A stretch of 63,290 bases of DNA, filler included, from Guillardia theta CCMP2712 (Eukaryota > Protista > Cryptophyta), in NCBI RefSeq assembly GCF_000315625.1. It is 4 parts of 4 records of this genome, joined end to end, with 100 filler letters (N's around TTAATTAATTAA, not from the genome) between each part and the next. Parts side by side here need not be neighbours in the genome. Positions count along the whole stretch, not along the records: positions 54,050 to 60,707 come from NW_005434200.1; 3 more parts are not named here. The stretch is one strand, 5' to 3'. The notes beneath the pieces were generated by a model. The model saw only the letters and a list, made by a program, of their open reading frames with translations, was not told the DNA's origin and searched no databases. Position 1 is the first letter of the stretch; the number at the start of each line of letters is the position of its first letter. Position numbers and translations under genes: made by a program. Of the stretch, positions 1-63,290 are shown in pieces.

Positions 1-44
1 GGCTTCATGGCGCTTGCTAGGGTCCTTGAAAGAGGAAATGGAAG

Positions 45-45
<1 letters not shown>

Positions 46-90
<45 letters not shown>

Positions 91-113
91 TCAGGAGCAG
101 CAGCAGAAGCAGA

Positions 114-149
<36 letters not shown>

Positions 150-370
150 GGCAGGGGCAGGGGCAGGTGCAGGTGCAGGTGCAGAGGCAGGTGCAGGTGC
201 AGGTGCAGGAGCAGGAGCAGGGGCAGGAGCAGGAGCAGGAGCAGGGGCAGGGGCAGGTACAGGTGCAGGTGCAGAGGCAGAGGCAGGGGCAGGAGCAGGA
301 GCAGGGGCAGGGGCAGGAGCAGGAGCAGAAGCAGATGCAGGGGCAGGGGCAGGGGCAGGGGCAGGAGCAG
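46..370. repeat. (GCAGGA/GCAGGG/GCAGGT)n hexamer microsatellite; may encode a Q/E-rich tract of a gene starting before the window
   Basis: Direct hexamer run; the same unit recurs at ~13490-13680 and on the minus strand at ~61500-61540. Confidence 0.9.
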
Positions 371-577
371 CTGTCGAGAACCTTGATTGGCCGACGCGTA
401 TGGGCACGCTATGCCAGGCGAGGACGAGGACGATGTGCACAAGGATGAGAAGGAGCAGAGGCAGAGTCCTCAAGGCCGGCAGGCAAACTTGAGGGGGGGA
501 GAGAGGAAATGACATAATTGGCCGTATGATCTCACGCGCACGTCTCTAATCATCAGGACAGGTCGTTGTCAGTCAGC

Positions 578-1124
578 ATGAGCAATCCTTGTGGAGAAGT
601 CTGGGATGAAATCACGTGAGTTGTTTGCTGTGTTATAAGGCCTCATTGGCTGACACGATGTTGTCAGGCAACAAGACGTGCCCAAGGTGGACACCAAGTC
701 TTTCGGTCTCCTCTGCTTCATCTTGAACATCTTTTTCCCGGGCATCGGATCGATCGTAGCCGGGCTCAAGGGAGACAAGACATCCACCATGGTCCCTCGT
801 GCTCTCCTCCCTTGTGCGACCTCTAATCTCCCTTCCTTTCAGATCGTCGGAGTCCTTCAGTTCGTGACCTCCTGGTTCATCCTCGGGTGGATTTGGAGCA
901 TCTGGTGGGGATGGCTCATCTACTCAAAGGCGAGTGACTCTCCATTACAATCTCCTCTGTCCCCTCCTTTCACGAACCCCGACCCTTGCCATGCTGCCCT
1001 ACTGCCCTCGTTTCCCTGTCCCCCCATGCTCGTCCTCCCTGTTCCCTCCTCCCTCTTCCAAGTGCATCTCGCTGACTGTTCCTGTTCTCAGTCTGGCGGC
1101 TTCAGTCCTTTGTCAAACGCCTAA
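578..1124 (+). CDS. Stum/SPEC3-family small membrane protein, 4 exons (578-615, 668-791, 843-929, 1092-1124)
   Basis: Spliced product MSNPCGEVWDEITQQDVPKVDTKSFGLLCFILNIFFPGIGSIVAG..IVGVLQFVTSWFILGWIWSIWWGWLIYSK fits the SPEC3/Stum pattern (LNxxxPGxG..GxLQ..GWxWSIxWG). GT-AG introns 616-667 and 792-842; last intron probably GC-AG. Confidence 0.8.
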
Positions 1125-1196
1125 CACAATGCTGTTTTCTCTTTTTCTGTTCAATAGTCTTCGGTGTTTAGTCTCACACTTGTATGCTAGTATGGA

Positions 1197-3796
1197 TCAA
1201 GCAGTGCGATCTTCTTGAGACGTCCCTTTGCTGCACTTCTTCTCTAGAACGGCGAGCTTGCTTGCGAAGTCCTCGTGACTGCGATGACGTCAGCATCTCG
1301 GGCAAGTCATGCTCCACTAGTACCTCAGATAGCATCCCACAAGCACCCGCCCGCTCCTGGGTGAAATCTCGCTCCTTCCATGCATCACGCGCTTGTTGTC
1401 GATGATGATCAGCTGGCCGGGCTGCACGCAAAGAACATGAGGAGGCGAAGAGAAGCGAACAGTGGAACGAGGTTCAAGCACAAGGCAAAGGGAGGAATCT
1501 GACCATGAGCTTGAGCCATGCCTCGTTGGAAGGGTCGGCAACGATGGAGCAGAGTTGTTGCCAAGCTTTGTAGAATCTCAACACCTGAGGTAGAAAAATT
1601 GAGACAGACAAACAGACGGACAGGGAGAGGGAGGGAGGCAGACAACAAGCAGTACAAGGACGATGAAGAGGGACTCACTTGAGAGGGGGGAAGCCGCATC
1701 ACATCGCGATCCAGGGTGTTGAGGCTGAACCGGATTACATTTCCATCCGCGTCCTGGGGAGCCATTAGCACCATATCTGTCATACCTTCATCCTGCTTAC
1801 CTTCCCGAAGACAGTGTGGTAGCTCACAAGGTGATTCTGACCGGACAAAGTCAGAAGGATGAAGAGCAATGTACTGCCTTCACCTCCTTGTCAGTGTGCT
1901 GGAAGGGGACCGGAGTCTCGCACAGGAAGTTGAAAGAGTCGCTGTCGATTTCCTTCAAGTCTTCAGCGACCTGCAGGCAAGTGACGTGGCGACAAGATGG
2001 CAGAGTGTGCAAACCTTGAACCCATCGACCAGCAGAGTATCTCCTCCATGAAGGTCTGGCTCGAGGCAGTGGAACACCTGAGGAAAAGCGATTGAGCGAC
2101 GCGCCATTGCTGCTCTCACAATTCGCTCACCTGGATACCGGGAGGATCTTGCCAGTAGTTGCCGTCAGTGTGGGCTGGCAGGGCGCATGTGGAGAAAGCA
2201 GAGTCGATATTCTTATTTGCATGTCAGGGGGAGCACGTGCAGTCGAGTGCTGTCAAGGAAACCACACCTTCTTGTCGTCCGCTGGAAGCAGACGAGTCTC
2301 CCAGAAGCCTCCGTAGCTGTTTGTAAGGATTAGAACAACGCACTGTCGAGACTTTCCTCACATAGTGTTCCTGACAGGACCAATCCTTTCGACCACCTTT
2401 TGAGATGTCTCTGTTGCACCAGCCGTTAGCTGAGCAACTTCTTCTCGGGCGAGCCCTTACCTTTGCAGGTGGGTGTGTTTGACACAATAGCCAGACCGAA
2501 TTTCTTGACCTTGCGGAGAAGCTGTAATCAAGTGTAAACAACCATCGAGCAGTCATGATCCGAGTGAATACCTCAAGGACAGCCTTGTCATCTCGCATCA
2601 CCTGCCACAGCTGTAAACAGAAAGCACAGCAGCTGATTCCACTCACCTCCTCGAAAGGCACGGACACGTTAGAAATGTACTTGTTGAGATCATTCCCCCA
2701 CAACCAGGGACGGTTGCGGAGTTGCCGCTTAATCTCCTGAGGGTTTAAGTGTCAGCGATAGGAACGAACATTAGCAACTTAATACATTGTGGTGGGAGTA
2801 ACAGTTGTGCCTTAGCCATTTGGTATCGAACTCAGATACCTTGACCCCATCAACATGTCTTCGCATGAAACGTAAGTAAATTTGTTCGCCTCGGACTCTT
2901 CAACATTCACCTGTTCCAGGTAATCTTGACTTTTCTCCCATTGTCAGTGACCTGCGAAGAGGTCACTTCAATCTTCTTGAAATGAAAAACAAGGTGGCAA
3001 TAAGGCATTGCATTTGCTGCCTAAATGCGTGCAATCGAAAAATAGAATGCACAGACCTCAATAGACTCTGCCGCTATGTCAAGGGGAATCCTGAGATACA
3101 TAATTATCAAAAAAACATGTCCACGGCGAAGAAATTCAAGTCTACTTCGCAGTGTCGACTGTCCTCTGATTGGTGATGGAGGCAGCTGTTCCGTGCGAGT
3201 ACTCGTGATCGCGGAGCCAGATGAAGTGATACTTGGAGTGGTGTCCGTCTTTCCAGACCTGCGATGCACACTTGATCAGCCCTGGAGATTGGGGGCGTCC
3301 ACTGCCTTACCACTTCAAGGGCCCTTTCAGCAATGTCTGTCGTCATGTTCCAGATCACGAATGCATCCGTGTCGTACGACATGCGATCTGCACTGCAAGT
3401 GAGGATGCCTGGCAAAAGTGCCCACGGCATTGCTCACTTTCAACTGATGGAAGTGGGAATCCCCTGTAGTCTGTGAGGCTGAAGTCGAGCGGTGGATACT
3501 CTGCTTTGATCCTCTCCTGGCGTCCGACGCCTCTGGTGATGTTCTTGTACACATCAACAGCAGCAAGTGCTGAAGAATGCTTCTGAGAGCGCGTCGCCTG
3601 ATACAAGTTAGCATCGCGCAAACAACCACGCCAACCATTCCGAACCTGCTCATATTTTGATACGGCAATTCTGCTCACACTGTTGACGGTGGGGTATCTA
3701 TTCATTCATTTTTCAGAAATGAGGCATGTCGATCTCCAAATACCTTATGCGAGATGAGAAATCTCGGATGTTTCTGGTTATAGCCTGACGGAACAT
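1197..3796 (-). CDS. TMLHE: Trimethyllysine dioxygenase / gamma-butyrobetaine hydroxylase family (Fe/2OG, TauD fold), multi-exon, with mitochondrial-type presequence
   Basis: Exons read MFRQAITRNIRDFSSRIR; KYHFIWLRDHEYSHG..NQRTVDT (GBBH-like N-domain); ALPAHTDGNYWQDPPGIQ|VFHCLEPDLHGGDTLLVDGFK (HxD); PGQLIIIDNKRVMHGR..RVLVGCYL (distal His and Arg). Not every exon boundary resolved. Confidence 0.85.
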
Positions 3797-6250
3797 GTTT
3801 GAATCTATTCGGAATTTCCCAGATTGAATGTATGTCTGATGTAAAGGAATATAACAATGGTGTGGCTGGGAGTTAGAATTTGCTCTCGGACTATTGAAAT
3901 AAGTAGATGCCGCTCAAATGTACAAGAAAGATTCGCGCGCTCCAACTGTGGAGTGGTAAAGATGCAACTAAGGTAATTTCCAGCGGATGATGAGGAGCGC
4001 TTGCCAAGTGTCAACGTCGTTGCCCAGCTTCCCTACACCTGAAGGAAGCATTCGACATCAGAAAACATGTTTGGTCCAAGGAATATGAGATCAAGGCATG
4101 GCAGCAGACGTTTGATCACCTGCCATGTGTCCGCGGTCGTCACTTTCTCCCAGAGTTCAGCCGGAAACAGAATAGATGGATGGAAAAATGATCGCCGCCG
4201 TGCGGATTTCTGTAATGAGAAAGTCATTTTCTTGTTGACATGCATCTTGTGTGCTCCATTTCGTGTTGCAATCAGATTTGCTTCATCTCCAATCGTAAGT
4301 AAAGGGATATTAGATTGACAAATCCACAGAGGGTGTGGATTGGTTGAAGGAGTCTAATACGAATCGTACAAGTCATGAGCAACACAACAATCAATTGTGG
4401 CAGCATCTATCAGCGATAAGTGTAACCATCATCGTCATGCCATCAAGGGATGCGACGAATGATGGACTGAACTGCTCGATATATCTCCATATCTCCAGGA
4501 TCCCCTGCAGCCTGCCGCCTCCAAACCCTACACTCCTCTCACTGTCTGATGTCAAGCTTCACACCACCCTTCATCTGCTCCTTGAGACATCTCTCAGTGT
4601 CATTGCTCGCTTCTATTTGCTTCCTCTTCCTCCCTCCCCGTTCTCCCTCCTCCACCTCTGCCTTCCTTTCAGCCATGCCCGACCACCAAGATTCTTTTCT
4701 AAAATGCTTCATCCAAAAATTATTTTTGAACCTCAATGCTTCGAGCTGAAGGATCTAATTTGGAGGCTTTTACAAGATATTTATTTTAAAAAAACGTATT
4801 TATGGTCTTACTAAAACTACTTCTTCGGTACAGTGACCATCAATCAATATTAAATTATAAATCTGGTTCAAACAATTATTCTAAAACGTTTTTGTAAATG
4901 GGAATCAATTGACACCTGGCAGCTCACCAGTACGATGGCCCTCCTGTTTAAAACTATTTTCACAGATTAAAAACACGTGTAGTTTCCTACCCCACCCCTT
5001 TGCAAATTTACCCCACCGCTTGTCCGAAGTTCCATCTACGCCCCTCGGGGTAGTCGAGCCCCCACCCCCTATTTCCCATACCTCACTTGTTGAATCAGTT
5101 TGAGGAGCCCCTCTGAAATCTGTACCCCACCCCCTCGAACCTTCAATCGTCCCTTCCTTACCCCTTGTACTCGACTTGTACTGTGTGCTGCAACACGACC
5201 ACATCGTACCCCTACCTACCCTTTATCATGCCTTCTCGAGATTTCAATTGATATTTCACCACTGAAACGTCAGTGAATCTTGAAATTGTTCCAGGGAAAT
5301 GATTTGGACAAGCTTTGAAATTGTGAAATATTTCAGTGACCCTCCATTGATGAACCACGAGTCTTCCTCAGGAGGTGGGGTCCAGATAAGCCTGCTGGTC
5401 AAAAGTTTTTAAGATTAAAACTGAAAACTGATTTTAAACTAGAACACATCGGCCACCACCATCATTCCCCAATTTACCAATTTTGTGGGAATTTGCGAGG
5501 AGAGCTGAAGGCTCAACAACCTAGGGGGGTAAGGGTAAGTAAACTCTCAATTACACCACTAGTAAAAAGTGATAAAGCCACGCTTATCGGGGCAATGGGT
5601 CGTGTAGATTTGAGCAACCCCCCGGAGGCCGGTTGGTCAGGCCGCCACCCCACATGGTGAAAGTTTGTGGGGGAAGAATTCCGAGGAAACAGGGGGGTGG
5701 GGTCTTGCGTGACTGAGTTACCGGCCGGGCTCGGAACTCGGAAGGCGGCAGGCGGCGTGCGCCGGGGCCTGGACACTGACTGGGCCGAAGTTTACTCAAA
5801 GTTAAGTTAAAAATCAGCCTCGAGGACTATGTCATGAAGCCTTGAAGAGACTACTGTAGAGGAGGCTTGACCCTGACACCGTCGCACAGGCCATCACGTG
5901 ACGGCGACTCGGACTCGGAACTTCGAAAAGCCTGAACTTCTTGAAAGACGGCCGGGGCGGGCCCCCGACAGCGGGAACCAACCGTGAACTGGCAACCCTC
6001 ACCGTAGCGCGGCCTGGACTCAAGTTCCAGATCCGAGTGATTGCCAGTTCGCGCCCGGCGCGCCGGGCAGTCACACTTGTAGTACGCCGTGACCGTGGCT
6101 GAGACGGTGCACACCTTGGCCGCGTGACCCGGTGATCGGACTGACGTCGGAGCCGCTCACCAGGCTGCGGCGAGACCATCCGATCCGCCAGCACTGGGCC
6201 GCCAGCACTGGGCAGCCCGGCAGGACTGTACGGTCGGGCACTTTAGAACC

Positions 6251-6913
6251 TCAAAAGTCTGGGCCAGGCCCTGATATCAGCAACATGCTAGCAGTTTGCT
6301 TGCGATCGGATCTCGGAGCCTTGGACGGGAGCTTCTTCTGTCCCGGTTTTCGTTCTGCGCAGCAACAGCCCAAACGGCGGTCAGCGAGGCCCAGTGAGCT
6401 CTTGGATCTTGCGATCCCCACACTAACCGAGTCCTTCCAGCAGCGGGCCCTGCGCTGTCTTCTCCCTCTTCGCCGCTCGCTCCGCCTCCTTCTCCTGCAC
6501 CAGCCGCACGCTCTCGTCCACCCTGCCACCTGGCTGTCAGGAGACAGCAGCCGGCTGCTGTCAAGACCTCTGCTTCTTGTTGCGAGAGGGATTCACGAGC
6601 AGGGACGAGTTGGCCGCCAGGAACTCTTTGATGTCCTCCACTCCCTTGGTCTGCCACAGCCTGCCGATACTTACACTCAACACTCCTGGTCCGGAGCTTG
6701 AAGAACCTCTCTGCTCTCTCATGCAGTGTGCCCCCGCACTTCATCCCTAGCTTGCTCAGCTCGTCCTTGAGGACATTCAACCCCAGCTCCTCGACCTGCA
6801 CCGCCGGTCACAGGCACCAGCAGCCGACCCTACTGAAGGTCCTTGACCTCCTCTACTGTCTCCGCTGTCTCGATGTTGATGCGTCTTACACTCAGCTTGT
6901 GATCCCATATCCT
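6251..6913 (-). CDS. Exons of a gene with an SDE2/SF3A3-type SAP-like domain; 5' end unresolved (possibly up to ~7880)
   Basis: RINIETAETVEE|VEELGLNVLKDELSKLGMKCGGTLHERAERFF matches the LGLxxLKxxLxxLGLKCGGTLxERAxRLF motif. Confidence 0.6.
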
Positions 6914-7963
6914 GCAGACGACGAGAGTCAGTGGAGGCACCGTGCTGATGACTGCTGCTCACATCTGAAATTTTCCGATGAAAGCCGTCCCGGCCTCGTT
7001 CTCAGATCGGAAGCTTGCGGTTTCAAGTCAGATGTTTCAAAAAGCAGAAGAGCAGCATCAAGTTAGAAACGAGAGAAGATGAAGAGGAAGAGGAAGAGGG
7101 AGATTAAAATGATAACAATGGTGACGACGGTCGTAGTGTAGAGGACGATAAGGAAGAGGAGGAGGAGAGAGAGAAATGGATTATGGTTGTAGTGTGTGGC
7201 AGTGTAAAGGAGGAAGAAGTTATGCAGTGGTGTCCGTTGAGAAGAAGCTGGAAATGGAAAAGTATCAAGAGGATGGAGTGTTTTCACCCCGCAAACTCTG
7301 ATATATGCTCATCCTGCTCTTGTTGTTGATGCAGCCTCCTGAGCAAGATAAATCAGGAAAGCATGAGTGAATGAAACCATGTTTCTGTTGCAGAATCCTT
7401 CTGCGGGCCTGGTTACGCGCTTATCTCCTTGCGCCTTGCTCTCACCCTTCCAGCTCCTAATCCTTTTCTCGCTTCTCTTATCCTTGCTGTTCTCAACTCG
7501 TTTCCTCCTCTTTCTTTGACCTTCCCAACCCTTTCTCTGCCATCACCTCTCCCTCTTGCCTCCTGTTCTCCTTCGTCTTTCCCTTTCCCTTGAATCTGCT
7601 CAGGCATTCGCTGCATCATTCTCATGCTCCTGTTCCTGCTATGCTGCTCCTTGCTTCTTCTTCTGCATCTGCTTGCTTCTGCTTCTCCTTGCTTCTTCTT
7701 CTTCTTGCTTCTTGTTCTTCTTCTTCTTGCTTCTTCTTCTGCTTCTCCTTGCGCTTCTGCTTCTGCTTCTCCTTGCTTCTTCTTCTGCTTCTCCTTGCTT
7801 CTGCTTCTTCTTCTCCTCCTCCTCCTCCTCCCCCTTGCTTCTTCTGCTAGCTTCTTCATTGTTCGCTCACCGTCGCTTCTCATCCATCCTGCATGGGGCG
7901 GACTGGAAAGGGGACTTCACGGGTGGGGTAAATTGAGTGGGTGGGGTACTTTTGGGAGGAGCA

Positions 7964-10861
7964 ATGGCGAGCAAGCTGAGCGACAATGTGTTCATGTTCT
8001 TCTTCGCAAGTCACATGTGAGTTGCGGAAGAGAAGATGGATCATGAGGGCGAATGCGATGACGATGAATGCGATGAGGATGGAGATGGAGATGGAGATGG
8101 AGAGTGGGGAGTGGGGAGTGGGGAGTGGGGATGGGGGTGGGGACGGGGATGGGGATGGAGATGGAGATGGAAGGGAAAGAGAAGCGATGCGAAAGCGAAG
8201 GGCAGAAATGGCTATAGAAAGGCCATGCGAATAGATGAGCAAACAAGAGAAGGAGAGCACCTTTTCCTCCCATGGCCATGAGAGGAAAGGGTGGAGAAGA
8301 GATAAAGGGAGGATGGCAGTGGCGACGGTGGCATGCGGGGATATGACTGAGGGTGGAGAGTACGGATGGGGAGAGAGAAGAGTGAATGGGCATAGACGAG
8401 GAGGGCTGAGGATACGATACAACCGTGTATTGACTGTGTCCGTCACGTCTGTGGTCTTGTGTAAAGTGTGATGGCAAGTGTAGAAAGAGATGGGTCTGCG
8501 AGGACTCAAGTATGTGCCTTGTGAGGACTAGCTGAGGCTGAGACAAACCCCAAAGATGACGGGGATGTAGAAGGTAGAGTATCGATAGAGGAGGTAGAGT
8601 ATCGATAGAGGAGGTAGAGTATCGATAGAGGAGGTAGAGTATCGATAGAGGAGGTAGAGTATCGTTAGAGGAGGTAGAGTATCGATAGAGGAGGTAGAGT
8701 ATCGATAGAGGAGGTAGAGTATCGTTAGAGGAGGTAGAGTATCGATAGAGGAGGTAGAGTATCGATAGAGGAGGTAGAGTATCGATAGAGGAGGTAGAGT
8801 ATCGATAGAGGAGGTAGAGCATCGATAGAGGAGGTAGAGTATCGATAGAGGAGGTAGAGTATCGTTAGAGGAGGTAGAGTATCGTTAGAGGAGGTAGAGT
8901 ATCGATAGAGGAGGTAGAGTATCGATAGAGGAGGTAGAGTATCGTTAGAGGAGGTAGAGTATCGTTAGAGGAGGTAGAGTATCGTTAGAGGAGGTAGAGT
9001 ATCGATAGAGGAGGTAGAGTATCGATAGAGGAGGTAGAGTATCGTTAGAGGAGGTAGAGTATCGTGAGAGGAGGTAGAGTATCGTTAGAGGAGGTAGAGT
9101 ATCGTTAGAGGAGGTAGAGTATCGATAGAGGAGGTAGAGTATCGATAGAGGAGGTAGAGTATCGTTAGAGGAGGTAGAGTATCGTTAGAGGAGGTAGAGT
9201 ATCGATAGAGGAGGTAGAGTATCGATAGAGGAGGTAGAGTATCGATAGAGGAGGTAGAGTATCGATAGAGGAGGTAGAGTATCGATAGAGGAGGTAGAGT
9301 ATCGATAGAGGAGGTAGAGTATCGATAGAGGAGGTAGAGCATCGATAGAGGAGGTAGAGTATCGATAGAGGAGGTAGAGTATCGTTAGAGGAGGTAGAGT
9401 ATCGTTAGAGGAGGTAGAGTATCGATAGAGGAGGTAGAGTATCGTTAGAGGAGGTAGAGTATCGTTAGAGGAGGTAGAGTATCGTTAGAGGAGGTAGAGT
9501 ATCGATAGAGGAGGTAGAGTATCGTTAGAGGAGGTAGAGTATCGTTAGAGGAGGTAGAGTATCGATAGAGGAGGTAGAGTATCGATAGAGGAGGTAGAGT
9601 ATCGTTAGAGGAGGTAGAGTATCGATAGAGGAGGTAGAGTATCGATAGAGGAGGTAGAGTATCGATAGAGGAGGTAGAGTATCGATAGAGGAGGTAGAGT
9701 ATCGTTAGAGGAGGTAGAGTATCGATAGAGGAGGTAGAGTATCGTTAGAGGAGGTAGAGTATCGTTAGAGGAGGTAGAGTATCGTTATATTGAAAAGTTG
9801 TGAACTATCGGGGGGGGGGGAGGGGGGGGCCTCTTAGTCCGGACCTCCGGCCTGCTGCCTTGCCGGTTCCTGACAGCACGTTGCAGTCCTGCGACGATCT
9901 TTGTTGACCTACAGGTCGTCCTGCCCAAGAAGTTCTTCCCGGCGTTTGCAAGGAGATCCTTTGACTTCTATATCGACACATTCAAGGATCCCCTGCTGAC
10001 AAGCAGGTCAGTCCATGCACGCTTCCTCCTCCCCGAGCTGCTTCCAGTGTCCGATCTCCATGAAGGGAGCCTTGCAGAGCAGGGGCTCCATGATAGAGTT
10101 TGGCTCGCTCCTCCTCCCTTCATGTGCCATGTTTGCGCCGTCCCGTTGCTGTTTGCCTCTCATCTTCCTCTTCCCCCCCCCGTTTCCTCCTCCTCTCTCT
10201 CGCCCTCGCTGATCTCCTGACTCAGGCCCTTGTGGTTCAAGAGCCTCATCATGGCTGAAGTTGTCTTCCAGCTCCCTTTCTTCTTCGTCGCCCTCTACGC
10301 ATTTCGAACCAGAGCCAACTGGATCCGAGTCCCTTCCATCGTGTACGCCGCGCACGCCTGCACCCAGATGGTCTGAGATGTTCGTGTCCTGCCAGTCAGA
10401 TTGCCCTGCCTGCTACTTCCTGTGTTCCTGCACTGCTGCTGTGCTTGAAGGGTGCTGATCTTGCGGCTAGTGACGCGAGGTCATGCTTGACAGGTTCCTA
10501 TCTTGGGCTCAGTGTGGTTTGATGAAGCTGTTCCCAAAGAGAAGAGGACGGTGAGCGGAGGAGAGGAAAGGAAAGGAGGGACGGCAGGCTAGCGGTTTGG
10601 ACGTGGAGGGAGGAAGAGGAGTGGGCGGGGTCTGGAGGACTGAGGAGAGAGAGAGGAGGGCATGAGGAGGGGGAAGGATCTTGGTGATGGCCATGGCAGG
10701 TGCTGTCTTGTATCTACCTCCCCTACTTTGCGATCCCGCTGTGGTTGCTAGTGCGCATGTATCGCAACCCAGGTGTCCTCTGCTATGTGCTCAGCAGCAT
10801 TTCGCTAACTCCGCTCAACCTTGCTGCAGTTCCCTTCCCTCTCTCCATCAAGGGCGAATGA
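7964..10861 (+). CDS. TMEM97: TMEM97/MAC30 EXPERA-domain protein; exons 7964-8016, 9887-10006, 10226-10370, 10494-10550, 10700-~10772, ~10830-10861
   Basis: Spliced MASKLSDNVFMFFFASHI|PATIFVDLQVVLPKKFFP..FYIDTFKDPLL..PLWFKSLIMAEVVFQLPFFFVALYAF..WIRVPSIVYAAHACTQM|VPIL..IYLPYFAIPLWLLVRM; splice phases consistent. Confidence 0.85.
8571..9786. repeat. 20-bp minisatellite (GAGGTAGAGTATCGWTAGAG) x~61 inside TMEM97 intron 1
   Basis: Direct 20-bp period; variation almost entirely A/T at one position. Confidence 0.97.
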
Positions 10862-11329
10862 GCTCAAGAGCGCAAGGATACCTTCCATGGGACTCCCCGT
10901 GCTCCAACCTGTATCCTTCACTTGCTCACTCCTCCTCCTCTTCCGTCCTCGCTCTCTCCCTCCTCTTCCTGCTTCTTCTTCCCTCTTTCCATCTCAACAT
11001 GAGCCATGTATGAGATAAACATCATCGACTTGTACTATCCCGCTCTTCACCATCTCATCGGTCAGCCATGTCCTCCCAGCCTCGTTGTACGTGCCATTGC
11101 ACATCACTTCGCTCACTCTCTCCATGCTTATCGTCGTCTTCACCTGCTTCTCCTCCCCTGCGTTCAACCGCCCCCGCCCCCCCGCCCAGCCTCCATCCTC
11201 TCCGCCCCGCCTGTTTTGAGTTACCCGCCTGCTCGAAACATTTTGCCCCCCCGAGGATTTTTTAGCTCGAAGGACCAGGAGGACGAGGCGTACGGTCAGA
11301 GGAGGAGGAGGGAGCGCAGACAGCCCATC

Positions 11330-11914
11330 ATGAAGGTGCAGCATGCGATATCGGAGGCTCTTGGGGACGTTGGCGCCATGCTTGATGAAGTTGTCGGCAA
11401 GCTCAAGGAGCTCGGCATCGACCTAGAGGAGCTGGCTCCCGACCATGTCTGCTACCGCTGCTCCTCGACAGTCGAGTACCAGGACGTCTGCGCCATGCTG
11501 AGCCAGCAGGGTGTTCTCCTGATCGAATCCATGATTGGAGGGCGGCCCATCTCCACCTTCCAGCTCCATGGCGCGCTAGAGTATGACGGCTGGCGCATCG
11601 GCTGCATCGAAGTGCCATGCCCCAAGGAGGGGAGGGCGTACAAGAGCGGGTGGGAGCACGTGGAGTTTGTCGTCTGCAAGGAGGGAGAACACAAGGGGAA
11701 CGAGCAGCTGCTGTTGTGGAAGGAGAAGTACCCTCATGTACCATGGGACCTCCGGGCGCTGGGCAAGGAGGTCAACCCAGACATCTCCCTACAAGTCAGC
11801 GAGCAGCATAGCTGCAAGTTCCACCAGTGCCCCCTTGACCGAGTCATCGAGAAGGAGAAGGAGCAGAAGCTGTTTGTTCCCGTCCCTCCTGGCTACTTCT
11901 CCCAGCTGTCCTGA
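11330..11914 (+). CDS. YecM-like metalloprotein (VOC/glyoxalase superfamily), intronless
   Basis: DHVCYRC..LLIESMIGGRPISTFQL..IEVPCPK..YKSGWEHVEFVV..CKFHQCPLDRVIEKE, the YecM signature; start assumed at MKVQHA. Confidence 0.8.
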   Translation: MKVQHAISEALGDVGAMLDEVVGKLKELGIDLEELAPDHVCYRCSSTVEYQDVCAMLSQQGVLLIESMIGGRPISTFQLHGALEYDGWRIGCIEVPCPKEGRAYKSGWEHVEFVVCKEGEHKGNEQLLLWKEKYPHVPWDLRALGKEVNPDISLQVSEQHSCKFHQCPLDRVIEKEKEQKLFVPVPPGYFSQLS

Positions 11915-13489
11915 CATGGAGTCGGTGCTTGTGGGATAATGGCGGAGGAGACAACAAGGAATGTCTTGAAAGATGGATCGGCATGCACGCACCATACGCC
12001 TGAATGCCTCACTATCAATACAACACAACCTCGCAACATATTCTCATGTCCCTCCCCAAGGTACTCGTAGCAGACCCACGTTCACACCGTCAACAGAGCT
12101 GCCGAGGAGCACGTCTGTGTACTCAATCCTGACTCAGCCGACGGGCAACAAAGTACAGCTTTACTTGTAGATGCTCGTGTTGTGAGTGAATCTGTGATCG
12201 CTATCTCCACTGAGGAGAAGGACCTTAAAACAAGTTTGACAAGGTCAAACTGCCATATCCCTTAGATCATCCCAGGTGTGGCGACGCCGAGGGGGCACAT
12301 GCCGCCCGGGCAGACCATCGGGTGGCCGGGGAGATTCCCAGCTGGGAAAATCTGGAGGAAGAGCAGGGAGTGATCAGGAGGGGAAATGCGGAGGGAGGGG
12401 GTGCAAGGGATGCAGAAAGAATCCACACGAGGGGAAGGAGGAAGGAGACGAGGGGAGGGGAAGAAGGAAGGGGAGGGGAGGGGAGGGGTGATAATAACGA
12501 TTGAGGCTTCTTACCGCACTGTTCCCTGCATCAGCATACAATCCAAAGGTATCATAAGGACCAGTGCCTATCATCCCAACTTATCAGCCTCATCCTGCCT
12601 ATCGCTACCCCTCGCTCACATCCACCCCGAACATAGCCCTCCCCTCCTCCTCAACAGATCATCTCAAGTGTGCAAACAGCATGCAATACTGGCCCGCCTT
12701 TCCCTCCTATCCTTACCGGGCCAGAATGCTCGTCCCGTGCTGTCCCCAGTGCCATAATCCTTGCCGCCTACGTCAACTGGCCCGATGTATGGCTAGAGAA
12801 AATAGAGTCAAAGCAGGTTGATTTGGCATGCATGATGTGTTGTATGTTGGTGGAATATCTTGATGATCTTTCACGAAACATATCACACACAAGAGGCAAA
12901 GTTCATTCCGCTTCGTTTGCAACGCGTGAAAGAAAGGGAAACTTTGAGAAAGCGGCCTACAAGGAAGCAACACATCTTTCAAGGATAACAGAGAATGCAG
13001 GTTGATAGATTTGATAGATCATCCATGCAGCCCTGCATCCATCTGTTCGCGGGCAAGAGAGCTTGCAACAGAATTCTTCACCCATTCTGAATCTCGCCTT
13101 CAATTCTTCTCAGCCCCATTTCTACCTTCAACGCAAATCCCACGCACGTTTTCGCTATTCTCGCCATGCTTTCCCTCTTCCATGAGTCTTCCCTACCATC
13201 TCACTCACGTCCTCGATCTCTGTCATTCTCGCTTACTCTTCCTCCCCCTCTTCCTCGCCCGCCATGCTCGCTCTATGTCTTACCGAGCCATCTGCCGGCT
13301 GAAGGAGCATGGTGAAAAGCTGGAACATGGCGGCAACCTCTATTTCCGGCTCAGTCCGTTATCAACCTATTACCTACGTTACAAGAATAACGTCTTGTAA
13401 CTGATATCAAACATTTTTACCGGAAGGGATCCTGCAACGAGTTCACGATGGCGGCCAAGGTGAAGGTGGAACTGGGGTAAGCTGATGAA

Positions 13490-13543
<54 letters not shown>

Positions 13544-14959
13544 AGAGCAGAGAGCAGAAAGCAGGAGCAGAGAGCAGAGAGCAGGAGCATGAGCATGAGC
13601 AGAGAGCAGAAAGCAGGAGCAGGAGCAGGAGCAAGAGCAAGAGCAGGAGCAGAAGCAGGAGCAGAAGCAGGAGCAGGGGACAGGGAGTAAGAAATTTTGT
13701 GGATCGAAGAAACTTCCGCGAGCGCAGAAGTGGAGTAGCAGAGTTTGTGACGAAGAAGAAGAAGGAAACAGGAAGTAGTTGGATGAGAGGACAGAATCTA
13801 GGTACAGATGAGATAGCATGGATAGAATACGGATGTACAAGGATGGAAAGCCAAGGAAAGTTGTGAAGAGATGACCACTGAACAAACAGTGAGAGATATC
13901 ATCTGAGACATGATGTACTCGTGAGATGTAGATCATCATGATGGAACCGGACGCTGTTCTTACTCTTGTGTCTTGACCTGATGCGCTTGCGGCAGGGGAG
14001 GACTTGAGCTGCTGTTTCAGAACCAGAGGAACCTGGACGTTGTTGTGCCTGAGCGGGGGGATGGAAAACGACCGACGATAAGAGACGCTCTGATCTATCT
14101 CAAGGTGATTCAGAGTCGTCGTGAGCAACAGACTCGGCAATTCAAACAGAACCACAGCCTGTATTAACATCTCTGCATCACCTATCCACCAGTGCTGTTG
14201 ACATCATCATCATCACCACCAACACCACCACTACCACCACCAAGAAGAAGAAGAACAACAACAAGAACATCAGCATAATCATCAACCACAACGTCAACAT
14301 CATCATCAACCACAACAACAACATTCACCTCGACAACATGTAAAACATATCCGCCGCCACCACCACATCCTCTCCCTTCTCTCATGCCGTTTCGCAGGAG
14401 CAGCACGTGCGCGAGAGGCCAGAAATGTTCCTACAAGGAGAGACAGTCCGTCCAGGGGTTAGGAGAGCACGATATTGTCAGCTCCACACTGACTCTGCCG
14501 TCAGATCCTCGTTCTCGTCAACGACGCAGACTGGGAGCTGTAAGACAAGATGAGGAGGACGAGGGCAGGCAGGTGACGTGGGTACAGGTGCGGGGGAGCG
14601 GAGTACGAGCTACAGGACGGGGACGCTTTAACAATCATCTCGACTTTACACGGAGGGTGAAAACTGACGTGGAGGGATGTAAAATAACAAACTGAAGGAG
14701 GGGGGCAAGGGGAGGAAGCCTCGACACGGGGGAAAATCAGTTTCACAGGAGGATGGAGCTGGACAAGACTTGCAACCAACGGAGGCGTTGGTGTGAAGTC
14801 GATAAGGGGGAAGGGGGGGGGTGGGGGGGGGGGGCAGGAAAAAAGGAGAAGAAGCAGGAATAGGAAGAAATGGAGAGGAGGAGAAGGAGAACGAGGCGGC
14901 GGCAGAGGAGGAGGAGGAGAAGGAGGAGGAGGAGGAGGAAGATATTCAACGGCCGCATA

Positions 14960-15680
14960 AACCTCGGCCCCTGTTTCGCCCCTCAAAACTCAGAGCCCAG
15001 AAACGTCAGCCCTCCTGAGAGCCTGAGAGACGAGTGAGGTCAGGAGGGCGGCAAGGAGGAGAAGAGCCCACGTACTTTCCGCCGGACGTGAGGATGTCAG
15101 GGAGGTCGGAGAGGCTGAAGAGAAGCTCCTTCTGCCCCTCCTTCCCCTGGTTGAGCCGCTTACCCTCCCTCTCGTCCTCTTCCACAGGTCTCTCCTCCCT
15201 CTTCCTCCCGGCACCCTGGGGCACTGCCACCTGCTCTGCGCTGGTGGGGGGAGGAGGATGAGGAGGAAGGGAAGCAAACATGTGCGAGACGATCCCGGGC
15301 CCGAGCAATGGAGGAGGATGCAGCGACTGATCCATCCCCGTGAAGTAGAACTGAGAGGCGTCGACAGCATGGAGGAGCTTCGGGTCGGAGAGAAGGGAGG
15401 GATGGACTTGTTCCTGTGAGAAGCGATAATGCTGCCGGTGCGGATGCTGGGCCTCGATGTGCTCGTTCCAGCCGATAGCCTGCGGAAACAGGAGAATAAG
15501 ACCAGGAGGCGCGCATAATGCCCTCCACCACCAACTACACCCCATCCTGCCTGTCTCCTCCTCCTGCTCCTGCTTCTGACTTCCCTCTTCCTCCTCCTTT
15601 CGCTCTTCCTCTCAACTCACAGGAATTGATCTTGTAATCGCTCCCTCGAGGTCGGCTCCCCGCGTTTCATGACCTGACAT
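14960..15680 (-). CDS. Probable spliced hypothetical gene, function unknown
   Basis: Exon-like blocks bounded by AG/GT (e.g. VAVPQGAGRKREE..PDILTSGGK); no recognisable domain. Confidence 0.3.
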
Positions 15681-16549
15681 CAGCTCTGACGTGTTTGCTT
15701 TCCTGTCTTCACATCAGCAACAGAAGGCAGCAAGACAAAAGCAGTCGTCATCACATGCTGCGGCCGACAGAAGTCTCCACTGTCTTGTGATCATTCGACG
15801 GTTTGTAGTATGACTGCTCAACACAAACCAACTTCAGTAATCCTCCTCTTCCTTCACCACCGCTACCACCACCTCTCATCCTCCTCTCCTTCCTTCCTTC
15901 CTCCTCCGCCTCCTCCTCCTCCTCCTCCTCTACTTCTTCCTCTCCTGGTCCTCACCATTCCAATAACTCCTATCACTTGCTCGAACTTGCACTCGCTGTT
16001 GACAGCCTCGTTGTACGAAGTCTGTCACGACACACTGGTCAGGGGCAGGAGCTGCGCTGCTCGTGCTGTCTGACCATGATGAGGGTTGTTGCGAGCTGGT
16101 GGAAGGGAGTCTTTTCGTGGTAGCTCCGATTCGTCACCGTGTGCCAGTGCATCGCGCAGGCACATCCTGGGAGGAGCGATTAGTGATCGAGCAGAGACCG
16201 CTGAGACAAGACAAGAAAACCAGCAAGGCAAGGAGGCAGCAGAGCAACAGGCAGTCAACGACTCACGACAACATCCTCATGGATGAATCTATCCACTCTC
16301 CCAAGGATCATCCCAACCTTGAAGCCCACACCACAGCAACAACGCCCGCATGCGTCATCACAGCAACGAAACCACGCATCTCCCCTCCCGCGCTCCCTAC
16401 CCAGCAGCTTCCCTCTCGGCTTGTTTGCGCTCTCACAGTTGCAGCACGTTCTGCACCACAGCTGAGCGTATCTCCCGGCCTTGGGCGACTCGATGATCTT
16501 GTGGCGCCTGCAACACGTCAGCAGGCAGCAGCAGCAGAGGGAAGGGGGC

Positions 16550-17330
16550 GCTGACCCCGTGCAGCCAATCACGATCTCTGTGTCCTTCTTGTACCTGTAC
16601 CTCGCAATCTGCGGCTCCCAGCTCGACTTGCGTGCTGTGGTGAGGAGGAGGTGAGCGGCAGGCAGCGATGGCTCGTTCACACTATGAGAGGTCACGCAAG
16701 GAGGAAGGTGGTGGTGAAAGGACCAGTAGCAGCAGAAGCAGCAAAGGCACAATCGTTGTCTGACCGTCAAACAAGTAGGTCACAGATCGTTCGGACCCTC
16801 TGTTCACATCCACTCGCTCCACTCGCTCGCTGCACCCTGCAACTGCCTTCAGTGCTCGGCGAGGGGCGGGAGAAGGATGGGCCCACCATGGCACGGGCAA
16901 GTCGAGGGGATGACGATGTCGGTTTCGAAGCTCTGCGGCAAGCATGAGACGGGCTGACAGCAGCTGCTCGTTGGTGCTCACCTTGTCCTCTCCTGTTTTC
17001 ACATCCGCACAGGTTGGGTACGCGTTGTTCTGAGAAAGCCCGTCAAAAAGACCTCCCGACAGTCTGGACAGCTTCCTTACGGGGTTGAGCGCAAGGAGAT
17101 GGGCAAACCCTCTCCTGAAGTGACTGCAGCCCTGCCTCTTGCAGATCTTGCACATGGGCATCTGACCTTGGGGAGGGGTCGCCCAGTTGCCCATCCTCAT
17201 GGACTCCCCTGCCATGGCCCGCTGTCGCTATGCAGGACCGAGAGCGTTAAGTAGTGACTTGAAGCCACTCTCTGTCATACAACAAGCTCCATCTCTTCGA
17301 TGATGACGACCGTCAATGCGAGGCCAGTGG
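16550..17330 (-). CDS. Probable spliced hypothetical gene, function unknown
   Basis: Coding-like exon MGNWATPPQGQMPMCKICKRQGCSHFRRG..TGEDK followed by a GT donor; no family recognised. Confidence 0.35.
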
Positions 17331-18525
17331 AATGAGAAGTTTTGAGAGGGAGCAAGGGAGATGGGACTGCACTTGGTCGTAGTCGTAGTGTGCTGGAGAG
17401 CGAGCTGGACCTGGGAGGGGGGAAGAGGGTGAGAACGAGGAGGGAGGCAGGGAGGCAGAAACCAAGGGATGGAAGGAAGGGACGAGCGAAGGAAGGAAGG
17501 GGTAAGAGCAAAGGAGAGCAGAGAAGGCGGGAGAGGAAGAGACCGCGGGACGAAATGCAAGCAAGAGGGCAGGTGATGTGGGAGGAGCTGGAGGAAGTCG
17601 AACGTAGAGGGGGTACGTTGGAGATTTGATGGGTGGGGGTAGATGGTAGCCAAATCATCCGGGGTGGGTAGGGGAATCGCCCACGGACCAAGAGACTTTT
17701 CATTATACGAATAGGTCAATTTGAGGAGGTGGGGTGGTTATTGTATCAAGGAACCAAGACAGTCGTAGAGATTTGTAGGGGTTACATGGACAGGGGGTGG
17801 GGTCCCAGTAAAGCGGGGAGTTTGGCTTACCTTCCTTGGTTGGTGAGGATTTGAGGCATAAAAAGTAGGGGTGGTGGATTGAAGGGAGGGGTACATTGTA
17901 CAAAATTCATATTTTTACCCCATATTACGGCTAAACTGACCTTGTAACATACCGGTACGTAAAAACAATGTGGGTCATCATTCTAATTAGGGGGTAGGGG
18001 TGCGTGATTCCAGTCGGGGGAACTGGGTTAACTGACAAGGTCGCGATGTTGGAGCCCTTCGATTACGTACCGTACATTACTACAGACAGTCGTATATAGG
18101 TGTGATGCTCTGTGATTTCTTGTGAACTTGAGTGTTATTCTCTGTGAAATATCGAAGAGAGCTTTACACCCTGTGACTTCATGACTCTTTCACCACTCAC
18201 GCTAAGTCAGCAATGACGTGCCGCTGTGCAGGCCCGGTGACACTCAGATCGGACTCCGGGACCATCATCGGACTGCCGCCGGGGCGCCCGGACTCGGACT
18301 CCCCGGGCCGGGGCCGCCGGGGCCCGACCGGCGACTCGAGTCGGCCGGTCGGACCGGGCCAACCTTGAACTGACTTACCGTACTCAGTGGCAATCAACGA
18401 GCTCTATGGTGGCTGACGAAATTGTTCATCGGCTTCAGAGCGAACACCGTCACAATTACATGATCTCACTCCGTGACGAAGGATATGACCGGGAGAGCCT
18501 GGGAGCCTGTCTCCCAGGTCAATGA

Positions 18526-18722
18526 TGCATGATCTGTTTTTTTTATTTTAGTTTTGATTGGAGTTTCTGTTGCCGCTTGGATGCTTTTCAGAACAGTTTA
18601 TTTATTTCATTTTAAACAAAATTCTTTTCCATCTGAGCTTACTCACGCTACTACTATCAAATATTGAGATTATTTGGACTATTACTCCAAGTTTGATTTT
18701 GATGCTTATTGCTGTTCCGTCG
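18526..18722 (+). pseudogene. cox2: NUMT: frameshifted fragment of mitochondrial cox2 (TM helices I-II)
   Basis: AT-rich island translating across frameshifts to HDLFFFILVLIGVSVAAWMLFRTVYLFHFKQNSFPSELTHATT/IEIIWTITPSLILMLIAVPS. Confidence 0.85.
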
Positions 18723-19402
18723 CCCCCGGATGTCACTGTTCAAGTACATCTTTTCGCAAGTCCCCGTGACCGTGAAAGGGCAGTACGTCGCCCCCGCGGA
18801 AAGGAACTCGGAAGCGCATTGCGGCGCAGTGCCGTGCACGTCAAGACGGTCCCGGAAGGAACGGTGCCGGAGCGGGGTCCTGGCTGCGGCCAGCTCCCGC
18901 TGAGGACCTGCCGCACCGAACCCTACTACCCCGCGTTAGGCCGCGGAGGCGGTAGAGGTGGGAGAGGAGGCGGGCGGTCGCGGCCGCACTGTGTCCGATC
19001 CGATGATCATCGGTCTGAAAGAAGCCCTGGATGTCGAGGAGGCGACTGCGCGCTACCGAAGCTGGAGATTGTGGCTGCGTTGAGGGGTGCCAAAGCCAGC
19101 GCCAAGCCCGATCCCCGGAGTCCCCGCCGGAAGGAAGTTGGGGACCCTGGCTTTCATCGTTTGCGTGCTCGCCTGTTTCGGCAGTATCGCTCTCGCATAG
19201 TGTTTTGTTGCGGCGGATTTGTGAAATCTTTAGTTAAAGCTGAGCCGGCGTTTGAAAAACTGTTCTCTTGGTAGGATATCTTGGTGGGCGGGAAAAAAGA
19301 AAAACCGACCCACCCTTCAGGCTCCGGCGGAGGGAAATACAGGGGTCATCAGACAGGCCCCTCCGGCACAAAGCAAACTGCGGCGACTCTGGTAGACTAG
19401 CC

Positions 19403-20467
19403 ATGTCCATGATGCTCCTCCGCCTCCTCCTCTTGCTCGCGCTCAGTCTCGAGGGCTGCATGGCGAACCGAGCCCAGCTCGGCAGAAGTAGCGTAGCCAA
19501 TTTTGCAAACATTCGTCATATAGAGTCAAGAAACTGGCATCTTCTCGTAGATGCCAGCTTCTTCGAAGCTGGCATCTTCTCGAGATGCTATGAAATAGGA
19601 TGTGTACGCCGTGAGAGTCTCAAGTTTGATGACAGCATCGGGAAGAATCTTGAGAGTAGCGGGACAGCTTCACAGAGTTTCCGCCAGCATTACAACAAAG
19701 CCTGGCAATCAGTAATCCCGAAGGCTGAGAACATGCCGCCGAGCTTCGAATACAGCTCCCTTCCAGAGACCTCAGGAACTGCTCCAGGGAAAGGCTACTA
19801 TCTTAAGTGCAACATGTGTTTATCTTTCAATCAAGACGTATATCTCTGCACGTTATTCAAAGACATTGTAGACGATCCAGGGAGAAACGTGAGATCAGTC
19901 ACTCCGGGAGGATCTGCCCCTTTCACAAGCGTTCTGGTTAGGACGAACCACTACATTTGTTTTGAGATCACGGAGGCTCCGGAGAAACTATTCGAAAAGA
20001 TCTATCAGCTTAGTCGAGTATCTCATGTTCTCAAGAGCGATTTCATTGGAAAGGAGGCGCAGATCGCCGCGACAGGGATATTTGTGAATGGAGACAAGGC
20101 CGTCTTCGACTTTTCTTGTGAAAAAGTACAAGAATTTCTTGTCAAAGCAGCCGAGGACGACAAACTTGGTAAGCTGTTCAACTGGGAAGTCCCTATCTTC
20201 TTGATTCATACTCCATATCGAAACTTGTTCACCGCAATCGAGGAAGTGAATCAAAACTTGAAGGAAAGTATTGAGGCAATGAGATCCGAGATCAAGGAAA
20301 GGGATCAGAAAATGAGATCCGGGATCAAGGAAAGGGATCAGAAAATCAGATCCGAGATCAAGGAAAGGGATCAGAAAATCAGATCCGAGATTAAAAATAT
20401 ATCATCTGAGATCAATCAGAGTTTGAGCACTAAACTCGATCAGATTATCAATCTCATGGCCCGCTAA
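19403..20467 (+). CDS. Intronless hypothetical protein with signal-peptide-like N-terminus and C-terminal 11-aa coiled-coil repeats
   Basis: Long ORF; MSMMLLRLLLLLALSLEGCMA; 33-nt repeats (RSEIKERDQKI) at ~20280-20395. Confidence 0.6.
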   Translation: MSMMLLRLLLLLALSLEGCMANRAQLGRSSVANFANIRHIESRNWHLLVDASFFEAGIFSRCYEIGCVRRESLKFDDSIGKNLESSGTASQSFRQHYNKAWQSVIPKAENMPPSFEYSSLPETSGTAPGKGYYLKCNMCLSFNQDVYLCTLFKDIVDDPGRNVRSVTPGGSAPFTSVLVRTNHYICFEITEAPEKLFEKIYQLSRVSHVLKSDFIGKEAQIAATGIFVNGDKAVFDFSCEKVQEFLVKAAEDDKLGKLFNWEVPIFLIHTPYRNLFTAIEEVNQNLKESIEAMRSEIKERDQKMRSGIKERDQKIRSEIKERDQKIRSEIKNISSEINQSLSTKLDQIINLMAR

Positions 20468-20587
20468 TAAAGCCAGCCGGAGAGGCTTGAATACACTCGG
20501 AATGTCAAACCGTCGAGTCTTTTTCTCCAATATCGATATCATTTGTCATCACCATCTCCATCGTCATGATACAGGCATCATGATGAT

Positions 20588-21483
20588 GATGAATCATGCC
20601 GCATGCAAGTCATGTAGCATCCGGCCGCCAAGCGCGGATTCGGGGGGATAGAGCTCCACTGCCAGTAGCTGCCATGAGCCTCCCGGAGAAGAGCTGCCTG
20701 AACCTGGGATAAGTGCGCCCGCCGCTCAAGATTAGGGAGGAAAGTCTGCATCAACTGTGCAGAAAAGGAGGTCCGCCCGCGAGGTGGAAGAGAGCTGGAG
20801 ATCAGGGATCGAATTGTGCAAGCGTGCTTCATCCAGGTCACTGAGGTCCATATCTGGTCCATAAGGTCCATATATTGCGGCATGCCACGATCAACCAGGG
20901 CCTGATGCAGCTAGATCCGGCTCGTCCGCTTGACGGAGGGTCCCTGCGTGCAGACCGTACCTTGTTATTCTTGACCGTATGAAGCTGGCCGTGCCAGTGG
21001 CGATGTAATAAGCTGATATGCTAACCCCTGCTTGAGGTGTGAAGCTCTCGATATCAACGATCTCTTCAAAGCATCCCTCGTCTGAAAAGGGCGGCCGAGC
21101 GTCCTAGTACCGGGTCGTGCTCCGACTCGCTGTTGAACGGTACTTGGTGGCACGTCGGGGCCAGAATTCTACTCATTGTGTCTCTCAGTGTGCTCAGTTC
21201 AAACAGACCAACCTTAGATTACGATAAAAAAAGGAAGTAGAGAAAGTTCACAGTTTGCTATGCCTGAACCTCCGAGTCTAGAACCAGTGACGTCCTCGGT
21301 CAATCGGCCTTAAATAGCCGCGGGGAATGAGTTTGAAATCTCGCCATTGAGAGTTTGAAAGGTCCATGAAGAACACTGCCACGTTGGTCGAGGTGGTCTC
21401 ACACTGATGTCCGTCAGATCCAACCAGATGCTATACGAAGGCTTGGCCGGATGCTACATGACTTGCATGCGGCATGATTCATC
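20588..21483. mobile_element. Possible MITE or non-autonomous DNA transposon bounded by ~40-45-bp inverted repeats
   Basis: 20588-20626 GATGAATCATGCCGCATGCAAGTCATGTAGCATCCGGCC is the exact reverse complement of 21445-21483; no TSD seen. Confidence 0.45.
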
Positions 21484-24339
21484 CGAAAGTAGGTTAGTGT
21501 CAAGCTACTGAATGACAAGATTCTGAAAACCAACAGTTCCAATTTGACGAACCTAATGGAAGATTTCAACGAGCATCTGTTTCAGGCTTTGGCATCGACT
21601 GCGAATCAAGATAAACTCAATCAATGCTTCAATCTGTATCGTTTGTCTCTACCCCTCTACTCTCCTTCTGAGTCCGATGATCGTTTGTCCTATCCCCTCC
21701 ACTCTCCTTCTCCCTTGGCAAGTTGTCATTCCCTGTTCATTCCGTCCCCTTCCACAAAGCACTAAGGGAGGGAGAATGGGAGAAAACGAAGCGCCAAAAG
21801 AGTCAAGGGTCTGGGAATTCCCAGATTATTTCATTAGTCCAACCTAATCGCACGATTCTCGAAAATTTCATTTTAATCACTGCCCGATCGACGTTCAAGC
21901 TAGGCTTGGAAACGAGTGTAAAATACAGCGGACCTTCAAGATAGATAGTGCCCCTCGCTGGTCCTAAATGATAAGGATTCGCTTTGAGAGGCATGTGCAG
22001 CTCTCTCTGAAACAAAGCAGTCTTCAACAATTCTGCATCTATGCACCAAGTGAATTGTTTCCCACTGTCCGATCCTGTACACGTAACAAGCTTGTCATCA
22101 ATTGGGACCTTTTGCAATAAGGCAAGTATGCAGTTGAATACAGGAATATGAATGTCGAAGTCAAGCCTCCTTGCTTTCCTTGAATTTCAATTAACAGCTC
22201 CACGAGCATTGAGCCATCGCTTTAGAGTGTCTCTGATTATCCCAAGCTCTGTAGAGGTTTTGAAATAATCGATCATATTTCCTGGTTGTCCAAAATATGA
22301 GTGCAGCATATCAGCTGTCAGACGAAATTTTTGGAAGAAACCCATTTGGAGTCGCTCGTCCCTGTTCACACTACAAAGCCATCCGATCACACGCAAATGT
22401 TGAAGTACTCTGAATGGAACTTAGGACAGAACAGAAAGGAAATGTAACTTTGAATATTCCGACCACATCAGCCAGTGGAAGAATATCCGTGTAGATGCTC
22501 TGAAAACAATCGTTTGGTTGCATGGAATCGAGATATCTGCGATATCTTCGCTTGTACTTCAAGCATTTTATCTGAAGTGACTTCCTTGATCAATCCGCAT
22601 CTATGCTTCTTATGCACATCGTGAAAAAAGACACCAACAGAAGGAATCAAATCAAACTCCATGTCCCAGTCACAAGACAAATATTTCGGAGCATTCAAGA
22701 CATGGGAAGCCTCAAGTGATGCAAAGCATAAGGGGATTTGCGCTCTAGATTCACCAACTAACCTTTCTCGGATATTTTGCCTTGTCTCATGATCCCTCTG
22801 CTCCAGCTTTCTTCTTCTCAAGTTGGCATCAGCAGCTGCATTGCGTCGATCCATGCCGATGATGAACGAGGAAGGTGTCTGGGGGAGAGCCTCAGAGGAA
22901 ATAAAAATAATTGGCACTTGAAGTTTTCGGTAGGGTCTTTTTTTTTAATAGGCGTGCTATTTTGATAAACGAGCTAGACTCGGACCCCACTTCATAGTAC
23001 CCATGCGTTTTAGTTTATTTCAACAATCCTCTTCAAGCCCAAGTTATTTCAACAGAGCAATGGCGGCGCAATCAGGGCGGCCCGGCACCGTCGTCAAGGG
23101 CTGCATCATCGCTCGGCATTGCCAAAAGGAGGAGATTGGAGCAAAGAGAACAACTTTATCCTCTACATTCGCAGGAGATACATCCAAGAATTCCACCGGG
23201 CAATCTTGCAACACCGTTGTTCCGATCATTCTGTGCACTACACCACGTTGAAGGTTTAGACATGTCATTCAATCTGGTACCATGTCTTGGTGTGAGGTTT
23301 ACGGATGTCAATGGGAAATCTGCACAAGATTCTCAACAGGATGAAACGTGTTGAATTTGATGTGGATCTAGACGAAATTACATCAGTCCTGCTTCTTTTC
23401 AAACACCTGCAACCGGACGACTGTAACGAAAATATCTGTCGTACAGGGTTGAATGGGAAAGGTTAGTGCAGCTGGACCATCAGTACATCACTCTTGCAGA
23501 ACCCTGTCATAAACATAGAATTTCCTGTGCCTTTCAAAAATGAACCCTACATGTTAGAACCTGGATCAGGTTCGTTGTATTTATAGCCGGCCCACTGACA
23601 GTCACCTTGAAACGAAATCAGAGGACACAGTACACGTGCATCGAGTCTCTTTCAAGTTCGAAAGACCCGGAATTGAATGGTACGATTGTGCATGTTTCAC
23701 ACAGAGATTTGGAGGCATCCAGATTGAACGCGAGTTTACTCAGACATTAATTTACGCAAGGATGACTTTGAAGGAGCAGCCACAATAAAGTGAAGTGTGC
23801 TCGAACCGAATTGTTGAATTTCTTCTTGTCTGCATTGCGTGAAGGTCCATCAGTGACTACCGCATGGACAGTGCATATCCCACACATGGTCAAGTTGCCA
23901 GTTAGATGCAGTAGCAGCTTTCTTCTTCTCCGATCCAATGTAGCTGTTCCCGATCATGGCAGCAGCTCGATGACTAACTTGAAAGCAAAACCCCTAATCT
24001 CGAAAGGAAGTGCTTTGACGTCTTCCTTACTGATATTTGCATGATGCTGAGTTTGCAGAATGTACAAAATACTCTTCAATTCCAAAATAGCCTCCTGCCA
24101 AAGAAGCTGTGCAGTCTGTTTTCACTCAAGTGAATGTGAACATTCTTCACCATGAAAAGTTGGTTGACCCTTGTCAGCTTTGCCTTGTTGTCATTTCTTA
24201 CCTTAAACAGTGAGTATTCATAACAGTGAGTATTCATATCAGAGTCAGTGAGTATTCAGTTCCGAGGTTCATACTATCATCAGTGAGTATTCATATCCTG
24301 GCAGTGAGTATTCATATAGGGGGTAGGCCCGTGCCACGA

Positions 24340-24716
24340 CGGTCACGGGTGGAGGGGACCGTCGGTCGGAACTTCTGTACCATGAAACCTCTCTTTTGTA
24401 CCAATATGTTTTCATACAGTACAATCTGTACTACCATGTATGTGATCAGTGGGCAAAACTAAAATTGCAGTCACCTCTAAAACCCGGCAAGGCGGGGGAA
24501 GGGTTCCACGCCAGCCGGGAATTCAAATCCGACCCGCCCGTGACCCCGCTTTTGTCCAGCCTCTCTACCGTACCCCTTTGATCGTCGGGTGCCTCGGAAA
24601 ACAGGGGGTAGTCAACAGGGAGTGTATATACGGACCCCATGCGAACCCCAGAAAAAGTACTAAAAAAAAAACTTACCAGATTTGCTAGGGGCTGCATATG
24701 GGTTTGTGAACGGCAT
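24340..24716 (-). repeat. Copy A of a ~300-370-bp dispersed non-coding repeat (copies B 42641-42893 and C 43009-43346 on +)
   Basis: Reverse complement aligns with ATGCCGTTCACAAACCCATATGCAGCCCCTAGCAAATCTGG..GGGGTCCGTATA.ACACTCCCTGTTGACTACCCCCTGTTT..CTGGCGTGGAACCCTTCCCCCGCCTTG. Confidence 0.85.
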
Positions 24717-25095
24717 CCGGCGGCCGGCCGGCCGGCCCGGGGCGCCCCGGCCCGGACGGTTCCCAGGGCCGCCGGTCTCCGTCACCCCGGCCGGCGGGGC
24801 TGCCGGCCGGGCCGCGGCTTGGTCCGAGTCCGAGTCGCCCGCGGCCGTTCAGTGGCGGCGGGCCCGGCGGAAGCCCAGGCTGCGGCACCGCACTCAGCTG
24901 CGGCGGCAAGTTCACGTCCCGGCCACTGAGAGTCAGTGTTATAAAGCGGATGTGGGGGTGTTTATGTCTGGAGCTCACCGGGTAGAGGAACTCAATAATG
25001 TCTTTGAATTAGGGGGTACTTCTAATTTGAGGGTAGGTAGGGTGCGTTTGCACCCCTTGAGATCATGGGGTGGGTGGGTTGTCAGTGTAGAACTA

Positions 25096-26153
25096 ATGCG
25101 GCGGTGGGAATGGATGACGATGGCGGTGGCGATGATGGCGATGGGAGGAAGAGAGGGAGAAGCATTCCATGTATTCCTTCCTCCTTCAGGCAGCAGACAG
25201 ACAGTGTCCCAGCTCTCCACGCTCAGACCCTCTCAGTGCTTCTCGGGCTGGGTAGGTAGGAGGAACGTTGCCAAGGGTTCAGTCCCTCTGACCATGAAGG
25301 GCTTGGAGGATGAGGAATGGCAGGACCTGGCAGAGAAGCTCGCAGACCCTTTCGTCTCTCCTCTCGAGAAGCCCATGATCCTTGCAGAGCTCGCACGGCG
25401 GCGCGACCAGGTCTCGGATACTGTCTCTGACGTACTCGGAGGGCGGCGTTCCCAGGAGGCGCTGCTGGGGAGCAGAGGGAGGAAGCAGCTCAGAGCAGCT
25501 CGTGCTGTAGCCCGTCAGGTCACAGAGGACATTGTTCCCGAGGCCAGGAGGCAAGCGGAGGAGCTGCTGGAAGAGGTGAGGGGCAACGGCATCGAGAAGA
25601 TCGCTGCAGACATTCAGAGCCGTCTGCTCGTTGCCATCGACGACGCTACGGCAGAGGGCATGCTGAAGGCTCCAGGCGTGGTCTCGGTGGATGACATCGT
25701 TACAGAGCTCAGGAACGTCTTCTCCGAGACCCCTGAGGGGCTCGAGACCCCTTCCTACTCCGTGGTCAGCTCCTCGGACGAGTACGAGGTAAGGGAATAT
25801 TCGTCGATGCTTCTGGCCTCCAAGGACATGAGCACGGGCAAGCAAGAGGACGGAAACGCGTTCAACGAGCTGGCGTCCTTCCTCTTTGGCAAGAACGACA
25901 GGAAGGAGGCGATGTGAGGAGCTGGAGAGGGGGGTGGGAGGCTCGCCTGACTTGGAGCAGGAGCATGACGACACCGGTGATCACGTCGGTGGACAGGGAG
26001 GGGAGGACCCGTAGCATGTCCTTTGTGATCCCCTCCAAGTACAACCTCGACAACGTCCCCAGGCCCCTCCAGCCCTCGGACGTGACGATGAGCCGCATGG
26101 AAGCCGTCAGGGTGGCGGCGCGGGAGTTCCCGGGGTTCGCTACTCCTGCTGAG
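25096..26153 (+). CDS. SOUL/HBP haem-binding protein with bipartite plastid-type presequence; 3' end lost in gap
   Basis: GLETPSYSVVSSSDEYEVREY..GNAFNELASFLFGKN..AM|SMTTPV..MSFVIPSKY..PRP..VAAREFPGFA; intron 25914-25960; presequence ..GEAF. Confidence 0.85.
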
Positions 26154-26924
26154 GTCCTGAGAAATCTGCTTACTTCCCTCCCTCCCTCCCTCCNNNNNNN
26201 NNNNNNNNNNNNNNNNNNNNNNNNNNNNNNNNNNNNNTTAATTAATTAANNNNNNNNNNNNNNNNNNNNNNNNNNNNNNNNNNNNNNNNNNNNGGGAGGT
26301 GTGGGAGGTCTAGGAAGTTCCAGTGATTACCAGATGAGGGTCTACAGTCACGGCAGGGAACAAACCGCAGCCAACGCGGGAAAATCATGCGGGAAGGGGG
26401 AGGTAGAGAGGGAGCAGGGAAGAGATGCTCTGCTTCAGATGCTTTAGCTAGGACACCAGGGAGCTACTCTGAGCATGAAGGTAGTTTACAAGNNNNNNNN
26501 NNNNNNNNNNNNNNNNNNNNNNNNNNNNNNNNNNNNNNNNNNNNNNNNNNNNNNNNNNNNNNNNNNNNNNNNNNNNNNNNNNNNNNNNNNNNNNNNNNNN
26601 NNNNNNNNNNNNNNNNNNNNNNNNNNNNNNNNNNNNNNNNNNNNNNNNNNNNNNNNNNNNNNNNNNNNNNNNNNNNNNNNNNNNNNNNNNNNNNNNNNNN
26701 NNNNNNNNNNNNNNNNNNNNNNNNNNNNNNNNNNNNNNNNNNNNNNNNNNNNNNNNNNNNNNNNNNNNNNNNNNNNNNNNNNNNNNNNNNNNNNNNNNNN
26801 NNNNNNNNNNNNNNNNNNNNAACCGGATCAGCCGAAATGAGTGTCACGAAACGACGGAAATCTTCGAACTGAAAGCCGATCAGAACCAATCACGAACATG
26901 CTCACTTGACAAGTTCAAAGATGG

Positions 26925-27505
26925 AATACGAGTCTTATTAGTTACAAGTATCAACGTAACNNNNNNNNNNNNNNNNNNNNNNNNNNNNNNNNNNNNNNNN
27001 NNNNNNNNNNNNNNNNNNNNNNNNNNNNNNNNNNNNNNNNNNNNNNNNNNNNNNNNNNNNCGTAACGAGTCTCATTAGTTACAAGTATCCAACGTAACGA
27101 GTCTTTTTAGTTACAAGTATCAACGTAACGAGTCTCATTAGTTACAAGTATCAACGTAACGAGTCTTATTAGTTACAAGTATCCAACGTAACGAGTCTTA
27201 TTAGTTACAAGTATCAACGTAACGAGTCTCATTAGTTACAAGTATCAACGTAACGAGTCTCATTAGTTACAAGTATCAACGTAACGAGTCTCATTAGTTA
27301 CAAGTATCAACGTAACGAGTCTCATTAGTTACAAGTATCCAACGTAACGAGTCTCATTAGTTACAAGTATCAACGTAACGAGTCTCATTAGTTACAAGTA
27401 TCAACATAACGAGTCTCATTAGTTACAAGTATCAACATAACGAGTCTCATTAGTTACAAGTATCAACATAACGAGTCTCATTAGTTACAAGTATCAACAT
27501 AACGA
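26925..27505. repeat. 31-bp tandem repeat (CAACGTAACGAGTCTCATTAGTTACAAGTAT), interrupted by a gap
   Basis: About 14 visible copies after the gap; no spacers. Confidence 0.95.
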
Positions 27506-29724
27506 CTGCATCATCGCTTTGCACTGTCACTCAGTGACTATCAACATCACCGATGGCATCAAGTCCCTGAACCGCCTTCTCGTAACCTACCATTGTGCTA
27601 CCGCCGGCTATTTCTGGCCAACCCGGCGGACCTAACTTCAAAGTTCTCAGGCTGCGGCATGTCCTGAATGGTGCCCCCGAGACTCCGATTAGTGTCGCTG
27701 CCCGGGGCCCGGCCGCCGGGCCGGGCCCCGCCCGAACTCAGTTTTTACACGGTTGCTTGCCGGCACCGACCGAAAAACTACTAGGCTAGTGACCGGCCGG
27801 GCCGCGCGCTCCGAGCGAGGCTCACTGGCCCGGGGCTCGGCCTGGCGACCGTCGGCCAAGGCAAGCTCAGTTTGCCCGTCCCCGGGATAGCGTTATGGAC
27901 CGGCAGCCTGAGCCTCGGAGTCCGGCGTGCCAGGCCCCCGGGGGCCGGCCCCGGCTGAGGGACAACTTGGCAAAGTTGGCAAAGCGGCGGCTCCCGCTCG
28001 TCGGACTCTGAATGGAGTCACCGGGGTCGTGCTCAGTGTCAGGCCGCTGCCGCGCCGCGGCCATCGGACTCGGGATCGGATCATGGACTCCGGCGAGCCT
28101 CGGAGGCGAGTCCGACCGTACACTGACAGAGAGACTCGCCTCAGACCGTGCGGACGGACGGGGGGCCGGACCCGCCGCCGTCCAACTGAGCATCGGCCTG
28201 ACCGTCACCCCGGTTCAGCGGGTGCGGCACCGTCCGGGGCCCGGTTCACCGTTTGCCGCTCAGTCACTGCCGCCGCCCGGCACTGAGCTCTCCGGTGACT
28301 CTCGATGGCTCCACTCAATTCTAAAATTACTCAAAGTTAAGTGAAATCAGTATCAACAAGCTAGCTGAATCGAATAAGGAAAAAAAAACCGGAGCTCACT
28401 GGAGACATGTGCATTTTAAAATGATTGTGGTACTATACAACATTTTAAAACTGAGCTACCTAACTGGTAACTTGTAGATGAAAATTATTAAGTACAATTT
28501 GTGGTACTACCGGGTGCTCTATTCTCGTACTTCTAAAACTTTTTGAGTTCAAAACTCTTATTGTCAGGTAAAAAGGCATTTTTAATCTTTTAAAAACAAT
28601 ATAGAGGACAGAGATGGTGATGACTTGACTCACTTCGAGTGAGGGAACAACCCCCCACCGGTCATGGGCTGATATGGCATCAAAGGGGGTGGGGTACCTC
28701 ATTTGTTGTTTCGCTTTCCCCAATTTTTTGTCCCACTTTACCCCACGACCACCCCCCCTTGAGCCAAAACTTCTTGAGCTGATCCACGGGTAGTCAAGGT
28801 CGTGTGGGAGGTAGGGTGGTATCCAGGAGCAGCAATCCAAAAAAAAGTTTGAGAAAGGTTTTCCACCCCACCCCCAGAGATTTCCACATAGAGTACCCCT
28901 CCATAAGAGGTACACGCGATAAAATTCTAAAATAGTTGTAAAGAAGATAAGTTTAAAATTGATGATTTCAGTTGTGGGTCAGGTTTGCGTCCAAGTAGGG
29001 GTGGTCTGCGAAGGAGAGTACCACGGGTAGTCCAATGATCTTCTTGTGAACTTGGAATTGTAAGGGTGGGTAGGGTGGTGTACTGGAGGATATTGTTGGG
29101 TTGATACGACAGAGGGGGTAGGGGTAATAATAATATTATATATCATTATATTATTAGATTTAGGAGGAACGCCGAAGGGGTGGTGGGGGAATACAGAGCG
29201 TGTCGTTTATGTTGAAGGGTGGGGTATATCTCGGTTTGTAGAGGGGGTAGGGGTAGAGGGCGGTGTGCTGTAGTGGGGGTGGATGTAAGAATTAAGAAGC
29301 CAGGCAGGGGTTGTGTGAAAATGGAGAGAGAGGCGAAGGGATGTGAAGCAATGGAGGCAGTGAGGGAGTAGAGGAGAAGACAAGAGGACCAGGATGACGA
29401 GGAACGATGTTGACCAATGCGAGGAAGTCGAAGAGGTATCGAAGAGGTTTGATATGGCGGGAGGGGAGAGGAGGGCATGGGGGAGGGCTGGAACAGAATT
29501 GGACCAAGAATGTATCAAGAATGTATTCAGGGGGAAAGTCTTTTATACATAGCAATGAAACAATGCAAAACTGAAAGATCGATCCAGAGGGATGAAAGGG
29601 AATGAGAAGTAGTGTGAGGTGGGGAGATCTACAGCGAAAGGAGATTATGATTGGTGACTGATGCTCATCAAACTCAGGTGGGCGACAGCGGCGCCGGATG
29701 CAAGTTTCTTGTTGGGCAGCAAGG

Positions 29725-31701
29725 ATGGACGAAGAGAGTTGGTTCAGATCGCGAGCGCAAGCTCTTGAGCAACAGAACGTTCATGATGCGAGCATACTTT
29801 CAACCCACCCCACGGCTTCACATGTGCTGATGAGCAATGATTTTTACAGTGGAGGACATCCTTCTTTCATGGCCAGAGTCGACGCTCAGGATTCGATGCC
29901 TGAATTGAGCAATGCTTGTTCGCATTCTTTCCAGGGTTTGCATCAAGTTGATGATACGTCAGTTGTTTTCTTTCAAGAGACTGGTGGAAATTTGCAACCC
30001 TGTCAAAGCGTTGCTGAACCATCTTATGCCCCGGCCTCGTTACATGTGATAAATTATGCGTCAGGCTACCTGGATCAAGGGCAGGGGACAGTAAGCCAGG
30101 CGTCAGGCTACCTGGATCAAGGGCAGGGGACAGTAAGCCAGGGGTCAGGCTACCTGGATCAAGGGCAGGGGACAGTAAGCCAGGGGTCAGGCTACCTGGA
30201 TCAGAGGACTGGAAACATTACTACTCCGCAGGTAGGTGTGTCGTCGCATCCATCATGGTCCAGCAATGAAGGGTACTCGGATCAGGGACTCGGGTCCTCT
30301 GTCTCTGGACTTTCGCCGGGATCTTTTGCCAGTGATGGCTGTCCATCCCCTGAATGGAGTGAGGATGCGAGTGAGCTGTCTGCCGTTGCGTCAGACTCGA
30401 CGTTAAATCTACAACAACGGTCACATCAAGGCGATCCATGGTGTGACATCGGTGCTCATGATTACCAATTTCAGCTCGCAGGCTCTGCGATCTCTCGAGG
30501 AGAACAAATAGATTTCCAGGATGGTGGACAAGATTTTCCCACCTTTCTTTCTCCTGCGCAAAATCCGTTTCCAATCATTGATCGTTCAGACAAAATGCTT
30601 TCCAGAGCATGTTCTTTCTGCAAGAAACGGAAATTGAAATGCAGCCAGGTTCGACCCTGCGGAAATTGTTCAATGCGAGGACGATCTGCAACGTGTGATG
30701 CGACTGTAGTCCTTCCTAACTCAGCTCCATCGTGTGCAGTTGTGCAGCGGCCGCTGTACCATTCGCGCAGTATCAGCTTTCGGGACAGCGACGCTTTCAC
30801 GCGGGTGCTGATGGCCGCAAAGAGCGTGGGCATCAACCCGATGATTCTTCGAAGAATTTGGGAGGTCGGTCTGAACCCAGACAACTTCATGAGTATAATT
30901 CTCAACATGCCACCCGTGATGAAGGCAGCCTTCAATGAGGGCTGCGAGGTGCTGAGCAAGAGGTACATTCTGCATTTACAGAAGATGCGAGGTCAAATCG
31001 CCGCCCCGCATCCTCGTTCAATGCAACAGCAGCACCTCTTCTCGCTCGTCTTCGATGATGCTGAGGCGGAGATTGCTCACGTGAGCAGAATGTTGGGGCA
31101 CGAGCGCTTCTTGTGCTTTACCTTCAACCCGGAGAGTGGGGAGCGAATAAGATGCTCGCTTGGAGCTGACTATGCTGAAATCTTCGGGTTGCATACTGAG
31201 GAGTTCATGGCAAGGCTAGCGTCAAATGACCTTCCGATCCCTTCGACTGAGATCGACATGTTCTGTATCGTTGTATATTACTTCTGCAATGGTCTTAACG
31301 AAACATGTGATTTCTATGTACGACTGGACAATTACGGCAGCTCCAAGCAACATGTTCCCAGTATCTACAGGCATACGGTTGTGAAGGAGGATGACTGCTG
31401 GGGAAGGAACATTCGAACCATCTACTCGTTCGAGCCAGTAACTCCGGAGAAGTTCGACGTGATGGTCAAGTATCAACCCGAGAGAGTGCGGCCTTTCTCA
31501 AAGCTTCTTGGTGATGAGCGAACGTACGAGCAGCTGCTGCAATCGCATAAGAGCGACATGCAGTTCCGAGGAAAAATCGCCTACTGGAGGAAGTCGGGAG
31601 TTCAGCGGAAGAAGCTGGAGGTATTGGGACAGCACATGATGGCTTGTTTCAAGGAGGCTGCAGGAAAGCTGAGCGAGGTGCTGGAGAGTGTTGGAGGGTA
31701 A
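29725..31701 (+). CDS. Zn(II)2Cys6 binuclear-cluster transcription factor with 14-aa tandem repeats
   Basis: RACSFCKKRKLKCSQVRPCGNCSMRGRSATC; 42-nt repeat (SGYLDQGQGTVSQG) at 30061-30205; start could be 29698. Confidence 0.85.
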   Translation: MDEESWFRSRAQALEQQNVHDASILSTHPTASHVLMSNDFYSGGHPSFMARVDAQDSMPELSNACSHSFQGLHQVDDTSVVFFQETGGNLQPCQSVAEPSYAPASLHVINYASGYLDQGQGTVSQASGYLDQGQGTVSQGSGYLDQGQGTVSQGSGYLDQRTGNITTPQVGVSSHPSWSSNEGYSDQGLGSSVSGLSPGSFASDGCPSPEWSEDASELSAVASDSTLNLQQRSHQGDPWCDIGAHDYQFQLAGSAISRGEQIDFQDGGQDFPTFLSPAQNPFPIIDRSDKMLSRACSFCKKRKLKCSQVRPCGNCSMRGRSATCDATVVLPNSAPSCAVVQRPLYHSRSISFRDSDAFTRVLMAAKSVGINPMILRRIWEVGLNPDNFMSIILNMPPVMKAAFNEGCEVLSKRYILHLQKMRGQIAAPHPRSMQQQHLFSLVFDDAEAEIAHVSRMLGHERFLCFTFNPESGERIRCSLGADYAEIFGLHTEEFMARLASNDLPIPSTEIDMFCIVVYYFCNGLNETCDFYVRLDNYGSSKQHVPSIYRHTVVKEDDCWGRNIRTIYSFEPVTPEKFDVMVKYQPERVRPFSKLLGDERTYEQLLQSHKSDMQFRGKIAYWRKSGVQRKKLEVLGQHMMACFKEAAGKLSEVLESVGG

Positions 31702-31899
31702 AGATTTTGAGTGAGCACGAAGAATGATTAAAACAGTGAAATTTGTAAGCATGTTCGATACACAACTGAGTGTCGTCTCTCCTTACGTCCACGTCTTCCA
31801 CTCGTCGTCTTCATCGCACTGCAAGGATGACGAGGTTGAGTCGTTTCTTCCTCGATGTCTCCATCGCTTACAGCTTCTTTCTCATTCCTCCTCGTCCCC

Positions 31900-32946
31900 T
31901 CACTTCTTTCCGGTCTGGTTCGCCACGCCTTCGATCGCATTTCTGACCATCTCCGGGTCACCGAGGTAGCGGCCGGAAAGAGGAGCGTAAGCGCCTTCAG
32001 CCCTCACGGGCTTGAGGTTCTTGTCGAGCTTGTAGACAAGGGGGATGGCGGTGGGGATGTTGAGAGAGCAGATCTCCTCGTCGCTCAGACCGTCGAGGTA
32101 CTTGACAAGAGCTCGGAGGGAGTTCCCGTGAGCTGCCACAAGGACCTTCCTGCCACTCTTGATCGCTGGAGCACAAACTTCCTTCCACCACGGCAGGACT
32201 CGAGCAACAGTGTCCTTGAGACACTCAGTGCTTGGAAGGTCCTTCAGGCTTTTGTGCTGTGGCTGATTACCCGCCCAGTATGGGCTGTCAGGCGACATGG
32301 GAGGAGGAGGGGTGTCGTAGGAGCGTCTCCAGAGGTTCACCTGCTCACTGCCATGCTTCTCCACAGTTTCTTTCTTGTTCAATCCCTGGAGAGCTCCATA
32401 GTGGCGCTCGTTGAGTCGCCAGTCCTTGTCCACAGGGATCCAAAGGAGGCCGAGGTCTTCCAATATGAGCAAGCCAGTCTTGATGGCGCGTTGAAGAAGG
32501 GAGGTGAACATGACGTCGAAGCTAAATCCTTCGCTCTTAAGGCTGTTGCTTGCTCTCTTGGCCTCGTCGATTCCAGTCTCAGCGAGGGGAACATCCACCC
32601 ATCCTGTGAAGCGGTTCTCCTTGTTCCACTGAGACTCCCCATGTCGAACGAGCACCAGGGTGTAGTGGCCATTCTCATCAAGTCCATCTTCTGCCGACTT
32701 GCCTCCCATCATTTCCTTCAAACGCTCGAGCATGCCTCCTCGCAGTCGCAGCGGAGCGCGCACTTCATCGGCTACGCCTGCTCGGGAAGTAAGGAAAGCT
32801 GATGAAGGAAGGGGAGCTGACGCTCTCAAGGAGGAAAGCTGAGACGAGAGCGACAGAGGGGACGAGGACGAGGGCGAGCACGAAGGGTTCGAGGCCGCCA
32901 TCGCCGCCATCGCCGCCGCCATCGTCGCAGTGAGCCAAGAAGCCAT
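31900..32946 (-). CDS. gpmA: 2,3-BPG-dependent phosphoglycerate mutase with N-terminal targeting extension ending in LRLRGG
   Basis: [62 protein letters not shown]. Confidence 0.95.
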
Positions 32947-33792
32947 CGCGGAAGTAAGCGCAGGTCGTAACGGGAAGGACACAAGGAAGGGTGGTATGAT
33001 TGATAGGGGTAGGGGTCATCTAGGGTAACTGAAAAAATGATGGGTAGGGTAGTCTAAACTCCATGCAGACCCATAAAAAATCCTAATCAATATACTCAAA
33101 ATGAGGGGTCATGTCTCAGGTTTGAAGCAAATACTAGGGTAGGGGTACTCATACAGTTGAAAGGGCAACACCATGTTGATGTTCCTCGGGTGGGGTACTA
33201 AGAGGGGGTGATTATTAGGTCGAAAATGGGGGTACTCAGGCTCAAATAATTGGGGTTGGAGGGGTGGGGGGTATCACCACCCCTTTGCAGATGCGAACCG
33301 GTACCCATTCCAACAGATTGCAGGGCTACAGTACCCGTCGGTGCAACCCTTGAAAGTTTGGAAGTTTTGTATGCGGAATGTTTCAAACAAACTTTTTGAA
33401 GAGTGACACTCTTCAAAACTTGAAACTTTCAACGTACAGTCAAACGCCGTGGCAATCATGCGGCGGCCGCGCGGCCTGAGCCTACGGTTGGCACCGTACG
33501 GTTCGAAGGCTCTCGCCGAGGATCGGAGGGCCCAGGCGGTCAACGACGTCACAACTCAGTGACTGTCAATTTACTGAGTTGGACCGAGGCGATGTTAAGG
33601 TACGTCACTCTCAGTGCCGGCGGCTTGGCCGCCGAAGTCAGAGCTTGGCCCTTCACTTCAACGCCGTCGTCACAGACGCAGTGACTGAGTCGACTGAGAG
33701 CCTGGTGTAGGACTCTCACTGTCAATGAGCTTGCGAACTGCTGGATGCATCACGGCGACACAGGCCGGGCGGATAAACTGAAACGGTTCGAG

Positions 33793-35288
33793 TCATGGGC
33801 TCTCAAGCCTCAGCAGGTGGGGGGGTCCGTTCCTTGCGCGGAGAAGCGGCTGAGCGGCTCCTGGAGCGGGAGCGGGAGCGAGACCTTGCAGCAAGTTAGT
33901 CATTCCTTCCTCGAATCCTCCAGCAGGCATTCCGAGCTTGGTTGAGTTTGAACATTCTTTCTCCCCATCCCCCCTCCCAGTCCGGAATTGAGTCCCAGCA
34001 TCAACTCTCTCCTCACTCCCTCTCACCTTGCCGCCTTGTCCCGCGACTTGGATTTGCTCCTCGAGCGACTGTTATACAAGGATGAGAATGAAGCAGATAT
34101 GCAAGACAAGGAGAGGAGAAGCGAGTCACACCTGTCGCGTCCTCGGCTGCGATCTCGGCTCCTGCTGCGGTCGCGATCCTTGAGGACAAGTGAGGGTCCA
34201 ACATCATGCAGGAAATCCCTCACATCGTCCGGCTGGTCCTTGGGCTTCTTCACGCGAATGTAACTGGTTTCCGAGATATAGCTCCTGCTCTTCCATCAGC
34301 CTCTCTTTCCACATTTACTCCTCCATCCTACTACTGCTTACCTCGGGTTGCGCCATTCGGTATCGTCGAACTTGAGAGATAACAAACAGGAAAGACAACA
34401 GGAGAGGAGCGCATGCGTCGACGTCAGCAAGACTCCAGGCAGCAGCATGTTTCACCTTGGAGATAGCGTACTCTTGGTCGGACTTGTTGGCGAACTCCAC
34501 GATTCCGCCCCCCTGGAGAGTGTGAGAAAACCACCCGTGAACGCCTCCTCCACCTGGCGATCGACGTCACTGAAGATGACTTCTCCAGCAGACCGGAAGA
34601 AATCCTTCAGATCCTGCAAGGGCGTGGTGAGACAGCTTCCAGCTTTCATTCAGCTCACCTGCCACGAGGCGGACGGAGGGAGGCCGGAGATGATGATGCG
34701 ATGATCCGATCGCCGGAGGTCTCGAGGAGGAGCACGATTTCCTGCTTGTGACTTGCGCCTTCATAGCCAGATCAATCAGTCAGTGCGCACACAGCCCTGC
34801 CTCCGTCTTCCTCCTTTCCAACCCAACTCCCTCCCCATTCTACGTACCCATCTTGGCTGCTTCGCGACATTTCCACGCGCAGCCTCTGGCCCTCAAACAT
34901 GACGCCATCTGCTGAGGCATCAGCTGCGGCGAGAAAGCACTCGAAGCCCTTACCTCGACCTCTCACAGCGTCTTCAGCGTCTTCGGGATACTCGAAGGAG
35001 ACAAATGCGAAAGCAGGAGGTCTGTGCATACAAATTACAAGAAAATAAGTCACAATGCAAGGAAATGCACCTGGAAGGAGTCTTGAGATCGATATCCCGG
35101 ATCCTATCAGTTTCCCGTCATTCTCGTTCTCGCCTTGCACATCGTTGGCAACCTTCCATACTTGTAGAACAGATCCTCAACGTCTCGAGTGCGAATGTCA
35201 AGTGGAAGGTTCCCAACTGCAAATCTGGTAAGCGAGTCGAGGCCAAATTTTATTCTCTGTTTACACTCTTACCGTAAATTCGCGACAT
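33793..35288 (-). CDS. SRSF1/SF2-ASF-like SR splicing factor (two RRMs + RS domain), multi-exon
   Basis: MSRIY|[44 protein letters not shown]|DG..GQRLRVE; SASWQ|[12 protein letters not shown] (SWQDLKD); RSRSRDRSR tail; 3' end approximate. Confidence 0.88.
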
Positions 35289-35723
35289 CGAACTTGTCTG
35301 ATTTTGTCAAGATACGGAAGACAAAGTCAAATTCGTGAATTGAATTAAAAATCGAAAAGCCGGCTAATGCACGATTTTGATACGATGTACATTAACGAAT
35401 AGACAGAAAATGTTGCATGCACATGCAACATTTTCACTCACGCATACGCGTCGCACCTTATAATGCCAAGCATACGGGGGAGGAGGGAGGTACATCGAAA
35501 TAAATAAGCGGGGCACAGCAAAAAGGTTTTGACGGTATTAAGACCATAAACACAATATCAAATCGATAGGAAAGATATCATATTCCCTTTCACAATATAC
35601 ACGGATGTTGTACAGAAAGAACTTGTTGTTTACTGCTCATCTTTTCTGTCTATAGTCTCAATATCCAAACGAGCTCTTCCTGACCGAGGGAGCATGCCAC
35701 TCGACGGAGTTAGCGCAGAATCC

Positions 35724-35848
35724 CTCCGAGCTATCGAAGCTTTCTGATCCTGATCCTCCACCTTCTCCTCCGAGCTATCAAAGCTTCCTGATCCACCTTC
35801 TCCTCCGAGCTATCAAAGCTTCCTGCTCCACCTTCTCCTCCGAGCTAC
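35724..35848. repeat. ~35-bp tandem repeat x3 (CTCCGAGCTATCAAAGCTTCCTGATCCACCTTCTC)
   Basis: Direct repetition. Confidence 0.8.
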
Positions 35849-37107
35849 CCCATCTTGTCCTGGGATCCTTTCAAGCCTTTAGCTGTCTGTACTCATCCAT
35901 CCGATCCCCTCTTGTGCGCAAAGACATAGAGATAAAACGCTTCCCGTCTCGCATGCTTTCATGACCTCAATTGCTGCCCAAAAATGATGGAAAAGCGGAG
36001 CACATGACTTGCTTTTATGCATTCATATTCTCTTCTCGCCCCTTGATTGCACTCATCTCATCTCTTATCTCATCTCATTTCATCTCTCTCCGATCGTTTC
36101 AGAACATCCAGCTCTCTCTCTCTCGTATTCTCCCCTTCTCCCCTTCTCACTGCAGCGTCCTCCATCCTCCCGCCATTTTTCCTCTCCTCTGCACGCGCTT
36201 TCCTCGAATTCCGTACGCAACAAGCCCTAATGAGTAAATGTTTTACTTATCGTGGAGCAGGTACAAAGCGTGGCTTCCCGACGGCACCCAAGCCTTTGAG
36301 CCTGAGTACCGGTGGTTATAAGACCTTCACACCCTAGATCGGACCGGTGCTTCAATAGTAGAGCTCAGTTCCGACTCGGCGGCCGCACGGGCCGGCGGGC
36401 CCGGCGCTCCCTGTAATGCGGCATGAGTACTCCCGCCGGGCCGGTGCCATCGTTATGCTTCAACGTGACGGCCATGATACTCATGATGGGTTACGGCCAT
36501 GATACTGCATGATGGGTTGATAGTTGGAGTCAACATGATGTAGCATCAGTCACTGACTGTGAGAGCCGAAGTTTACTAAGCTAGTTTACAGCATGGCTGT
36601 GCGAAGGACGAGAGGCGATGGAGGCAGGGCGATAGTTCCTGCTCTTCCATGGAAGCTGCCCTCTCGCTTCGTCCCCCGTCTCCCCTCCGCCCCCTCCTTG
36701 CCCAGACTTCCCATTCCCCGGCGCCCGTGAGTTCGACGCCGTCGTGTAAGGAACTGGGAAATGTGAAGTCACCAATGGCTCAACCGTGACCACTGACCAT
36801 CAACACATCCTCCTCGTCCTCGTCCTTCCTCCTCGTCCTCGTCCTTCCTCCTCGTCTTCGTCCTTCCTCTTCGACCCTGTCCTTCCTCCTCGTCTTCGTC
36901 CTTCCTCTTCGACCTTGTCCTTCCTCCTCGTCCTCGTCCTTCCTCCTCGTCCTCGTCTTCATCCTTCCTCCTCGACCACCTCCCACTACCTTCACACTCT
37001 CAAAGCACAACCATCTACCTCATGGATTCAACCTCATTCTACTCGACAACCTCCCCCCACCCCCACCCGTATCCATCTCGCCTTACACTCGCCCACTGCT
37101 TCTCTCC

Positions 37108-38478
37108 TTATCGCTCCCTACCGTCGCTTGGTTGCAAGAAAGTCCTCGCGTACGCCAGACGAGACTTGAGTTCGCCGTTAGTCAAGCACGAGTGCTTGAA
37201 GGGGGAGGTATGCCGGCACTGCTCCTTATCTGCCCACCCGTTCGCTTCCATTCTGTCGATGAAATGCGCTCCCATTGCACTGCTCGCGTACTGCTGTTTC
37301 ACATAGCTCTTGCTGGGCTCCTCGTCAACCTCGTGGTCTTTTCTCCCCTTGTCTGTGTGGATGTTGTCAGGCTGGAGGGGGGAGGAGCCGAGCAGCACGC
37401 CTGCTGTTTTAGCGACATCTGGGGACGTGTGTTGGTGCGCCATGGAGAGAATCTTGTGCGTTGTGAGGAGGAGCCGCTGCGCGAGTTCCATTTCAAGCTC
37501 GACGGCTCCTCCTCGCGAGGTGGTGGACAGGGAGGAGGACCCTTTGGAGCCTGTCCCGTCCTTCGTCAACCTGCAGCAAGCAACAGTGGAACCCCTCTGC
37601 TCACCAGCTGCAGGCGAAGAGCTCGGCGAGTCTGCTGAGACAAGCTTCACGTGCCCTCCTACCTCTCCCTCATCCCGCCGCTCGTTGTCCGTCCCTTGGC
37701 CTCTGCCCTTCGCATGCTGCTGAACGTCGCCAACCCTCATCACTGACTCCACGACTCGAAACTGTTGAGGAGCCTCGTTTCGCTTTCTTGCCTCCTCCTC
37801 ATGCTCGTCCTTGCCTTTCCTCTTCTCATCTCCCTCCACTAGCGTCTCCACTCTCTCTCCCTCCACTCGAGCCTCTTCCTGTGCATACGCTGCCTCAAGC
37901 CGACTTTGGTGGAAAAGAAGCAGAAGGTCGTCTTTGATGAACTGCAGGTCTTGCTCGATCTGGTGGAAGCTCTCAGCAAGCCGCATCCTCTCTTCTGACG
38001 GCCTTTCCTTTCTCAGCACATTCTCATCCTCATGTTCCCTCGTTGCATCCACAAGAGCAGGAGCAGGCGAGTGATTCACAGCCGTCATGCTCACTAGCTC
38101 TCTTACCTCATCCACCCGCACGTCGCCTCTCGCTCGGCTGGCATCCCCCACTCCTTGCCGATGATCTGGTTCCACCGCTTCCTTATTTTCTTCCGTCGCC
38201 TCCTTGTTTTCTTCCGTCGCCTCCTTGTTTTCTTCCATCGCCTCCTTGTTTTCTTCCGTCGCCTCCTTGTTTTCTTCCGTCGCCTCCTTGTTTTCTTCCG
38301 TCGCCTCCTTGTTTTCTTCCGTCGCCTCCTTGTTTTCTTCCGTCGCCTCCTTATTTTCTTTCGAGACTTCAGCAGATTCTTGAGCTCCGTCATCCTCATT
38401 CGGTGCGAGATCTGCCTCCTCTTCTGCATGCTCACCGGCCCCCGGCTCTTTCCCCGTATGAGCATGCTCTCCTTGCAT
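37108..38478 (-). CDS. Large acidic exon with 7-aa repeats (EENKEAT); probably part of a multi-exon gene extending to ~40.6 kb, function unknown
   Basis: 456-aa ORF; 21-nt repeats at 38180-38360; further spliced blocks at 38880-40100. Confidence 0.5.
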   Translation of the reverse strand: MQGEHAHTGKEPGAGEHAEEEADLAPNEDDGAQESAEVSKENKEATEENKEATEENKEATEENKEATEENKEATEENKEAMEENKEATEENKEATEENKEAVEPDHRQGVGDASRARGDVRVDEVRELVSMTAVNHSPAPALVDATREHEDENVLRKERPSEERMRLAESFHQIEQDLQFIKDDLLLLFHQSRLEAAYAQEEARVEGERVETLVEGDEKRKGKDEHEEEARKRNEAPQQFRVVESVMRVGDVQQHAKGRGQGTDNERRDEGEVGGHVKLVSADSPSSSPAAGEQRGSTVACCRLTKDGTGSKGSSSLSTTSRGGAVELEMELAQRLLLTTHKILSMAHQHTSPDVAKTAGVLLGSSPLQPDNIHTDKGRKDHEVDEEPSKSYVKQQYASSAMGAHFIDRMEANGWADKEQCRHTSPFKHSCLTNGELKSRLAYARTFLQPSDGRER

Positions 38479-41033
38479 GATGTCCTCCAGCGGCAGTTGA
38501 TAGAGGGAGTCTTCGATCGGCCCGATGATTTCCTGCAGTACCAGCGCTTACAAGTTAGGGAAACGCCATCAAAAAGACAAGTTTTGAAAGCACAAATGCG
38601 GCGTAAAAAAACCATCAAAAGGACAAGTTTTGAAAGCGCGTAAATGCCTTGCAGGATAATGGGAGGTGTGAGGAATTTTACAAAGGGTACGGACAATGGA
38701 AATGTGAGTGAGTGAGTGAGTGAGTGAGTGAGTGAGTGAGGGATGGAGGGAGGGAGAGAGAGGTGGAGGGAGGGATTGGTGGGTGGGGAGAGGGAGAGAG
38801 GGGGGAAGGGAGGGATGCATGGATTAAGGGAGGGAGAGGGAGGGGGAGGGGGAGGAGGGAGGGAGGGAGGGAAGAAGAACAACCTTGAAGGCCTCTGGAG
38901 AAGCTTCGAGGCAGCCACTAATGAGGAGCCCTCGAGTCAACTCAAACCTCATGTCCTGATCGAAGATCGCGATGAGAACCTGCAGCTGGTCATCAGCTTC
39001 CTCCCTTGCCGGCTCTGATCCTCACCTGTACATCATATCCATTCACGTCCTGCCCAAACAGGCGAACACACGGAGTGCCCTGTGCACGCATCAACTTTGC
39101 GGGTACCCCTTAGCTCGGTCACAACACCTGGAGGGGAGAGTTGGAGGTCACCAGAGGAAAGGAGCGGTTGGTAATCACACGAATAGCTTGCCCAATGTGC
39201 AGACTGGCAGTCAGTCAGCGACAGCCACAACGGTCTCATGCAAGCAGCTCACAATGTCTGCCGTAGCGCCGCTCGCCCCCTCTCCGGCGAGACTACAGGA
39301 AGCCCCTGCAGCAAGATTTTGAGGGATGGAGAGACAAGCCAGAGGCACAAGGAGCAAGACATGAACAAGAACAAGAGGATCAGGACAGATGAAATCTCTA
39401 CCCGTGCTGCAAGACCAGCTTTGAGCCTCTCAAGACTCTCGTCGTCGACCTGCATGGAGCGATGATGCCGAGGCAGGCTCGAGGAATGACGCTGACCTGC
39501 ATCACGTAGTCGCGCGAGTGGCAGAGGAAACGACAGCAGTTGAGTCGGAAGATGACGAAGTTCTGTTCTTTCCTCTCCTCCATCTCCTCCTGAGTTGGGT
39601 CAGTCTCGTCGCCCTTGCTCGTCGCTCTGCTTCTCACCTGGCACTCCACGTGCCCATCCTCTTCTCGCCTGCTCAGACTTTCAGATTGATGGCCCCCACC
39701 AAGCAAGGCGACCTGACGCCTTCGATGGCAAGAAGACCCGCGCATGAGTCGAGGGTGATGCAAAGCTCGTGCCACGTCTCGCAGGCGATTCTTGCAGCAG
39801 CCGTCGTCTTGTCTGCATGGGTTTGTCACAAGAGCCGTCCGAGCGGCAGGGGCTTACTCGGTGGAGGGAAACCACATTCAGCCTTGAAGTGCAAGAAGCC
39901 GGATCCTCGTCTCCTGTGTGAAAGTCTGTAGGGCTGCGAACCTTGGCTTGCAGGCTGTCGGAGAGACGCAGGTGCAAGAGTTCGTTGTCCTTCTCTGACC
40001 TCTCGGATTCGCTCATTTTCCTGAGGTTTGAAGGGAAAGTTATCAACCCCGCCATCTAGGTTCTCTTCGTCACCTCTCCAAGAGACTCGAGCTGGGCAGC
40101 TGCCGACTGCTCTGCTATGACGAATGAATAAAGAATGCTCATGCCCACACGCCAGAGCTTGGCAAGCTGCAATCACGAGGCTGCACTCGGATGCCCAGGG
40201 CGACCATGATGTGACGGCATGTCCATGCTCTAAGTGACGTCCGATCAGCAGATTCCTTAAGTTGCGTGGGAACAGCGCCAGGTACGTTGGACCAGCGTGA
40301 AGCACTCTGTTCGTCAATGAACCTGACGCTTTTGTGTCAGTGTTCGTCAATAAACCTGACGCTTTTTTGTCAGTCCATTGCATCCAGATTTACAGCATGC
40401 GGTTCAGAGGTATTTGAGGATAAGAAAAAACTATCTTTAGTTGATGTTGTATCCAAGGGCGTTTCAGGCAACTTGTATTCGAAGTTCCAACTCATCATCA
40501 AATCCGGAGTTTTCTCTGTAACTGACAACACTTCCACTTGTATCTCTCAAATCTATTCTCGAATCCTCCCGATCGGTCCCCTACAACAATATCCTCCCTT
40601 TCAATGAATCTGTCTGCCGTCATATCCACCATGTTCTTGTTTCTATGTGGCTCAATTTTCCTGCCTTACTTTGGCTATCATATATATTAGGATAGAAACC
40701 AGCTTAATTATCGATATCGCATCTTAAAACTCCTTTGCTGTCCTTCTGCTGATTTTTTTTGTTTTCTCGCACGCTTGATCACTCTGTATCCTTGGTCGCT
40801 TTGCCCCTCGTCATATTTCTCTGGAACTACAACATTCCCTTCGACCTTCAATGTCTCGGTTTCCCACTTACATCACTCTTCATCATTGGACTTCACTGTA
40901 TTTTGGAGTCCAGAAACATCTTGTCGCACAGTGCCTAACCAACCCGCCCTCCCTTCCATTCAAACACCATCCTCACCCTGAGCAACTTTCCAATTTCACC
41001 TTCTCTTGCCTCGGCCGATCCCTCATTGAAATG

Positions 41034-41080
<47 letters not shown>

Positions 41081-41630
41081 CCTCATTGAAATGCTTCTCT
41101 CTCTCTCTCATTCCTCAATTTCTGATCTTATTGGTTTTGCAGTCACCTGAACCATCAATCCTTCGGTTTCTGATAATTAGCTATCCTTAACTTCCTCGCA
41201 TCTCTTCTCTTCTTTTGCATCTTTCTCTTCCTTGACTTCATTGATGTTCTCTACCATCTCCTCCTTCTCGGTCGCTGCGGTTCCATGTCTTTCCTCTCCT
41301 CTCGCCTGCATGCTCGCACCGCTCGTTCGAGTTGGGATCGTCAAAGAACCGGAGGGTGGGGTTATATTAAACGCTACTTCCTTGGTAGGTGGGTAGGATC
41401 TCTAAAGGCTGGGGTAGTCAAATATGAGATAGGGGGTATTCATGCTAGGCAGCCAGGGGTACTTCATTACATGTAGGGGTGGGTTTACTAAAGGTGCGCC
41501 ATGAACCGTCGCGGTTTTCATTCGGCCCGACCAGACTCTTCAAGTAGTTTTACTTAAACTTGCTTAACTGATAACTTCAGTTAATTGTGGGAAAAAAAGG
41601 ATCGGATGATCACTACTGACTCACCGGCGG

Positions 41631-41667
41631 AGGGTTTAGGGTCTTGACTAAGAGTCTAATAAACTCA

Positions 41668-41707
<40 letters not shown>

Positions 41708-41728
41708 GGGTTTAGGGTTTAGGGTTAG
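41631..41728 (+). mobile_element. Severely 5'-truncated retroelement stub (41643-41706) between TTTAGGG repeats
   Basis: AGGGTTTAGGGT|CTTGACTAAGAGTCTAATAAACTCA(AAT)n|AGGGTTTAGGGTTTAGGG; the same CTAATAAACTCA+(TAA)n end occurs at 44911-44945. Confidence 0.7.
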
Positions 41729-41783
41729 CCGGGCCCGGCCGCGGAGGCCGGGCGGCGGCACCGGCGGCTCAGACCGGAGGACT

Positions 41784-42475
41784 ATGGAACATCCGATCAT
41801 AACCTTTTCCAAAGGTTTAGCCCATATACTTCAAACAGCTTTCCGACTAAGCCTAGTATGGTTCTTCAGTATGATGAAAGTTCGCAACTTGCAACATGCT
41901 GTATTGGAGATCATGCCAATACGACCTCGTCGAGAGGGTGAAGAGGCCTTCGCGAAGCGTTTTCCTAACAGTAGGACAGCTCAGCTGGCAGGCTTGCAAG
42001 CCCCCGCGGCTGTGGAGGGATGCACCCCCGACGCTATGACTCATCGCAGAACTGAGCCATCCGCTCGACATGTACGGCCCGGTCAGCAGGCACGACGTCA
42101 TCTGCATGACTCTCCTCGGACTGATCGTACACTCAGTGCAAGAGAGTAAAGCAATCATGTGGAAGGCTCCGTATAGATCCGAGATAGCGAGTGCTGATGA
42201 GATCCCGGTGACCGTACTGTTTCCTTCCTCCGCAATGCACAAGCGGAGAAGCTCTGGCAGGGAAGAGAGGACTTCACGATCGATGGTCGCAAGTTCACAG
42301 ATGTACATGTGAGCATCGTGCACGATCGATCTTTCAAGATTCGAGCCAAGAGAGGACGACAGCAGAGATTGCTGACGTCTACCGCTATCAGCTGCTGCGC
42401 ATGCCAGGCTGGTCGCTGGGCCAGGGGGCCAGCAAGATCTGGAGACAGAGGGAGGTCGAGTGGATCGTCTCCTCG
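41784..42475 (+). pseudogene. Frameshifted and internally deleted N-terminal half of retroelement ORF1
   Basis: AFAKRFPNSRTA ~ EFARQNPKSRTS; GLIVHSVQESKAIMWKAPYRSEIASADEIP ~ GLIVDQTQDSRSLIFKAPLKPDLVQAAEIP; AEKLWQG ~ AEKLWKG; REVEWI ~ REVDWI. Confidence 0.8.
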
Positions 42476-42546
42476 AGGGTTTAGGGTTTAGGGTTCAGGG
42501 TTTAGGGTTAGGGTTTAGGGTTAGGGTTTAGGGTTTAGGGTTTAGG
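42476..42546 (+). repeat. Interstitial telomeric tract (TTTAGGG with TTAGGG/TTCAGGG variants), followed by 21-bp x3 (CGCCGTTATTTTCGGCAGCAG)
   Basis: Direct. Confidence 0.95.
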
Positions 42547-42890
42547 CGCCGTTATTTTCGGCAGCAGCGCCGTTATTTTCGGCAGCAGCGCCGTTATTTC
42601 AGTTTTGGCAGCATGGCTCCTCGCCAGGTGTAGGGGAAGCCCATGCCGTTCACGGTTCACAAACCCATATGCAGCCCCTAGCAAATCTGGTCTTTTTTTT
42701 TTTTTTTTTTCTACTTTTTTTGGGGTTCACATGGGGTCCGTATACACACTCCCTGTTGACTACCCCCTGTTTTCACCGGCCGGATCAAAGGGGGGGGGGG
42801 GGGGGGGGTAGAGAGACTGGACATAAGCGGGGTGGGATGATTTGAATTCCTCTGGCGTGGAACCCTTCCCCCGCCTTGGACGGTTTTAGA

Positions 42891-42996
42891 GGTTTAGGGT
42901 TTAGGAGGCCGCCGGACTCAAAAACAGGCCGCCGGACTCAAAAACAGGCCGCCGAACTCAAAAACAGGCCGCCGGACTCAAAAGCAGGCCGCCGGA
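42891..42996 (+). repeat. Short telomeric tract followed by 20-bp x~4.5 (AGGCCGCCGGACTCAAAAAC)
   Basis: Direct. Confidence 0.9.
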
Positions 42997-43341
42997 CACT
43001 CCATCCAGCCCATGCCGTTCACAAGGCCATATGCAGGCTCTAGCAAAATTGGTCTTTTTTTTTCTCCTTGGGAAGGGGTTCATATATACACTTCCATTCA
43101 GCTACCCCGGTTTTTGCTCTCTTACTGGGGGGTAGTGAGACAGGGATAAAGTAGGGTGGGGTGATTTGAATTATACTGGCGTGGTACCCTGTCCCCCCGG
43201 CCTTACTTTTTGAAGCACTTCATTTTAATTGTTTAGTCAGCGCTTCAATCATACACATGTACGGATGAAGTGCCTCTGGTACAGTCTGTACTATTCTTTT
43301 AAAGTGGTTTCGACAGGCGTCTCGAATCAGCCTCCACCCTA

Positions 43342-44523
43342 GTGACTTCCTTTGTCTGGAGGGGTAGAGGACCGAAAGATTCTCTCATACCCGTGCATTT
43401 CACTGTATCACGGTACGTGGGGGTGCTAATGGAAAAGAAGGCATTTCGATTGCCGTTGGAGCTCACCACGCCAATACCGAAGGCATCAAGGATGCAGAAG
43501 AAGGCAGGCGGCAAGGACGGCAAGGAGATCAAGATCATCATCAAGTCGACGGCGGCATCTGGTCGCTTCACGAGGAAGGAGATGGAGGGGCTGTGCAACG
43601 GCGGCAACACGTCTATCGCAAGAGTCAAGAGAGTCTTGTTGGAGATCGCTAACAGGCTCGAGATCAACGTTGAAGGCATCGACATGGAGGAGGATTTGAA
43701 CACCAAGTCCTGGAACGGGTCCAAGCTATGCATCCTCCTCGGCTCCACGGAGGATGCTCGACGCATGATGAAGGAGCTGCCCTTCTATCTCGAAGGCGCA
43801 GCAACCAAGCTCGAAGCAGTCGGCTTCGACAAGGAGCCTGACTCTGAGGCGGCTGGTCAGCGGGGCACCAGCGACGCAGCGCAGCGACAGGAGGAGAGCG
43901 AGGGAGAGTGGCTGGAGTTTACAGACCTGGAGAGGATCACAATGGAGGCAGCATCTCCGTCAAGCCAAGAGGACATGCAGCTCGTCAGCGAGCTGTCAGC
44001 AGTCATCGAAGATGCAGCTTCTTTGAACGAGGCAGGGACGAGCGAGCCGATCAAGCTGGTCCTGGACAAGGCCGTTGGCAACCTCCACGACACCTTCTAC
44101 TCTCCGGGGAGCCTGGAGTTCATGTCGCTGGGAGAGTGGGCGAAGATGCCAGAGGAGCAGGGAGTTGGGCGCAACGCGCTCAAGGAGAAGCTGGGGAAGT
44201 GGCTGCAGAGCAAGCGCTGGACTCGCGTGCAAGGAGAGAGCAAGAAGGCAAGGAGGGGCAGCGCGTTCTCGCCACGGGCAACGGCAGCTGCTGAGCTTGA
44301 GCAGGAGGCGGAGAGCGACGACATAGAGCGTCGATCTCTTAGCCTCCTGTTCATAGCACTGAGTAAATTCGCAGAGATGCATGTGCTGGCCTGCTCGCTG
44401 AAGGTGGACAAGAAGGACCGACTGCGAGTGGAGATGAGGGAAGATGGCGAAGAAGAGGAAGACATGGAGGAAGAGCAAGGCGAGGGCGAGGAAGAAGACG
44501 GGGCGAGCCCGTACCGAGCTTGA
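43342..44523 (+). CDS. Open C-terminal half of the retroelement ORF1 homolog (first ATG 43429)
   Basis: SGRFTRKEMEGLC ~ SGKFSRNEIEKIC; WNGS..ARRMMKELP ~ WDGS..ARKMMAEFP; SPGSLEFMSLGEWA ~ SPGNASFPTLQEWA; KARRGSAF..LLFIAL ~ KARKNSAF..LLFIAL. Confidence 0.8.
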   Translation: MTSFVWRGRGPKDSLIPVHFTVSRYVGVLMEKKAFRLPLELTTPIPKASRMQKKAGGKDGKEIKIIIKSTAASGRFTRKEMEGLCNGGNTSIARVKRVLLEIANRLEINVEGIDMEEDLNTKSWNGSKLCILLGSTEDARRMMKELPFYLEGAATKLEAVGFDKEPDSEAAGQRGTSDAAQRQEESEGEWLEFTDLERITMEAASPSSQEDMQLVSELSAVIEDAASLNEAGTSEPIKLVLDKAVGNLHDTFYSPGSLEFMSLGEWAKMPEEQGVGRNALKEKLGKWLQSKRWTRVQGESKKARRGSAFSPRATAAAELEQEAESDDIERRSLSLLFIALSKFAEMHVLACSLKVDKKDRLRVEMREDGEEEEDMEEEQGEGEEEDGASPYRA

Positions 44524-44544
44524 GCTGAGCCCAAGGTAAGGAGA

Positions 44545-44762
44545 GAAGGTAGGAGGCGACCGAAGGCCAAGGTGAGGAGAGGCAACTCTCCTGACTGAAG
44601 CTGAGGAAGCTGAATGGAGGACGAGTAGGTGGCGACCGAAGGCCAAGGTGAGGAGAGGCAACTCTCCTGACTGAGGCTGAGGAAGCTGAATGGAGGTAGA
44701 GTAGGTGGTGACCGAAGGCCAAGGTGAGGAGAGGCAACTCTCCTGACTGAGGCTGAGGAAGC
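44545..44762 (+). repeat. 76-bp tandem repeat x~2.8 in the 3' UTR, each copy with an AGGAGAG-GCAA-CTCTCCT hairpin
   Basis: Period 76 (44555, 44631, 44707). Confidence 0.85.
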
Positions 44763-44945
44763 CAAGAGAAGACAGCAGAAGTAGAGAGTAGAAAGACGCC
44801 TCAGAAGCAGGGTTCGCATTGTAGGCCGTGTACTCCCAGTGCTCGAGCGCCTCATTAGACTAGGATCAAATTGCAAAAGCCCACAACGAGGCCGAGCAAC
44901 ATTCTAGCATTCTAATAAACTCACATAATAATAATAATAATAAAT

Positions 44946-44987
44946 AGGGTTTAGGGTTTAGGGTTTAGGGTTTAGGGTTTAGGGTTT
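44946..44987 (+). repeat. (AGGGTTT)6 telomeric tract between two retroelements
   Basis: Direct. Confidence 0.97.
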
Positions 44988-45188
44988 AGAGGATCCCTTT
45001 ATCTGAGGCATGCAGAGGATCCCTTTATCTGAGGCATGCAGAGGATCCCTTTATCTGAGGCATGCAGAGGATCCCTTTATCTGAGGCATGCAGAGGATCC
45101 CTTTATCTGAGGCATGCAGATCAGCGGGGTCCCTGCGTGGTAGAGCAAGAGTCGCCAGGAACGCAGGAAGCTCGGGAAACCATCGAGA

Positions 45189-47306
45189 ATGCTTCGAAAC
45201 ATGTGGCCAATATCTATTGTGAACCCTGACGAGATCGTGCAGTACCGTACCTCCAGCTACCTCAAGAGGCAGACGGAAGCTGCCACGATGCCGTCATCAG
45301 CCGAACTGATGCGGAGACTGGATGAATTCGCAAGGCAGAACCCCAAAAGCAGGACGAGCAAAGCTCTGAAAGCCAAAGAAATATCCTTGGAAGCCTTAGC
45401 CGAAGCCATCAGTCAGACATGCAGCTTTGCTGAACCCTCGTCACTGGAGAGTGGGGTGACGATGTCAGGCAGTGGTACCTGTCAGAGTTCCAAGCTGACA
45501 GACAAAGGCAGATGGAGGCCAGATCATATGAGGCCAGATCATATGATGACCAGGGCACAAGTGTGCAGACGATTACCATGAAGGTACTTTTCCAGACAGG
45601 TGGAAAACTTATGCCTCAAGCTTGAAGAGCAAGGCTTGATCGTCGATCAGACGCAAGACAGCAGGAGCCTGATCTTCAAGGCTCCCTTGAAGCCTGACCT
45701 TGTGCAGGCAGCGGAGATCCCAGCAGTGATCACATTTGTCCGCAATGAGGCGGCTGAGAAACTCTGGAAAGGAGAAGGTACCTTCAAGGTGGCAGGCAGG
45801 AGGATCCTAGCAGTGAACCCAGCAGCCAACCCACCGATCTCGTTCAAGATGCGGCCAAAGAAGGAGAACATGGGCAGAGTTGGAATCCTAGCTGAGGTGG
45901 CCCAACTCCTGATGCTCAACGATTCGAGCACAGGTGACATATGTGAGATCTACAGGCAACTATGCCTGAAGCAGGGATTAGCGATCATTGATCTGATCCC
46001 AAACGCGGGAATGACAGTGAACCTCCCCCCCAAGAGGAACCTACCGCCAAAGAAGGTGTTCGCTGCGGTAGGAATAGAAACAGTCAACCAGAACAGAGAG
46101 GTCGACTGGATCGCAACGTGCTCGAGCCTTGAAGCAGCGGACATCGTTCTTCAAGCATTTGATCGACATGGAAAGGATCGTGCAGGAGTCACTTTGGGAC
46201 TGGTCTCAGAGAATGACAAAATACTGAAATGGTTCTCAGTGCAGATGGAAGCAACGGCGCTGCACAAGAATATGAAGAATGCGGTGCGACAAGAGGGCAC
46301 GGCAATGGCAACGGGAGCAGAGATGCTGTACTCGGTACAAATCTCCTCTCCTGTGCCGTCAGGGAAGTTCTCCCGAAATGAGATTGAAAAAATCTGCGCA
46401 AGTGATGAAACGGGCAGAGCAAAAGTCATCCGAAACATTCGGAGGGCTGTCGCTTGCTTTGATCCACAGGTGGAAAAAGATCTCCAACGGATCCACCTCC
46501 AATGCGATCCAGAAACAGGGATCTGGGATGGGTCTGGTATCATTCTCCGGCTACGCAGTGAAAGTAGTGCAAGAAAGATGATGGCTGAATTCCCCACACA
46601 GCTCCTCTGCTGGCAAGGCACAGTTGAAATCCAAACGACAGCGAGCAGTCTGAACCTCCAAGTGTCGCCTCAGGCAACTCGCGATCAGTCTAACCCTGAG
46701 GCCAGGTCACAAACGACGGGGACCAGAGCAGAAGGAACTGTGTGGAAAGAGATCGAGCTCAGTTCCATTATCAATGAAATAAACCTCCCAGATGCGGGAA
46801 CGGACGTGGTCGTCGTAGAACTTAAGGAAGCAATTGCTGACGTAACTAGGAGCGAGCTGCAACAGCAAGGGCAGCTTCAACTCCATCTTGATGACGCGGT
46901 GCAAGAGATGGCTCCGGAGAGCCCAGGAAATGCATCCTTCCCCACGCTACAAGAGTGGGCTGATAAGGGGGCCAACGCGGCAGAGAATGCCGTGAGCAAG
47001 CGACTGCGTGAACGAGTCAGGGTGATTGCAGGCAAACATACGTGGAAGGTAGCGAAACGCAAGGCTCGGAAGAACAGCGCTTTCGCACCAAATGAAGAGA
47101 AGCCATTGAAAACTGATCTCCTCTTCATTGCTTTGACGGCGCTCTCCCTCGTAGGAATGCTGGGAGATAGAAACGAATTGAAATTTGTTTTGAGCAGTGA
47201 GCTACAGATGAAAGACGCTCGAATGGAAGATGTACCCGAGGCTGGGAGCATGGCGGCAGAATCGGAAGAGATGTCGCTTGACTCCTTCCCAGCAGCGCAA
47301 GCCTAA
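45189..47306 (+). CDS. Retroelement ORF1 (~705 codons, one in-frame TGA at 45579-45581); no CCHC knuckle seen
   Basis: ORFs 45189-45581 and 45600-47306 are in the same frame; both parts match the upstream paralog. Confidence 0.8.
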
Positions 47307-48150
47307 TGGAAGCAGGAGGAGGAGGAGGAGTTGAGGGCAGGTGGGACAGTGGGCACCAGGGCGTGGTGGAATCAAGCAGAAAGAGACAAGAAGGTGAGAA
47401 AAACAATGACAAGAAAAAAACAGAAAAAAACAGAAAAATACAAACATTCGACTTGATAGGGGAGATCCCCTGGAGTCTACGGGAAAACAATAGAGAGTAC
47501 GGAGCAGCGGCGCTGCTCAACTCAGGAGAAGATGGATTTCTCTCTGAGGACGTTATGGAGGCATTAATCGTTGAGGTAAACCGAAATTTAGAACCAGCGG
47601 AAGACAGATTTCAAATAGCATGGCTCCAAGGCACGAGGTATGCCAGCGAGCAAACTAGAAACCAATTTGGGCTGCAGAGAGGGACCATTGTTCTCCCGAG
47701 AATAGTAGCGGGTTTGAGAGATCAGGAGGGAAGGGCACGGAGAGCAAAACGACTGCTAGCCGGGGCAGCTCAACCATTCTTATTCCCTTGCGTAGAGAAC
47801 GGCAATCATTGGATCCTAATCGTGGCAGATGTTAACACAAAAAGCATACACATCGTCGACTCGCTTAGCACGGCCCTTGAGAGAGACCTGGGGACAGTCA
47901 GAAGCCAAAGGGAGGCACAGTTTCAATTGGGGGGCGCACAGCGAATGGACCTAGCATCACTCATGGCGACGATTATCACCGAGGCAATTAGCGATCAACA
48001 AGAACACTGTGACGACACGGCATGGAGGGCATGTGTGTCAACTGGGCTGCAACAAACAGACGGCTACAATTGTGGAATTTTCGTTTTGCTGCATCTGCTG
48101 CTGATCGCAAAGACACGAAGGAAAACACATCAACACAGGGAGGCAACAAG
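47306..48150 (+). CDS. ORF2 N-terminal Ulp1-like (peptidase C48, SUMO/Ubl) cysteine protease
   Basis: FLFPCVENGNHWILIVAD..IHIVDSL..QQTDGYNCGIFVL: His-Asp-Cys triad plus oxyanion Gln. Confidence 0.88.
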
Positions 48151-51100
48151 GCGTCCCCCCCCATCAGCAATGGCTCATGCGAACAAGACCGTGGCATCGG
48201 ACATCTGCTGCTGGATGGGCTCTGGGGGGGGAGTATGGAACATGTGCACATGCGAGAAACAACCCAATGCATCTGCAGAGCTCTACAGCACGCGCAAGAT
48301 ACAGGTTACAAGGAATGGCAAGCTGCAGAGCTCACCATGGAACGTATACCTAACCGGATGGAAAGGCGAGAAGACGGCCAAGAACGCGCAGGCGATCTAC
48401 AGGCGACCCAGGCATCTGAAGATGCACGGCTACAGGAGAGATTGGAAGACGAGCAGGAGCAAGGAGGACAAGGATCAACGAAGCTCATAGCCGCGACGGT
48501 CCTGCAACTACAAGACAGGTCAGCACAGGTAGACATCCTGACGTCCTCCCCTCCCCCACCTCCTGCTTCATGCCCCGTCTCTCCACTCCAGCCACCTCCT
48601 CCGCCACAAGCAATGCACACAGCGCCAATCTCGAAGAATGACAAGGAGACAAGGGGAGAGGAGGAGCTACCAGGCCCAACAAAGATGCAAGATGGGAACT
48701 CGTCTCACCTTCAATGGGCAACGGAGGCGGAGGAGCAAATCCTACCAGCAGGCAGCAAACCACCCACGACTACCACCGACAGGTCAGTGCAATCAACATG
48801 GGTGGAAACGCACAGGAAGGACAACGCCCCTGGCAACATCATTTCTCACAATGTCAATGGATGCAGTCAATTTGTGCTGAAACACATCCTAGGATACCTG
48901 ATTGAAACATATCAACCAACAGTCGTGCTACTTCAAGAAGTTTTGGTCGGGGGAAAACGAAAGGAGGCAGATCTCCGAATGATGATCAAGAAAGAATGGG
49001 GATGCTACCGAGTGTTCATGACGAAAGGTGCAGGGGAGGGGAGAAAGGGTAAGAGTGATCTTCGCCTTGTGACGCTAGTACATGCGGACCTTCTCCCTCG
49101 TCCCTCCCCCCTGCTCTGCCGCCGCGCTGACATGTTGGAAGAGCAGAATCTCCAAAAAAGAATACAACTTTTACAGATCGGAAAAAAAGAACCGATAGGG
49201 ATCTGTAACACCCACTTTCCTACTGCAGCGCAAGGGGAGGATCAAGACGAGATGTGGGCAACGCTGAGCCAGATGCTCAAGACGGAGCCAAGTGTCAAGC
49301 TCACCATCATAGGAGGCGACTTCAATGCATCTCGACAACATCCAGAGATCCCCATGAGAGTCGGATACGGGAGCAAATCGAGTGTGCACCGTGCAGATGA
49401 GAGAATGGAACAAGGCTTAAACGAACTTGGACGATCCCAGATGGTCACTTGCGAGAAGATGAGCAGAAGCAGCACGCACTTCACCTTCTCCACATGGTAC
49501 AAGCAGGGTCATCACCAAGCAAAACTGGATCATGTCTTTGCATTACACCATCCATCTTGCACAGTAAGCTTAATATCGCAGACCGCAGAGGATTGCATCA
49601 TAGGAGCCGCAGTCGACCACAGAGCACTTGTAGTGAATGTGAGCTCGCTCGATGCTGAGGGTGAGCAAGCCATCCCAAAGATTGAAATCCTCCCGCAAAG
49701 GAGGGATCGAGAAGCAACCCCTCGACGAAAGAAAAGGGTGGTCGAGATGGACAAGCTATCGGGAAGACTAGGCGTGGAATGGGCAATAGCACTTGATGAG
49801 AAGATAAAAGCGGCACAAGCTCTACATCAAGATTGCGACATTCTCGAATTGATAACAACAGCCCTCCCCATCAAGGAAATTCCGCTACGAGGCTCCAGCG
49901 GGAAAAGACATGCATCCAAAATTCAGATGGATCTGAAACGCAAAATCAAGCAACTTCACAAGGACTTAAGAAACGCTTCAGAAATTCCAGACTTTATTGA
50001 TCGCGCACACAAGGAGTCGAGCTTACATGCAAAAATAAGAGAGAATATGACCAAATTCAAGGAGATCTGCGCAGCACAAGACCAAGAGATATTCCTGAAA
50101 ACATGCGAAGAACAAAGAAGACGCTTGGGCACGATAGGGAGTAAAGAGTCTCAAAATGCAATGGGCAAGAAGTCAGACTTTAAGCCCAAAGCCCCAATGC
50201 TGAGTCAACTGCCAGAGAAGTGCCACCCAAACACAATCGAACTTACGTCATGGAGAGATCTCCAGCCAGCGCTGCAACAGCCGGAGACAGCATATCTTCA
50301 AGAACTGAACCCGTTAATCGAGACATTCCTCCAGAGCAACTCCAAAGAATCAAGCAAAACCTTTTGGAGTGCAAGACATCAAACCATGCTGCACGTCGAG
50401 GTTCTCGGGGCGAGGAACCAGGCAACACTGACACAAAAGCTGTTCATAACTCTGGCGCCTGCACACGCAATCGTACCCATCATCCGAGGACTGATCACAC
50501 AGCCAGGAGGGTGGCGCCTGGAAGGATACAAAAACATCGAGCAATTCCTCCCCATGAGATTGGCAAGAGATCTAGAAGATGAAACCCACACGGCAACCTT
50601 CTTTGCAGTCAACGGATGTACCATGAACGGAACCTGTGCAAGAGCTGAATGTCAAACAAAAGGACGACTGATTCCGTTATATGACAAAAGCCAGAAAAAC
50701 GAAGAAGCATCAATCCTCTTCTTCTGCAAAAGCTGTCAATCACTGACTTCCGTCAAACCACCGGACTTCGAACCCCCAGAGCAAATCAATCAACACCCGA
50801 CCAGGGATGTAGAGATAGCTTACCCGCTGGAGCCAGGCGAGATCCAAGTATGGATTCAAAAACTGGCCAACCGGAAAGCAGCAGGCATGGATTTGATTTC
50901 AAACGAGATTCTGAAAGCTCTGCCTGACAGTGCAAAGGAGGAAATAGGCAAGACAATCAGCCGAGCCTTGATCGGAGACAAGCAAACACTAAAGATGCTC
51001 GCGAGAGTTAGGCTCCTCCCAAAAAATGAGATATGTCACGTCTTGGAGAATCAAAGACCTATATGCGTCCTCTCCTCGATAACGAGGATCTTCCAGGCAG

Positions 51101-53949
51101 TCATAGCGCACAGACTGGCAAAAGCTGCTGAAAAACATAAGCTACTCACTAACAACCAGGAAGGTTTCAGACCAGAGGGAGGAACGATCAGGCAGGGTCA
51201 TCGTCTACTCAACATCATCGAGGAGGCTCAGAGTAATCAACACGACCTCATCCTGCTGTACCTCGACTTTGCAAACTTCTCTAACAATGTGGCAGTCGAA
51301 TCCATTGCAAAAATCATGGAAGTATATGGCTTTCACCAGTGTGATGTAGACGTCGCAATCAGTTGTAGCCAAGGGATAGCGCTGCAAATTCAGACAGAGA
51401 GGTTCGAAACAGCAGCCATCCCACTTCTCAGAGGATTACCCCAAGGCAGCCCCGCAAGTCCGCCAAAAACAAATCTTCTGCTCAGCATCTTGTCCAAACA
51501 ACTTGATCAACAACAAGACGAGATTGCAACTCAACACCCTAATAATCTGTCATTTGCAGACGACCTTGTCCTGATAGCACATTCAGTGAGAGAGATGAAA
51601 ACGCTTGTCCAAGTGGTAGAGCGATTCTGTCGATGGAGTGGATTAGAACTGAACACGAAGAAATCTGAAATCACCAGCTTTGATTATCGGCTAAGAAGGG
51701 AGATCCCAGGAACACAGACCATCAAGTTCTTCGACAAGGAGTTTGTGAACCTACCACCGACAAAATGGTTCAAATATCTAGGGATCCGGATCAGCTTGTG
51801 GAGACCAGGAGGAAGAGGCAACAAGGCGCACACCTGCCCCTTCACGTGGGGAGAGAAAGAACACATCTTGGAGAAGACAAAAGAACTGACCAAGCTGATT
51901 GAATCATCTGCTTACTCGGCAGCCCAAAAATATTACCTGGTGAAGGTAGGCATCGTCAATATATTTAGATACTCGGCGGTACTGGTGAGCTGGTCTTGGT
52001 CAGACTTACAAACCTTAGATACCCTCTGGACCAGAGCATTCAAAAGAGCTATGGGATTGAGCAAGAGTACAAGCAACGCTATCTTTCACCTACCTTGGGA
52101 CAAAGGAGGCCTCCAACTCCCCCATCCAGCACCCATCTTGGGAAGGGCGGCGATTCGGTATCTAGAGAAAGAAACGAATAAGAAATGCAGGGTGGATGAT
52201 GATATCAAAAGCAGTCTGATCCACAAACTAACATCATGGTGCAACCAATGGGGGTGTCAAACAATAAACCAGCTACAACGAGAAATCAGATCGGGCAGAC
52301 TCAAAGAGAACGAAGAGATAAGAGGACCGGAGAGACTCGCAATCTGGATAGCGGAAAAAATGCAGACCACCATCAGTTGGGAAATGATTGAAAGCAAGAT
52401 GAAACCGGGGACAATAGCCATCTTACATGACCTGGAGGACAAGATGCTCTCAGAAGAAAACTCCCTGCTGTCCGGAGAAAACTCCCTACCTACATCTCCT
52501 GCTCGGCAAGGCTGGGAGAGTTTTGCAAAGGCATGGAGACTACTGCCCCAAGTAGGCTTCCACTCCATGACAAGTGTCTTACCCGTCCCAGATACCGAGG
52601 GCATCTCCCTGCACCTGCCCATCCGACTCTGGCCATTCCCAAAGCAAAGGGAACAAGCAGAAGACATCCTTGCACAATATCTGCAAGCGAATGTCATCTG
52701 GGCAAAACTCGGACTTGAGCAGGCAGGAACAGGGAAGAGAAGAAGGCCAGCCAGGGAGGAGGGGAAGCCTCTAAACAAGAGAAGGAAAGGAAAAAGGGAG
52801 GCTAGCCCACATGAACTTCAGCCACACAAGAAACTAGCCAGACCGGACCAAGGGAGAGAGGAAACGAATACGAAGGCTTGTACCCGGGTAATTTTGAGGC
52901 GGTGGCTCCAACATGACCCCACCTGTTATGATGAAGGAGGGAATCAGCAAGAAAGATTCTGTTACACTACAAGCAACATACCTTTCAAAGTTCAAGGGAA
53001 CATAGCCATCTTTGAGCGATCTCAAATTGAAGAAAGCAAGACCGTGGATCCACCAATAGAATGGTTGGAAGCGTCACTGGACTCGGCTCCCTTCGCATCT
53101 GCAACAAGGGAAGAGGACGGTAATAACCGAAGAGACTGCAATCAAAGCATCCATCTGCTGCTGGAAATAGTTAATGCATTGGACGACGGCGAAACAGAAG
53201 CTACAGCATGGTGGCAACAACTCGAGGAGGTAGTATCAGAGGTTCGCCAAGAAACAACACAACCATTGGCATACGAGTTTTTACAACATCTAGCAGAGAT
53301 TACAGCATGCGACATCAGTACATTTCGTAACTGGCCTACCCTACACACACATCCCCAGGCTCTGGACAAGAAGAGAGCAAGGGAACTGCACAGAGTGGTG
53401 GTTTGGATGGACAAACAAAAGAGATTTCGTGAACAAATCCTGGATACAATACATGTCATTCTGATAGGATGGAAGAATAACATTGATGAGATACCAGAAG
53501 GTTTTGAAATTATCAGCCGGGTCCCGAAAGGCGCTCAAATAGCTTATGCAGCAAACTTCTGGCAATCAGGGAATAGGTGTTTGATGAAGACTGCAGAGGA
53601 GTTATGGATACTAGTTAGGCACACACTCCCAACATACTTACGAGTCCAGCTTCAGGACAACATCCTCCCAACGTATGAGGAGCTGTGTAACAGACGAAGG
53701 GATCAGATCCAGCCGTGCAGCGATCATCAAGGCGGAAGGCATTTCACAGCAGCTATTGAAGGAGACATCATGCAGGGCAGAAAAAACAGATCCATGCGAG
53801 TAGGATATGTTCTCCAACAAAAAGAGATGACGTCAGGAGGAGGGATGAAAATCAATGGGAAGTGCAGCATCATCCGAGCGAACACAATCGCAATCGGTTT
53901 ACTTCTGCAACATGTCCTTGAGGAAGGAATACAGATCAAAAGGGAAATC
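48022..53949 (+). CDS. ORF2 main part: APE endonuclease (~48835-49640), CX4C..CX2C motif (~50630-50740), reverse transcriptase (~50870-51800), long C-terminus with RNase H-like remnant (~53740-53949)
   Basis: APE: ISHNVNG, VVLLQEV, IIGGDFNA, KLDHVF, VDHRAL. RT: KAAGMD, RPICVLS, QEGFR, LYLDF, GLPQGSPASP, FADDLVL, GLELNTKKS, FKYLGI. Confidence 0.93.
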
Positions 53950-54256
53950 NNNNNNNNNNNNNNNNNNNNNNNNNNNNNNNNNNNNNNNNNNNNTTAATTA
54001 ATTAANNNNNNNNNNNNNNNNNNNNNNNNNNNNNNNNNNNNNNNNNNNNCCATTTTAGAGGACGGAGGAGGGAGTTGCAAGACAGCGAAGCGAAGTATCT
54101 TCCTGAAGAATCAAGGATGGGAAGCTATGATTCACGTCCACAGGGCTTAGATGGGTGAGAAGGATGAGCGTGAGAACCTGAGAGCCTCCGAGGCGGCGAA
54201 GACTCTGACAAGAGCAGAGGAGAGGAGGATTGGGTGCCGACAAGTTAATATCTTCG

Positions 54257-54420
54257 TTACTCAAAGTTAAGTTTAAAATCAGTACGAGGACAATCAGGTT
54301 AAAATCAGTACGAGTCAAGGTAGAATTCCTTTACTCAAAGAAGAGAGTTATAAATCAGTACGAGTCAAGGTAGAATTCCTTTACTCAAAGAAGAGAGTTA
54401 TAAATCAGTACGAGTCAAGG
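54257..54420. repeat. TTACTCAAAGTTAAG..AAATCAG motif followed by a 50-bp repeat x2.4 derived from it
   Basis: Period 50 (54301, 54351, 54401); the motif also occurs at 5792 and 28327. Confidence 0.75.
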
Positions 54421-54660
54421 ATTCCCAAACTTTAGCTGACCCGGCTGCCCGGCCCGGGCCCGGAGACGGTTAGTTAAGGGTCGCCGAGTTGAGTAAAAGG
54501 TTTGTTGAGCTGGGAGAGAGCGCACAGGTTTGTGCTGAGAGCGATGCAGTGAGGAGGCGGAGGGGAAGACAGAGATCAGAGAAGCAGAGTGACAAAAGAA
54601 AGAATGAACTTCGGAAGAAGAACACGCTTAGCCGGCTCTTGTTCACAAATCCAGGTGAAG

Positions 54661-56348
54661 ATGGAGGGTCTGTCAGATATTCTTGATGGAGGAGACCACA
54701 TTTCTCCGTGTATAGTCCTCACCGTCAGTCTTTCCTCGAGGAAGAGTGGTGCAGGTCTACCTGTGAGCACAAGGCAATGGAACGGCTACGTTGCTCTACC
54801 TGCGATAGAAAGACTTTGCAGTTGTATGTCCCTTGATCCTTGGACGACACGTTCAACTCATGTATGACATGAAGAGAGTTTCTAGCACACTGCTGATCGC
54901 TTCTGACCACTGCAATCAACAGAGATATCCTTCTTGTTTTTTCTCATGCGATNNNNNNNNNNNNNNNNNNNNNNNNNNNNNNNNNNNNNNNNNNNNNNNN
55001 NNNNNNNNNNNNNNNNNNNNNNNNNNNNNNNNNNNNNNNNNNNNNNNNNNNNNNNNNNNNNNNNNNNNNNNNNNNNNNNNNNATGCAGTTTTCTCCTGGA
55101 GGCCAGAAGTTTCGAAGCAAGCATATGGTCGATAGTATTGTAAGTGACATCGATACCTCGTGAGAGTTCGCCGACCAACAACTTCTGACGACCAGTTGCA
55201 GATGCTTTACGATTTCGGTAAAACCAATTCAGAAGTCATCGCAAAGGTAATTGAGCTCTGTACGTCAGCATGAAAAATGTTTGATATTCCTCCTTTTGAA
55301 GGTTCTTTCGAAGAATCATGCAGCAGTAGCCGGGATGATTACATGCGTTGAATCTAGGTAAACGTTGCTACTACCTCGTTCATATAAGAGCTGTAAGCGC
55401 ATTTACAGTACACCTGATGAAGCAGCCCTCAGTGAGAGTTACGATGGACCTCAACGAGCCGACCGTGCTCTCCAAGCAATGGTCATCCGATCAATGACGT
55501 CGTTGGGATTTCAAGACTTTTTCTCGGCTTCAGACTTTTATCAAGTGGAACCCGGATGCAAGCTCTTCCCTGAATACATGTCTTTCACAACCACCTTCAG
55601 CACCAATAGTATCGGCAGCAGCACCATCAGCAGCACAAGCAGCGGCATGACAAGCAGAACCATAACAACAAGCAGCTCCTCAAGCAGCTCCTCAAGCAGC
55701 ATCACAAGCAGCATCACAAGCAGCAGCAGCAACAGCATCGCATGCAGCAGCATCGCAGGCAACAGCATCGCAGGCAGCAGCAGCACCAGCACCAGCACCA
55801 GCACCAGCACCAGCACCAGCACCAGCACCAGCACCAGCACCAGCAGCACCAGCACCAGCACCAGCACCAGCACCAGCACCAGCAGCACCAGCACTTCGGT
55901 TTGTTGTCCTGCATTTTCCTTGTCCAATCAAGCTGAAAGCGTCAGCTCGATGAAGGCAGAAGACAAATCCTTGACTACAAGACCTCTTAGTGAAGATAGC
56001 GGACGAGGTTCTGCCAACTCGATCACAACCATTCGGACAGAACATGAAGAGATTCAAAGGGATAAATNNNNNNNNNNNNNNNNNNNNNNNNNNNNNNNNN
56101 NNNNNNNNNNNNNNNNNNNNNNNNNNNNNNNNNNNNNNNNNNNNNNNNNNNNNNNNNNNNNNNNNNNCTACAGGTACAGCTAGTGAGCTATCGCAGTCTA
56201 CAAGTACAGCTAGCGAGCTATCGCAGCCTACAAGTACAGCTAGTGAGCTATCGCAGTCTACAAGTACAGCTAGTGAGCTATCGCAGTCTACAAGTACAGC
56301 TAGTGAGCTATCGCAGTCTACAAGTACAGCTAGTGAGCTATCGCAGTC
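54661..56348 (+). CDS. Probable 5' exons (Ser/Thr-rich, TASELSQSTS 30-nt repeats) of the gene below; gapped
   Basis: Same strand, open frames running into the gaps; linkage unproven. Confidence 0.4.
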
Positions 56349-56941
56349 NNNNNNNNNNNNNNNNNNNNNNNNNNNNNNNNNNNNNNNNNNNNNNNNNNNN
56401 NNNNNNNNNNNNNNNNNNNNNNNNNNNNNNNNNNNNNNNNNNNNNNNNNNNNNNNNNNNNNNNNNNNNNNNNNNNNNNNNNNNNNNNNNNNNNNNNNNNN
56501 NNNNNNNNNNNNNNNNNNNNNNNNNNNNNNNNNNNNNNNNNNNNNNNNNNNNNNNNNNNNNNNNNNNNNNNNNNNNNNNNNNNNNNNNNNNNNNNNNNNN
56601 NNNNNNNNNNNNNNNNNNNNNNNNNNNNNNNNNNNNNNNNNNNNNNNNNNNNNNNNNNNNNNNNNNNNNNNNNNNNNNNNNNNNNNNNNNNNNNNNNNNN
56701 NNNNNNNNNNNNNNNNNNNNNNNNNNNNNNNNNNNNNNNNNNNNNNNNNNNNNNNNNNNNNNNNNNNNNNNNNNNNNNNNNNNNNNNNNNNNNNNNNNNN
56801 NNNNNNNNNNNNNNNNNNNNNNNNNNNNNNNNNNNNNNNNNNNNNNNNNNNNNNNNNNNNNNNNNNNNNNNNNNNNNNNNNNNNNNNNNNNNNNNNNNNN
56901 NNNNNNNNNNNNNNNNNNNNNNNNNNNNNNNNNNNNNNNNN

Positions 56942-59900
56942 CAAGCACAGTTCAACCACCCGACCTAGCATCAACACATCCGTCATCCAGACATAGTGGC
57001 TCAAAACCAAATTCAACATTGTCTGAAGCGTCAAGCAGCGCCTTGCCTGGCTTCGGGCAGACGAGCAGCGCCTTGCCAGGCTTCGGGCAGACGAGCAGCG
57101 CCTTGTCAGGCTTCGGGCAGACGAGCAGCGCCTTGCCAGGCTTCGGGCAGACGAGCAGCGCCTTGCCAGGCTTCGGGCAGACGAGCAGCGCCTTGTCAGG
57201 CTTCGGGCAGACGAGCAGCGCCTTGCCAGGCTTCGGGCAGACGAGCAGCGCCTTGTCAGGCTTCGGGGGCAGCACCGGGTCAGCATTCGGCGGAGCAGCT
57301 GGGCTCGGATCAGGAGGCAGCCAGGCGTCGTCGAGCGCTGGAGCGAGCTTGAGCTCGAGCGCGGCATCGAGCAGCGGGTCAGGCTTCGGGCAGACGAGCA
57401 GCGCCTTGTCAGGCTTCGGGCAGACGAGCAGCGCCTTGTCAGGCTTCGGGCAGACGAGCAGCGCCTTGTCAGGCTTCGGGGGCAGCACCGGGTCAGGATT
57501 CGGCGGAGCAGCTGGGCTCGGATCAGGAGGCAGCCAGGCGTCGTCGAGCGCTGGAGCGAGCTTGAGCTCGAGCGCGGCATCGAGCAGCGGGTCAGGCTTC
57601 GGGCAGACGAGCAGCGCCTTGTCAGGCTTCGGGCAGACGAGCAGCGCTTTATCAGGCTTCGGGCAGACGAGCAGCGCCTTGTCAGGCTTCGGGGGCAGCA
57701 CCGGGTCAGCATTCGGCGGAGCAGCTGGGCTCGGATCAGGAGGCAGCCAGGCGTCGTCGAGCGCTGGAGCGAGCTTGAGCTCGAGCGCGGCATCGAGCAG
57801 CGGGTCAGGCTTCGGGCAGACGAGCAGCGCCTTGCCTGGCTTCGGGGGCAGCACCGGGTCAGGATTCGGCGGAGCAGCTGGGCTCGGATCAGGAGGCAGC
57901 CAGGCGTCGTCGAGCGCTGGAGCGAGCTTGAGCTCGAGCGCGGCATCGAGCAGCGGGTCAGGCTTCGGGCAGACGAGCAGCGCCTTGTCAGGCTTCGGGC
58001 AGACGAGCAGCGCTTTATCAGGCTTCGGGCAGACGAGCAGCGCCTTGTCAGGCTCGGGGGCAGCACCGGGTCAGCATTCGGCGGAGCAGCTGGGCTCGGA
58101 TCAGGAGGCAGCCAGGCGTCGTCGAGCGCTGGAGCGAGCTTGAGCTCGAGCGCGGCATCGAGCAGCGGGTCAGGCTTCGGGCAGACGAGCAGCGCCTTGC
58201 CAGGCTTCGGGGGCAGCACCGGGTCAGGATTCGGCGGAGCAGCTGGGCTCGGATCAGGAGGCAGCCAGGCGTCGTCGAGCGCTGGAGCGAGCTTGAGCTC
58301 GAGCGCGGCATCGAGCAGCGGGTCAGGCTTCGGGCAGACGAGCAGCGCCTTGTCAGGCTTCGGGCAGACGAGCAGCGCCTTGTCAGGCTTCGGGCAGACG
58401 AGCAGCGGGTCAGACGTTGGGGATGGAAAGTCATGTGGCACTCAGGACACCCGGATCTGCAAGTATGAAGCTAGTCAAGGGCCTGATGGTACAGGTACCA
58501 CCTCTGCGAGTACACGAGGGTTGTATCTTTCGATTACGCACATGGCTGTATACTCGGGGAGCTCTTTTGAAGAACTCAGAGTCGGGGATTACTTGCTCAA
58601 ACGTTGTTTCCTTGAGCCGGGGAACCCGAGCCCAGCAGGCAGGACCGATGAACCATGTCCATTTGGATTTGGTAACAACTCTGGTTTTGCTGCTGTGAAT
58701 GGTTCAATGATTGGAGAAGCAACTCCGGCGTTTCCTCCTGCGCCATTGTTTCCGTCGAAACCGCAAGACCCAAGGTTCGCGCAGGTAGAGCATGTGCAGT
58801 TNNNNNNNNNNNNNNNNNNNNNNNNNNNNNNNNNNNNNNNNNNNNNNNNNNNNNNNNNNNNNNNNNNNNNNNNNNNNNNNNNNNNNNNNNNNNNNNNNNN
58901 NNNNNNNNNNNNNNNNNNNNNNNNNNNNNNNNNNNNNNNNNNNNNNNNNNNNNNNNNNNNNNNNNNNNNNNNNNNNNNNNNGGGGAAGCAGCTGGGATCT
59001 ATCGGCTTTCACAGCCACGACGGCAAGTTGCACTATTGCACGAAGGACATGTTTTCATCCGATCACATTGACTTCGGACCAAAATGCATGGCGGGAGACA
59101 GGATAGGATGCGGCATACTGAGCTTGACGAATGAGGCCAGTGCGATCTACTTTGTCAGGAATGGGATCGAGATAGGAAGAATGGATCTAGATCCTGACAT
59201 GTCGTTTCCCTTTGCTACCATCACCTCCAGTCATGGCGCCATGGTCGCCTTCGACTGCAAGCCCTGCCCTCCTCGTCCCGCCCTATCAGCTTGCCTTCTT
59301 CAAACTGCAGGCATTGATGTGCTAGACACGGTGACAGGCGAGTGGAGGGCAGGAAAGAAGGTGGGAAAGGAAGGTCCTCGAGGAGTTCCGGTCCTGTTCG
59401 AAGGGTCAGATGTGCTGCATTATGCCAAGGCAGGGGAGGTAAAACCTTCAGAGTCAGGAGCTATAGGAAACAGGAGAGTTTCCTACATGGTCTCTAGCGC
59501 TGGAGATGCTGCAAGCCCACGACACGGTCATCATCCAGAACTCTGAGTTGTCTCAATACTTTCTTGCTACTCTAGAGATCACAAAGCCTTGCAGTATTGT
59601 GGGCTTGTCTTTTTCTTGGAAAATCCCAAGTTGGTATCTGTCGGGTCTGCTGCCCTGAGAATCTCTGCTCCTGGAGTTGTTCTTGACTCTCTCTCCATCA
59701 TGGCTCTTTCATCTCTGAGTAAGAACTCCCCGTTTACCTCGGGTGGCTGTTGTGGAGTGTTGCTGGCGTCAGGTTCTTTGACAATGAAGAACGTAGAAGT
59801 CAGATGCCCCAACGGCTCCGCAGTCTGCATCAACGATACTGGTTGCCATGGGCTTCAAGTAGACGGCTGCAGGGTTGGACCTTGTGGGAGGCATGGTATC

Positions 59901-60707
59901 GTCTTAAGTTCATGCGCTGAGGAAATTATCGTGAAGAATTCAACGATAGAAAAATGTGCAATGATCGGTGTTGCGGCCAATGATCAGTGTAAGGCAAACT
60001 TTATGAACTTGAACATTTCAGGCTGCAACGTTGGTATCCATGCTTCTGGGGCAACCTTCAAGGTATCTGAGACAACCATCAAAGACTGCAAGGAATCAGC
60101 TGTTCGCGTCTTTTGGAATCAACCTTTCAATGCACAAAAAATCCGCTTGGAGACCTGCACGATCGAGAAGTGCTTCAGACCGATCGTGGCCGAGGGGAAG
60201 GGGCTCGAGATCGTTGTCCCCTCCTCTTGCATCATCGAAGGCTGCTCGCTCAAGAACGAAACGAAAGGAGGTGCGGTGATAGACTGGAAGAATGATCCCG
60301 ACCCGCCGGTTCTTGTAGAAGCCTTCACGCCGCAGGACAACTTCAGCCGCTACATGAAACTGATGCTGGGCCTGGGAACTGAAGTCTTGGTGAAGGTGCT
60401 GAGAAAGTGTTACAAGTCGAGAACAGGCAAGAACTGGAACCACAGGACGGGGCGAGAGATAGCCTCTCGGATGAATGACTACCAGCGAAGTAGATTGGGC
60501 AAAGCCATGCTTGAGCGGCTGAAGGAAGACGAAATGGATAGCTGGGACATCACGCTGCTCTCAGCTCTTCTGGTGAACAATCCTGGCTACATGGACTCGT
60601 CGAGCTTGGAACGAGCAGTGGAGTCACTGAGAGATCAGAGGAACGAGTTTGTTCACTCCGGTAGCTTCAAGGACCTCTCCATGGATCACGGCGACTTCCG
60701 ATCGAAG
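56942..60707 (+). CDS. Multidomain protein: FG-like repeats, Nup98-type GLEBS motif, SPRY, right-handed beta-helix, DZIP3-like HEPN
   Basis: (GFGQTSSALS)n; YLSITHMAVYSGSSFEELRVGDY; GSIGFHSHDG..FGPK..GDRIGCG..IYFVRNG; beta-helix repeats; WDITLLSALL..LRDQRNEFVH. One-base slip at ~58053; probable intron 59490-59594. Confidence 0.75.
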
Positions 60708-60939
60708 NNNNNNNNNNNNNNNNNNNNNNNNNNNNNNNNNNNNNNNNNNNNTTAATTAATTAANNNNNNNNNNNNNNNNNNNNNNNNNNNNNNNNNNNNN
60801 NNNNNNNGAGGAGGAGGAGGACAAGGAAGGGGGAGGGGGGAGGGGGGAAAGAAAGCAGAAGGGAGATCGAAAGCAGCAGGAAGAGGAGGGGAGATGAGAA
60901 GACGGGAGCGCAGGAGCAGGAGGCAGTGATGGTCTGTTG

Positions 60940-61501
60940 GACCTTATCCTGCAGCTTTGTAAGCTCTTCCATGTAGTCTGCCCTGACGATGTCCGGCCGG
61001 TTGGCCAGCACCTGCCCGACCTTGATGAAGGTTGGTCCTAGCGAGATCAGCGTCTTCCTTAGCTGTTCCGCCTCCGCCTTCACGTCCTCCTTCCTCCTTT
61101 CCGCCCCCCCCTTGAACGCCAGCGACGCCGACAGGCTCGTCACCACCGCCAGCACCTGGGCCAGGCGGGCGCCGCAGCGGAGATTCTCCTCCAGGGAGGA
61201 AGGGAGGAGGACGTCGGGGTTGTACCTGTTGATCTTACACAGTCCCCTGTCCGCCTCCCTCGCCTCCTGCCTCGCAATGCCCTCGGGGTCAGGCAGGTTG
61301 CAGTACTCCAGGTCCTCCTCCTTCTCCTCCCCGTTCCTCAGCCTGTCCAGCTCCCGCATCCCCTCCTGAATCTTCTTCACCAGCTTCCTCTCCAGGTAGC
61401 TGAACCCGCTGCTTCCCTCCCTCCACCTGAGGTCCCTCGACGCCGTTGCCATCCGGAGCTGCCCTGCATTACCCATTGCTCTTTCCCCTACCCTTGCCCC
61501 C

Positions 61502-61543
<42 letters not shown>

Positions 61544-61720
61544 CTCCTACTCGAACAGACAGCAGGAAGGTGTGCCTTAGCGTCATTGTGCCGGAGATGG
61601 GGGGGGGCGAGCAAAGCTCAAACAAGCAGCGCTGGATTTCGTTTCCCCTGTCAGAAAGGATGTTCCCAAGGTTGACAGCGAGGCGAACATGAGGAGGACA
61701 TGAAAGATTCGCGCCCTCAT
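60940..61720 (-). CDS. ABC1/UbiB atypical kinase (ABC1K) 5' part with plastid-type bipartite presequence; remainder lost in gap
   Basis: QLRKTLISLGPTFIKVGQVLANRPDIVRADYMEELTKLQDKV; the presequence MRARIFHVLLMFASLSTLGTSF joins in frame if the G9 run at 61599-61607 were G8. Confidence 0.85.
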
Positions 61721-62650
61721 CCTCGTCCTCGTCCTCGATCACTTGCACCTTGTTGTGAAGGTGGAGGTATGCTAGTTGGGTAGATTACCTGTTTGCTAAC
61801 CCCTATCCGCCTGATCTTCCCATTTTCGGCAACCTGTCTCCCATTGTCCGAGGTTCTGTCAGGAGAATGTCAACTTCCGAGGTTCAGATTAGTTTAGATG
61901 AAGGAGGGTATTTGGCAGTCATGGCTGTCTGTTCAACCATCTCATGCTCCTATGTTGGATCCTGCCTAATGTCTCCAAACTACAAGTAGAAATGTTCCGA
62001 TGCTGCTTATGAGACGTGCTCTTATCATCTCTCTCATCCGTGCCCGTCTCGAGCTTCTCTACGTCCATCCCTCCTCTTTCCTGCTCTGCTCCTCCTCGTC
62101 CTCCTCCTCGTCCTCCTCCTCCCCTCGCCATCTTGTGACCCATTCCAGCCAGTCCCTGCCATGCCTTAGGCATCACCTGACTAAAAAATCCACCCCCTCC
62201 CCCTCATGGACCCTGAGGTCTTAAAAACATTGTATCATTCACTACCGGTACATTTGTCTATGTAATACCCCCTTTTATCCATCCACTACCCTACCCGTTC
62301 CACGGCCTCCACAGATGAGCATGTACCCCCTACCATGCTCGGAGACACCCCCACCACCGGGGACGAAAGATACAGGTACGGGCCAAACTTTGAAACTTTG
62401 AGGTAGGATTGCAAGTACAGAAGTTTCGAAATTGAAAGTTTCCTTTCAAAGTTTCATATCTGCAGGATAACCATAAAATCACACCGAGGTAATTTACCTA
62501 CCCGTTCGAAATACCATAAGATGTTGGTTGGATGTGGGTAGGGTAGTGGTACCCACCCAGTTGAATACCAAGGGTCTATTTTTGTCGCAATGGCGCCTCA
62601 AGGCTCTAGAAGGGACTAGTTGGAATGCAGGGGGAGAGGGAAGAAGGGGA

Positions 62651-62900
62651 GGAGGCAGATGGGAGGCGAGGATGGAGACGTGATGTGTGGGAGGACGAGG
62701 AAGAGGAAACGAAGACCATGGGAGGGTAGATGGCAGAGATGAACGAGAGGATGACTTGAGGAGAGAGGAGAGAGGAGGGAGGCAGATGGGAGGCGAGGAT
62801 GGAGACGTGATGTGTGGGAGGACGAGGGAGAGGAAACGAAGACCATGGGTGGGTAGATGGCAGAGATGAACGAGAGGATGACTTGAGGGGAGAAGAGAAG
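62651..62900. repeat. ~127-bp direct duplication
   Basis: Copies start at 62651 and 62778. Confidence 0.8.
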
Positions 62901-63049
62901 GAGGGAGGGAGGGAGGGAGGGAGGGAGGGAGGGAGGGAGAAGAAGTATCCTAGTACCACGTGCTGATGCTCCTGGCAGGTTCTAGAGTCTCGGGGATGTC
63001 TGAAGTAAAGTTGCTGCATTAATCGCCTTGACTGAGAACCCACTCAACA

Positions 63050-63290
63050 ATGGAAAGCTTGAAGAAGAACGCAACGTGGGTTGGAGGTGCCGTCCTGGTA
63101 GTCGTCGCATGCTCAGGTGAGCAAGGGACTAGGCCTCTCAGCTCTCTTGCTGACCCTCCTTTCAGCGCTGCTCGGCGCCGTCGATCAATCCAAGGGTAGC
63201 AGGGAGGAGGAGCTAGCGGCGCTCTCCCTTCACTCCGCTACTGCACATGCCGGGAAGGGAGCGACTAAGAGTAAGAGCGGGCAGAAGCTC
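63050..63290 (+). CDS. 5' exons of a gene with an N-terminal hydrophobic anchor; continues beyond the window
   Basis: MESLKKNATWVGGAVLVVVACS|ALLGAVDQSK..; intron 63117-63165. Confidence 0.55.

Follow-up and report, generated by a model that had tools for sequence, protein, structure and literature searches.

A telomere-repeat-associated array of Dualen-type retrotransposons and ORF1-only partners at a scaffold end of Guillardia theta

One scaffold end of the alga Guillardia theta CCMP2712 carries a head-to-tail array of non-LTR retroelements with short TTTAGGG tracts between its units (positions 41632-53949 of the window, the whole stretch of 63,290 nt analysed here, filler included). We consider it likely, with a probability of about 0.8 for the explanation as a whole, that this is a telomeric or subtelomeric array which grew as a retrotransposon of the Dualen group, specific for the telomere repeat, inserted again and again together with non-autonomous partners that encode ORF1 only. 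TTTAGGG is a canonical repeat of the telomerase type, familiar above all from plants; no paper was found that names the telomere repeat of G. theta itself. The window holds 14 telomere-type 14-mers where shuffles predict 0.01, on the + strand only and confined to 41711-44991. A preliminary description, made from the sequence alone, had suggested a cryptophyte source, and the homologues of the partner ORF are indeed GUITHDRAFT proteins of G. theta CCMP2712.

The array comprises at least five units, all on the + strand, where three had first been described: a stub, two 3'-truncated partner pieces, a partner variant and a large element. Its proximal boundary with unique DNA is a telomere-type tract of 1.5 repeats (41632-41642), and the same type of boundary, a short repeat tract directly after unique DNA, is seen at the loci L041, L042, L043, L045, L046 and L048. 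The stub (41643-41706, 64 bp) is an extremely 5'-truncated autonomous element consisting of its last 24 nt and a 40-nt ATA/TAA tail; it represents the 3' terminus of the large element, with 97% identity to positions 10678-10713 of L001, an intact relative. About three telomere repeats (41707-41727) separate the stub from a degenerate, 3'-truncated partner copy (41728-42475), identified through blastn and tblastn comparison with the L044 canonical partner. This copy holds the 5' portion of the 2.7-kb canonical partner to about position 1071, has broken frames and no tail, and is capped directly on its 3' side by about ten telomere repeats, some of them variant (42476-42545). The second 3'-truncated partner fragment (42546-42883) opens with 5' repeats (21 bp x2.6), continues with sequence similar to the 5' part of the unit that follows, and shares its first 96 nt with the heads of canonical partners in L043, L044 and L046. 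A short degenerate telomere tract (42884-42905), the partner variant with its tail (42906-44945) and a tract of six repeats (44946-44987) then lead to the large element, apparently an autonomous Dualen-type LINE (44988-53949), of which the first ~8.8 kb of ~10.7 kb precede the scaffold end.

The large element had been called an autonomous LINE, which holds for its intact relatives L001 and L002, full-length copies of ~10.7 kb on metagenome contigs, but not for the G. theta window copy, which is defective and has lost its CCHC/RLE part and 3' UTR to the scaffold end. The intact copies identified are those on metagenome contigs, none of them in the G. theta assembly. Identity to the window element is 87% for L001 (86.8% over L001 1-8820) and 82% for L002. 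From 5' to 3' the element consists of tandem repeats, ORF1, a TAATG stop/start overlap, ORF2, a 3' UTR of ~750 nt that terminates in TCTAATAAACTCA, and a (TAA)n tail. The tandem repeats (44988-45120, 26 bp x5.1), at the extreme 5' end, may possibly serve as a promoter, and other copies have different 19-26-bp repeats at a similar position. ORF1 (45189-47306; 712 aa in intact relatives) is broken in the window copy by a 17-bp deletion near 45589; it matched no family in Pfam or NCBIfam, and no CCHC motif was found in it. Its end coincides with the start of ORF2 at the TAATG (47303-47308), as in L001 and L002.

ORF2 (2573 aa) is predicted to encode, in order, a C48 protease, an apurinic-type endonuclease (APE), a reverse transcriptase (RT), a CCHC finger and an R2-type restriction-like endonuclease (RLE); in the window copy it is split by frameshifting indels at 48130-48200 (14 bp lost and 13 bp gained in comparison with L001/L002). 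The C48/Ulp1 cysteine-protease domain at its N-terminus (47780-48124) matches Pfam PF02902 (Peptidase_C48; E 1.3e-7, score 32.2 bits, cut-off 20.7), and on our reading of the sequence H, D, Q and C stand at the expected catalytic positions. The APE-type domain (48844-49542) matches PF03372 below the cut-off (E 1.8e-4; E 9e-5, just under the cut-off, in a second Pfam run). A profile of the element family and its relatives matches L1 endonuclease and ExoIII in the PDB (E 4.8e-8), with no match to the TRAS1 or R1Bm endonucleases, and the motif positions QNVNG, LLQE, GGDFNAS, LDH and DHRA, again as we read them, are kept in the alignment. The RT domain (51019-51792), with the active-site motif FADD, matches PF00078 (E 1.3e-25) and is by sequence about equally distant from R2 (E 2e-20) and L1 (E 2e-12). 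In an alignment of the CCHC/RLE region that includes an R2-like protein, C, C, H, C, the D of PD, K and Y show no variation and the acidic E is kept in 11 of 12 rows. An AF2 model of the ORF2 C-terminus (pLDDT 87) gave R2 retrotransposon proteins as all of its top seven Foldseek matches (E 9e-10 to 1e-5, TM ~0.7), and in one G. theta copy the frame is open through CCHC-RLE. Alignment and model together predict that the element carries a second endonuclease, an R2-type RLE, besides APE; a cleavage test with the APE domain only, as once proposed, would therefore be incomplete. The region at the RNase H position, between RT and RLE, has no Pfam match, and hhalign against the RNase H region of relatives gave a probability of 41% with the catalytic D/E/D positions replaced. 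The ORFs of the element and the partner are under purifying selection, both endonucleases included: dN/dS is 0.17 for ORF1, 0.19 for ORF2 (C48 0.19, APE 0.26, RT 0.07, RLE 0.12, and 0.11 for the constrained region at the RNase H position) and 0.28-0.29 for the partner ORF.

The canonical partner (~2.7 kb) has as its sole product a 701-aa homologue of ORF1, colinear with that of the large element (30% identity over 667 aa, E 1e-72), and the two have invariant 3'-terminal blocks and the (TAA)n tail in common. These features bear out the two-component system that had been proposed. The term ORF1-only partner fits the canonical form, but the copy in the window is a 5'-chimeric variant with only the C-terminal half of the ORF. 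It starts with 20-bp x4.6 repeats and an unrelated 5' region to 43478, after which it corresponds to canonical positions 1228-2691 at 98.9% identity. Its ORF (43429-44523, 364 aa from the first ATG) would encode the C-terminal half of an ORF1-like protein (28% identity to L001 ORF1, E 6e-18), and 76-bp x3 repeats, the terminal motif (44911-44923) and the tail, to 44945, complete the unit. The sequence shared at the 3' ends suggests that the partner may be mobilised in trans; a search for an RNA structure common to the 3' ends of partner and large element found none. The shared terminal motif contains AATAAA and could in part be a polyadenylation signal.

Site-specific insertion into the telomere repeat is supported by the junctions. 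T41706|A41707 and T44945|A44946 are each preceded by CTAATAAACTCA and a (TAA)n-type tail, and the 5' repeats of the large element start at 44988, immediately 3' of GGGTTT; these two 3' junctions and the 44987/44988 start are exactly as first described. Among 3' ends with the terminal motif, 19 of 21 meet the telomere repeat in one phase, tail-TA|GGGTTT, while differing in the length of the tail (7-40 nt) and of the downstream tract (10-110 nt, some >110 nt). About 24 of the 28 5' junctions follow TTTAG, TTTAGG or TTTAGGG, within 3 nt of the 7-nt repeat (P ~4e-6 under random phase), and the phase is constant while 5' truncation points vary among copies. It is common to three families with different tails and to relatives 13-18% diverged, and the same junctions recur in diverged metagenome relatives including L001 and L002. 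The proposed TTT^AGGG target is upheld as regards phase, but the cut can be placed to no better than 2-3 nt because the tail and the target share TA, and the 5' end of the element and the target share AG. Exceptions are two to four 5' junctions in another phase and L033, a metagenome relative in which a partner tail is joined to non-telomeric DNA. Telomere repeats flank both sides in constant orientation in the window, at eight further G. theta loci and on three metagenome contigs. In the junction tabulation that had been called for, covering nine sampled G. theta scaffolds and metagenome relatives, telomeric flanks and constant phase prevail.

Across these nine scaffolds, the window included, the array lies at the extreme scaffold end in seven, pointing outwards, scaffold ends not being proven chromosome ends. 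The sense strand of the elements is the G-strand in all sampled arrays, which open where unique DNA gives way to the first telomere repeat and in most cases run to the scaffold end. In L047 inverted arrays lie 12-34 kb from the scaffold end, and L041 has one small inverted fragment; the element-to-repeat orientation is unchanged in both. Such a distribution might also arise by subtelomeric accumulation with no sequence specificity, where elements insert almost anywhere or nest as Zepp does, survive only near chromosome ends, and have their arrays and junctions carried from one subtelomere to another by ectopic recombination, segmental duplication and break-induced replication. We regard this as rather improbable, even though duplication is clear in L044, where a composite fragment and its cap are present twice, and L047 has undergone a large rearrangement. 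Copies on different scaffolds are 97-99.8% identical. Several have equal tail lengths, of 19 or 22 nt; insertion events are therefore not all independent, and some junctions could have been copied by subtelomeric recombination. Against accumulation stand the single phase, kept across variable tails, tracts and 5' truncation points and across diverged families, and the sampled G. theta loci themselves, where no copy was found in unique DNA or nested in another element without a repeat remnant.

For site-specific insertion we envisage that a ribonucleoprotein would nick the C-strand within CCC/T/A/AA, and that the freed 3' OH would pair with the UA of the tail and prime reverse transcription (TPRT) in a SART1-like manner. 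A cut of the G-strand 0-3 nt further on would leave almost no target duplication. ORF2 may be translated by reinitiation at UAAUG, and its product would copy partner RNAs in trans via the shared 3' blocks. Telomerase would continually add distal repeats and heal eroded ends. This would account for copies that lack their 3' part and carry a repeat cap instead (in the window at 42475, and in L041, L042 and L044); such copies suggest telomerase healing.

These capped copies, which imply that elements were terminal at times, the location at scaffold ends and an ORF1-only partner reminiscent of HeT-A could also speak for attachment of the HeT-A/TART kind, in which reverse transcription proceeds onto a free chromosome end with no DNA cutting and telomerase adds repeats later. 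This is very unlikely: extension of a G-strand 3' end predicts a proximal tail and the antisense strand on the G-strand, whereas the arrays have distal tails and a G-strand that is the sense strand; purifying selection acts on both endonucleases, and the 5' junctions are constrained in phase. Just as little credence can be given to the telomere-like tracts being part of the elements, as read-through transcript cargo or terminal repeats, for although the L001 contig ends in a tail, two repeats and the first bases of the next element, which would be read-through if the contig is a transcript, the tracts measure anything between 10 and >110 nt, cap copies whose 3' truncation falls at arbitrary points within the element, stand between unique DNA and the first unit, and consist of a canonical telomerase-type repeat. 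SART1 transcripts also read through (PMC7265360).

Membership of the family in the Dualen/RandI (dual-endonuclease) group is supported by predicted features: APE N-terminal to RT, a C-terminal CCHC finger with a PD-(D/E)xK RLE, and a cysteine protease. [quoted passage not shown] 2016, PMC5029228). The G. theta family has both the host group and this polyprotein in common with them, and its protease type is identical to that of Dualen-1_GCr, whereas the protease of Chlamydomonas Dualen is Josephin-like. Unlike the cryptophyte Dualen elements, it has no SET domain, no recognisable RNase H and a separate ORF1; in its nearest database relatives SET is found together with APE, RT, RNase H and CCHC/RLE. 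Lescot et al. mention neither telomere-repeat specificity nor partners lacking RT, and the nearest outgroup contig, L049, has no telomere flanks. No earlier description of a telomere-linked Dualen-type family was found in the searchable literature (Repbase lying outside the search). The impression that no such system had been described thus stands for the telomere link, which is new within that literature, but not for the Dualen/RandI architecture, which is known for cryptophytes.

SART1 and TRAS1 of the silkworm Bombyx mori (R1 clade) likewise lie in the telomere repeat at a fixed phase, beside telomerase-type repeats, and ORF1 and ORF2 of SART1 overlap at UAAUG, as they do here. In the R1 architecture ORF1 is Gag-like and bears CCHC knuckles, and ORF2 has APE and RT with neither RLE nor protease. 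The G. theta family is assigned to another LINE group, with a C48 protease and, besides APE, an R2-type endonuclease predicted in ORF2, an ORF1 without CCHC knuckles, a (TAA)n or (CTA)n tail and not poly(A), RT-less partner families, and a target repeat of 7 nt as against 5 nt. The CCHC-less ORF1, the C48 and RLE in ORF2 and an APE profile that misses TRAS1 and R1Bm speak against R1-clade membership. In orientation, with the sense strand as G-strand, and in the T|A insertion position the family equals SART1, as had been proposed (PMC7265360).

Drosophila HeT-A is reported to be a Gag-only element that shares head-to-tail terminal arrays with relatives encoding RT (PMC2173066). Both systems thus have an RT-less, ORF1-only element sharing arrays with RT-encoding relatives. 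However, HeT-A, TART and TAHRE stand in place of telomerase repeats and are added to the chromosome end, their tails facing the centromere, whereas G. theta tails are distal, repeats surround every copy and endonucleases are kept. HeT-A-type attachment, with a proximal tail and independent of endonuclease, is accordingly not what is seen, the tails being distal at G-strand repeats and two endonucleases conserved.

MoTeR1/MoTeR2 of Pyricularia oryzae and the FoTeRs of Fusarium are telomere-inserted pairs of an RT-encoding and an RT-less element with shared ends. They are described as CRE-like, with telomere-like 5' repeats and no endonuclease other than a restriction-like one. The MoTeR2 ORF is reportedly unrelated to that of MoTeR1, whereas the G. 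theta partner ORF is a homologue of ORF1. The algal LINE Zepp, the subject of work by Higashiyama and colleagues in 1997, is reportedly L1-like, with a poly(A) tail, and is said to nest into other Zepp copies; G. theta elements lie in the repeat at a fixed phase. In Chlorella vulgaris Zepp is reported to be concentrated beside TTTAGGG telomeres (PMC10088271). The G. theta system appears to be an independent counterpart of the telomere elements found in silkworm and fruit fly.

The array at 41632–53949 of the window (+ strand) consists of at least five units, as judged from its internal repeats and from comparison with copies at other loci, where the preliminary description had counted three. 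It opens with a 1.5-repeat telomere tract adjoining unique DNA (41632–41642) and a 64-bp stub (41643–41706), which is the 3′ end of the large element. Three RT-less partner units follow: a degenerate, 3′-truncated, repeat-capped copy (41728–42475), a second 3′-truncated fragment (42546–42883), and a variant that carries half an ORF and a proper tail behind a foreign 5′ region (42906–44945). The large element occupies 44988–53949. In the window sequence, a (TAA)n-type tail after the motif CTAATAAACTCA meets AGGGTTT at both 41706/41707 and 44945/44946, and a 26-bp tandem repeat (5.1 copies) begins at 44988, immediately 3′ of GGGTTT, with a long coding region downstream; both tail junctions and this start are as first described. 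Telomere-type 14-mers number 14 in the window against 0.01 expected from shuffles, and all lie on the + strand within 41711–44991. The + strand is therefore the G-rich strand, and the chromosome end is expected rightward, where the piece stops at 53949. Ordinary genes lie 9–12 kb from the array, namely an ORF with a fungal-type Zn2Cys6 binuclear cluster domain (29698–31701, +) and a histidine phosphatase (His_Phos_1) ORF (31900–32982, −). The left end of the piece (26294–27560) is AT-rich (25% GC, against 50–57% GC elsewhere) and contains a 31-bp tandem repeat in ~14 copies at 27061–27505.

Site specificity was assessed in the window and eight further G. theta loci, reached via the partner proteins, with scaffold ends standing in for chromosome ends. 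Elements sit at the extreme scaffold end, facing outwards, at six of the eight further loci (scaffolds of 0.36–1.4 Mb), or 7/9 with the window. On its 133-kb scaffold, the L046 array stays 21–43 kb away from the end, and L047 (JH992972.1, 12400–18600) holds two head-to-head arrays 12–34 kb from the scaffold end, in which + elements are followed by − copies of the partner and the autonomous element and a C-strand repeat tract (16660–16701) lies between the arrays; an ancient fusion of two ends or an inverted duplication would explain this locus, as would a mis-join in the scaffold. Each sampled array opens with a short repeat tract right after unique DNA, and none of the copies at the sampled G. 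theta loci lies in unique DNA.

The preliminary description's claim of insertion specific to telomere repeats is borne out by the junctions tabulated at these loci. The 3′ junction reads tail-TA|GGGTTT in 19 of the 21 ends bearing the terminal motif, with tails of 7–40 nt and downstream tracts of 10–110 nt. At one exception (L045), AGG alone remains ahead of a 5′-truncated copy. At the other, a metagenome relative (L033, Ga0172373_10077470, 100–200), the partner tail is followed by TAC, TTTAG and then unique gene-like DNA; this is the only clear off-target junction seen, and may reflect either rare insertion into a partial target site or chimerism in the contig. About 24 of 28 5′ junctions follow TTTAG, TTTAGG or TTTAGGG, often with 1–3 additional bases (P ~4e-6 under random phase), and those out of phase are mostly 5′-truncated copies. 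Metagenome contigs show the same junctions as G. theta, and the outgroup contig nearest to the family (L049) has no telomere flanks. This pattern is the expected outcome of target-primed insertion at a fixed site. Duplication alone would not yield it, though some duplication is evident, and both HeT-A-like end attachment and Zepp-like nesting are rejected because of junction phase and orientation. At L041, a 59-bp inverted 3′-end fragment of the (CTA)n-tailed family (8473–8531) lies between two + repeat tracts.

The anatomy of the autonomous element is best seen in full-length intact relatives on two metagenome contigs, L001 and L002, which share 87% and 82% identity with the copy in the window. 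The element is ~10.7 kb long and is headed by 5′ tandem repeats; an ORF1 of 712 aa without a CCHC knuckle overlaps an ORF2 of 2573 aa at TAATG (ORF1 stop/ORF2 start), and a 3′ UTR of ~750 nt terminates in TCTAATAAACTCA and a (TAA)n tail. Within ORF2 lie a C48/Ulp1 protease (a PF02902 match exceeding the cut-off), an APE endonuclease (single-sequence Pfam match slightly below cut-off; family profile against the L1 endonuclease, E 4.8e-8) and an RT with an FADD motif, and the ORF2 C-terminus has a CCHC finger and then conserved PD, E and K residues. A sequence search of this C-terminal domain against the PDB returned nothing, and its nature was revealed by fold search only: for the final 234 residues as modelled by AlphaFold (pLDDT 87), the top PDB matches are all R2 retrotransposon proteins (E 9e-10, TM ~0.7), and viral PD-(D/E)xK cap-snatching nucleases rank further down. 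Dualen elements are a LINE group that keeps the ancestral restriction-like endonuclease (RLE) together with the later APE endonuclease. With APE and RLE both in ORF2, the element has the two endonucleases that are the defining trait of the Dualen/RandI group. Membership of the R1 clade is rejected, because ORF1 lacks CCHC, ORF2 carries C48 and RLE, and the APE profile misses the TRAS1/R1Bm endonucleases.

ORF1 and the partner ORF match no family in Pfam or NCBIfam. The AF2 model of ORF1 (pLDDT 43) is too poor for fold search and the ESM Atlas gave no usable match; a beta-alpha-beta-beta-alpha-beta stretch at residues 367–469 gives only a hint that the fold might be RRM-like. The large element's ORF1 is 84–90% identical to three G. 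theta proteins, and an ORF2 fragment at 57% identity occurs in the cryptophyte Hanusia phi. The 5′ tandem repeats (19–26 bp) vary by family and subfamily, with a loose common core, identified by eye, of TTATYT, a few bases and GGCA (window 42546–42599 and 44988–45120; L001 1–40; L041 11036–11090; L045 9168–9230), and may serve as a shared promoter or a unit that binds protein. A search of 42560–53949 with Rfam found no 5′ ribozyme, only one chance-level miRNA match.

The preliminary description of an autonomous LINE holds for the family, given the intact L001 and L002, and fails for the window copy. The latter is a dead copy, with a 17-bp deletion in ORF1 and both a 14-bp deletion and a 13-bp insertion in ORF2, and the scaffold breaks off near its position 8820, which leaves the RLE part outside the window. 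In the G. theta copy at L048 the frame is open through CCHC-RLE. The L001–L002 comparison gives dN/dS values of 0.17 (ORF1) and 0.19 (ORF2; for its domains, RT 0.07, RLE 0.12, APE 0.26 and C48 0.19), and all parts of the element, both nucleases included, are maintained by selection.

The similarity of the window partner ORF to ORF1 is confined to the C-terminal half of the latter (E 6e-18), and an exact look-up found the window partner protein not on record. At other G. theta loci the canonical partner is ~2.7 kb long, with 5′ repeats of 19–21 bp and a single ORF of 701 aa (L044 14279–16384), whose product aligns colinearly with that of ORF1 (30% identity across 667 aa, E 1e-72). The partner lacks an RT, has a dN/dS of 0.28–0.29, and has ORF homologues among G. 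theta CCMP2712 hypothetical proteins on at least 15 scaffolds. A third family, at ~50% protein identity, has the identical terminal motif and a (CTA)n tail instead. In an alignment of ten copies, the three families have only two invariant blocks in common over their final 150 nt, TTAGAC ~45–70 nt upstream (TTTAGAC in 8/10) and CTA..TCTAATAAA.TC at the 3′ end; no consensus RNA structure is predicted for this terminal ~150 nt. The two-component system originally suggested is supported by the colinearity of the 701-aa ORF with ORF1, by the shared 3′ blocks and by occurrence in the same arrays, and from these sequence relationships we infer that partners would be mobilised in trans.

The foreign 5′ region of the window variant (42906–43478) recurs inverted and outside an array at L047 (5392–5861, 98% identity); it is a separate repeat, possibly captured via template switching or 5′ transduction. 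One array at L044 holds two copies of a tail-less, repeat-capped composite (9498–9746 and 12253–12502), in which 167 nt from the autonomous ORF2 are fused to 85 nt from the partner 3′ UTR; this points to either local duplication or a new chimeric element.

Expression is likely, as 50–74% of the partner's words are present in several runs that are only guessed to be RNA, and as there are two transcriptome-derived EukProt entries, P0003 and P0025. The latter, labelled as the dinoflagellate Heterocapsa arctica, shows 99% identity with the partner ORF of G. theta; the label probably reflects prey or cross-contamination of that transcriptome, and the entry also points to partner transcription. About half of the sampled 31-mers of the window stretch occur in freshwater, lake and runoff metagenome runs (X7, X9–X12, X20). 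G. theta CCMP2712 is a marine strain, and fresh water seems to hold close relatives or the same elements. A metagenome scan with the 20-nt terminal motif gave 38 loci, three of them relevant (L014, which is the L002 contig, L025 and L033); the others are chance matches in unrelated DNA.

With the G-strand as sense strand and a distal tail, reverse transcription must be primed from the C-strand. This strand offers no free 3′ end at the tip of a chromosome, so an internal nick is needed. The TA common to tail and target would allow a 2-nt primer/template pairing, and the G-strand would be broken 0–3 nt further on, leaving little or no target duplication. The simplest account of 3′-truncated, repeat-capped copies (window 42475; L041, L042, L044) would be that an element became terminal, was eroded and was then healed by telomerase. 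We give a little over one chance in three to the full reading, in which G. theta has hybrid telomeres that telomerase and two-component retrotransposons maintain together; these would be the first telomere-repeat-specific Dualen lineage, with one nuclease nicking the C-strand for priming and the other cutting the G-strand a few bases away, partners that are obligate users of the ORF2 protein, and an independent protist origin of both SART1-type and HeT-A/TART-type life styles.

Another independent origin of telomere insertion, in a group that marks the shift from RLE-type to APE-type LINEs, would have implications for the evolution of target specificity, and the family offers a natural system for asking the role of each endonuclease in target-primed reverse transcription. 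For annotation, the G. theta reference scaffolds stop in these arrays, and the GUITHDRAFT hypothetical-protein models there are transposon ORFs. The elements combine two known kinds, telomere-specific LINEs and Dualen elements. A search of full-text papers on Dualen/RandI elements, Guillardia or cryptophytes and telomeres found no description; a G. theta Repbase entry may exist, as cryptophyte Dualens from Lescot et al. are deposited there.

Cryptophyte Dualens with SET, C48, APE, RT, RNase H, CCHC and RLE were described by Lescot et al., 2016 (PMC5029228), and the nearest database relatives of ORF2 have exactly this architecture, whereas the G. theta telomere family lacks SET and, where RNase H would be, retains a degenerate remnant at most. 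LINE/Dualen has expanded in all cryptophytes but G. theta (2025 paper), which fits a low-copy family confined to chromosome ends. A 2023 list of telomere-inserting retroelements includes neither a cryptophyte nor a Dualen (PMC10088271). The likeness to silkworm SART1 drawn at the outset extends from the orientation (G-strand sense, distal tail) down to the T|A position (PMC7265360). The arrangement is the opposite of HeT-A/TART end attachment. To our knowledge, the only other telomeres at which an RT-encoding element is accompanied by a Gag-only one are those of Drosophila. Unlike the Drosophila pairing, that of G. theta coexists with telomerase repeats.

Follow-up and report, generated by a model that had tools for sequence, protein, structure and literature searches.

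What kind of element joins a protease of the C48/Ulp1 type, an APE-type endonuclease and a reverse transcriptase (RT) in one long coding region, and why does it lie among telomere repeats? The question is raised by a locus of Guillardia theta CCMP2712 (GCF_000315625.1) within a stretch of 63,290 nucleotides, filler included, which is referred to here as the window. The region very probably represents the 5′ nine kb of a ~10.7-kb non-LTR retrotransposon of the Dualen/RandI (dual-endonuclease) group, in a cryptophyte form; its features are listed in Table 1.

Table 1. Features of the element and of its surroundings in the window (dN/dS from L001 versus L002)
Feature	Position	Strand	dN/dS
5′-truncated copy of the same element: 3′ end only, (AAT)13, then TTTAGGG repeats	41636..41730	+	
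ORF1-only partner element, same 3′-end motif, TTTAGGG tracts on its flanks	42906..44944	+	
(TTTAGGG)6 telomere-repeat tract, insertion target, directly upstream of the element	44945..44989	+	
5′ end of the element: 26-bp unit, 5.1 copies	44988..45120	+	
ORF1, homologue of the 712-aa ORF1 of L001; broken	45189..47306	+	
TAATG, ORF1 stop overlapping ORF2 start	47304..47308	+	
ORF2 N-terminus with C48/Ulp1 domain	47306..48129	+	
Frame-break segment: 14-nt deletion and 13-nt insertion relative to siblings	48130..48201	+	
Pro/Gln-rich linker, weak constraint	48202..48834	+	0.76
APE-type endonuclease, catalytic motifs kept	48835..49629	+	
C-x4-C ... C-x2-C motif shortly before the RT	50635..50736	+	
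RT (Pfam core 51019-51792; FADD box 51553-51564)	50875..52032	+	
Post-RT region of ~560 aa, conserved, no assigned domain	52033..53730	+	0.20
RNase H-like domain without catalytic residues, first 73 residues up to the gap	53731..53949	+	

Domain layout and reading frames

The window copy is a mutated, slightly damaged Dualen-type element. ORF2 is continuous in two intact siblings (P0001, 2573 aa; P0002, 2575 aa), and contigs from the sequencing runs X1, X2 and X13 also carry it uninterrupted. The siblings are 82–88 % identical to the window copy at the DNA level and, over the RT region, 92 % (P0001) and 91 % (P0002) identical in amino acid sequence. The order of domains in the intact protein is C48/Ulp1 protease, APE, a C4 cysteine motif, RT, a long spacer, a pseudo-RNase H (an RNase H fold that has lost its catalytic residues), CCHC and an R2-type RLE. 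The last two are not visible in the window copy because the sequence is cut at 53949, and it is the siblings that supply this part; a search past the gap for CCHC and RLE, as suggested in an earlier reading made from the sequence only, located both beyond the cut point in P0001 and P0002. A loose end behind position 53944 in the reads indicates that the sequence runs on past the gap.

That sequence-only reading had taken ORF2 of the window for a single frame of more than 2200 codons, which is not the case in this copy. It is split into three frames, comprising the C48 part (47306–48142), a short piece (48129–48188) and the remainder (48202–53943). Relative to L001, L002 and the X1, X2 and X13 contigs, 14 nt are deleted in the window after 48129 and 13 nt are inserted near 48187, and a net +1 nt in the X1, X2 and X13 contigs joins the frames. 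ORF1 of the window is broken too, by a pair of nearby indels that place 45449–45589 in another frame, with a stop at 45579–45581; the intact ORF1 of L001 encodes 712 aa, and no known domain was found in ORF1. Since the break in ORF2 sits exactly between the C48 and APE parts, C48 might be thought to have been joined to a LINE only by chimeric assembly, or by nested insertion of an unrelated Ulp1-bearing sequence. Such an origin is scarcely credible and is refuted by other contigs, because two independent metagenome contigs and contigs of three sequencing runs join C48 and APE in one frame; the C48 part is, moreover, under purifying selection between those metagenome contigs.

The endonuclease matches PF03372 just below the cut-off of 24.5 bits in the window (21.8 bits, E-value 1.8e-4) and slightly below the Pfam cut-off in P0001 (E-value 9e-5), and its motifs QNVNG, LLQEV, GGDFNAS, LDHVF and VDH are kept across 12 relatives. 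The cysteine motif that had been noticed between APE and RT is present there and conserved: it consists of CARAEC (50635–50652) and FFCKSC (50719–50736), is kept in the form C-x2-4-C ... C-x2-C in 16 relatives, and with its four cysteines is probably zinc-binding. The RT of the window is recognized by Pfam as PF00078 with an E-value of 1.3e-25.

Relationship to known elements

The element had been proposed to be either Dualen-like or a new lineage, and RT phylogeny, together with the siblings that carry CCHC and RLE in addition to APE, speaks for the former. In a tree made without the Repbase Dualen/RandI reference sequences, the window family falls within a clade of 26 dual-endonuclease elements with 96 % SH-aLRT support, where it is sister to P0005, P0006 and P0013 (98 % support). 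The other members of this clade have RT, RNase H, CCHC and RLE; APE is present as well in all those whose N-terminal part was scanned or aligned. Among named relatives, a transcript of the cryptophyte Hanusia phi comes closest (61 % identity). That the family instead constitutes a LINE lineage of its own, in which protease, APE and RLE were gained independently, is very improbable. Such a history would accord with an identity of only ~30 % to the nearest relatives outside the family, with the separate ORF1 and lack of a SET domain, and with a tree that contains no Repbase Dualen reference; but the RT is placed with good support among elements that combine RT, RNase H, CCHC and RLE, plus APE in those whose N-terminal part was scanned or aligned, and the set of domains from C48 to RLE has already been published for cryptophyte Dualen (PMC5029228); the RT thus probably belongs to a described group with this same layout. 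The combination of APE with RLE, furthermore, is reported only in Dualen and considered unique to it (PMC9977147, PMC4640811). Assignment to the NeSL/Utopia clade was rejected, since APE is present, so that RLE is not the sole endonuclease, and the RT groups elsewhere.

The architecture itself is not new, because Lescot et al. (2016, PMC5029228) described SET, C48 peptidase, APE, RT, RNase H, CCHC and RLE in the cryptophyte element Dualen-1_GCr; the present elements thus add a family, not a kind. As in Dualen-1_GCr of Geminigera cryophila and Dualen-5_CCu (PMC5029228), C48, APE, RT, an RNase H-type domain, CCHC and RLE follow one another in the same order in one protein, and the hosts are likewise cryptophytes. 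Compared by description, the elements studied here differ in the absence of SET (from P0001 and from the ORF1 of L001), in the separate 712-aa ORF1, in an ORF2 of 2573 aa as against one protein of 5287 aa, and in the replacement of all RNase H catalytic residues; telomere-repeat insertion is not mentioned for cryptophyte Dualen in PMC5029228. What is added to that account is the dead RNase H under purifying selection, the UAAUG overlap of ORF1 and ORF2, and the fixed-register insertion into TTTAGGG in arrays with an ORF1-only partner.

Kojima and Fujiwara reportedly described the Dualen/RandI elements of Chlamydomonas reinhardtii in 2005. By description, these resemble the present family in having APE and RLE, RT, RNase H and a cysteine protease, although the type elements have a dispersed distribution and have not been reported to be specific to telomeres; Dualen-4b_cRei is active (PMC9977147). 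NeSL-1 and Utopia-1_TSP of the NeSL clade of nematodes (PMC4640811) share the N-terminal Ulp1-like C48 domain, the C-terminal zinc knuckle and RLE, and target-specific insertion into repeats, but have neither APE nor RNase H, and their RT falls in another clade.

A catalytically dead RNase H under purifying selection

The suspicion that a degenerate RNase H with altered catalytic residues lies just before the gap proved correct: all of these residues are replaced, and the fold occupies the position between RT and RLE. At the D-E-D-H-D positions the window family has E, N, Q, none and K, and Hanusia has H, Y, Q, none and Q; the canonical catalytic residues are kept in 15 relatives. Pfam found no RNase H (PF00075) in P0001, and profile–profile comparison of the pseudo-RNase H with the canonical relatives gives a match that is weak when taken alone (probability 20 %, E-value 0.0012, 54 columns). 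An AF2 model of P0001 residues 2106–2573 (mean pLDDT 75), for which canonical RNase H relatives were part of the input alignment, matches RNase H1 over model residues 12–170 with Z-scores of 13–14.

Residues 214–468 of the same model match the R2 proteins 9nl2, 9nl3 and 8gh6 (Z 19–22, rmsd ~2.9 Å, ~228 residues), and the C-terminal linker, CCHC and PD-(D/E)xK endonuclease are predicted to be combined in one fold as in the R2 protein (PDB 8gh6, 9nl2, 9nl3, 9dou). R2 differs in being without APE, protease and RNase H, and in having 28S rDNA as its target. The CCHC and PD...E...K motifs are kept in 17 relatives.

Between L001 and L002, dN/dS is 0.15 for C48, 0.08 for RT, 0.09 for the pseudo-RNase H and 0.10 for CCHC plus RLE; the low value for the catalytically dead RNase H indicates strong purifying selection. 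The domain may serve as a structural or nucleic-acid-binding spacer, in which respect this fossil RNase H would be comparable to the connection domain of retroviruses.

The N-terminal protease and its replacements

In the window the C48/Ulp1 domain matches PF02902 with an E-value of 1.3e-7 and 32.2 bits against a Pfam cut-off of 20.7. In an alignment with yeast Ulp1 (1EUV), His (47807–47809), Asp (47858–47860), Gln (48053–48055) and Cys (48071–48073) correspond to His514, Asp531, Gln574 and Cys580. The His-Asp-Cys triad, already noted as intact upstream of APE, is thus accompanied by the oxyanion Gln, and all four residues are invariant in the three copies compared; an AF2 model of the domain has a pLDDT of 33, too low to show the fold.

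Close relatives with the same multi-domain ORF2 either lack the protease or carry SET (P0004, P0007 and L074) or USP plus SET (L073) in its position. This swapping of modules argues, if indirectly and from sequence comparison, for a role of C48 on ubiquitin-like modifiers or chromatin over one in self-processing, and the most likely role of C48 would be that of a SUMO/ubiquitin-like deconjugase working in trans, with chromatin or silencing factors at the target as its substrates. That C48 instead works in cis, cleaving the 2573-aa ORF2 polyprotein or an ORF1–ORF2 product into separate enzymes in the manner of the proteases of retroviruses and picornaviruses, seems rather unlikely to us. Such processing would suit the great length of ORF2, its many domains and the weak constraint on its linkers (dN/dS 0.76 at residues 301–480), and the position of C48 at the N-terminus with its triad intact and under selection; it is, however, not required by the family, because close relatives do without the protease or have the other modules there, and no Gly-Gly-type site is conserved, the LWGG that follows C48 in P0001 and the window being missing in P0002. 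The N-terminal C48, USP or SET modules of related lineages suggest that retrotransposons have repeatedly turned to manipulating ubiquitin-like modification or chromatin.

Insertion into telomere repeats

The repeat TTTAGGG is that of cryptomonad nuclear telomeres (PMC3622300), and 14 matches to it were found, all on the + strand, where 0.01 would be expected by chance. Copies of the element form a subtelomeric array in head-to-tail order, with host genes to the left of the array; each copy has short TTTAGGG tracts on its flanks and the G-rich strand as sense strand. The register is the same at six 3′ and five 5′ junctions, taken from L001, L002, L036 and the elements of the window. At the 3′ junction (AAT)nA is followed by GGGTTTAGGG, and at the 5′ junction TTTAGG is followed by the element, with three different element types in the same 5′ register; the exception is one 3′ end of a partner element (L056), which has no telomere repeats after it. 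A repeat related to the 26-bp unit of the window copy also begins L001 and L002. The presence of such copies in chromosome-end repeats looks unreported.

A fixed telomere-repeat site, a single orientation and the possession of ORF1 and ORF2 are also found in SART1 and TRAS1 of Bombyx (R1 clade; see also PMC7265360), although these have APE as their only endonuclease and poly(A) tails, and are without protease, RNase H and RLE; the window RT is not of the R1 clade and the likeness to these telomere LINEs is functional only. In the cryptophyte elements the ribonucleoprotein may recognize the telomeric repeats, whereupon one endonuclease would nick the C-rich strand, its 3′ end priming reverse transcription from the (AAU)n-A tail, and the other would cut the G-rich strand after TTTAGG. 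With two endonucleases available for two nicks, a division of labour between APE and RLE could be tested on a simple repeat substrate.

Head-to-tail units separated by short repeat tracts would also be expected if elements joined chromosome ends and telomerase capped them afterwards, in a manner similar to HeT-A/TART, or if TTTAGGG were the element's own 3′ tail, copied in tandem duplication; L001 assembles as a single unit of a tandem array, and L002 ends in at least 17 perfect repeats. We nevertheless regard both as improbable. The sense strand is G-rich with the 3′ end outward, the opposite of what priming from a chromosomal 3′ end would give, and neither origin sits well with two endonucleases that appear intact and under selection or with three element types that share one 5′ junction register. 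The Drosophila elements HeT-A and TART are similar in their head-to-tail terminal arrays, in the gag-only partner beside an RT-encoding element and in spliced antisense transcripts (reported for TART), but have the opposite orientation to the chromosome end and no telomerase repeats between units, and belong to the Jockey clade.

We suggest, tentatively, that this is the first recognized telomere-repeat-specific Dualen, a dual-endonuclease LINE with a SUMO-type protease and a fossil RNase H that builds head-to-tail arrays at cryptophyte chromosome ends with its ORF1-only partner, and whose ubiquitin/ubiquitin-like protease module (swappable with USP and SET in sister lineages) might make insertion possible by acting on telomeric chromatin or on SUMO-dependent silencing. 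If this is true, Dualen would be one more group of telomere-specialized LINEs after the insect R1-clade TRAS/SART, with two endonucleases for two nicks. We also note that the one-base overlap of ORF1 and ORF2 (TAATG) is common to the window, L001 and L002, and that ORF2 may be translated by termination–reinitiation at UAAUG; SART1 also uses a UAAUG stop–start overlap.

Organization of ORF2 and frame breaks in the window copy

The ORF2 features named in the sequence-only reading, namely a C48 (Ulp1/SENP-type) catalytic triad, an APE endonuclease, a Cys motif and a reverse transcriptase (RT), are all real and lie within the window, as judged by Pfam, alignment with yeast Ulp1 and conserved motifs. 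The Peptidase_C48 match (E 1.3e-7; score 32.2 bits, cut-off 20.7) aligns with yeast Ulp1 (1EUV) such that GNHW, IVDSLS and LQQTDGYNCG correspond to QSHW, YVDSLS and PQQPNGYDCG, and no catalytic position (His, Asp, oxyanion Gln, Cys) is missing; an AF2 model of this domain from a three-sequence alignment has a pLDDT of 33. The APE was assigned from Pfam and motif conservation: Exo_endo_phos scores 21.8 bits (E 1.8e-4), below the cut-off of 24.5, its motifs are kept among twelve relatives, and a phmmer search of this part against the PDB gave no meaningful match. The RT is evident (RVT_1, E 1.3e-25), and just 5′ of it the motif CARAEC ... FFCKSC conforms to a C-x2-4-C ... C-x2-C pattern conserved in 16/16 examined relatives. 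The ORF1 stop and ORF2 start overlap in TAATG; a search of the protein atlas with ORF1 gave no match.

Features of the element and its surroundings
Feature	Position	Strand	Remarks
Zn2Cys6-cluster ORF	29698-31701		host-like, beside array
Phosphoglycerate-mutase-type gene	31903-32982	-	host-like, beside array; PF00300, E 1.7e-37
5′-truncated element copy	41636-41708 (with tail to 41730)		3′ end, ~70 nt of Dualen 3′ end + (AAT)13; TTTAGGG-bounded
Short fragment	42546-42905		resembles 5′ part of ORF1-only element; TTTAGGG-bounded
ORF1-only element, 2 kb	42906-44944		own 20-bp 5′ repeats; TTTAGGG on both flanks
Single ORF of ORF1-only element	43342-44523
(TTTAGGG)6 tract	44945-44989	+	directly 5′ of element
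26-bp repeat, five copies	between (TTTAGGG)6 tract and ORF1	+
ORF1, two parts	45189-45581 and 45600-47306	+
394-codon ORF	47306-48490	+	Peptidase_C48
C48 catalytic residues	His 47807, Asp 47858, Gln 48053, Cys 48071
1976-codon ORF	48022-53949	+	APE and RVT_1; enters gap
Cys motif	50635-50736

The RT region served as query in a word-based search for related proteins. Two intact sibling ORF2 proteins, P0001 (2573 aa) and P0002 (2575 aa), are 92% and 91% identical to the window RT region, and each carries PF02902 and PF00078 in one protein, so that the protease is also present in other copies; P0003, at 61% identity, is a transcript of the cryptophyte Hanusia phi. The sibling contigs L001 (10,731 nt, P0001) and L002 (10,737 nt, P0002) encode an ORF1 of 712/713 aa with a one-base overlap with ORF2, and the catalytic motifs of C48, APE, RT and RLE are intact in the sibling copies.

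The single continuous ORF2 of more than 2200 codons envisaged earlier does not exist in the window, where the C48 part is out of frame with the APE-RT part and tblastn with an intact sibling divides the region into 47306-48142, 48129-48188 and 48202-53943, in three different frames. Contigs of the sequencing runs X1, X2 and X13 have 14 nt more than the window after 48129 and 13 nt fewer at 48187, a net gain of 1 nt that places both parts in one frame, and DNA alignment of L001 and L002 reveals the same indel pair relative to the window. A programmed -1 frameshift is rejected as the cause of the break between C48 and APE, since this break consists of two indels absent from all other copies. The pair at 48129-48201 is private to the window copy or its assembly, and ORF1 is damaged likewise, with 45449-45589 in another frame, a 17-nt deletion and a stop; the window thus holds a mutated copy, of which the intact form has a single ORF2. 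In both regions the two indels lie close together, so that the frame is shifted only over a short stretch; they may stem from genuine mutation, from gene conversion among diverged copies, or from an artefact of assembly or polishing.

The C-terminal part, family placement and the protease

The window is cut at approximately residue 2190 of P0001, and at this loose end the reads run on as in the siblings. Beyond the cut point a C-x2-C ... H ... C knuckle is common to the siblings and to 15 more distant relatives; C-terminal to it are R-P-D and, some 13 residues on, E-(F/L)-(T/A)-R and K-x2-Y, the signature of the restriction-like endonuclease (RLE) of R2-type elements. P0001:2106-2573 was modelled with AF2 from an alignment of 18 sequences that includes relatives with a canonical RNase H; the mean pLDDT is 75, with values above 90 over much of the C-terminal half. 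The best Foldseek matches of the model in the PDB are R2 retrotransposon proteins (E 8e-10 to 2e-7), and numerous RNase H1 structures rank next (E ~5e-7, target TM 0.66). With VIA-align, model residues 214-468 superpose on the R2 linker, knuckle and RLE (Z 19-22, rmsd ~2.9 A, ~228 residues) and residues 12-170 on RNase H1 (Z 13-14, ~135 residues). The CCHC and RLE sought beyond the gap are therefore present in the sibling copies, on both conserved motifs and fold.

The description of the RNase H as degenerate was also correct. Fifteen relatives have the canonical PF00075 residues ATDGS, R-x-E-L, TDS, H and NEAAD, and at the aligned positions the family of the window, P0001 and P0002 has AIEGN, RANT, YQS, no His and QEAK, while the Hanusia protein has GIHGE, RAYL, FQS and QDAQ. 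No Pfam match to RNase H was found in P0001, and profile-profile alignment with the canonical relatives (hhalign) is weak (probability 20%, 54 columns) but in the same register. Between the two intact siblings dN/dS is 0.09 for this pseudo-RNase H, close to the values for RT (0.08) and CCHC+RLE (0.10), with 0.15 for C48, 0.29 for APE and 0.76 for the linker after C48. Purifying selection is thus evident on C48, APE, RT and RLE, and the pseudo-RNase H is under strong constraint despite its altered catalytic residues, which suggests that the fold is retained for a non-catalytic role, perhaps as a spacer or nucleic-acid-binding module.

In an RT tree of 48 sequences (IQ-TREE, LG+C20, rooted on two zinc-finger R2-like proteins and built without Repbase references) the window copy groups with P0001-P0003 (100%) inside a clade of 26 (96%), where this group is sister to the relatives P0005, P0006 and P0013 (98%). 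The remaining members of the clade have RT, RNase H, CCHC and RLE and, in those whose N-terminal part was covered by scan or alignment, APE as well. APE and RLE have been reported together only from Dualen/RandI elements (PMC9977147; PMC4640811), LINE/Dualen elements are reported as expanded in cryptophyte genomes (PMC12747079, a 2025 paper), and the cryptophyte Dualen-1_GCr has SET, C48 peptidase, APE, RT, RNase H, CCHC and RLE, a configuration called specific to cryptophyte Dualen (Lescot et al., PMC5029228); the present element differs from it in lacking SET and in having a separate ORF1. The suggestion of a Dualen-like element or a new lineage thus stands in its first part, the RT clade and the predicted APE and RLE being Dualen-like when set against the named Dualen references by published description, but not in its second, since the C48-to-RLE layout is already known for cryptophytes. 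Three aspects merit follow-up: the specificity for telomere repeats, the RNase H fossil, and the interchangeable modules (Ub/Ubl proteases and SET).

Two roles can be considered for the protease. Self-processing of the polypeptide is unlikely, since related lineages that share the long ORF2 lack a protease or have other modules in its place: SET occupies the protease position in P0004, P0007 and the sister-lineage contig L074 (1-774), and in a second such contig, L073, an ORF overlapping the ORF2 start (3426-5132) encodes a USP/UCH-type deubiquitinase (PF00443, E 1.8e-9) together with SET (E 1.7e-7), the position of SET being the same in both contigs. We tentatively prefer a deconjugase that acts in trans on SUMO or some other ubiquitin-like modifier. 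Two unrelated protease folds that share only Ub/Ubl specificity, and that can be swapped with a domain of histone-methyltransferase type (SET), would be consistent with modules acting on chromatin or on the modification of host factors.

Probable insertion into telomere repeats

TTTAGGG is the cryptomonad nuclear telomere repeat (PMC3622300), and the piece at 26294-53949 contains 14 matches to the double repeat, all on the + strand, where 0.01 are expected by chance. Together with the nearest relative, this repeat type marks the source as a cryptophyte. The array occupies the sequence from ~41.6 kb rightwards, with host-like genes to its left, and runs in the order truncated 3′ end, repeats, short fragment, repeats, ORF1-only element, repeats and full-length element. 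The ORF of the ORF1-only element is homologous to Dualen ORF1 over the C-terminal half of the latter (28% identity, E 6e-18), and the element has the same 3′-end motif and (AAT)n tail as Dualen, which it also precedes in L002; it is probably a non-autonomous, gag-only partner. L001 is assembled as a single tandem-array unit; at the end of L002 stand at least 17 perfect repeats.

The register of the junctions is fixed. All 3′ ends in the window, L001, L002 and the metagenome locus L036 read TCTAATAAACTCA-(A/C)-ATAAT(AAT)n-A, then GGGTTTAGGG, and at the 5′ side the junction is always preceded by ...TTTAGG, with a single exception (TTTAG). The elements are sense on the G-rich strand, and their 3′ ends thus point outward. 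This orientation and the junctions fit a SART1-like mode of insertion, specific to a site in the telomere repeats and dependent on an endonuclease; end addition as in HeT-A, from which the present element differs in orientation, does not fit. The C-rich strand would be nicked beside CCC/TAAA and prime reverse transcription from the (AAU)nA end, and a second nick after TTTAGG would give a 2-bp GG duplication. ORF2 would be translated by termination-reinitiation at UAAUG, as is the case in SART1.

A metagenome scan for the 3′-end motif gave 70 loci, 67 of them chance AT-rich matches; the related loci are L018, L036 and L056. In L056 an ORF1-only element 3′ end with an (AAT)n tail is followed by non-telomeric sequence, and this could be an exception to telomere specificity. 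The sister-lineage contigs L073-L075, whose ends are incomplete, have no telomere repeats within the sequence present. A limited literature search found no link between Dualen and telomere targeting, which is weak evidence of absence. A contig of X2 follows the element to 50574 and continues into CCCTAAA, the telomere repeat in inverted orientation, and looks like a rearranged or truncated copy.

Antisense transcripts and neighbouring sequence

Contigs of the runs X12 and X13, guessed to be RNA, skip at least 13 short segments (45-203 nt) on the minus strand of 48769-53642. On the + strand the segments are bounded by CT..AC, which reads as GT..AG on the minus strand, where the 5′ splice sites have a good consensus; the contigs thus resemble spliced transcripts from the antisense strand of the element. 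In L001 the splice dinucleotides are retained in 6/13 cases and in L002 in 8/13, approximately as expected by chance at 85% identity, and a selected antisense gene is not proposed.

To the left of the array, the phosphoglycerate-mutase-type protein has an Ala-, Ser- and Leu-rich N-terminal extension of ~100 residues that may be a targeting leader. Farther left, 27061-27505 holds 14 copies of a 31-bp unit (97% identity) in AT-rich surroundings (GC 25% at 26294-27293).

What the first reader, a model, noticed from the sequence alone, without database searches (positions are those of the whole stretch)
56942..60707. Nucleoporin-like FG/GLEBS module fused to SPRY, beta-helix and HEPN RNase
Seen: dozens of FG-containing repeats; a GLEBS-like motif (SITHM..Y...SFEELRVGDY, ~58520-58590); SPRY (~58982-59260); a beta-helix (~59650-60260); and WDITLL..RNEFVH (60639-60656). 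Known: GLEBS binds the mRNA export factor Rae1/Gle2, and RxxxxH is the HEPN RNase active site. Real Nup98 carries an autoprotease domain, not these. Inference: an RNase tethered to the pore or export machinery, possibly for RNA surveillance or antiviral defence. It lies next to the retroelement array, but no link is shown.
Basis: partly seen in the sequence, partly recalled or inferred. Interest (0 to 1): 0.78.

Follow-up and report, generated by a model that had tools for sequence, protein, structure and literature searches.

The report
Nucleoporin-like FG/GLEBS head on HEPN RNase-kinase
A small, poorly assembled scaffold of the alga Guillardia theta carries a gene that joins a nuclear-pore-type FG-repeat/Rae1-binding (GLEBS) head to SPRY, beta-helix and a predicted HEPN ribonuclease domain; it belongs to a cryptophyte HEPN-kinase family I found no description of, so it may be an RNase/kinase aimed at the mRNA export route.

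Summary
The piece is a whole 6,658-nt scaffold of Guillardia theta CCMP2712.

- **FG repeats:** 33 FG dipeptides.
- **GLEBS (58434-58610):** a profile built with five metagenomic relatives hits the Nup98 GLEBS of PDB 3MMY at E 1e-7.
- **SPRY:** its C-terminal half follows the gap (PDB 2YYO, E 3e-8). The gap lies inside SPRY, and another run's contig bridges it with exactly 180 letters, so it is in frame.
- **Beta-helix:** Pfam E 4e-13.
- **HEPN:** DZIP3-like, with RNEFVH matching the family's invariant N/H and ≥90% conserved R. A model of a 91%-identical relative has pLDDT 91 and TM 0.79 to DZIP3-HEPN models.

**Corrections**
- The "intron" 59490-59594 is coding. It holds the conserved beta-helix cap in another frame. 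Contigs from two other runs carry a 1-nt deletion and a 1-nt insertion that give one open frame.
- The window copy therefore has three frame breaks, either reference errors or a decaying copy.

**New**
- Relatives in five cryptophyte genera continue from HEPN into a Ser/Thr kinase.
- Their N-termini vary (RRM, La, CCCH). Only this gene has FG/GLEBS.

Rae1 binding, pore localisation, RNase activity and expression are untested.

The parts
56943..58055 (+). Lead-in and FG-repeat array, first part (frame of 56944). Units are GFGQTSSAL[S/P] and a 40-aa G/S/A-rich unit with FGG. It holds 25 FG.
   Evidence: Of 5 variable sites among the repeat copies, 3 are synonymous in the FG frame.
58053..58056 (.). 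Frame break. This repeat copy reads GGCTCGGGGG where its sister copies read GGCTTCGGGGG, one T fewer. The FG peptide continues in another frame.
   Evidence: No read data were obtained here.
58056..58421 (+). FG-repeat array, second part (frame of 58140).
58434..58610 (+). GLEBS (Gle2/Rae1-binding sequence) of the Nup98 type. The core SITHMAVYSGSSFEELRVGDY lies at 58530-58592.
   Evidence: Pfam 22.4 bits, E 1.3e-4. Five metagenomic relatives at tblastn E 2e-14 to 7e-8; two of them pass Pfam's cutoff. The profile hits 3MMY_B at E 1e-7. All 12 invariant columns are present.
58659..58688 (+). Three more FG/GF after the GLEBS (PFGFGNNSGF). The GLEBS is therefore embedded in FG sequence, as in Nup98.
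58761..58801 (+). Conserved motif that precedes SPRY in relatives (PQDPRFAQVEHVQ, then FDQGKIKFEG from contig ends reading into the gap).
   Evidence: It aligns to P0003 202-224 and P0004 167-189, with 0 of 500 shuffles reaching the score. The match ends 54-55 residues before their SPRY C-half.
58802..58981 (.). Assembly gap inside the SPRY domain, covering its N-terminal half. It is 180 letters long in a bridging contig, so in frame.
   Evidence: joint table, record 1 of X1; loose ends of X2 and X6
58983..59264 (+). SPRY domain, C-terminal half.
   Evidence: PDB 2YYO (SPRYD3) at E 3e-8. blastp to the SPRY of P0008, P0010 and P0044 at E 2e-17 to 1e-13. Those relatives pass the Pfam SPRY cutoff.
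59313..59447 (+). Small conserved linker segment between SPRY and the beta-helix. Its fold was not tested.
   Evidence: phmmer to P0034, P0004 and P0003 at E 1e-6 to 1e-5
59476..59604 (+). N-terminal cap of the beta-helix, readable only in the +1 frame of the window. Frame breaks lie near 59472 and 59614.
   Evidence: blastp to P0004 404-452 at E 2e-5. X2 contig: 1 nt fewer at 59472 and 1 nt more after 59614. With X2's listed differences applied there is one open frame.
59628..60287 (+). Right-handed parallel beta-helix.
   Evidence: Pfam Beta_helix E 3.6e-13, 49.9 bits against a cutoff of 25.9
60333..60707 (+). DZIP3-like HEPN domain, cut off by the scaffold end after about 125 of about 175 residues. 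WDITLL lies at 60543-60560 and R-N-x3-H (RNEFVH) at 60639-60656.

Best explanation
The piece holds a fragmentary copy of one large Guillardia theta gene. Its product reads as follows:
1. a low-charge FG-repeat domain;
2. a Nup98-type GLEBS, followed by a few more FG;
3. SPRY;
4. a small linker segment;
5. a right-handed beta-helix;
6. a DZIP3-like HEPN domain with an intact R-N-x3-H motif;
7. beyond the scaffold end, by homology, a Ser/Thr protein kinase domain.

Shown here:
- the identity of each domain;
- their contiguity in DNA;
- conservation of the putative catalytic residues across a cryptophyte family;
- that the family core is HEPN followed by kinase, with interchangeable N-terminal modules, several of them RNA-binding (RRM, La, CCCH).

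Inferred:
- The HEPN domain is an endoribonuclease.
- The kinase domain controls it through oligomerisation or phosphorylation, as in Ire1 and RNase L, where a kinase fold drives dimerisation of a HEPN-type KEN domain.
- The N-terminal module decides where or on what the enzyme acts.
- In this member the FG/GLEBS head would bind Rae1/Gle2 and partition into the FG phase of the pore. That would place the RNase-kinase on the mRNA export route, for RNA surveillance or defence.

The three frame breaks in the window are most likely errors of a low-coverage scaffold, or lesions of one of two near-identical copies.
For: **Organism and existing gene model.**: P0001 is GUITHDRAFT_122848, partial, on a contig of 6,658 nt.

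**Domains.**
- Beta_helix and GLEBS.
- SPRY.
- GLEBS profile at E 1e-7 to the Rae1-bound Nup98 peptide. The eight best hits are all Nup98.
- HEPN family alignment with invariant D, N and H and at least 90% R. Fifteen of 39 members hit HEPN_DZIP3. The best PDB profile hit is Csm6, at its RN..H motif.
- pLDDT 91; TM 0.75-0.79 over 157-165 residues to DZIP3-like HEPN models. The top PDB match is Csm6 at Z 8.7, followed by sacsin HEPN, the Swt1 C-terminal domain, Cas13 and AbiF.

**Contiguity.**
- FG, GLEBS and the pre-SPRY motif share one open frame, 58140-58801.
- Contigs of two later runs match 58559-58801 with no differences and run on into the gap. A third run bridges the gap with 180 letters.
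- The pre- and post-gap sequences align to consecutive parts of one SPRY region in relatives.
- SPRY, beta-helix, HEPN and Pkinase occur in single proteins P0003 (Hanusia phi, 1,285 aa) and P0044 (source organism not known).

**Kinase.** L001, 93% identical in DNA, runs past the scaffold end into a kinase-like N-lobe. Its tail is 50% identical to P0016, which has Pkinase at E 8e-32.

**FG frame is coding.** Three of 5 variable sites among the repeats are synonymous in that frame.
Against: - The window copy is not an open gene. It has a 1-nt break in the FG array near 58055 and two more near 59472 and 59614.
- After the first break, the first Met in frame lies inside the GLEBS. FG/GLEBS is translated only if that break is an artefact.
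- No RNA evidence exists. The only certain RNA run laid 0 reads (about 6% of it was read). X2 is only guessed to be RNA.
- The window's own GLEBS and HEPN matches are below Pfam's cutoffs.
- The HEPN model is of a 91%-identical relative, because the window's domain is truncated.
- None of the 74 related proteins fetched has an FG-rich head or a GLEBS. The fusion is therefore seen in one genome only.
- Rae1 binding, pore localisation, RNase activity and kinase control are all untested.
Confidence: 0.6

Rival explanations
1. The window copy is a decaying duplicate (pseudogene) of an intact paralogue. The architecture is real for the family, but this locus makes no protein.
For: - There are three frame breaks within about 1.6 kb.
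- Contigs of X1 and X2 differ from the window by 20-27 substitutions plus indels, while other contigs of the same runs match the window exactly. This suggests two copies.
- The certain RNA run gave 0 reads.
Against: - Each frame segment stays open over long stretches.
- All family-invariant residues of GLEBS and HEPN are kept.
- At 59045-59086, all three runs disagree with the window at full depth. That fits reference errors in a tiny scaffold with four gaps.
- The breaks coincide with dense clusters of mismatches, as low-quality read ends would give.
Confidence: 0.25
2. The FG/GLEBS stretch is not part of the SPRY-HEPN protein. It would be an assembly chimera, or an untranslated or separately translated upstream region left over from a Nup98 duplicate.
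For: - No relative has this head.
- A frame break separates most FG repeats from the rest.
- NCBI's model starts only inside SPRY.
Against: - One open frame runs from the FG repeats through the GLEBS into the conserved pre-SPRY motif.
- Contigs of runs from 2018 and 2021 reproduce 58559-58801 exactly and continue into SPRY.
- The GLEBS invariants and the mostly synonymous repeat variation argue for translation.
Confidence: 0.08
3. The HEPN domain is not a nuclease here. It would act as an RNA- or ligand-binding or dimerisation module of a signalling kinase, and the FG/GLEBS head would serve a Rae1-linked role outside the pore, in the way Bub1 joins a GLEBS to a kinase.
For: - Eukaryotic Swt1 HEPN domains are thought to be inactive sensors (PMC3710099).
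- The kinase is the best-conserved partner of this HEPN.
- Bub1 combines GLEBS and kinase (from my own knowledge, not tested here).
Against: - N and H of R-N-x3-H are invariant, and R is kept in at least 90% of 39 family members. That is the pattern of active HEPN RNases.
- The GLEBS profile hits only Nup98 in the PDB, not Bub1 or Mad3.
Confidence: 0.15

Closest known systems
Nup98 / Nup116 / Nup145N (FG nucleoporins with GLEBS)
   Same: It has a low-charge FG-repeat domain with a GLEBS embedded between FG repeats. The GLEBS profile matches the Rae1-bound Nup98 peptide of 3MMY at E 1e-7 over nearly its full length.
   Different: No autoproteolytic (Nucleoporin2 / peptidase S59) domain follows. 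SPRY, beta-helix and HEPN follow instead. The repeats are GFGQ/GFGG, not GLFG. It is not the Nup98 orthologue.
DZIP3/hRUL138-like HEPN family (Pfam PF18738; Anantharaman et al. 2013, PMC3710099)
   Same: It shares the helical HEPN fold and the WD...LRxxRNxxxH signature. It is the nearest family by Pfam (15 of 39 members), by language-model features (0.90) and by predicted structure (TM 0.79).
   Different: Scores are below Pfam's cutoff. The known family is mainly animal and is fused to TPR, RING, NACHT, Death and similar domains. Here it is in cryptophytes, followed by a protein kinase and preceded by SPRY and a beta-helix.
Ire1 and RNase L (kinase or pseudokinase plus KEN, a HEPN-type RNase)
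   Same: One polypeptide combines a protein-kinase fold with a HEPN RNase domain and a separate sensor or targeting region. This is the basis of the proposed control by kinase-driven oligomerisation.
   Different: The order is reversed (HEPN before kinase). The HEPN is DZIP3-like, not KEN. The N-terminal modules are unrelated. The kinase itself is not inside the window.
Swt1 (pore-associated endoribonuclease with C-terminal HEPN)
   Same: It is a nuclease with a HEPN domain acting on mRNPs at the nuclear pore (PMC3710099). The Swt1 C-terminal domain is among the fold matches at Z 6.7, and there are weak Pfam HEPN_Swt1 hits.
   Different: In Swt1 the catalytic domain is PIN and the HEPN is probably inactive. 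Swt1 has no FG/GLEBS, SPRY, beta-helix or kinase.
Bub1 / BubR1 (GLEBS plus kinase)
   Same: A GLEBS motif and a Ser/Thr kinase domain sit in one protein (from my own knowledge).
   Different: The GLEBS here is of the Nup98 type: no Bub1 or Mad3 chain appears among the PDB hits. It also sits within FG repeats.

Membership tests
Nup98-type nucleoporin | FG-repeat domain | tested here: met
   33 FG dipeptides and almost no charged residues. The motif is GFGQ/GFGG rather than GLFG.
Nup98-type nucleoporin | GLEBS (Gle2/Rae1-binding sequence) | tested here: met
   The window alone scores 22.4 bits in Pfam, below 27. A profile with five relatives hits Nup98 GLEBS chains at E 1e-7. Relatives L003 and L004 pass Pfam's cutoff. 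Binding itself was not tested.
Nup98-type nucleoporin | C-terminal autoproteolytic domain (Pfam Nucleoporin2 / peptidase S59) | tested here: not met
   No such Pfam hit in any piece. The frame runs from the GLEBS straight into SPRY.
HEPN superfamily | All-helical HEPN fold | tested here: met
   Model of P0002:102-281 (91% identical to the window's part), pLDDT 91. TM 0.75-0.79 to DZIP3-like HEPN models. PDB matches: Csm6 Z 8.7, sacsin HEPN 6.8, Swt1 C-terminal domain 6.7. Foldseek on the PDB alone found nothing significant.
HEPN superfamily | R-x4-6-H motif | tested here: met
   RNEFVH at 60639-60656. N and H are invariant and R is kept in at least 90% of 39 family members.
HEPN_DZIP3 (PF18738) | Score at or above Pfam's gathering cutoff (27 bits) | tested here: not met
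   The closest relative scores 20-23.3 bits. The best E-value among 39 members is 1.2e-5. This looks like a sister group rather than a member by Pfam's rule.
SPRY (PF00622) | SPRY beta-sandwich sequence profile | tested here: inconclusive
   The window fragment gives no Pfam hit because half the domain is in the gap. It matches PDB 2YYO at E 3e-8 and aligns to SPRY domains of relatives that pass Pfam's cutoff.
Right-handed beta-helix (PF13229) | Score above the cutoff | tested here: met
   49.9 bits against 25.9, E 3.6e-13.
Ire1 / RNase L | Kinase domain followed by a KEN domain | tested here: not met
   In relatives the HEPN precedes the kinase. No KEN or Ribonuc_2-5A Pfam hit was found.
Protein kinase (PF00069) | Kinase domain in this gene | not testable with these tools
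   The scaffold ends inside HEPN. L001 (93% DNA identity) continues into a kinase-like N-lobe. Fifteen relatives have Pkinase or PK_Tyr_Ser-Thr after HEPN. Contigs of X2 and X6 run about 1.46 kb beyond the scaffold end, but their letters are not available.

The most novel reading that the evidence does not exclude
Cryptophytes have evolved their own RNase L/Ire1-like system: HEPN-kinase enzymes with swappable RNA-related heads. In Guillardia one member has captured the FG/GLEBS module of Nup98, so the enzyme docks on Rae1. The partner could be either the host Rae1 at the nuclear pore or the orphan red-alga-derived Rae1. Irwin and Keeling (PMC6411479) reported no algal-related (nucleomorph-derived) Nup98 for cryptophytes, unlike chlorarachniophytes, and call that Rae1's role ambiguous. 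The gene would then be a pore- or nucleomorph-linked RNA surveillance or antiviral nuclease.
Probability: 0.12. Interest if true: 0.85.

Novelty: new variant of a known kind. Interest (0 to 1): 0.62.

Why it matters
All the domains are known, but the combinations are not.

- A DZIP3-like HEPN followed by an apparently active Ser/Thr kinase, often preceded by SPRY and a beta-helix, recurs in at least five cryptophyte genera. Its heads are RNA-binding (RRM, La, CCCH). This looks like an independent invention of the Ire1/RNase L logic.
- I found no description of it. One search for HEPN with Guillardia returned only unrelated papers, and the 2013 HEPN survey lists no kinase fusion for the DZIP3 family.
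- A Nup98-type FG/GLEBS module on such an enzyme would be a rare case of a nucleoporin's transport-factor handle being reused to aim a nuclease.
- It gives a concrete candidate partner for the functionally unexplained second Rae1 of cryptophytes.
- It is also a practical warning.

Tried and rejected
- phmmer of the 220-aa FG/GLEBS piece against PDB sequences found no Nup98. A 60-aa query found only Nup98 GLEBS chains, but at E 0.38. Significance came only with the profile.
- The Atlas feature search on the GLEBS piece gave Nup42p at 0.77, too weak to use.
- Foldseek of the HEPN model against the PDB gave nothing at E <= 0.001.
- The word-index protein search found only P0001 and P0002 for both queries. 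The third allowed search was not used, because its length window would exclude full-length Nup98.
- Complex prediction on two copies of the HEPN domain gave no verdict (score 0.06). It is evidence neither for nor against dimerisation.
- The raw RNA run X22 laid 0 reads, so expression and splicing remain open.
- The bacterial promoter/terminator scan of 59400-59700 was irrelevant and empty.
- I first considered an alternative intron at 59439-59630 (GT..AG, 192 nt, in frame; note). I dropped it when the +1 frame proved to encode the conserved beta-helix cap.
- I first read the ATG at the start of the L001 ORF as a possible separate gene start. The frame is open upstream to the contig end and the Met is internal (SGIPKMVSVG), so I rejected that.
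- The FG array (57034-58407) was deliberately not sent to read laying, which turns long repeats away. The break at 58055 therefore has no read evidence.
- No exon joining was done for any search. Pieces were searched apart.
Full report
**What the piece is.** Places 54050-60707 are one whole 6,658-nt scaffold of the cryptophyte alga Guillardia theta CCMP2712. The word-index search returned GUITHDRAFT_122848 (P0001, "partial", 487 aa) on a contig of exactly that length. The scaffold has four N runs: 54953-55082, 56068-56167, 56349-56941 and 58802-58981. It is therefore a weak assembly made of short contigs.

**FG repeats.**
- The frame of 56944 holds 25 FG in 369 aa, with only 4 charged residues. 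After a break, the frame of 58140 holds 8 more.
- The units are GFGQTSSAL[S/P] and a 40-aa G/S/A-rich unit with FGG. Their DNA is 97-99% identical between copies.
- Of the 5 sites that vary among copies, 3 are synonymous in the FG frame. This is a small sample, but it points to that frame being the coding one.
- Near 58055 one repeat reads GGCTCGGGGG where its sisters read GGCTTCGGGGG. The FG peptide then continues in another frame. I have no read evidence for this place.

**GLEBS.**
- Pfam Nup98_GLEBS matches 58530-58592 at E 1.3e-4 and 22.4 bits, below the cutoff of 27.
- A 60-aa query hits only four chains among all PDB sequences. All four are Nup98 GLEBS peptides solved with Rae1, but at E 0.38.
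- A scan of metagenome contigs found five loci encoding relatives of this stretch, at tblastn E 2e-14 to 7e-8.
  - L003 has an FG-repeat ORF followed by a GLEBS that passes Pfam's cutoff (34.9 bits).
  - L004 has two GLEBS copies (46.8 bits).
- The six sequences share 12 invariant columns, I-T-x-M-x2-Y-x3-S-F-E-E-x-R-V-G-D.
- Their profile hits 3MMY_B at E 1e-7 over residues 6-56 of 56. The eight best hits are all Nup98.
- The motif is thus a real Nup98-type GLEBS. It is also followed by PFGFGNNSGF, so it sits inside FG sequence as in Nup98.

**The gap and SPRY.**
- I laid four runs on 58408-60707, 2,300 letters.
- A 690-nt contig of X1 lies on 58747-58801 and 58982-59437 with exactly 180 letters between. 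The gap is therefore real sequence of that length and is in frame.
- Contigs of X2 and X6 match 58559-58801 without any difference. They read on into the gap (giving F-DQGKIKFEG) and out of it (GSMV before GKQLGS).
- The post-gap part matches PDB 2YYO (SPRYD3) at E 3e-8. It also matches the SPRY domains of relatives at E 2e-17 to 1e-13.
- The pre-gap motif aligns to P0003 202-224 and P0004 167-189, with 0 of 500 shuffles reaching the score. That match ends 54-55 residues before their SPRY C-half, against 47 in the window.
- The gap therefore hides the N-terminal half of one SPRY domain. It does not join unrelated genes.

**The "intron" is not an intron.**
- The frame of 58140 stops at 59544, and the same frame reopens at 59589.
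- No contig shows that joint. Contigs of X1 and X2 run straight through.
- The +1 frame of 59476-59604 reads EFPTWSLALEMLQAHDTVIIQN...ITKPCSIVG. This aligns to P0004 404-452 (E 2e-5) and to P0034, at exactly the position between the linker segment and the first beta-helix rung.
- The X2 contig has 1 nt fewer at 59472 and 1 nt more after 59614.
- In a script I applied X2's listed differences to the window. The result is one open frame...KPSESGASVEVEFPTLSLALEMLQ...CSIVGARATLGIPKLVSVGSAALRIS....
- At 59045-59086 all three runs disagree with the window at full depth. Elsewhere some contigs match the window exactly and others differ.
- So either the reference has errors or there are two near-identical copies. 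I cannot tell which.

**Beta-helix and HEPN.**
- Pfam Beta_helix scores E 3.6e-13.
- The tail of the window gives only HEPN_Swt1 at E 0.09, because the scaffold ends inside the domain.
- P0002/L001, a metagenomic relative (93% DNA identity, 91% protein identity), completes the domain. It scores HEPN_DZIP3 at E 6e-5 to 6e-4.
- The exhaustive search with the L001 ORF found 51 representatives.
- An alignment of 39 HEPN segments has invariant D (in WD), N and H. W, W, L, L, R and R are kept in at least 90%. The signature is WDITLL...LRxxRNxLxH.
- Fifteen members hit HEPN_DZIP3, four hit HEPN_Swt1, and single members hit five other HEPN families.
- The profile's best PDB hit is Csm6, at its RN..H motif, but at E 0.28.
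- The AlphaFold model has pLDDT 91.
  - It matches predicted DZIP3-like HEPN models at TM 0.75-0.79, with 157-165 residues aligned at 2.3-2.8 A.
  - In the PDB the best match is Csm6 (Z 8.7, the only Z >= 8). Sacsin HEPN, another Csm6, the Swt1 C-terminal domain, Cas13 and AbiF score 6.2-6.8.
- Language-model features agree.
- The window's own RNEFVH (60639-60656) is the R-N-x3-H motif.

**The family.**
- Named members come from Hanusia phi, Rhodomonas salina and R. abbreviata, Geminigera cryophila, Hemiselmis rufescens and G. theta. Many of these are transcriptome-derived.
- Fifteen of the 20 proteins scanned have Pkinase or PK_Tyr_Ser-Thr after the HEPN.
- P0003 (1,285 aa) reads SPRY 250-359, Beta_helix 532-680, HEPN 714-890, Pkinase 913-1177. 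It keeps HRDLKPSN and DFG.
- N-termini vary: RRM (P0009), La plus CCCH (P0010), and a MIB/HERC2-type SH3 (P0004).
- L001 continues past the HEPN into a kinase-like N-lobe. Its tail is 50% identical to P0016, which has Pkinase.
- None of the 74 proteins fetched has an FG-rich head or a GLEBS.

**How it probably works.**
- Shown: the architecture, and the conserved catalytic-type residues.
- Inferred: a HEPN endoribonuclease coupled to a kinase, as in Ire1 and RNase L. The N-terminal module would select the site or the substrate.
- In this member the FG/GLEBS head would bind Rae1/Gle2 and enter the FG phase of the pore. That places the enzyme on the mRNA export path.
- Swt1 is a precedent for a HEPN-bearing nuclease at the pore (PMC3710099).
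- Cryptophytes have a second, red-alga-related Rae1 whose role is called ambiguous (PMC6411479). It is a possible alternative partner.

**Limits.**
- There is no RNA evidence.
- The window copy has three frame breaks.
- The fusion with FG/GLEBS is seen in one genome only.
- Rae1 binding could not be modelled, and the homodimer job gave no verdict.

**Verdict.** The domains are real and the combination is unusual.

Noticed in passing
L004:3774-4211, L006:2561-2665, L007:4717-4836 (metagenome contigs): Nup98-type GLEBS motifs, two in tandem in L004, sit in a large protein that is not Nup98. Neighbouring ORFs on the same strand give an LRRK2-type ARM hit (above Pfam's cutoff) and sub-cutoff Jacalin and RanBP zinc-finger hits. 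GLEBS may have spread to several non-nucleoporin proteins in some protists.
   Followed up: partly
L001:1400-1632: In the close relative, the glycine-rich loop of the kinase N-lobe reads KARARQGGSVY, where Hanusia P0003 has KAGAGGMGAVY. The kinase of the Guillardia-type copy may be a pseudokinase, as in RNase L. An intron seems to follow ALKFYK before LVEGYLIVIMMLVEGISLD.
   Followed up: no
window 59045-59086 and 59954-59991, 60215, 60533-60536: At 59045-59086 all three runs (X1, X2, X6) differ from the window at full depth. Further on, X2 differs while X6 matches the window. This means reference errors, a second near-identical copy, or strain differences.
   Followed up: partly
window 55365-56068 and 56168-56348: Upstream, between gaps, lie a Ser/Thr-rich low-complexity ORF with (CAGCAC)n-type repeats and six copies of a 30-nt unit encoding TSTASELSQS. 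They may be further N-terminal disordered parts of the same gene, but the gaps hide any link. The first stretch gave no Pfam hit.
   Followed up: partly
window 54298-54420: A 50-nt tandem repeat in 2.5 copies at 98% identity, near the scaffold start. Its meaning is unknown.
   Followed up: no
L002:8001-9152 (G. theta scaffold JH992977.1): GUITHDRAFT_134879 (P0011, 383 aa) is a single-exon paralogue with the same HEPN-like domain at 194-367. It gives no Pfam hit at all at E <= 0.001, so no kinase, SPRY or beta-helix was detected, and it sits among unrelated genes on a 1-Mb scaffold.
   Followed up: partly
P0010 (ENA metagenome, 1,381 aa) and P0008 (1,051 aa): These family members have SPRY, beta-helix and HEPN but no detected kinase. 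P0010 adds a CCCH finger and a La domain between the beta-helix and HEPN. The kinase is therefore frequent but not obligatory.
   Followed up: no
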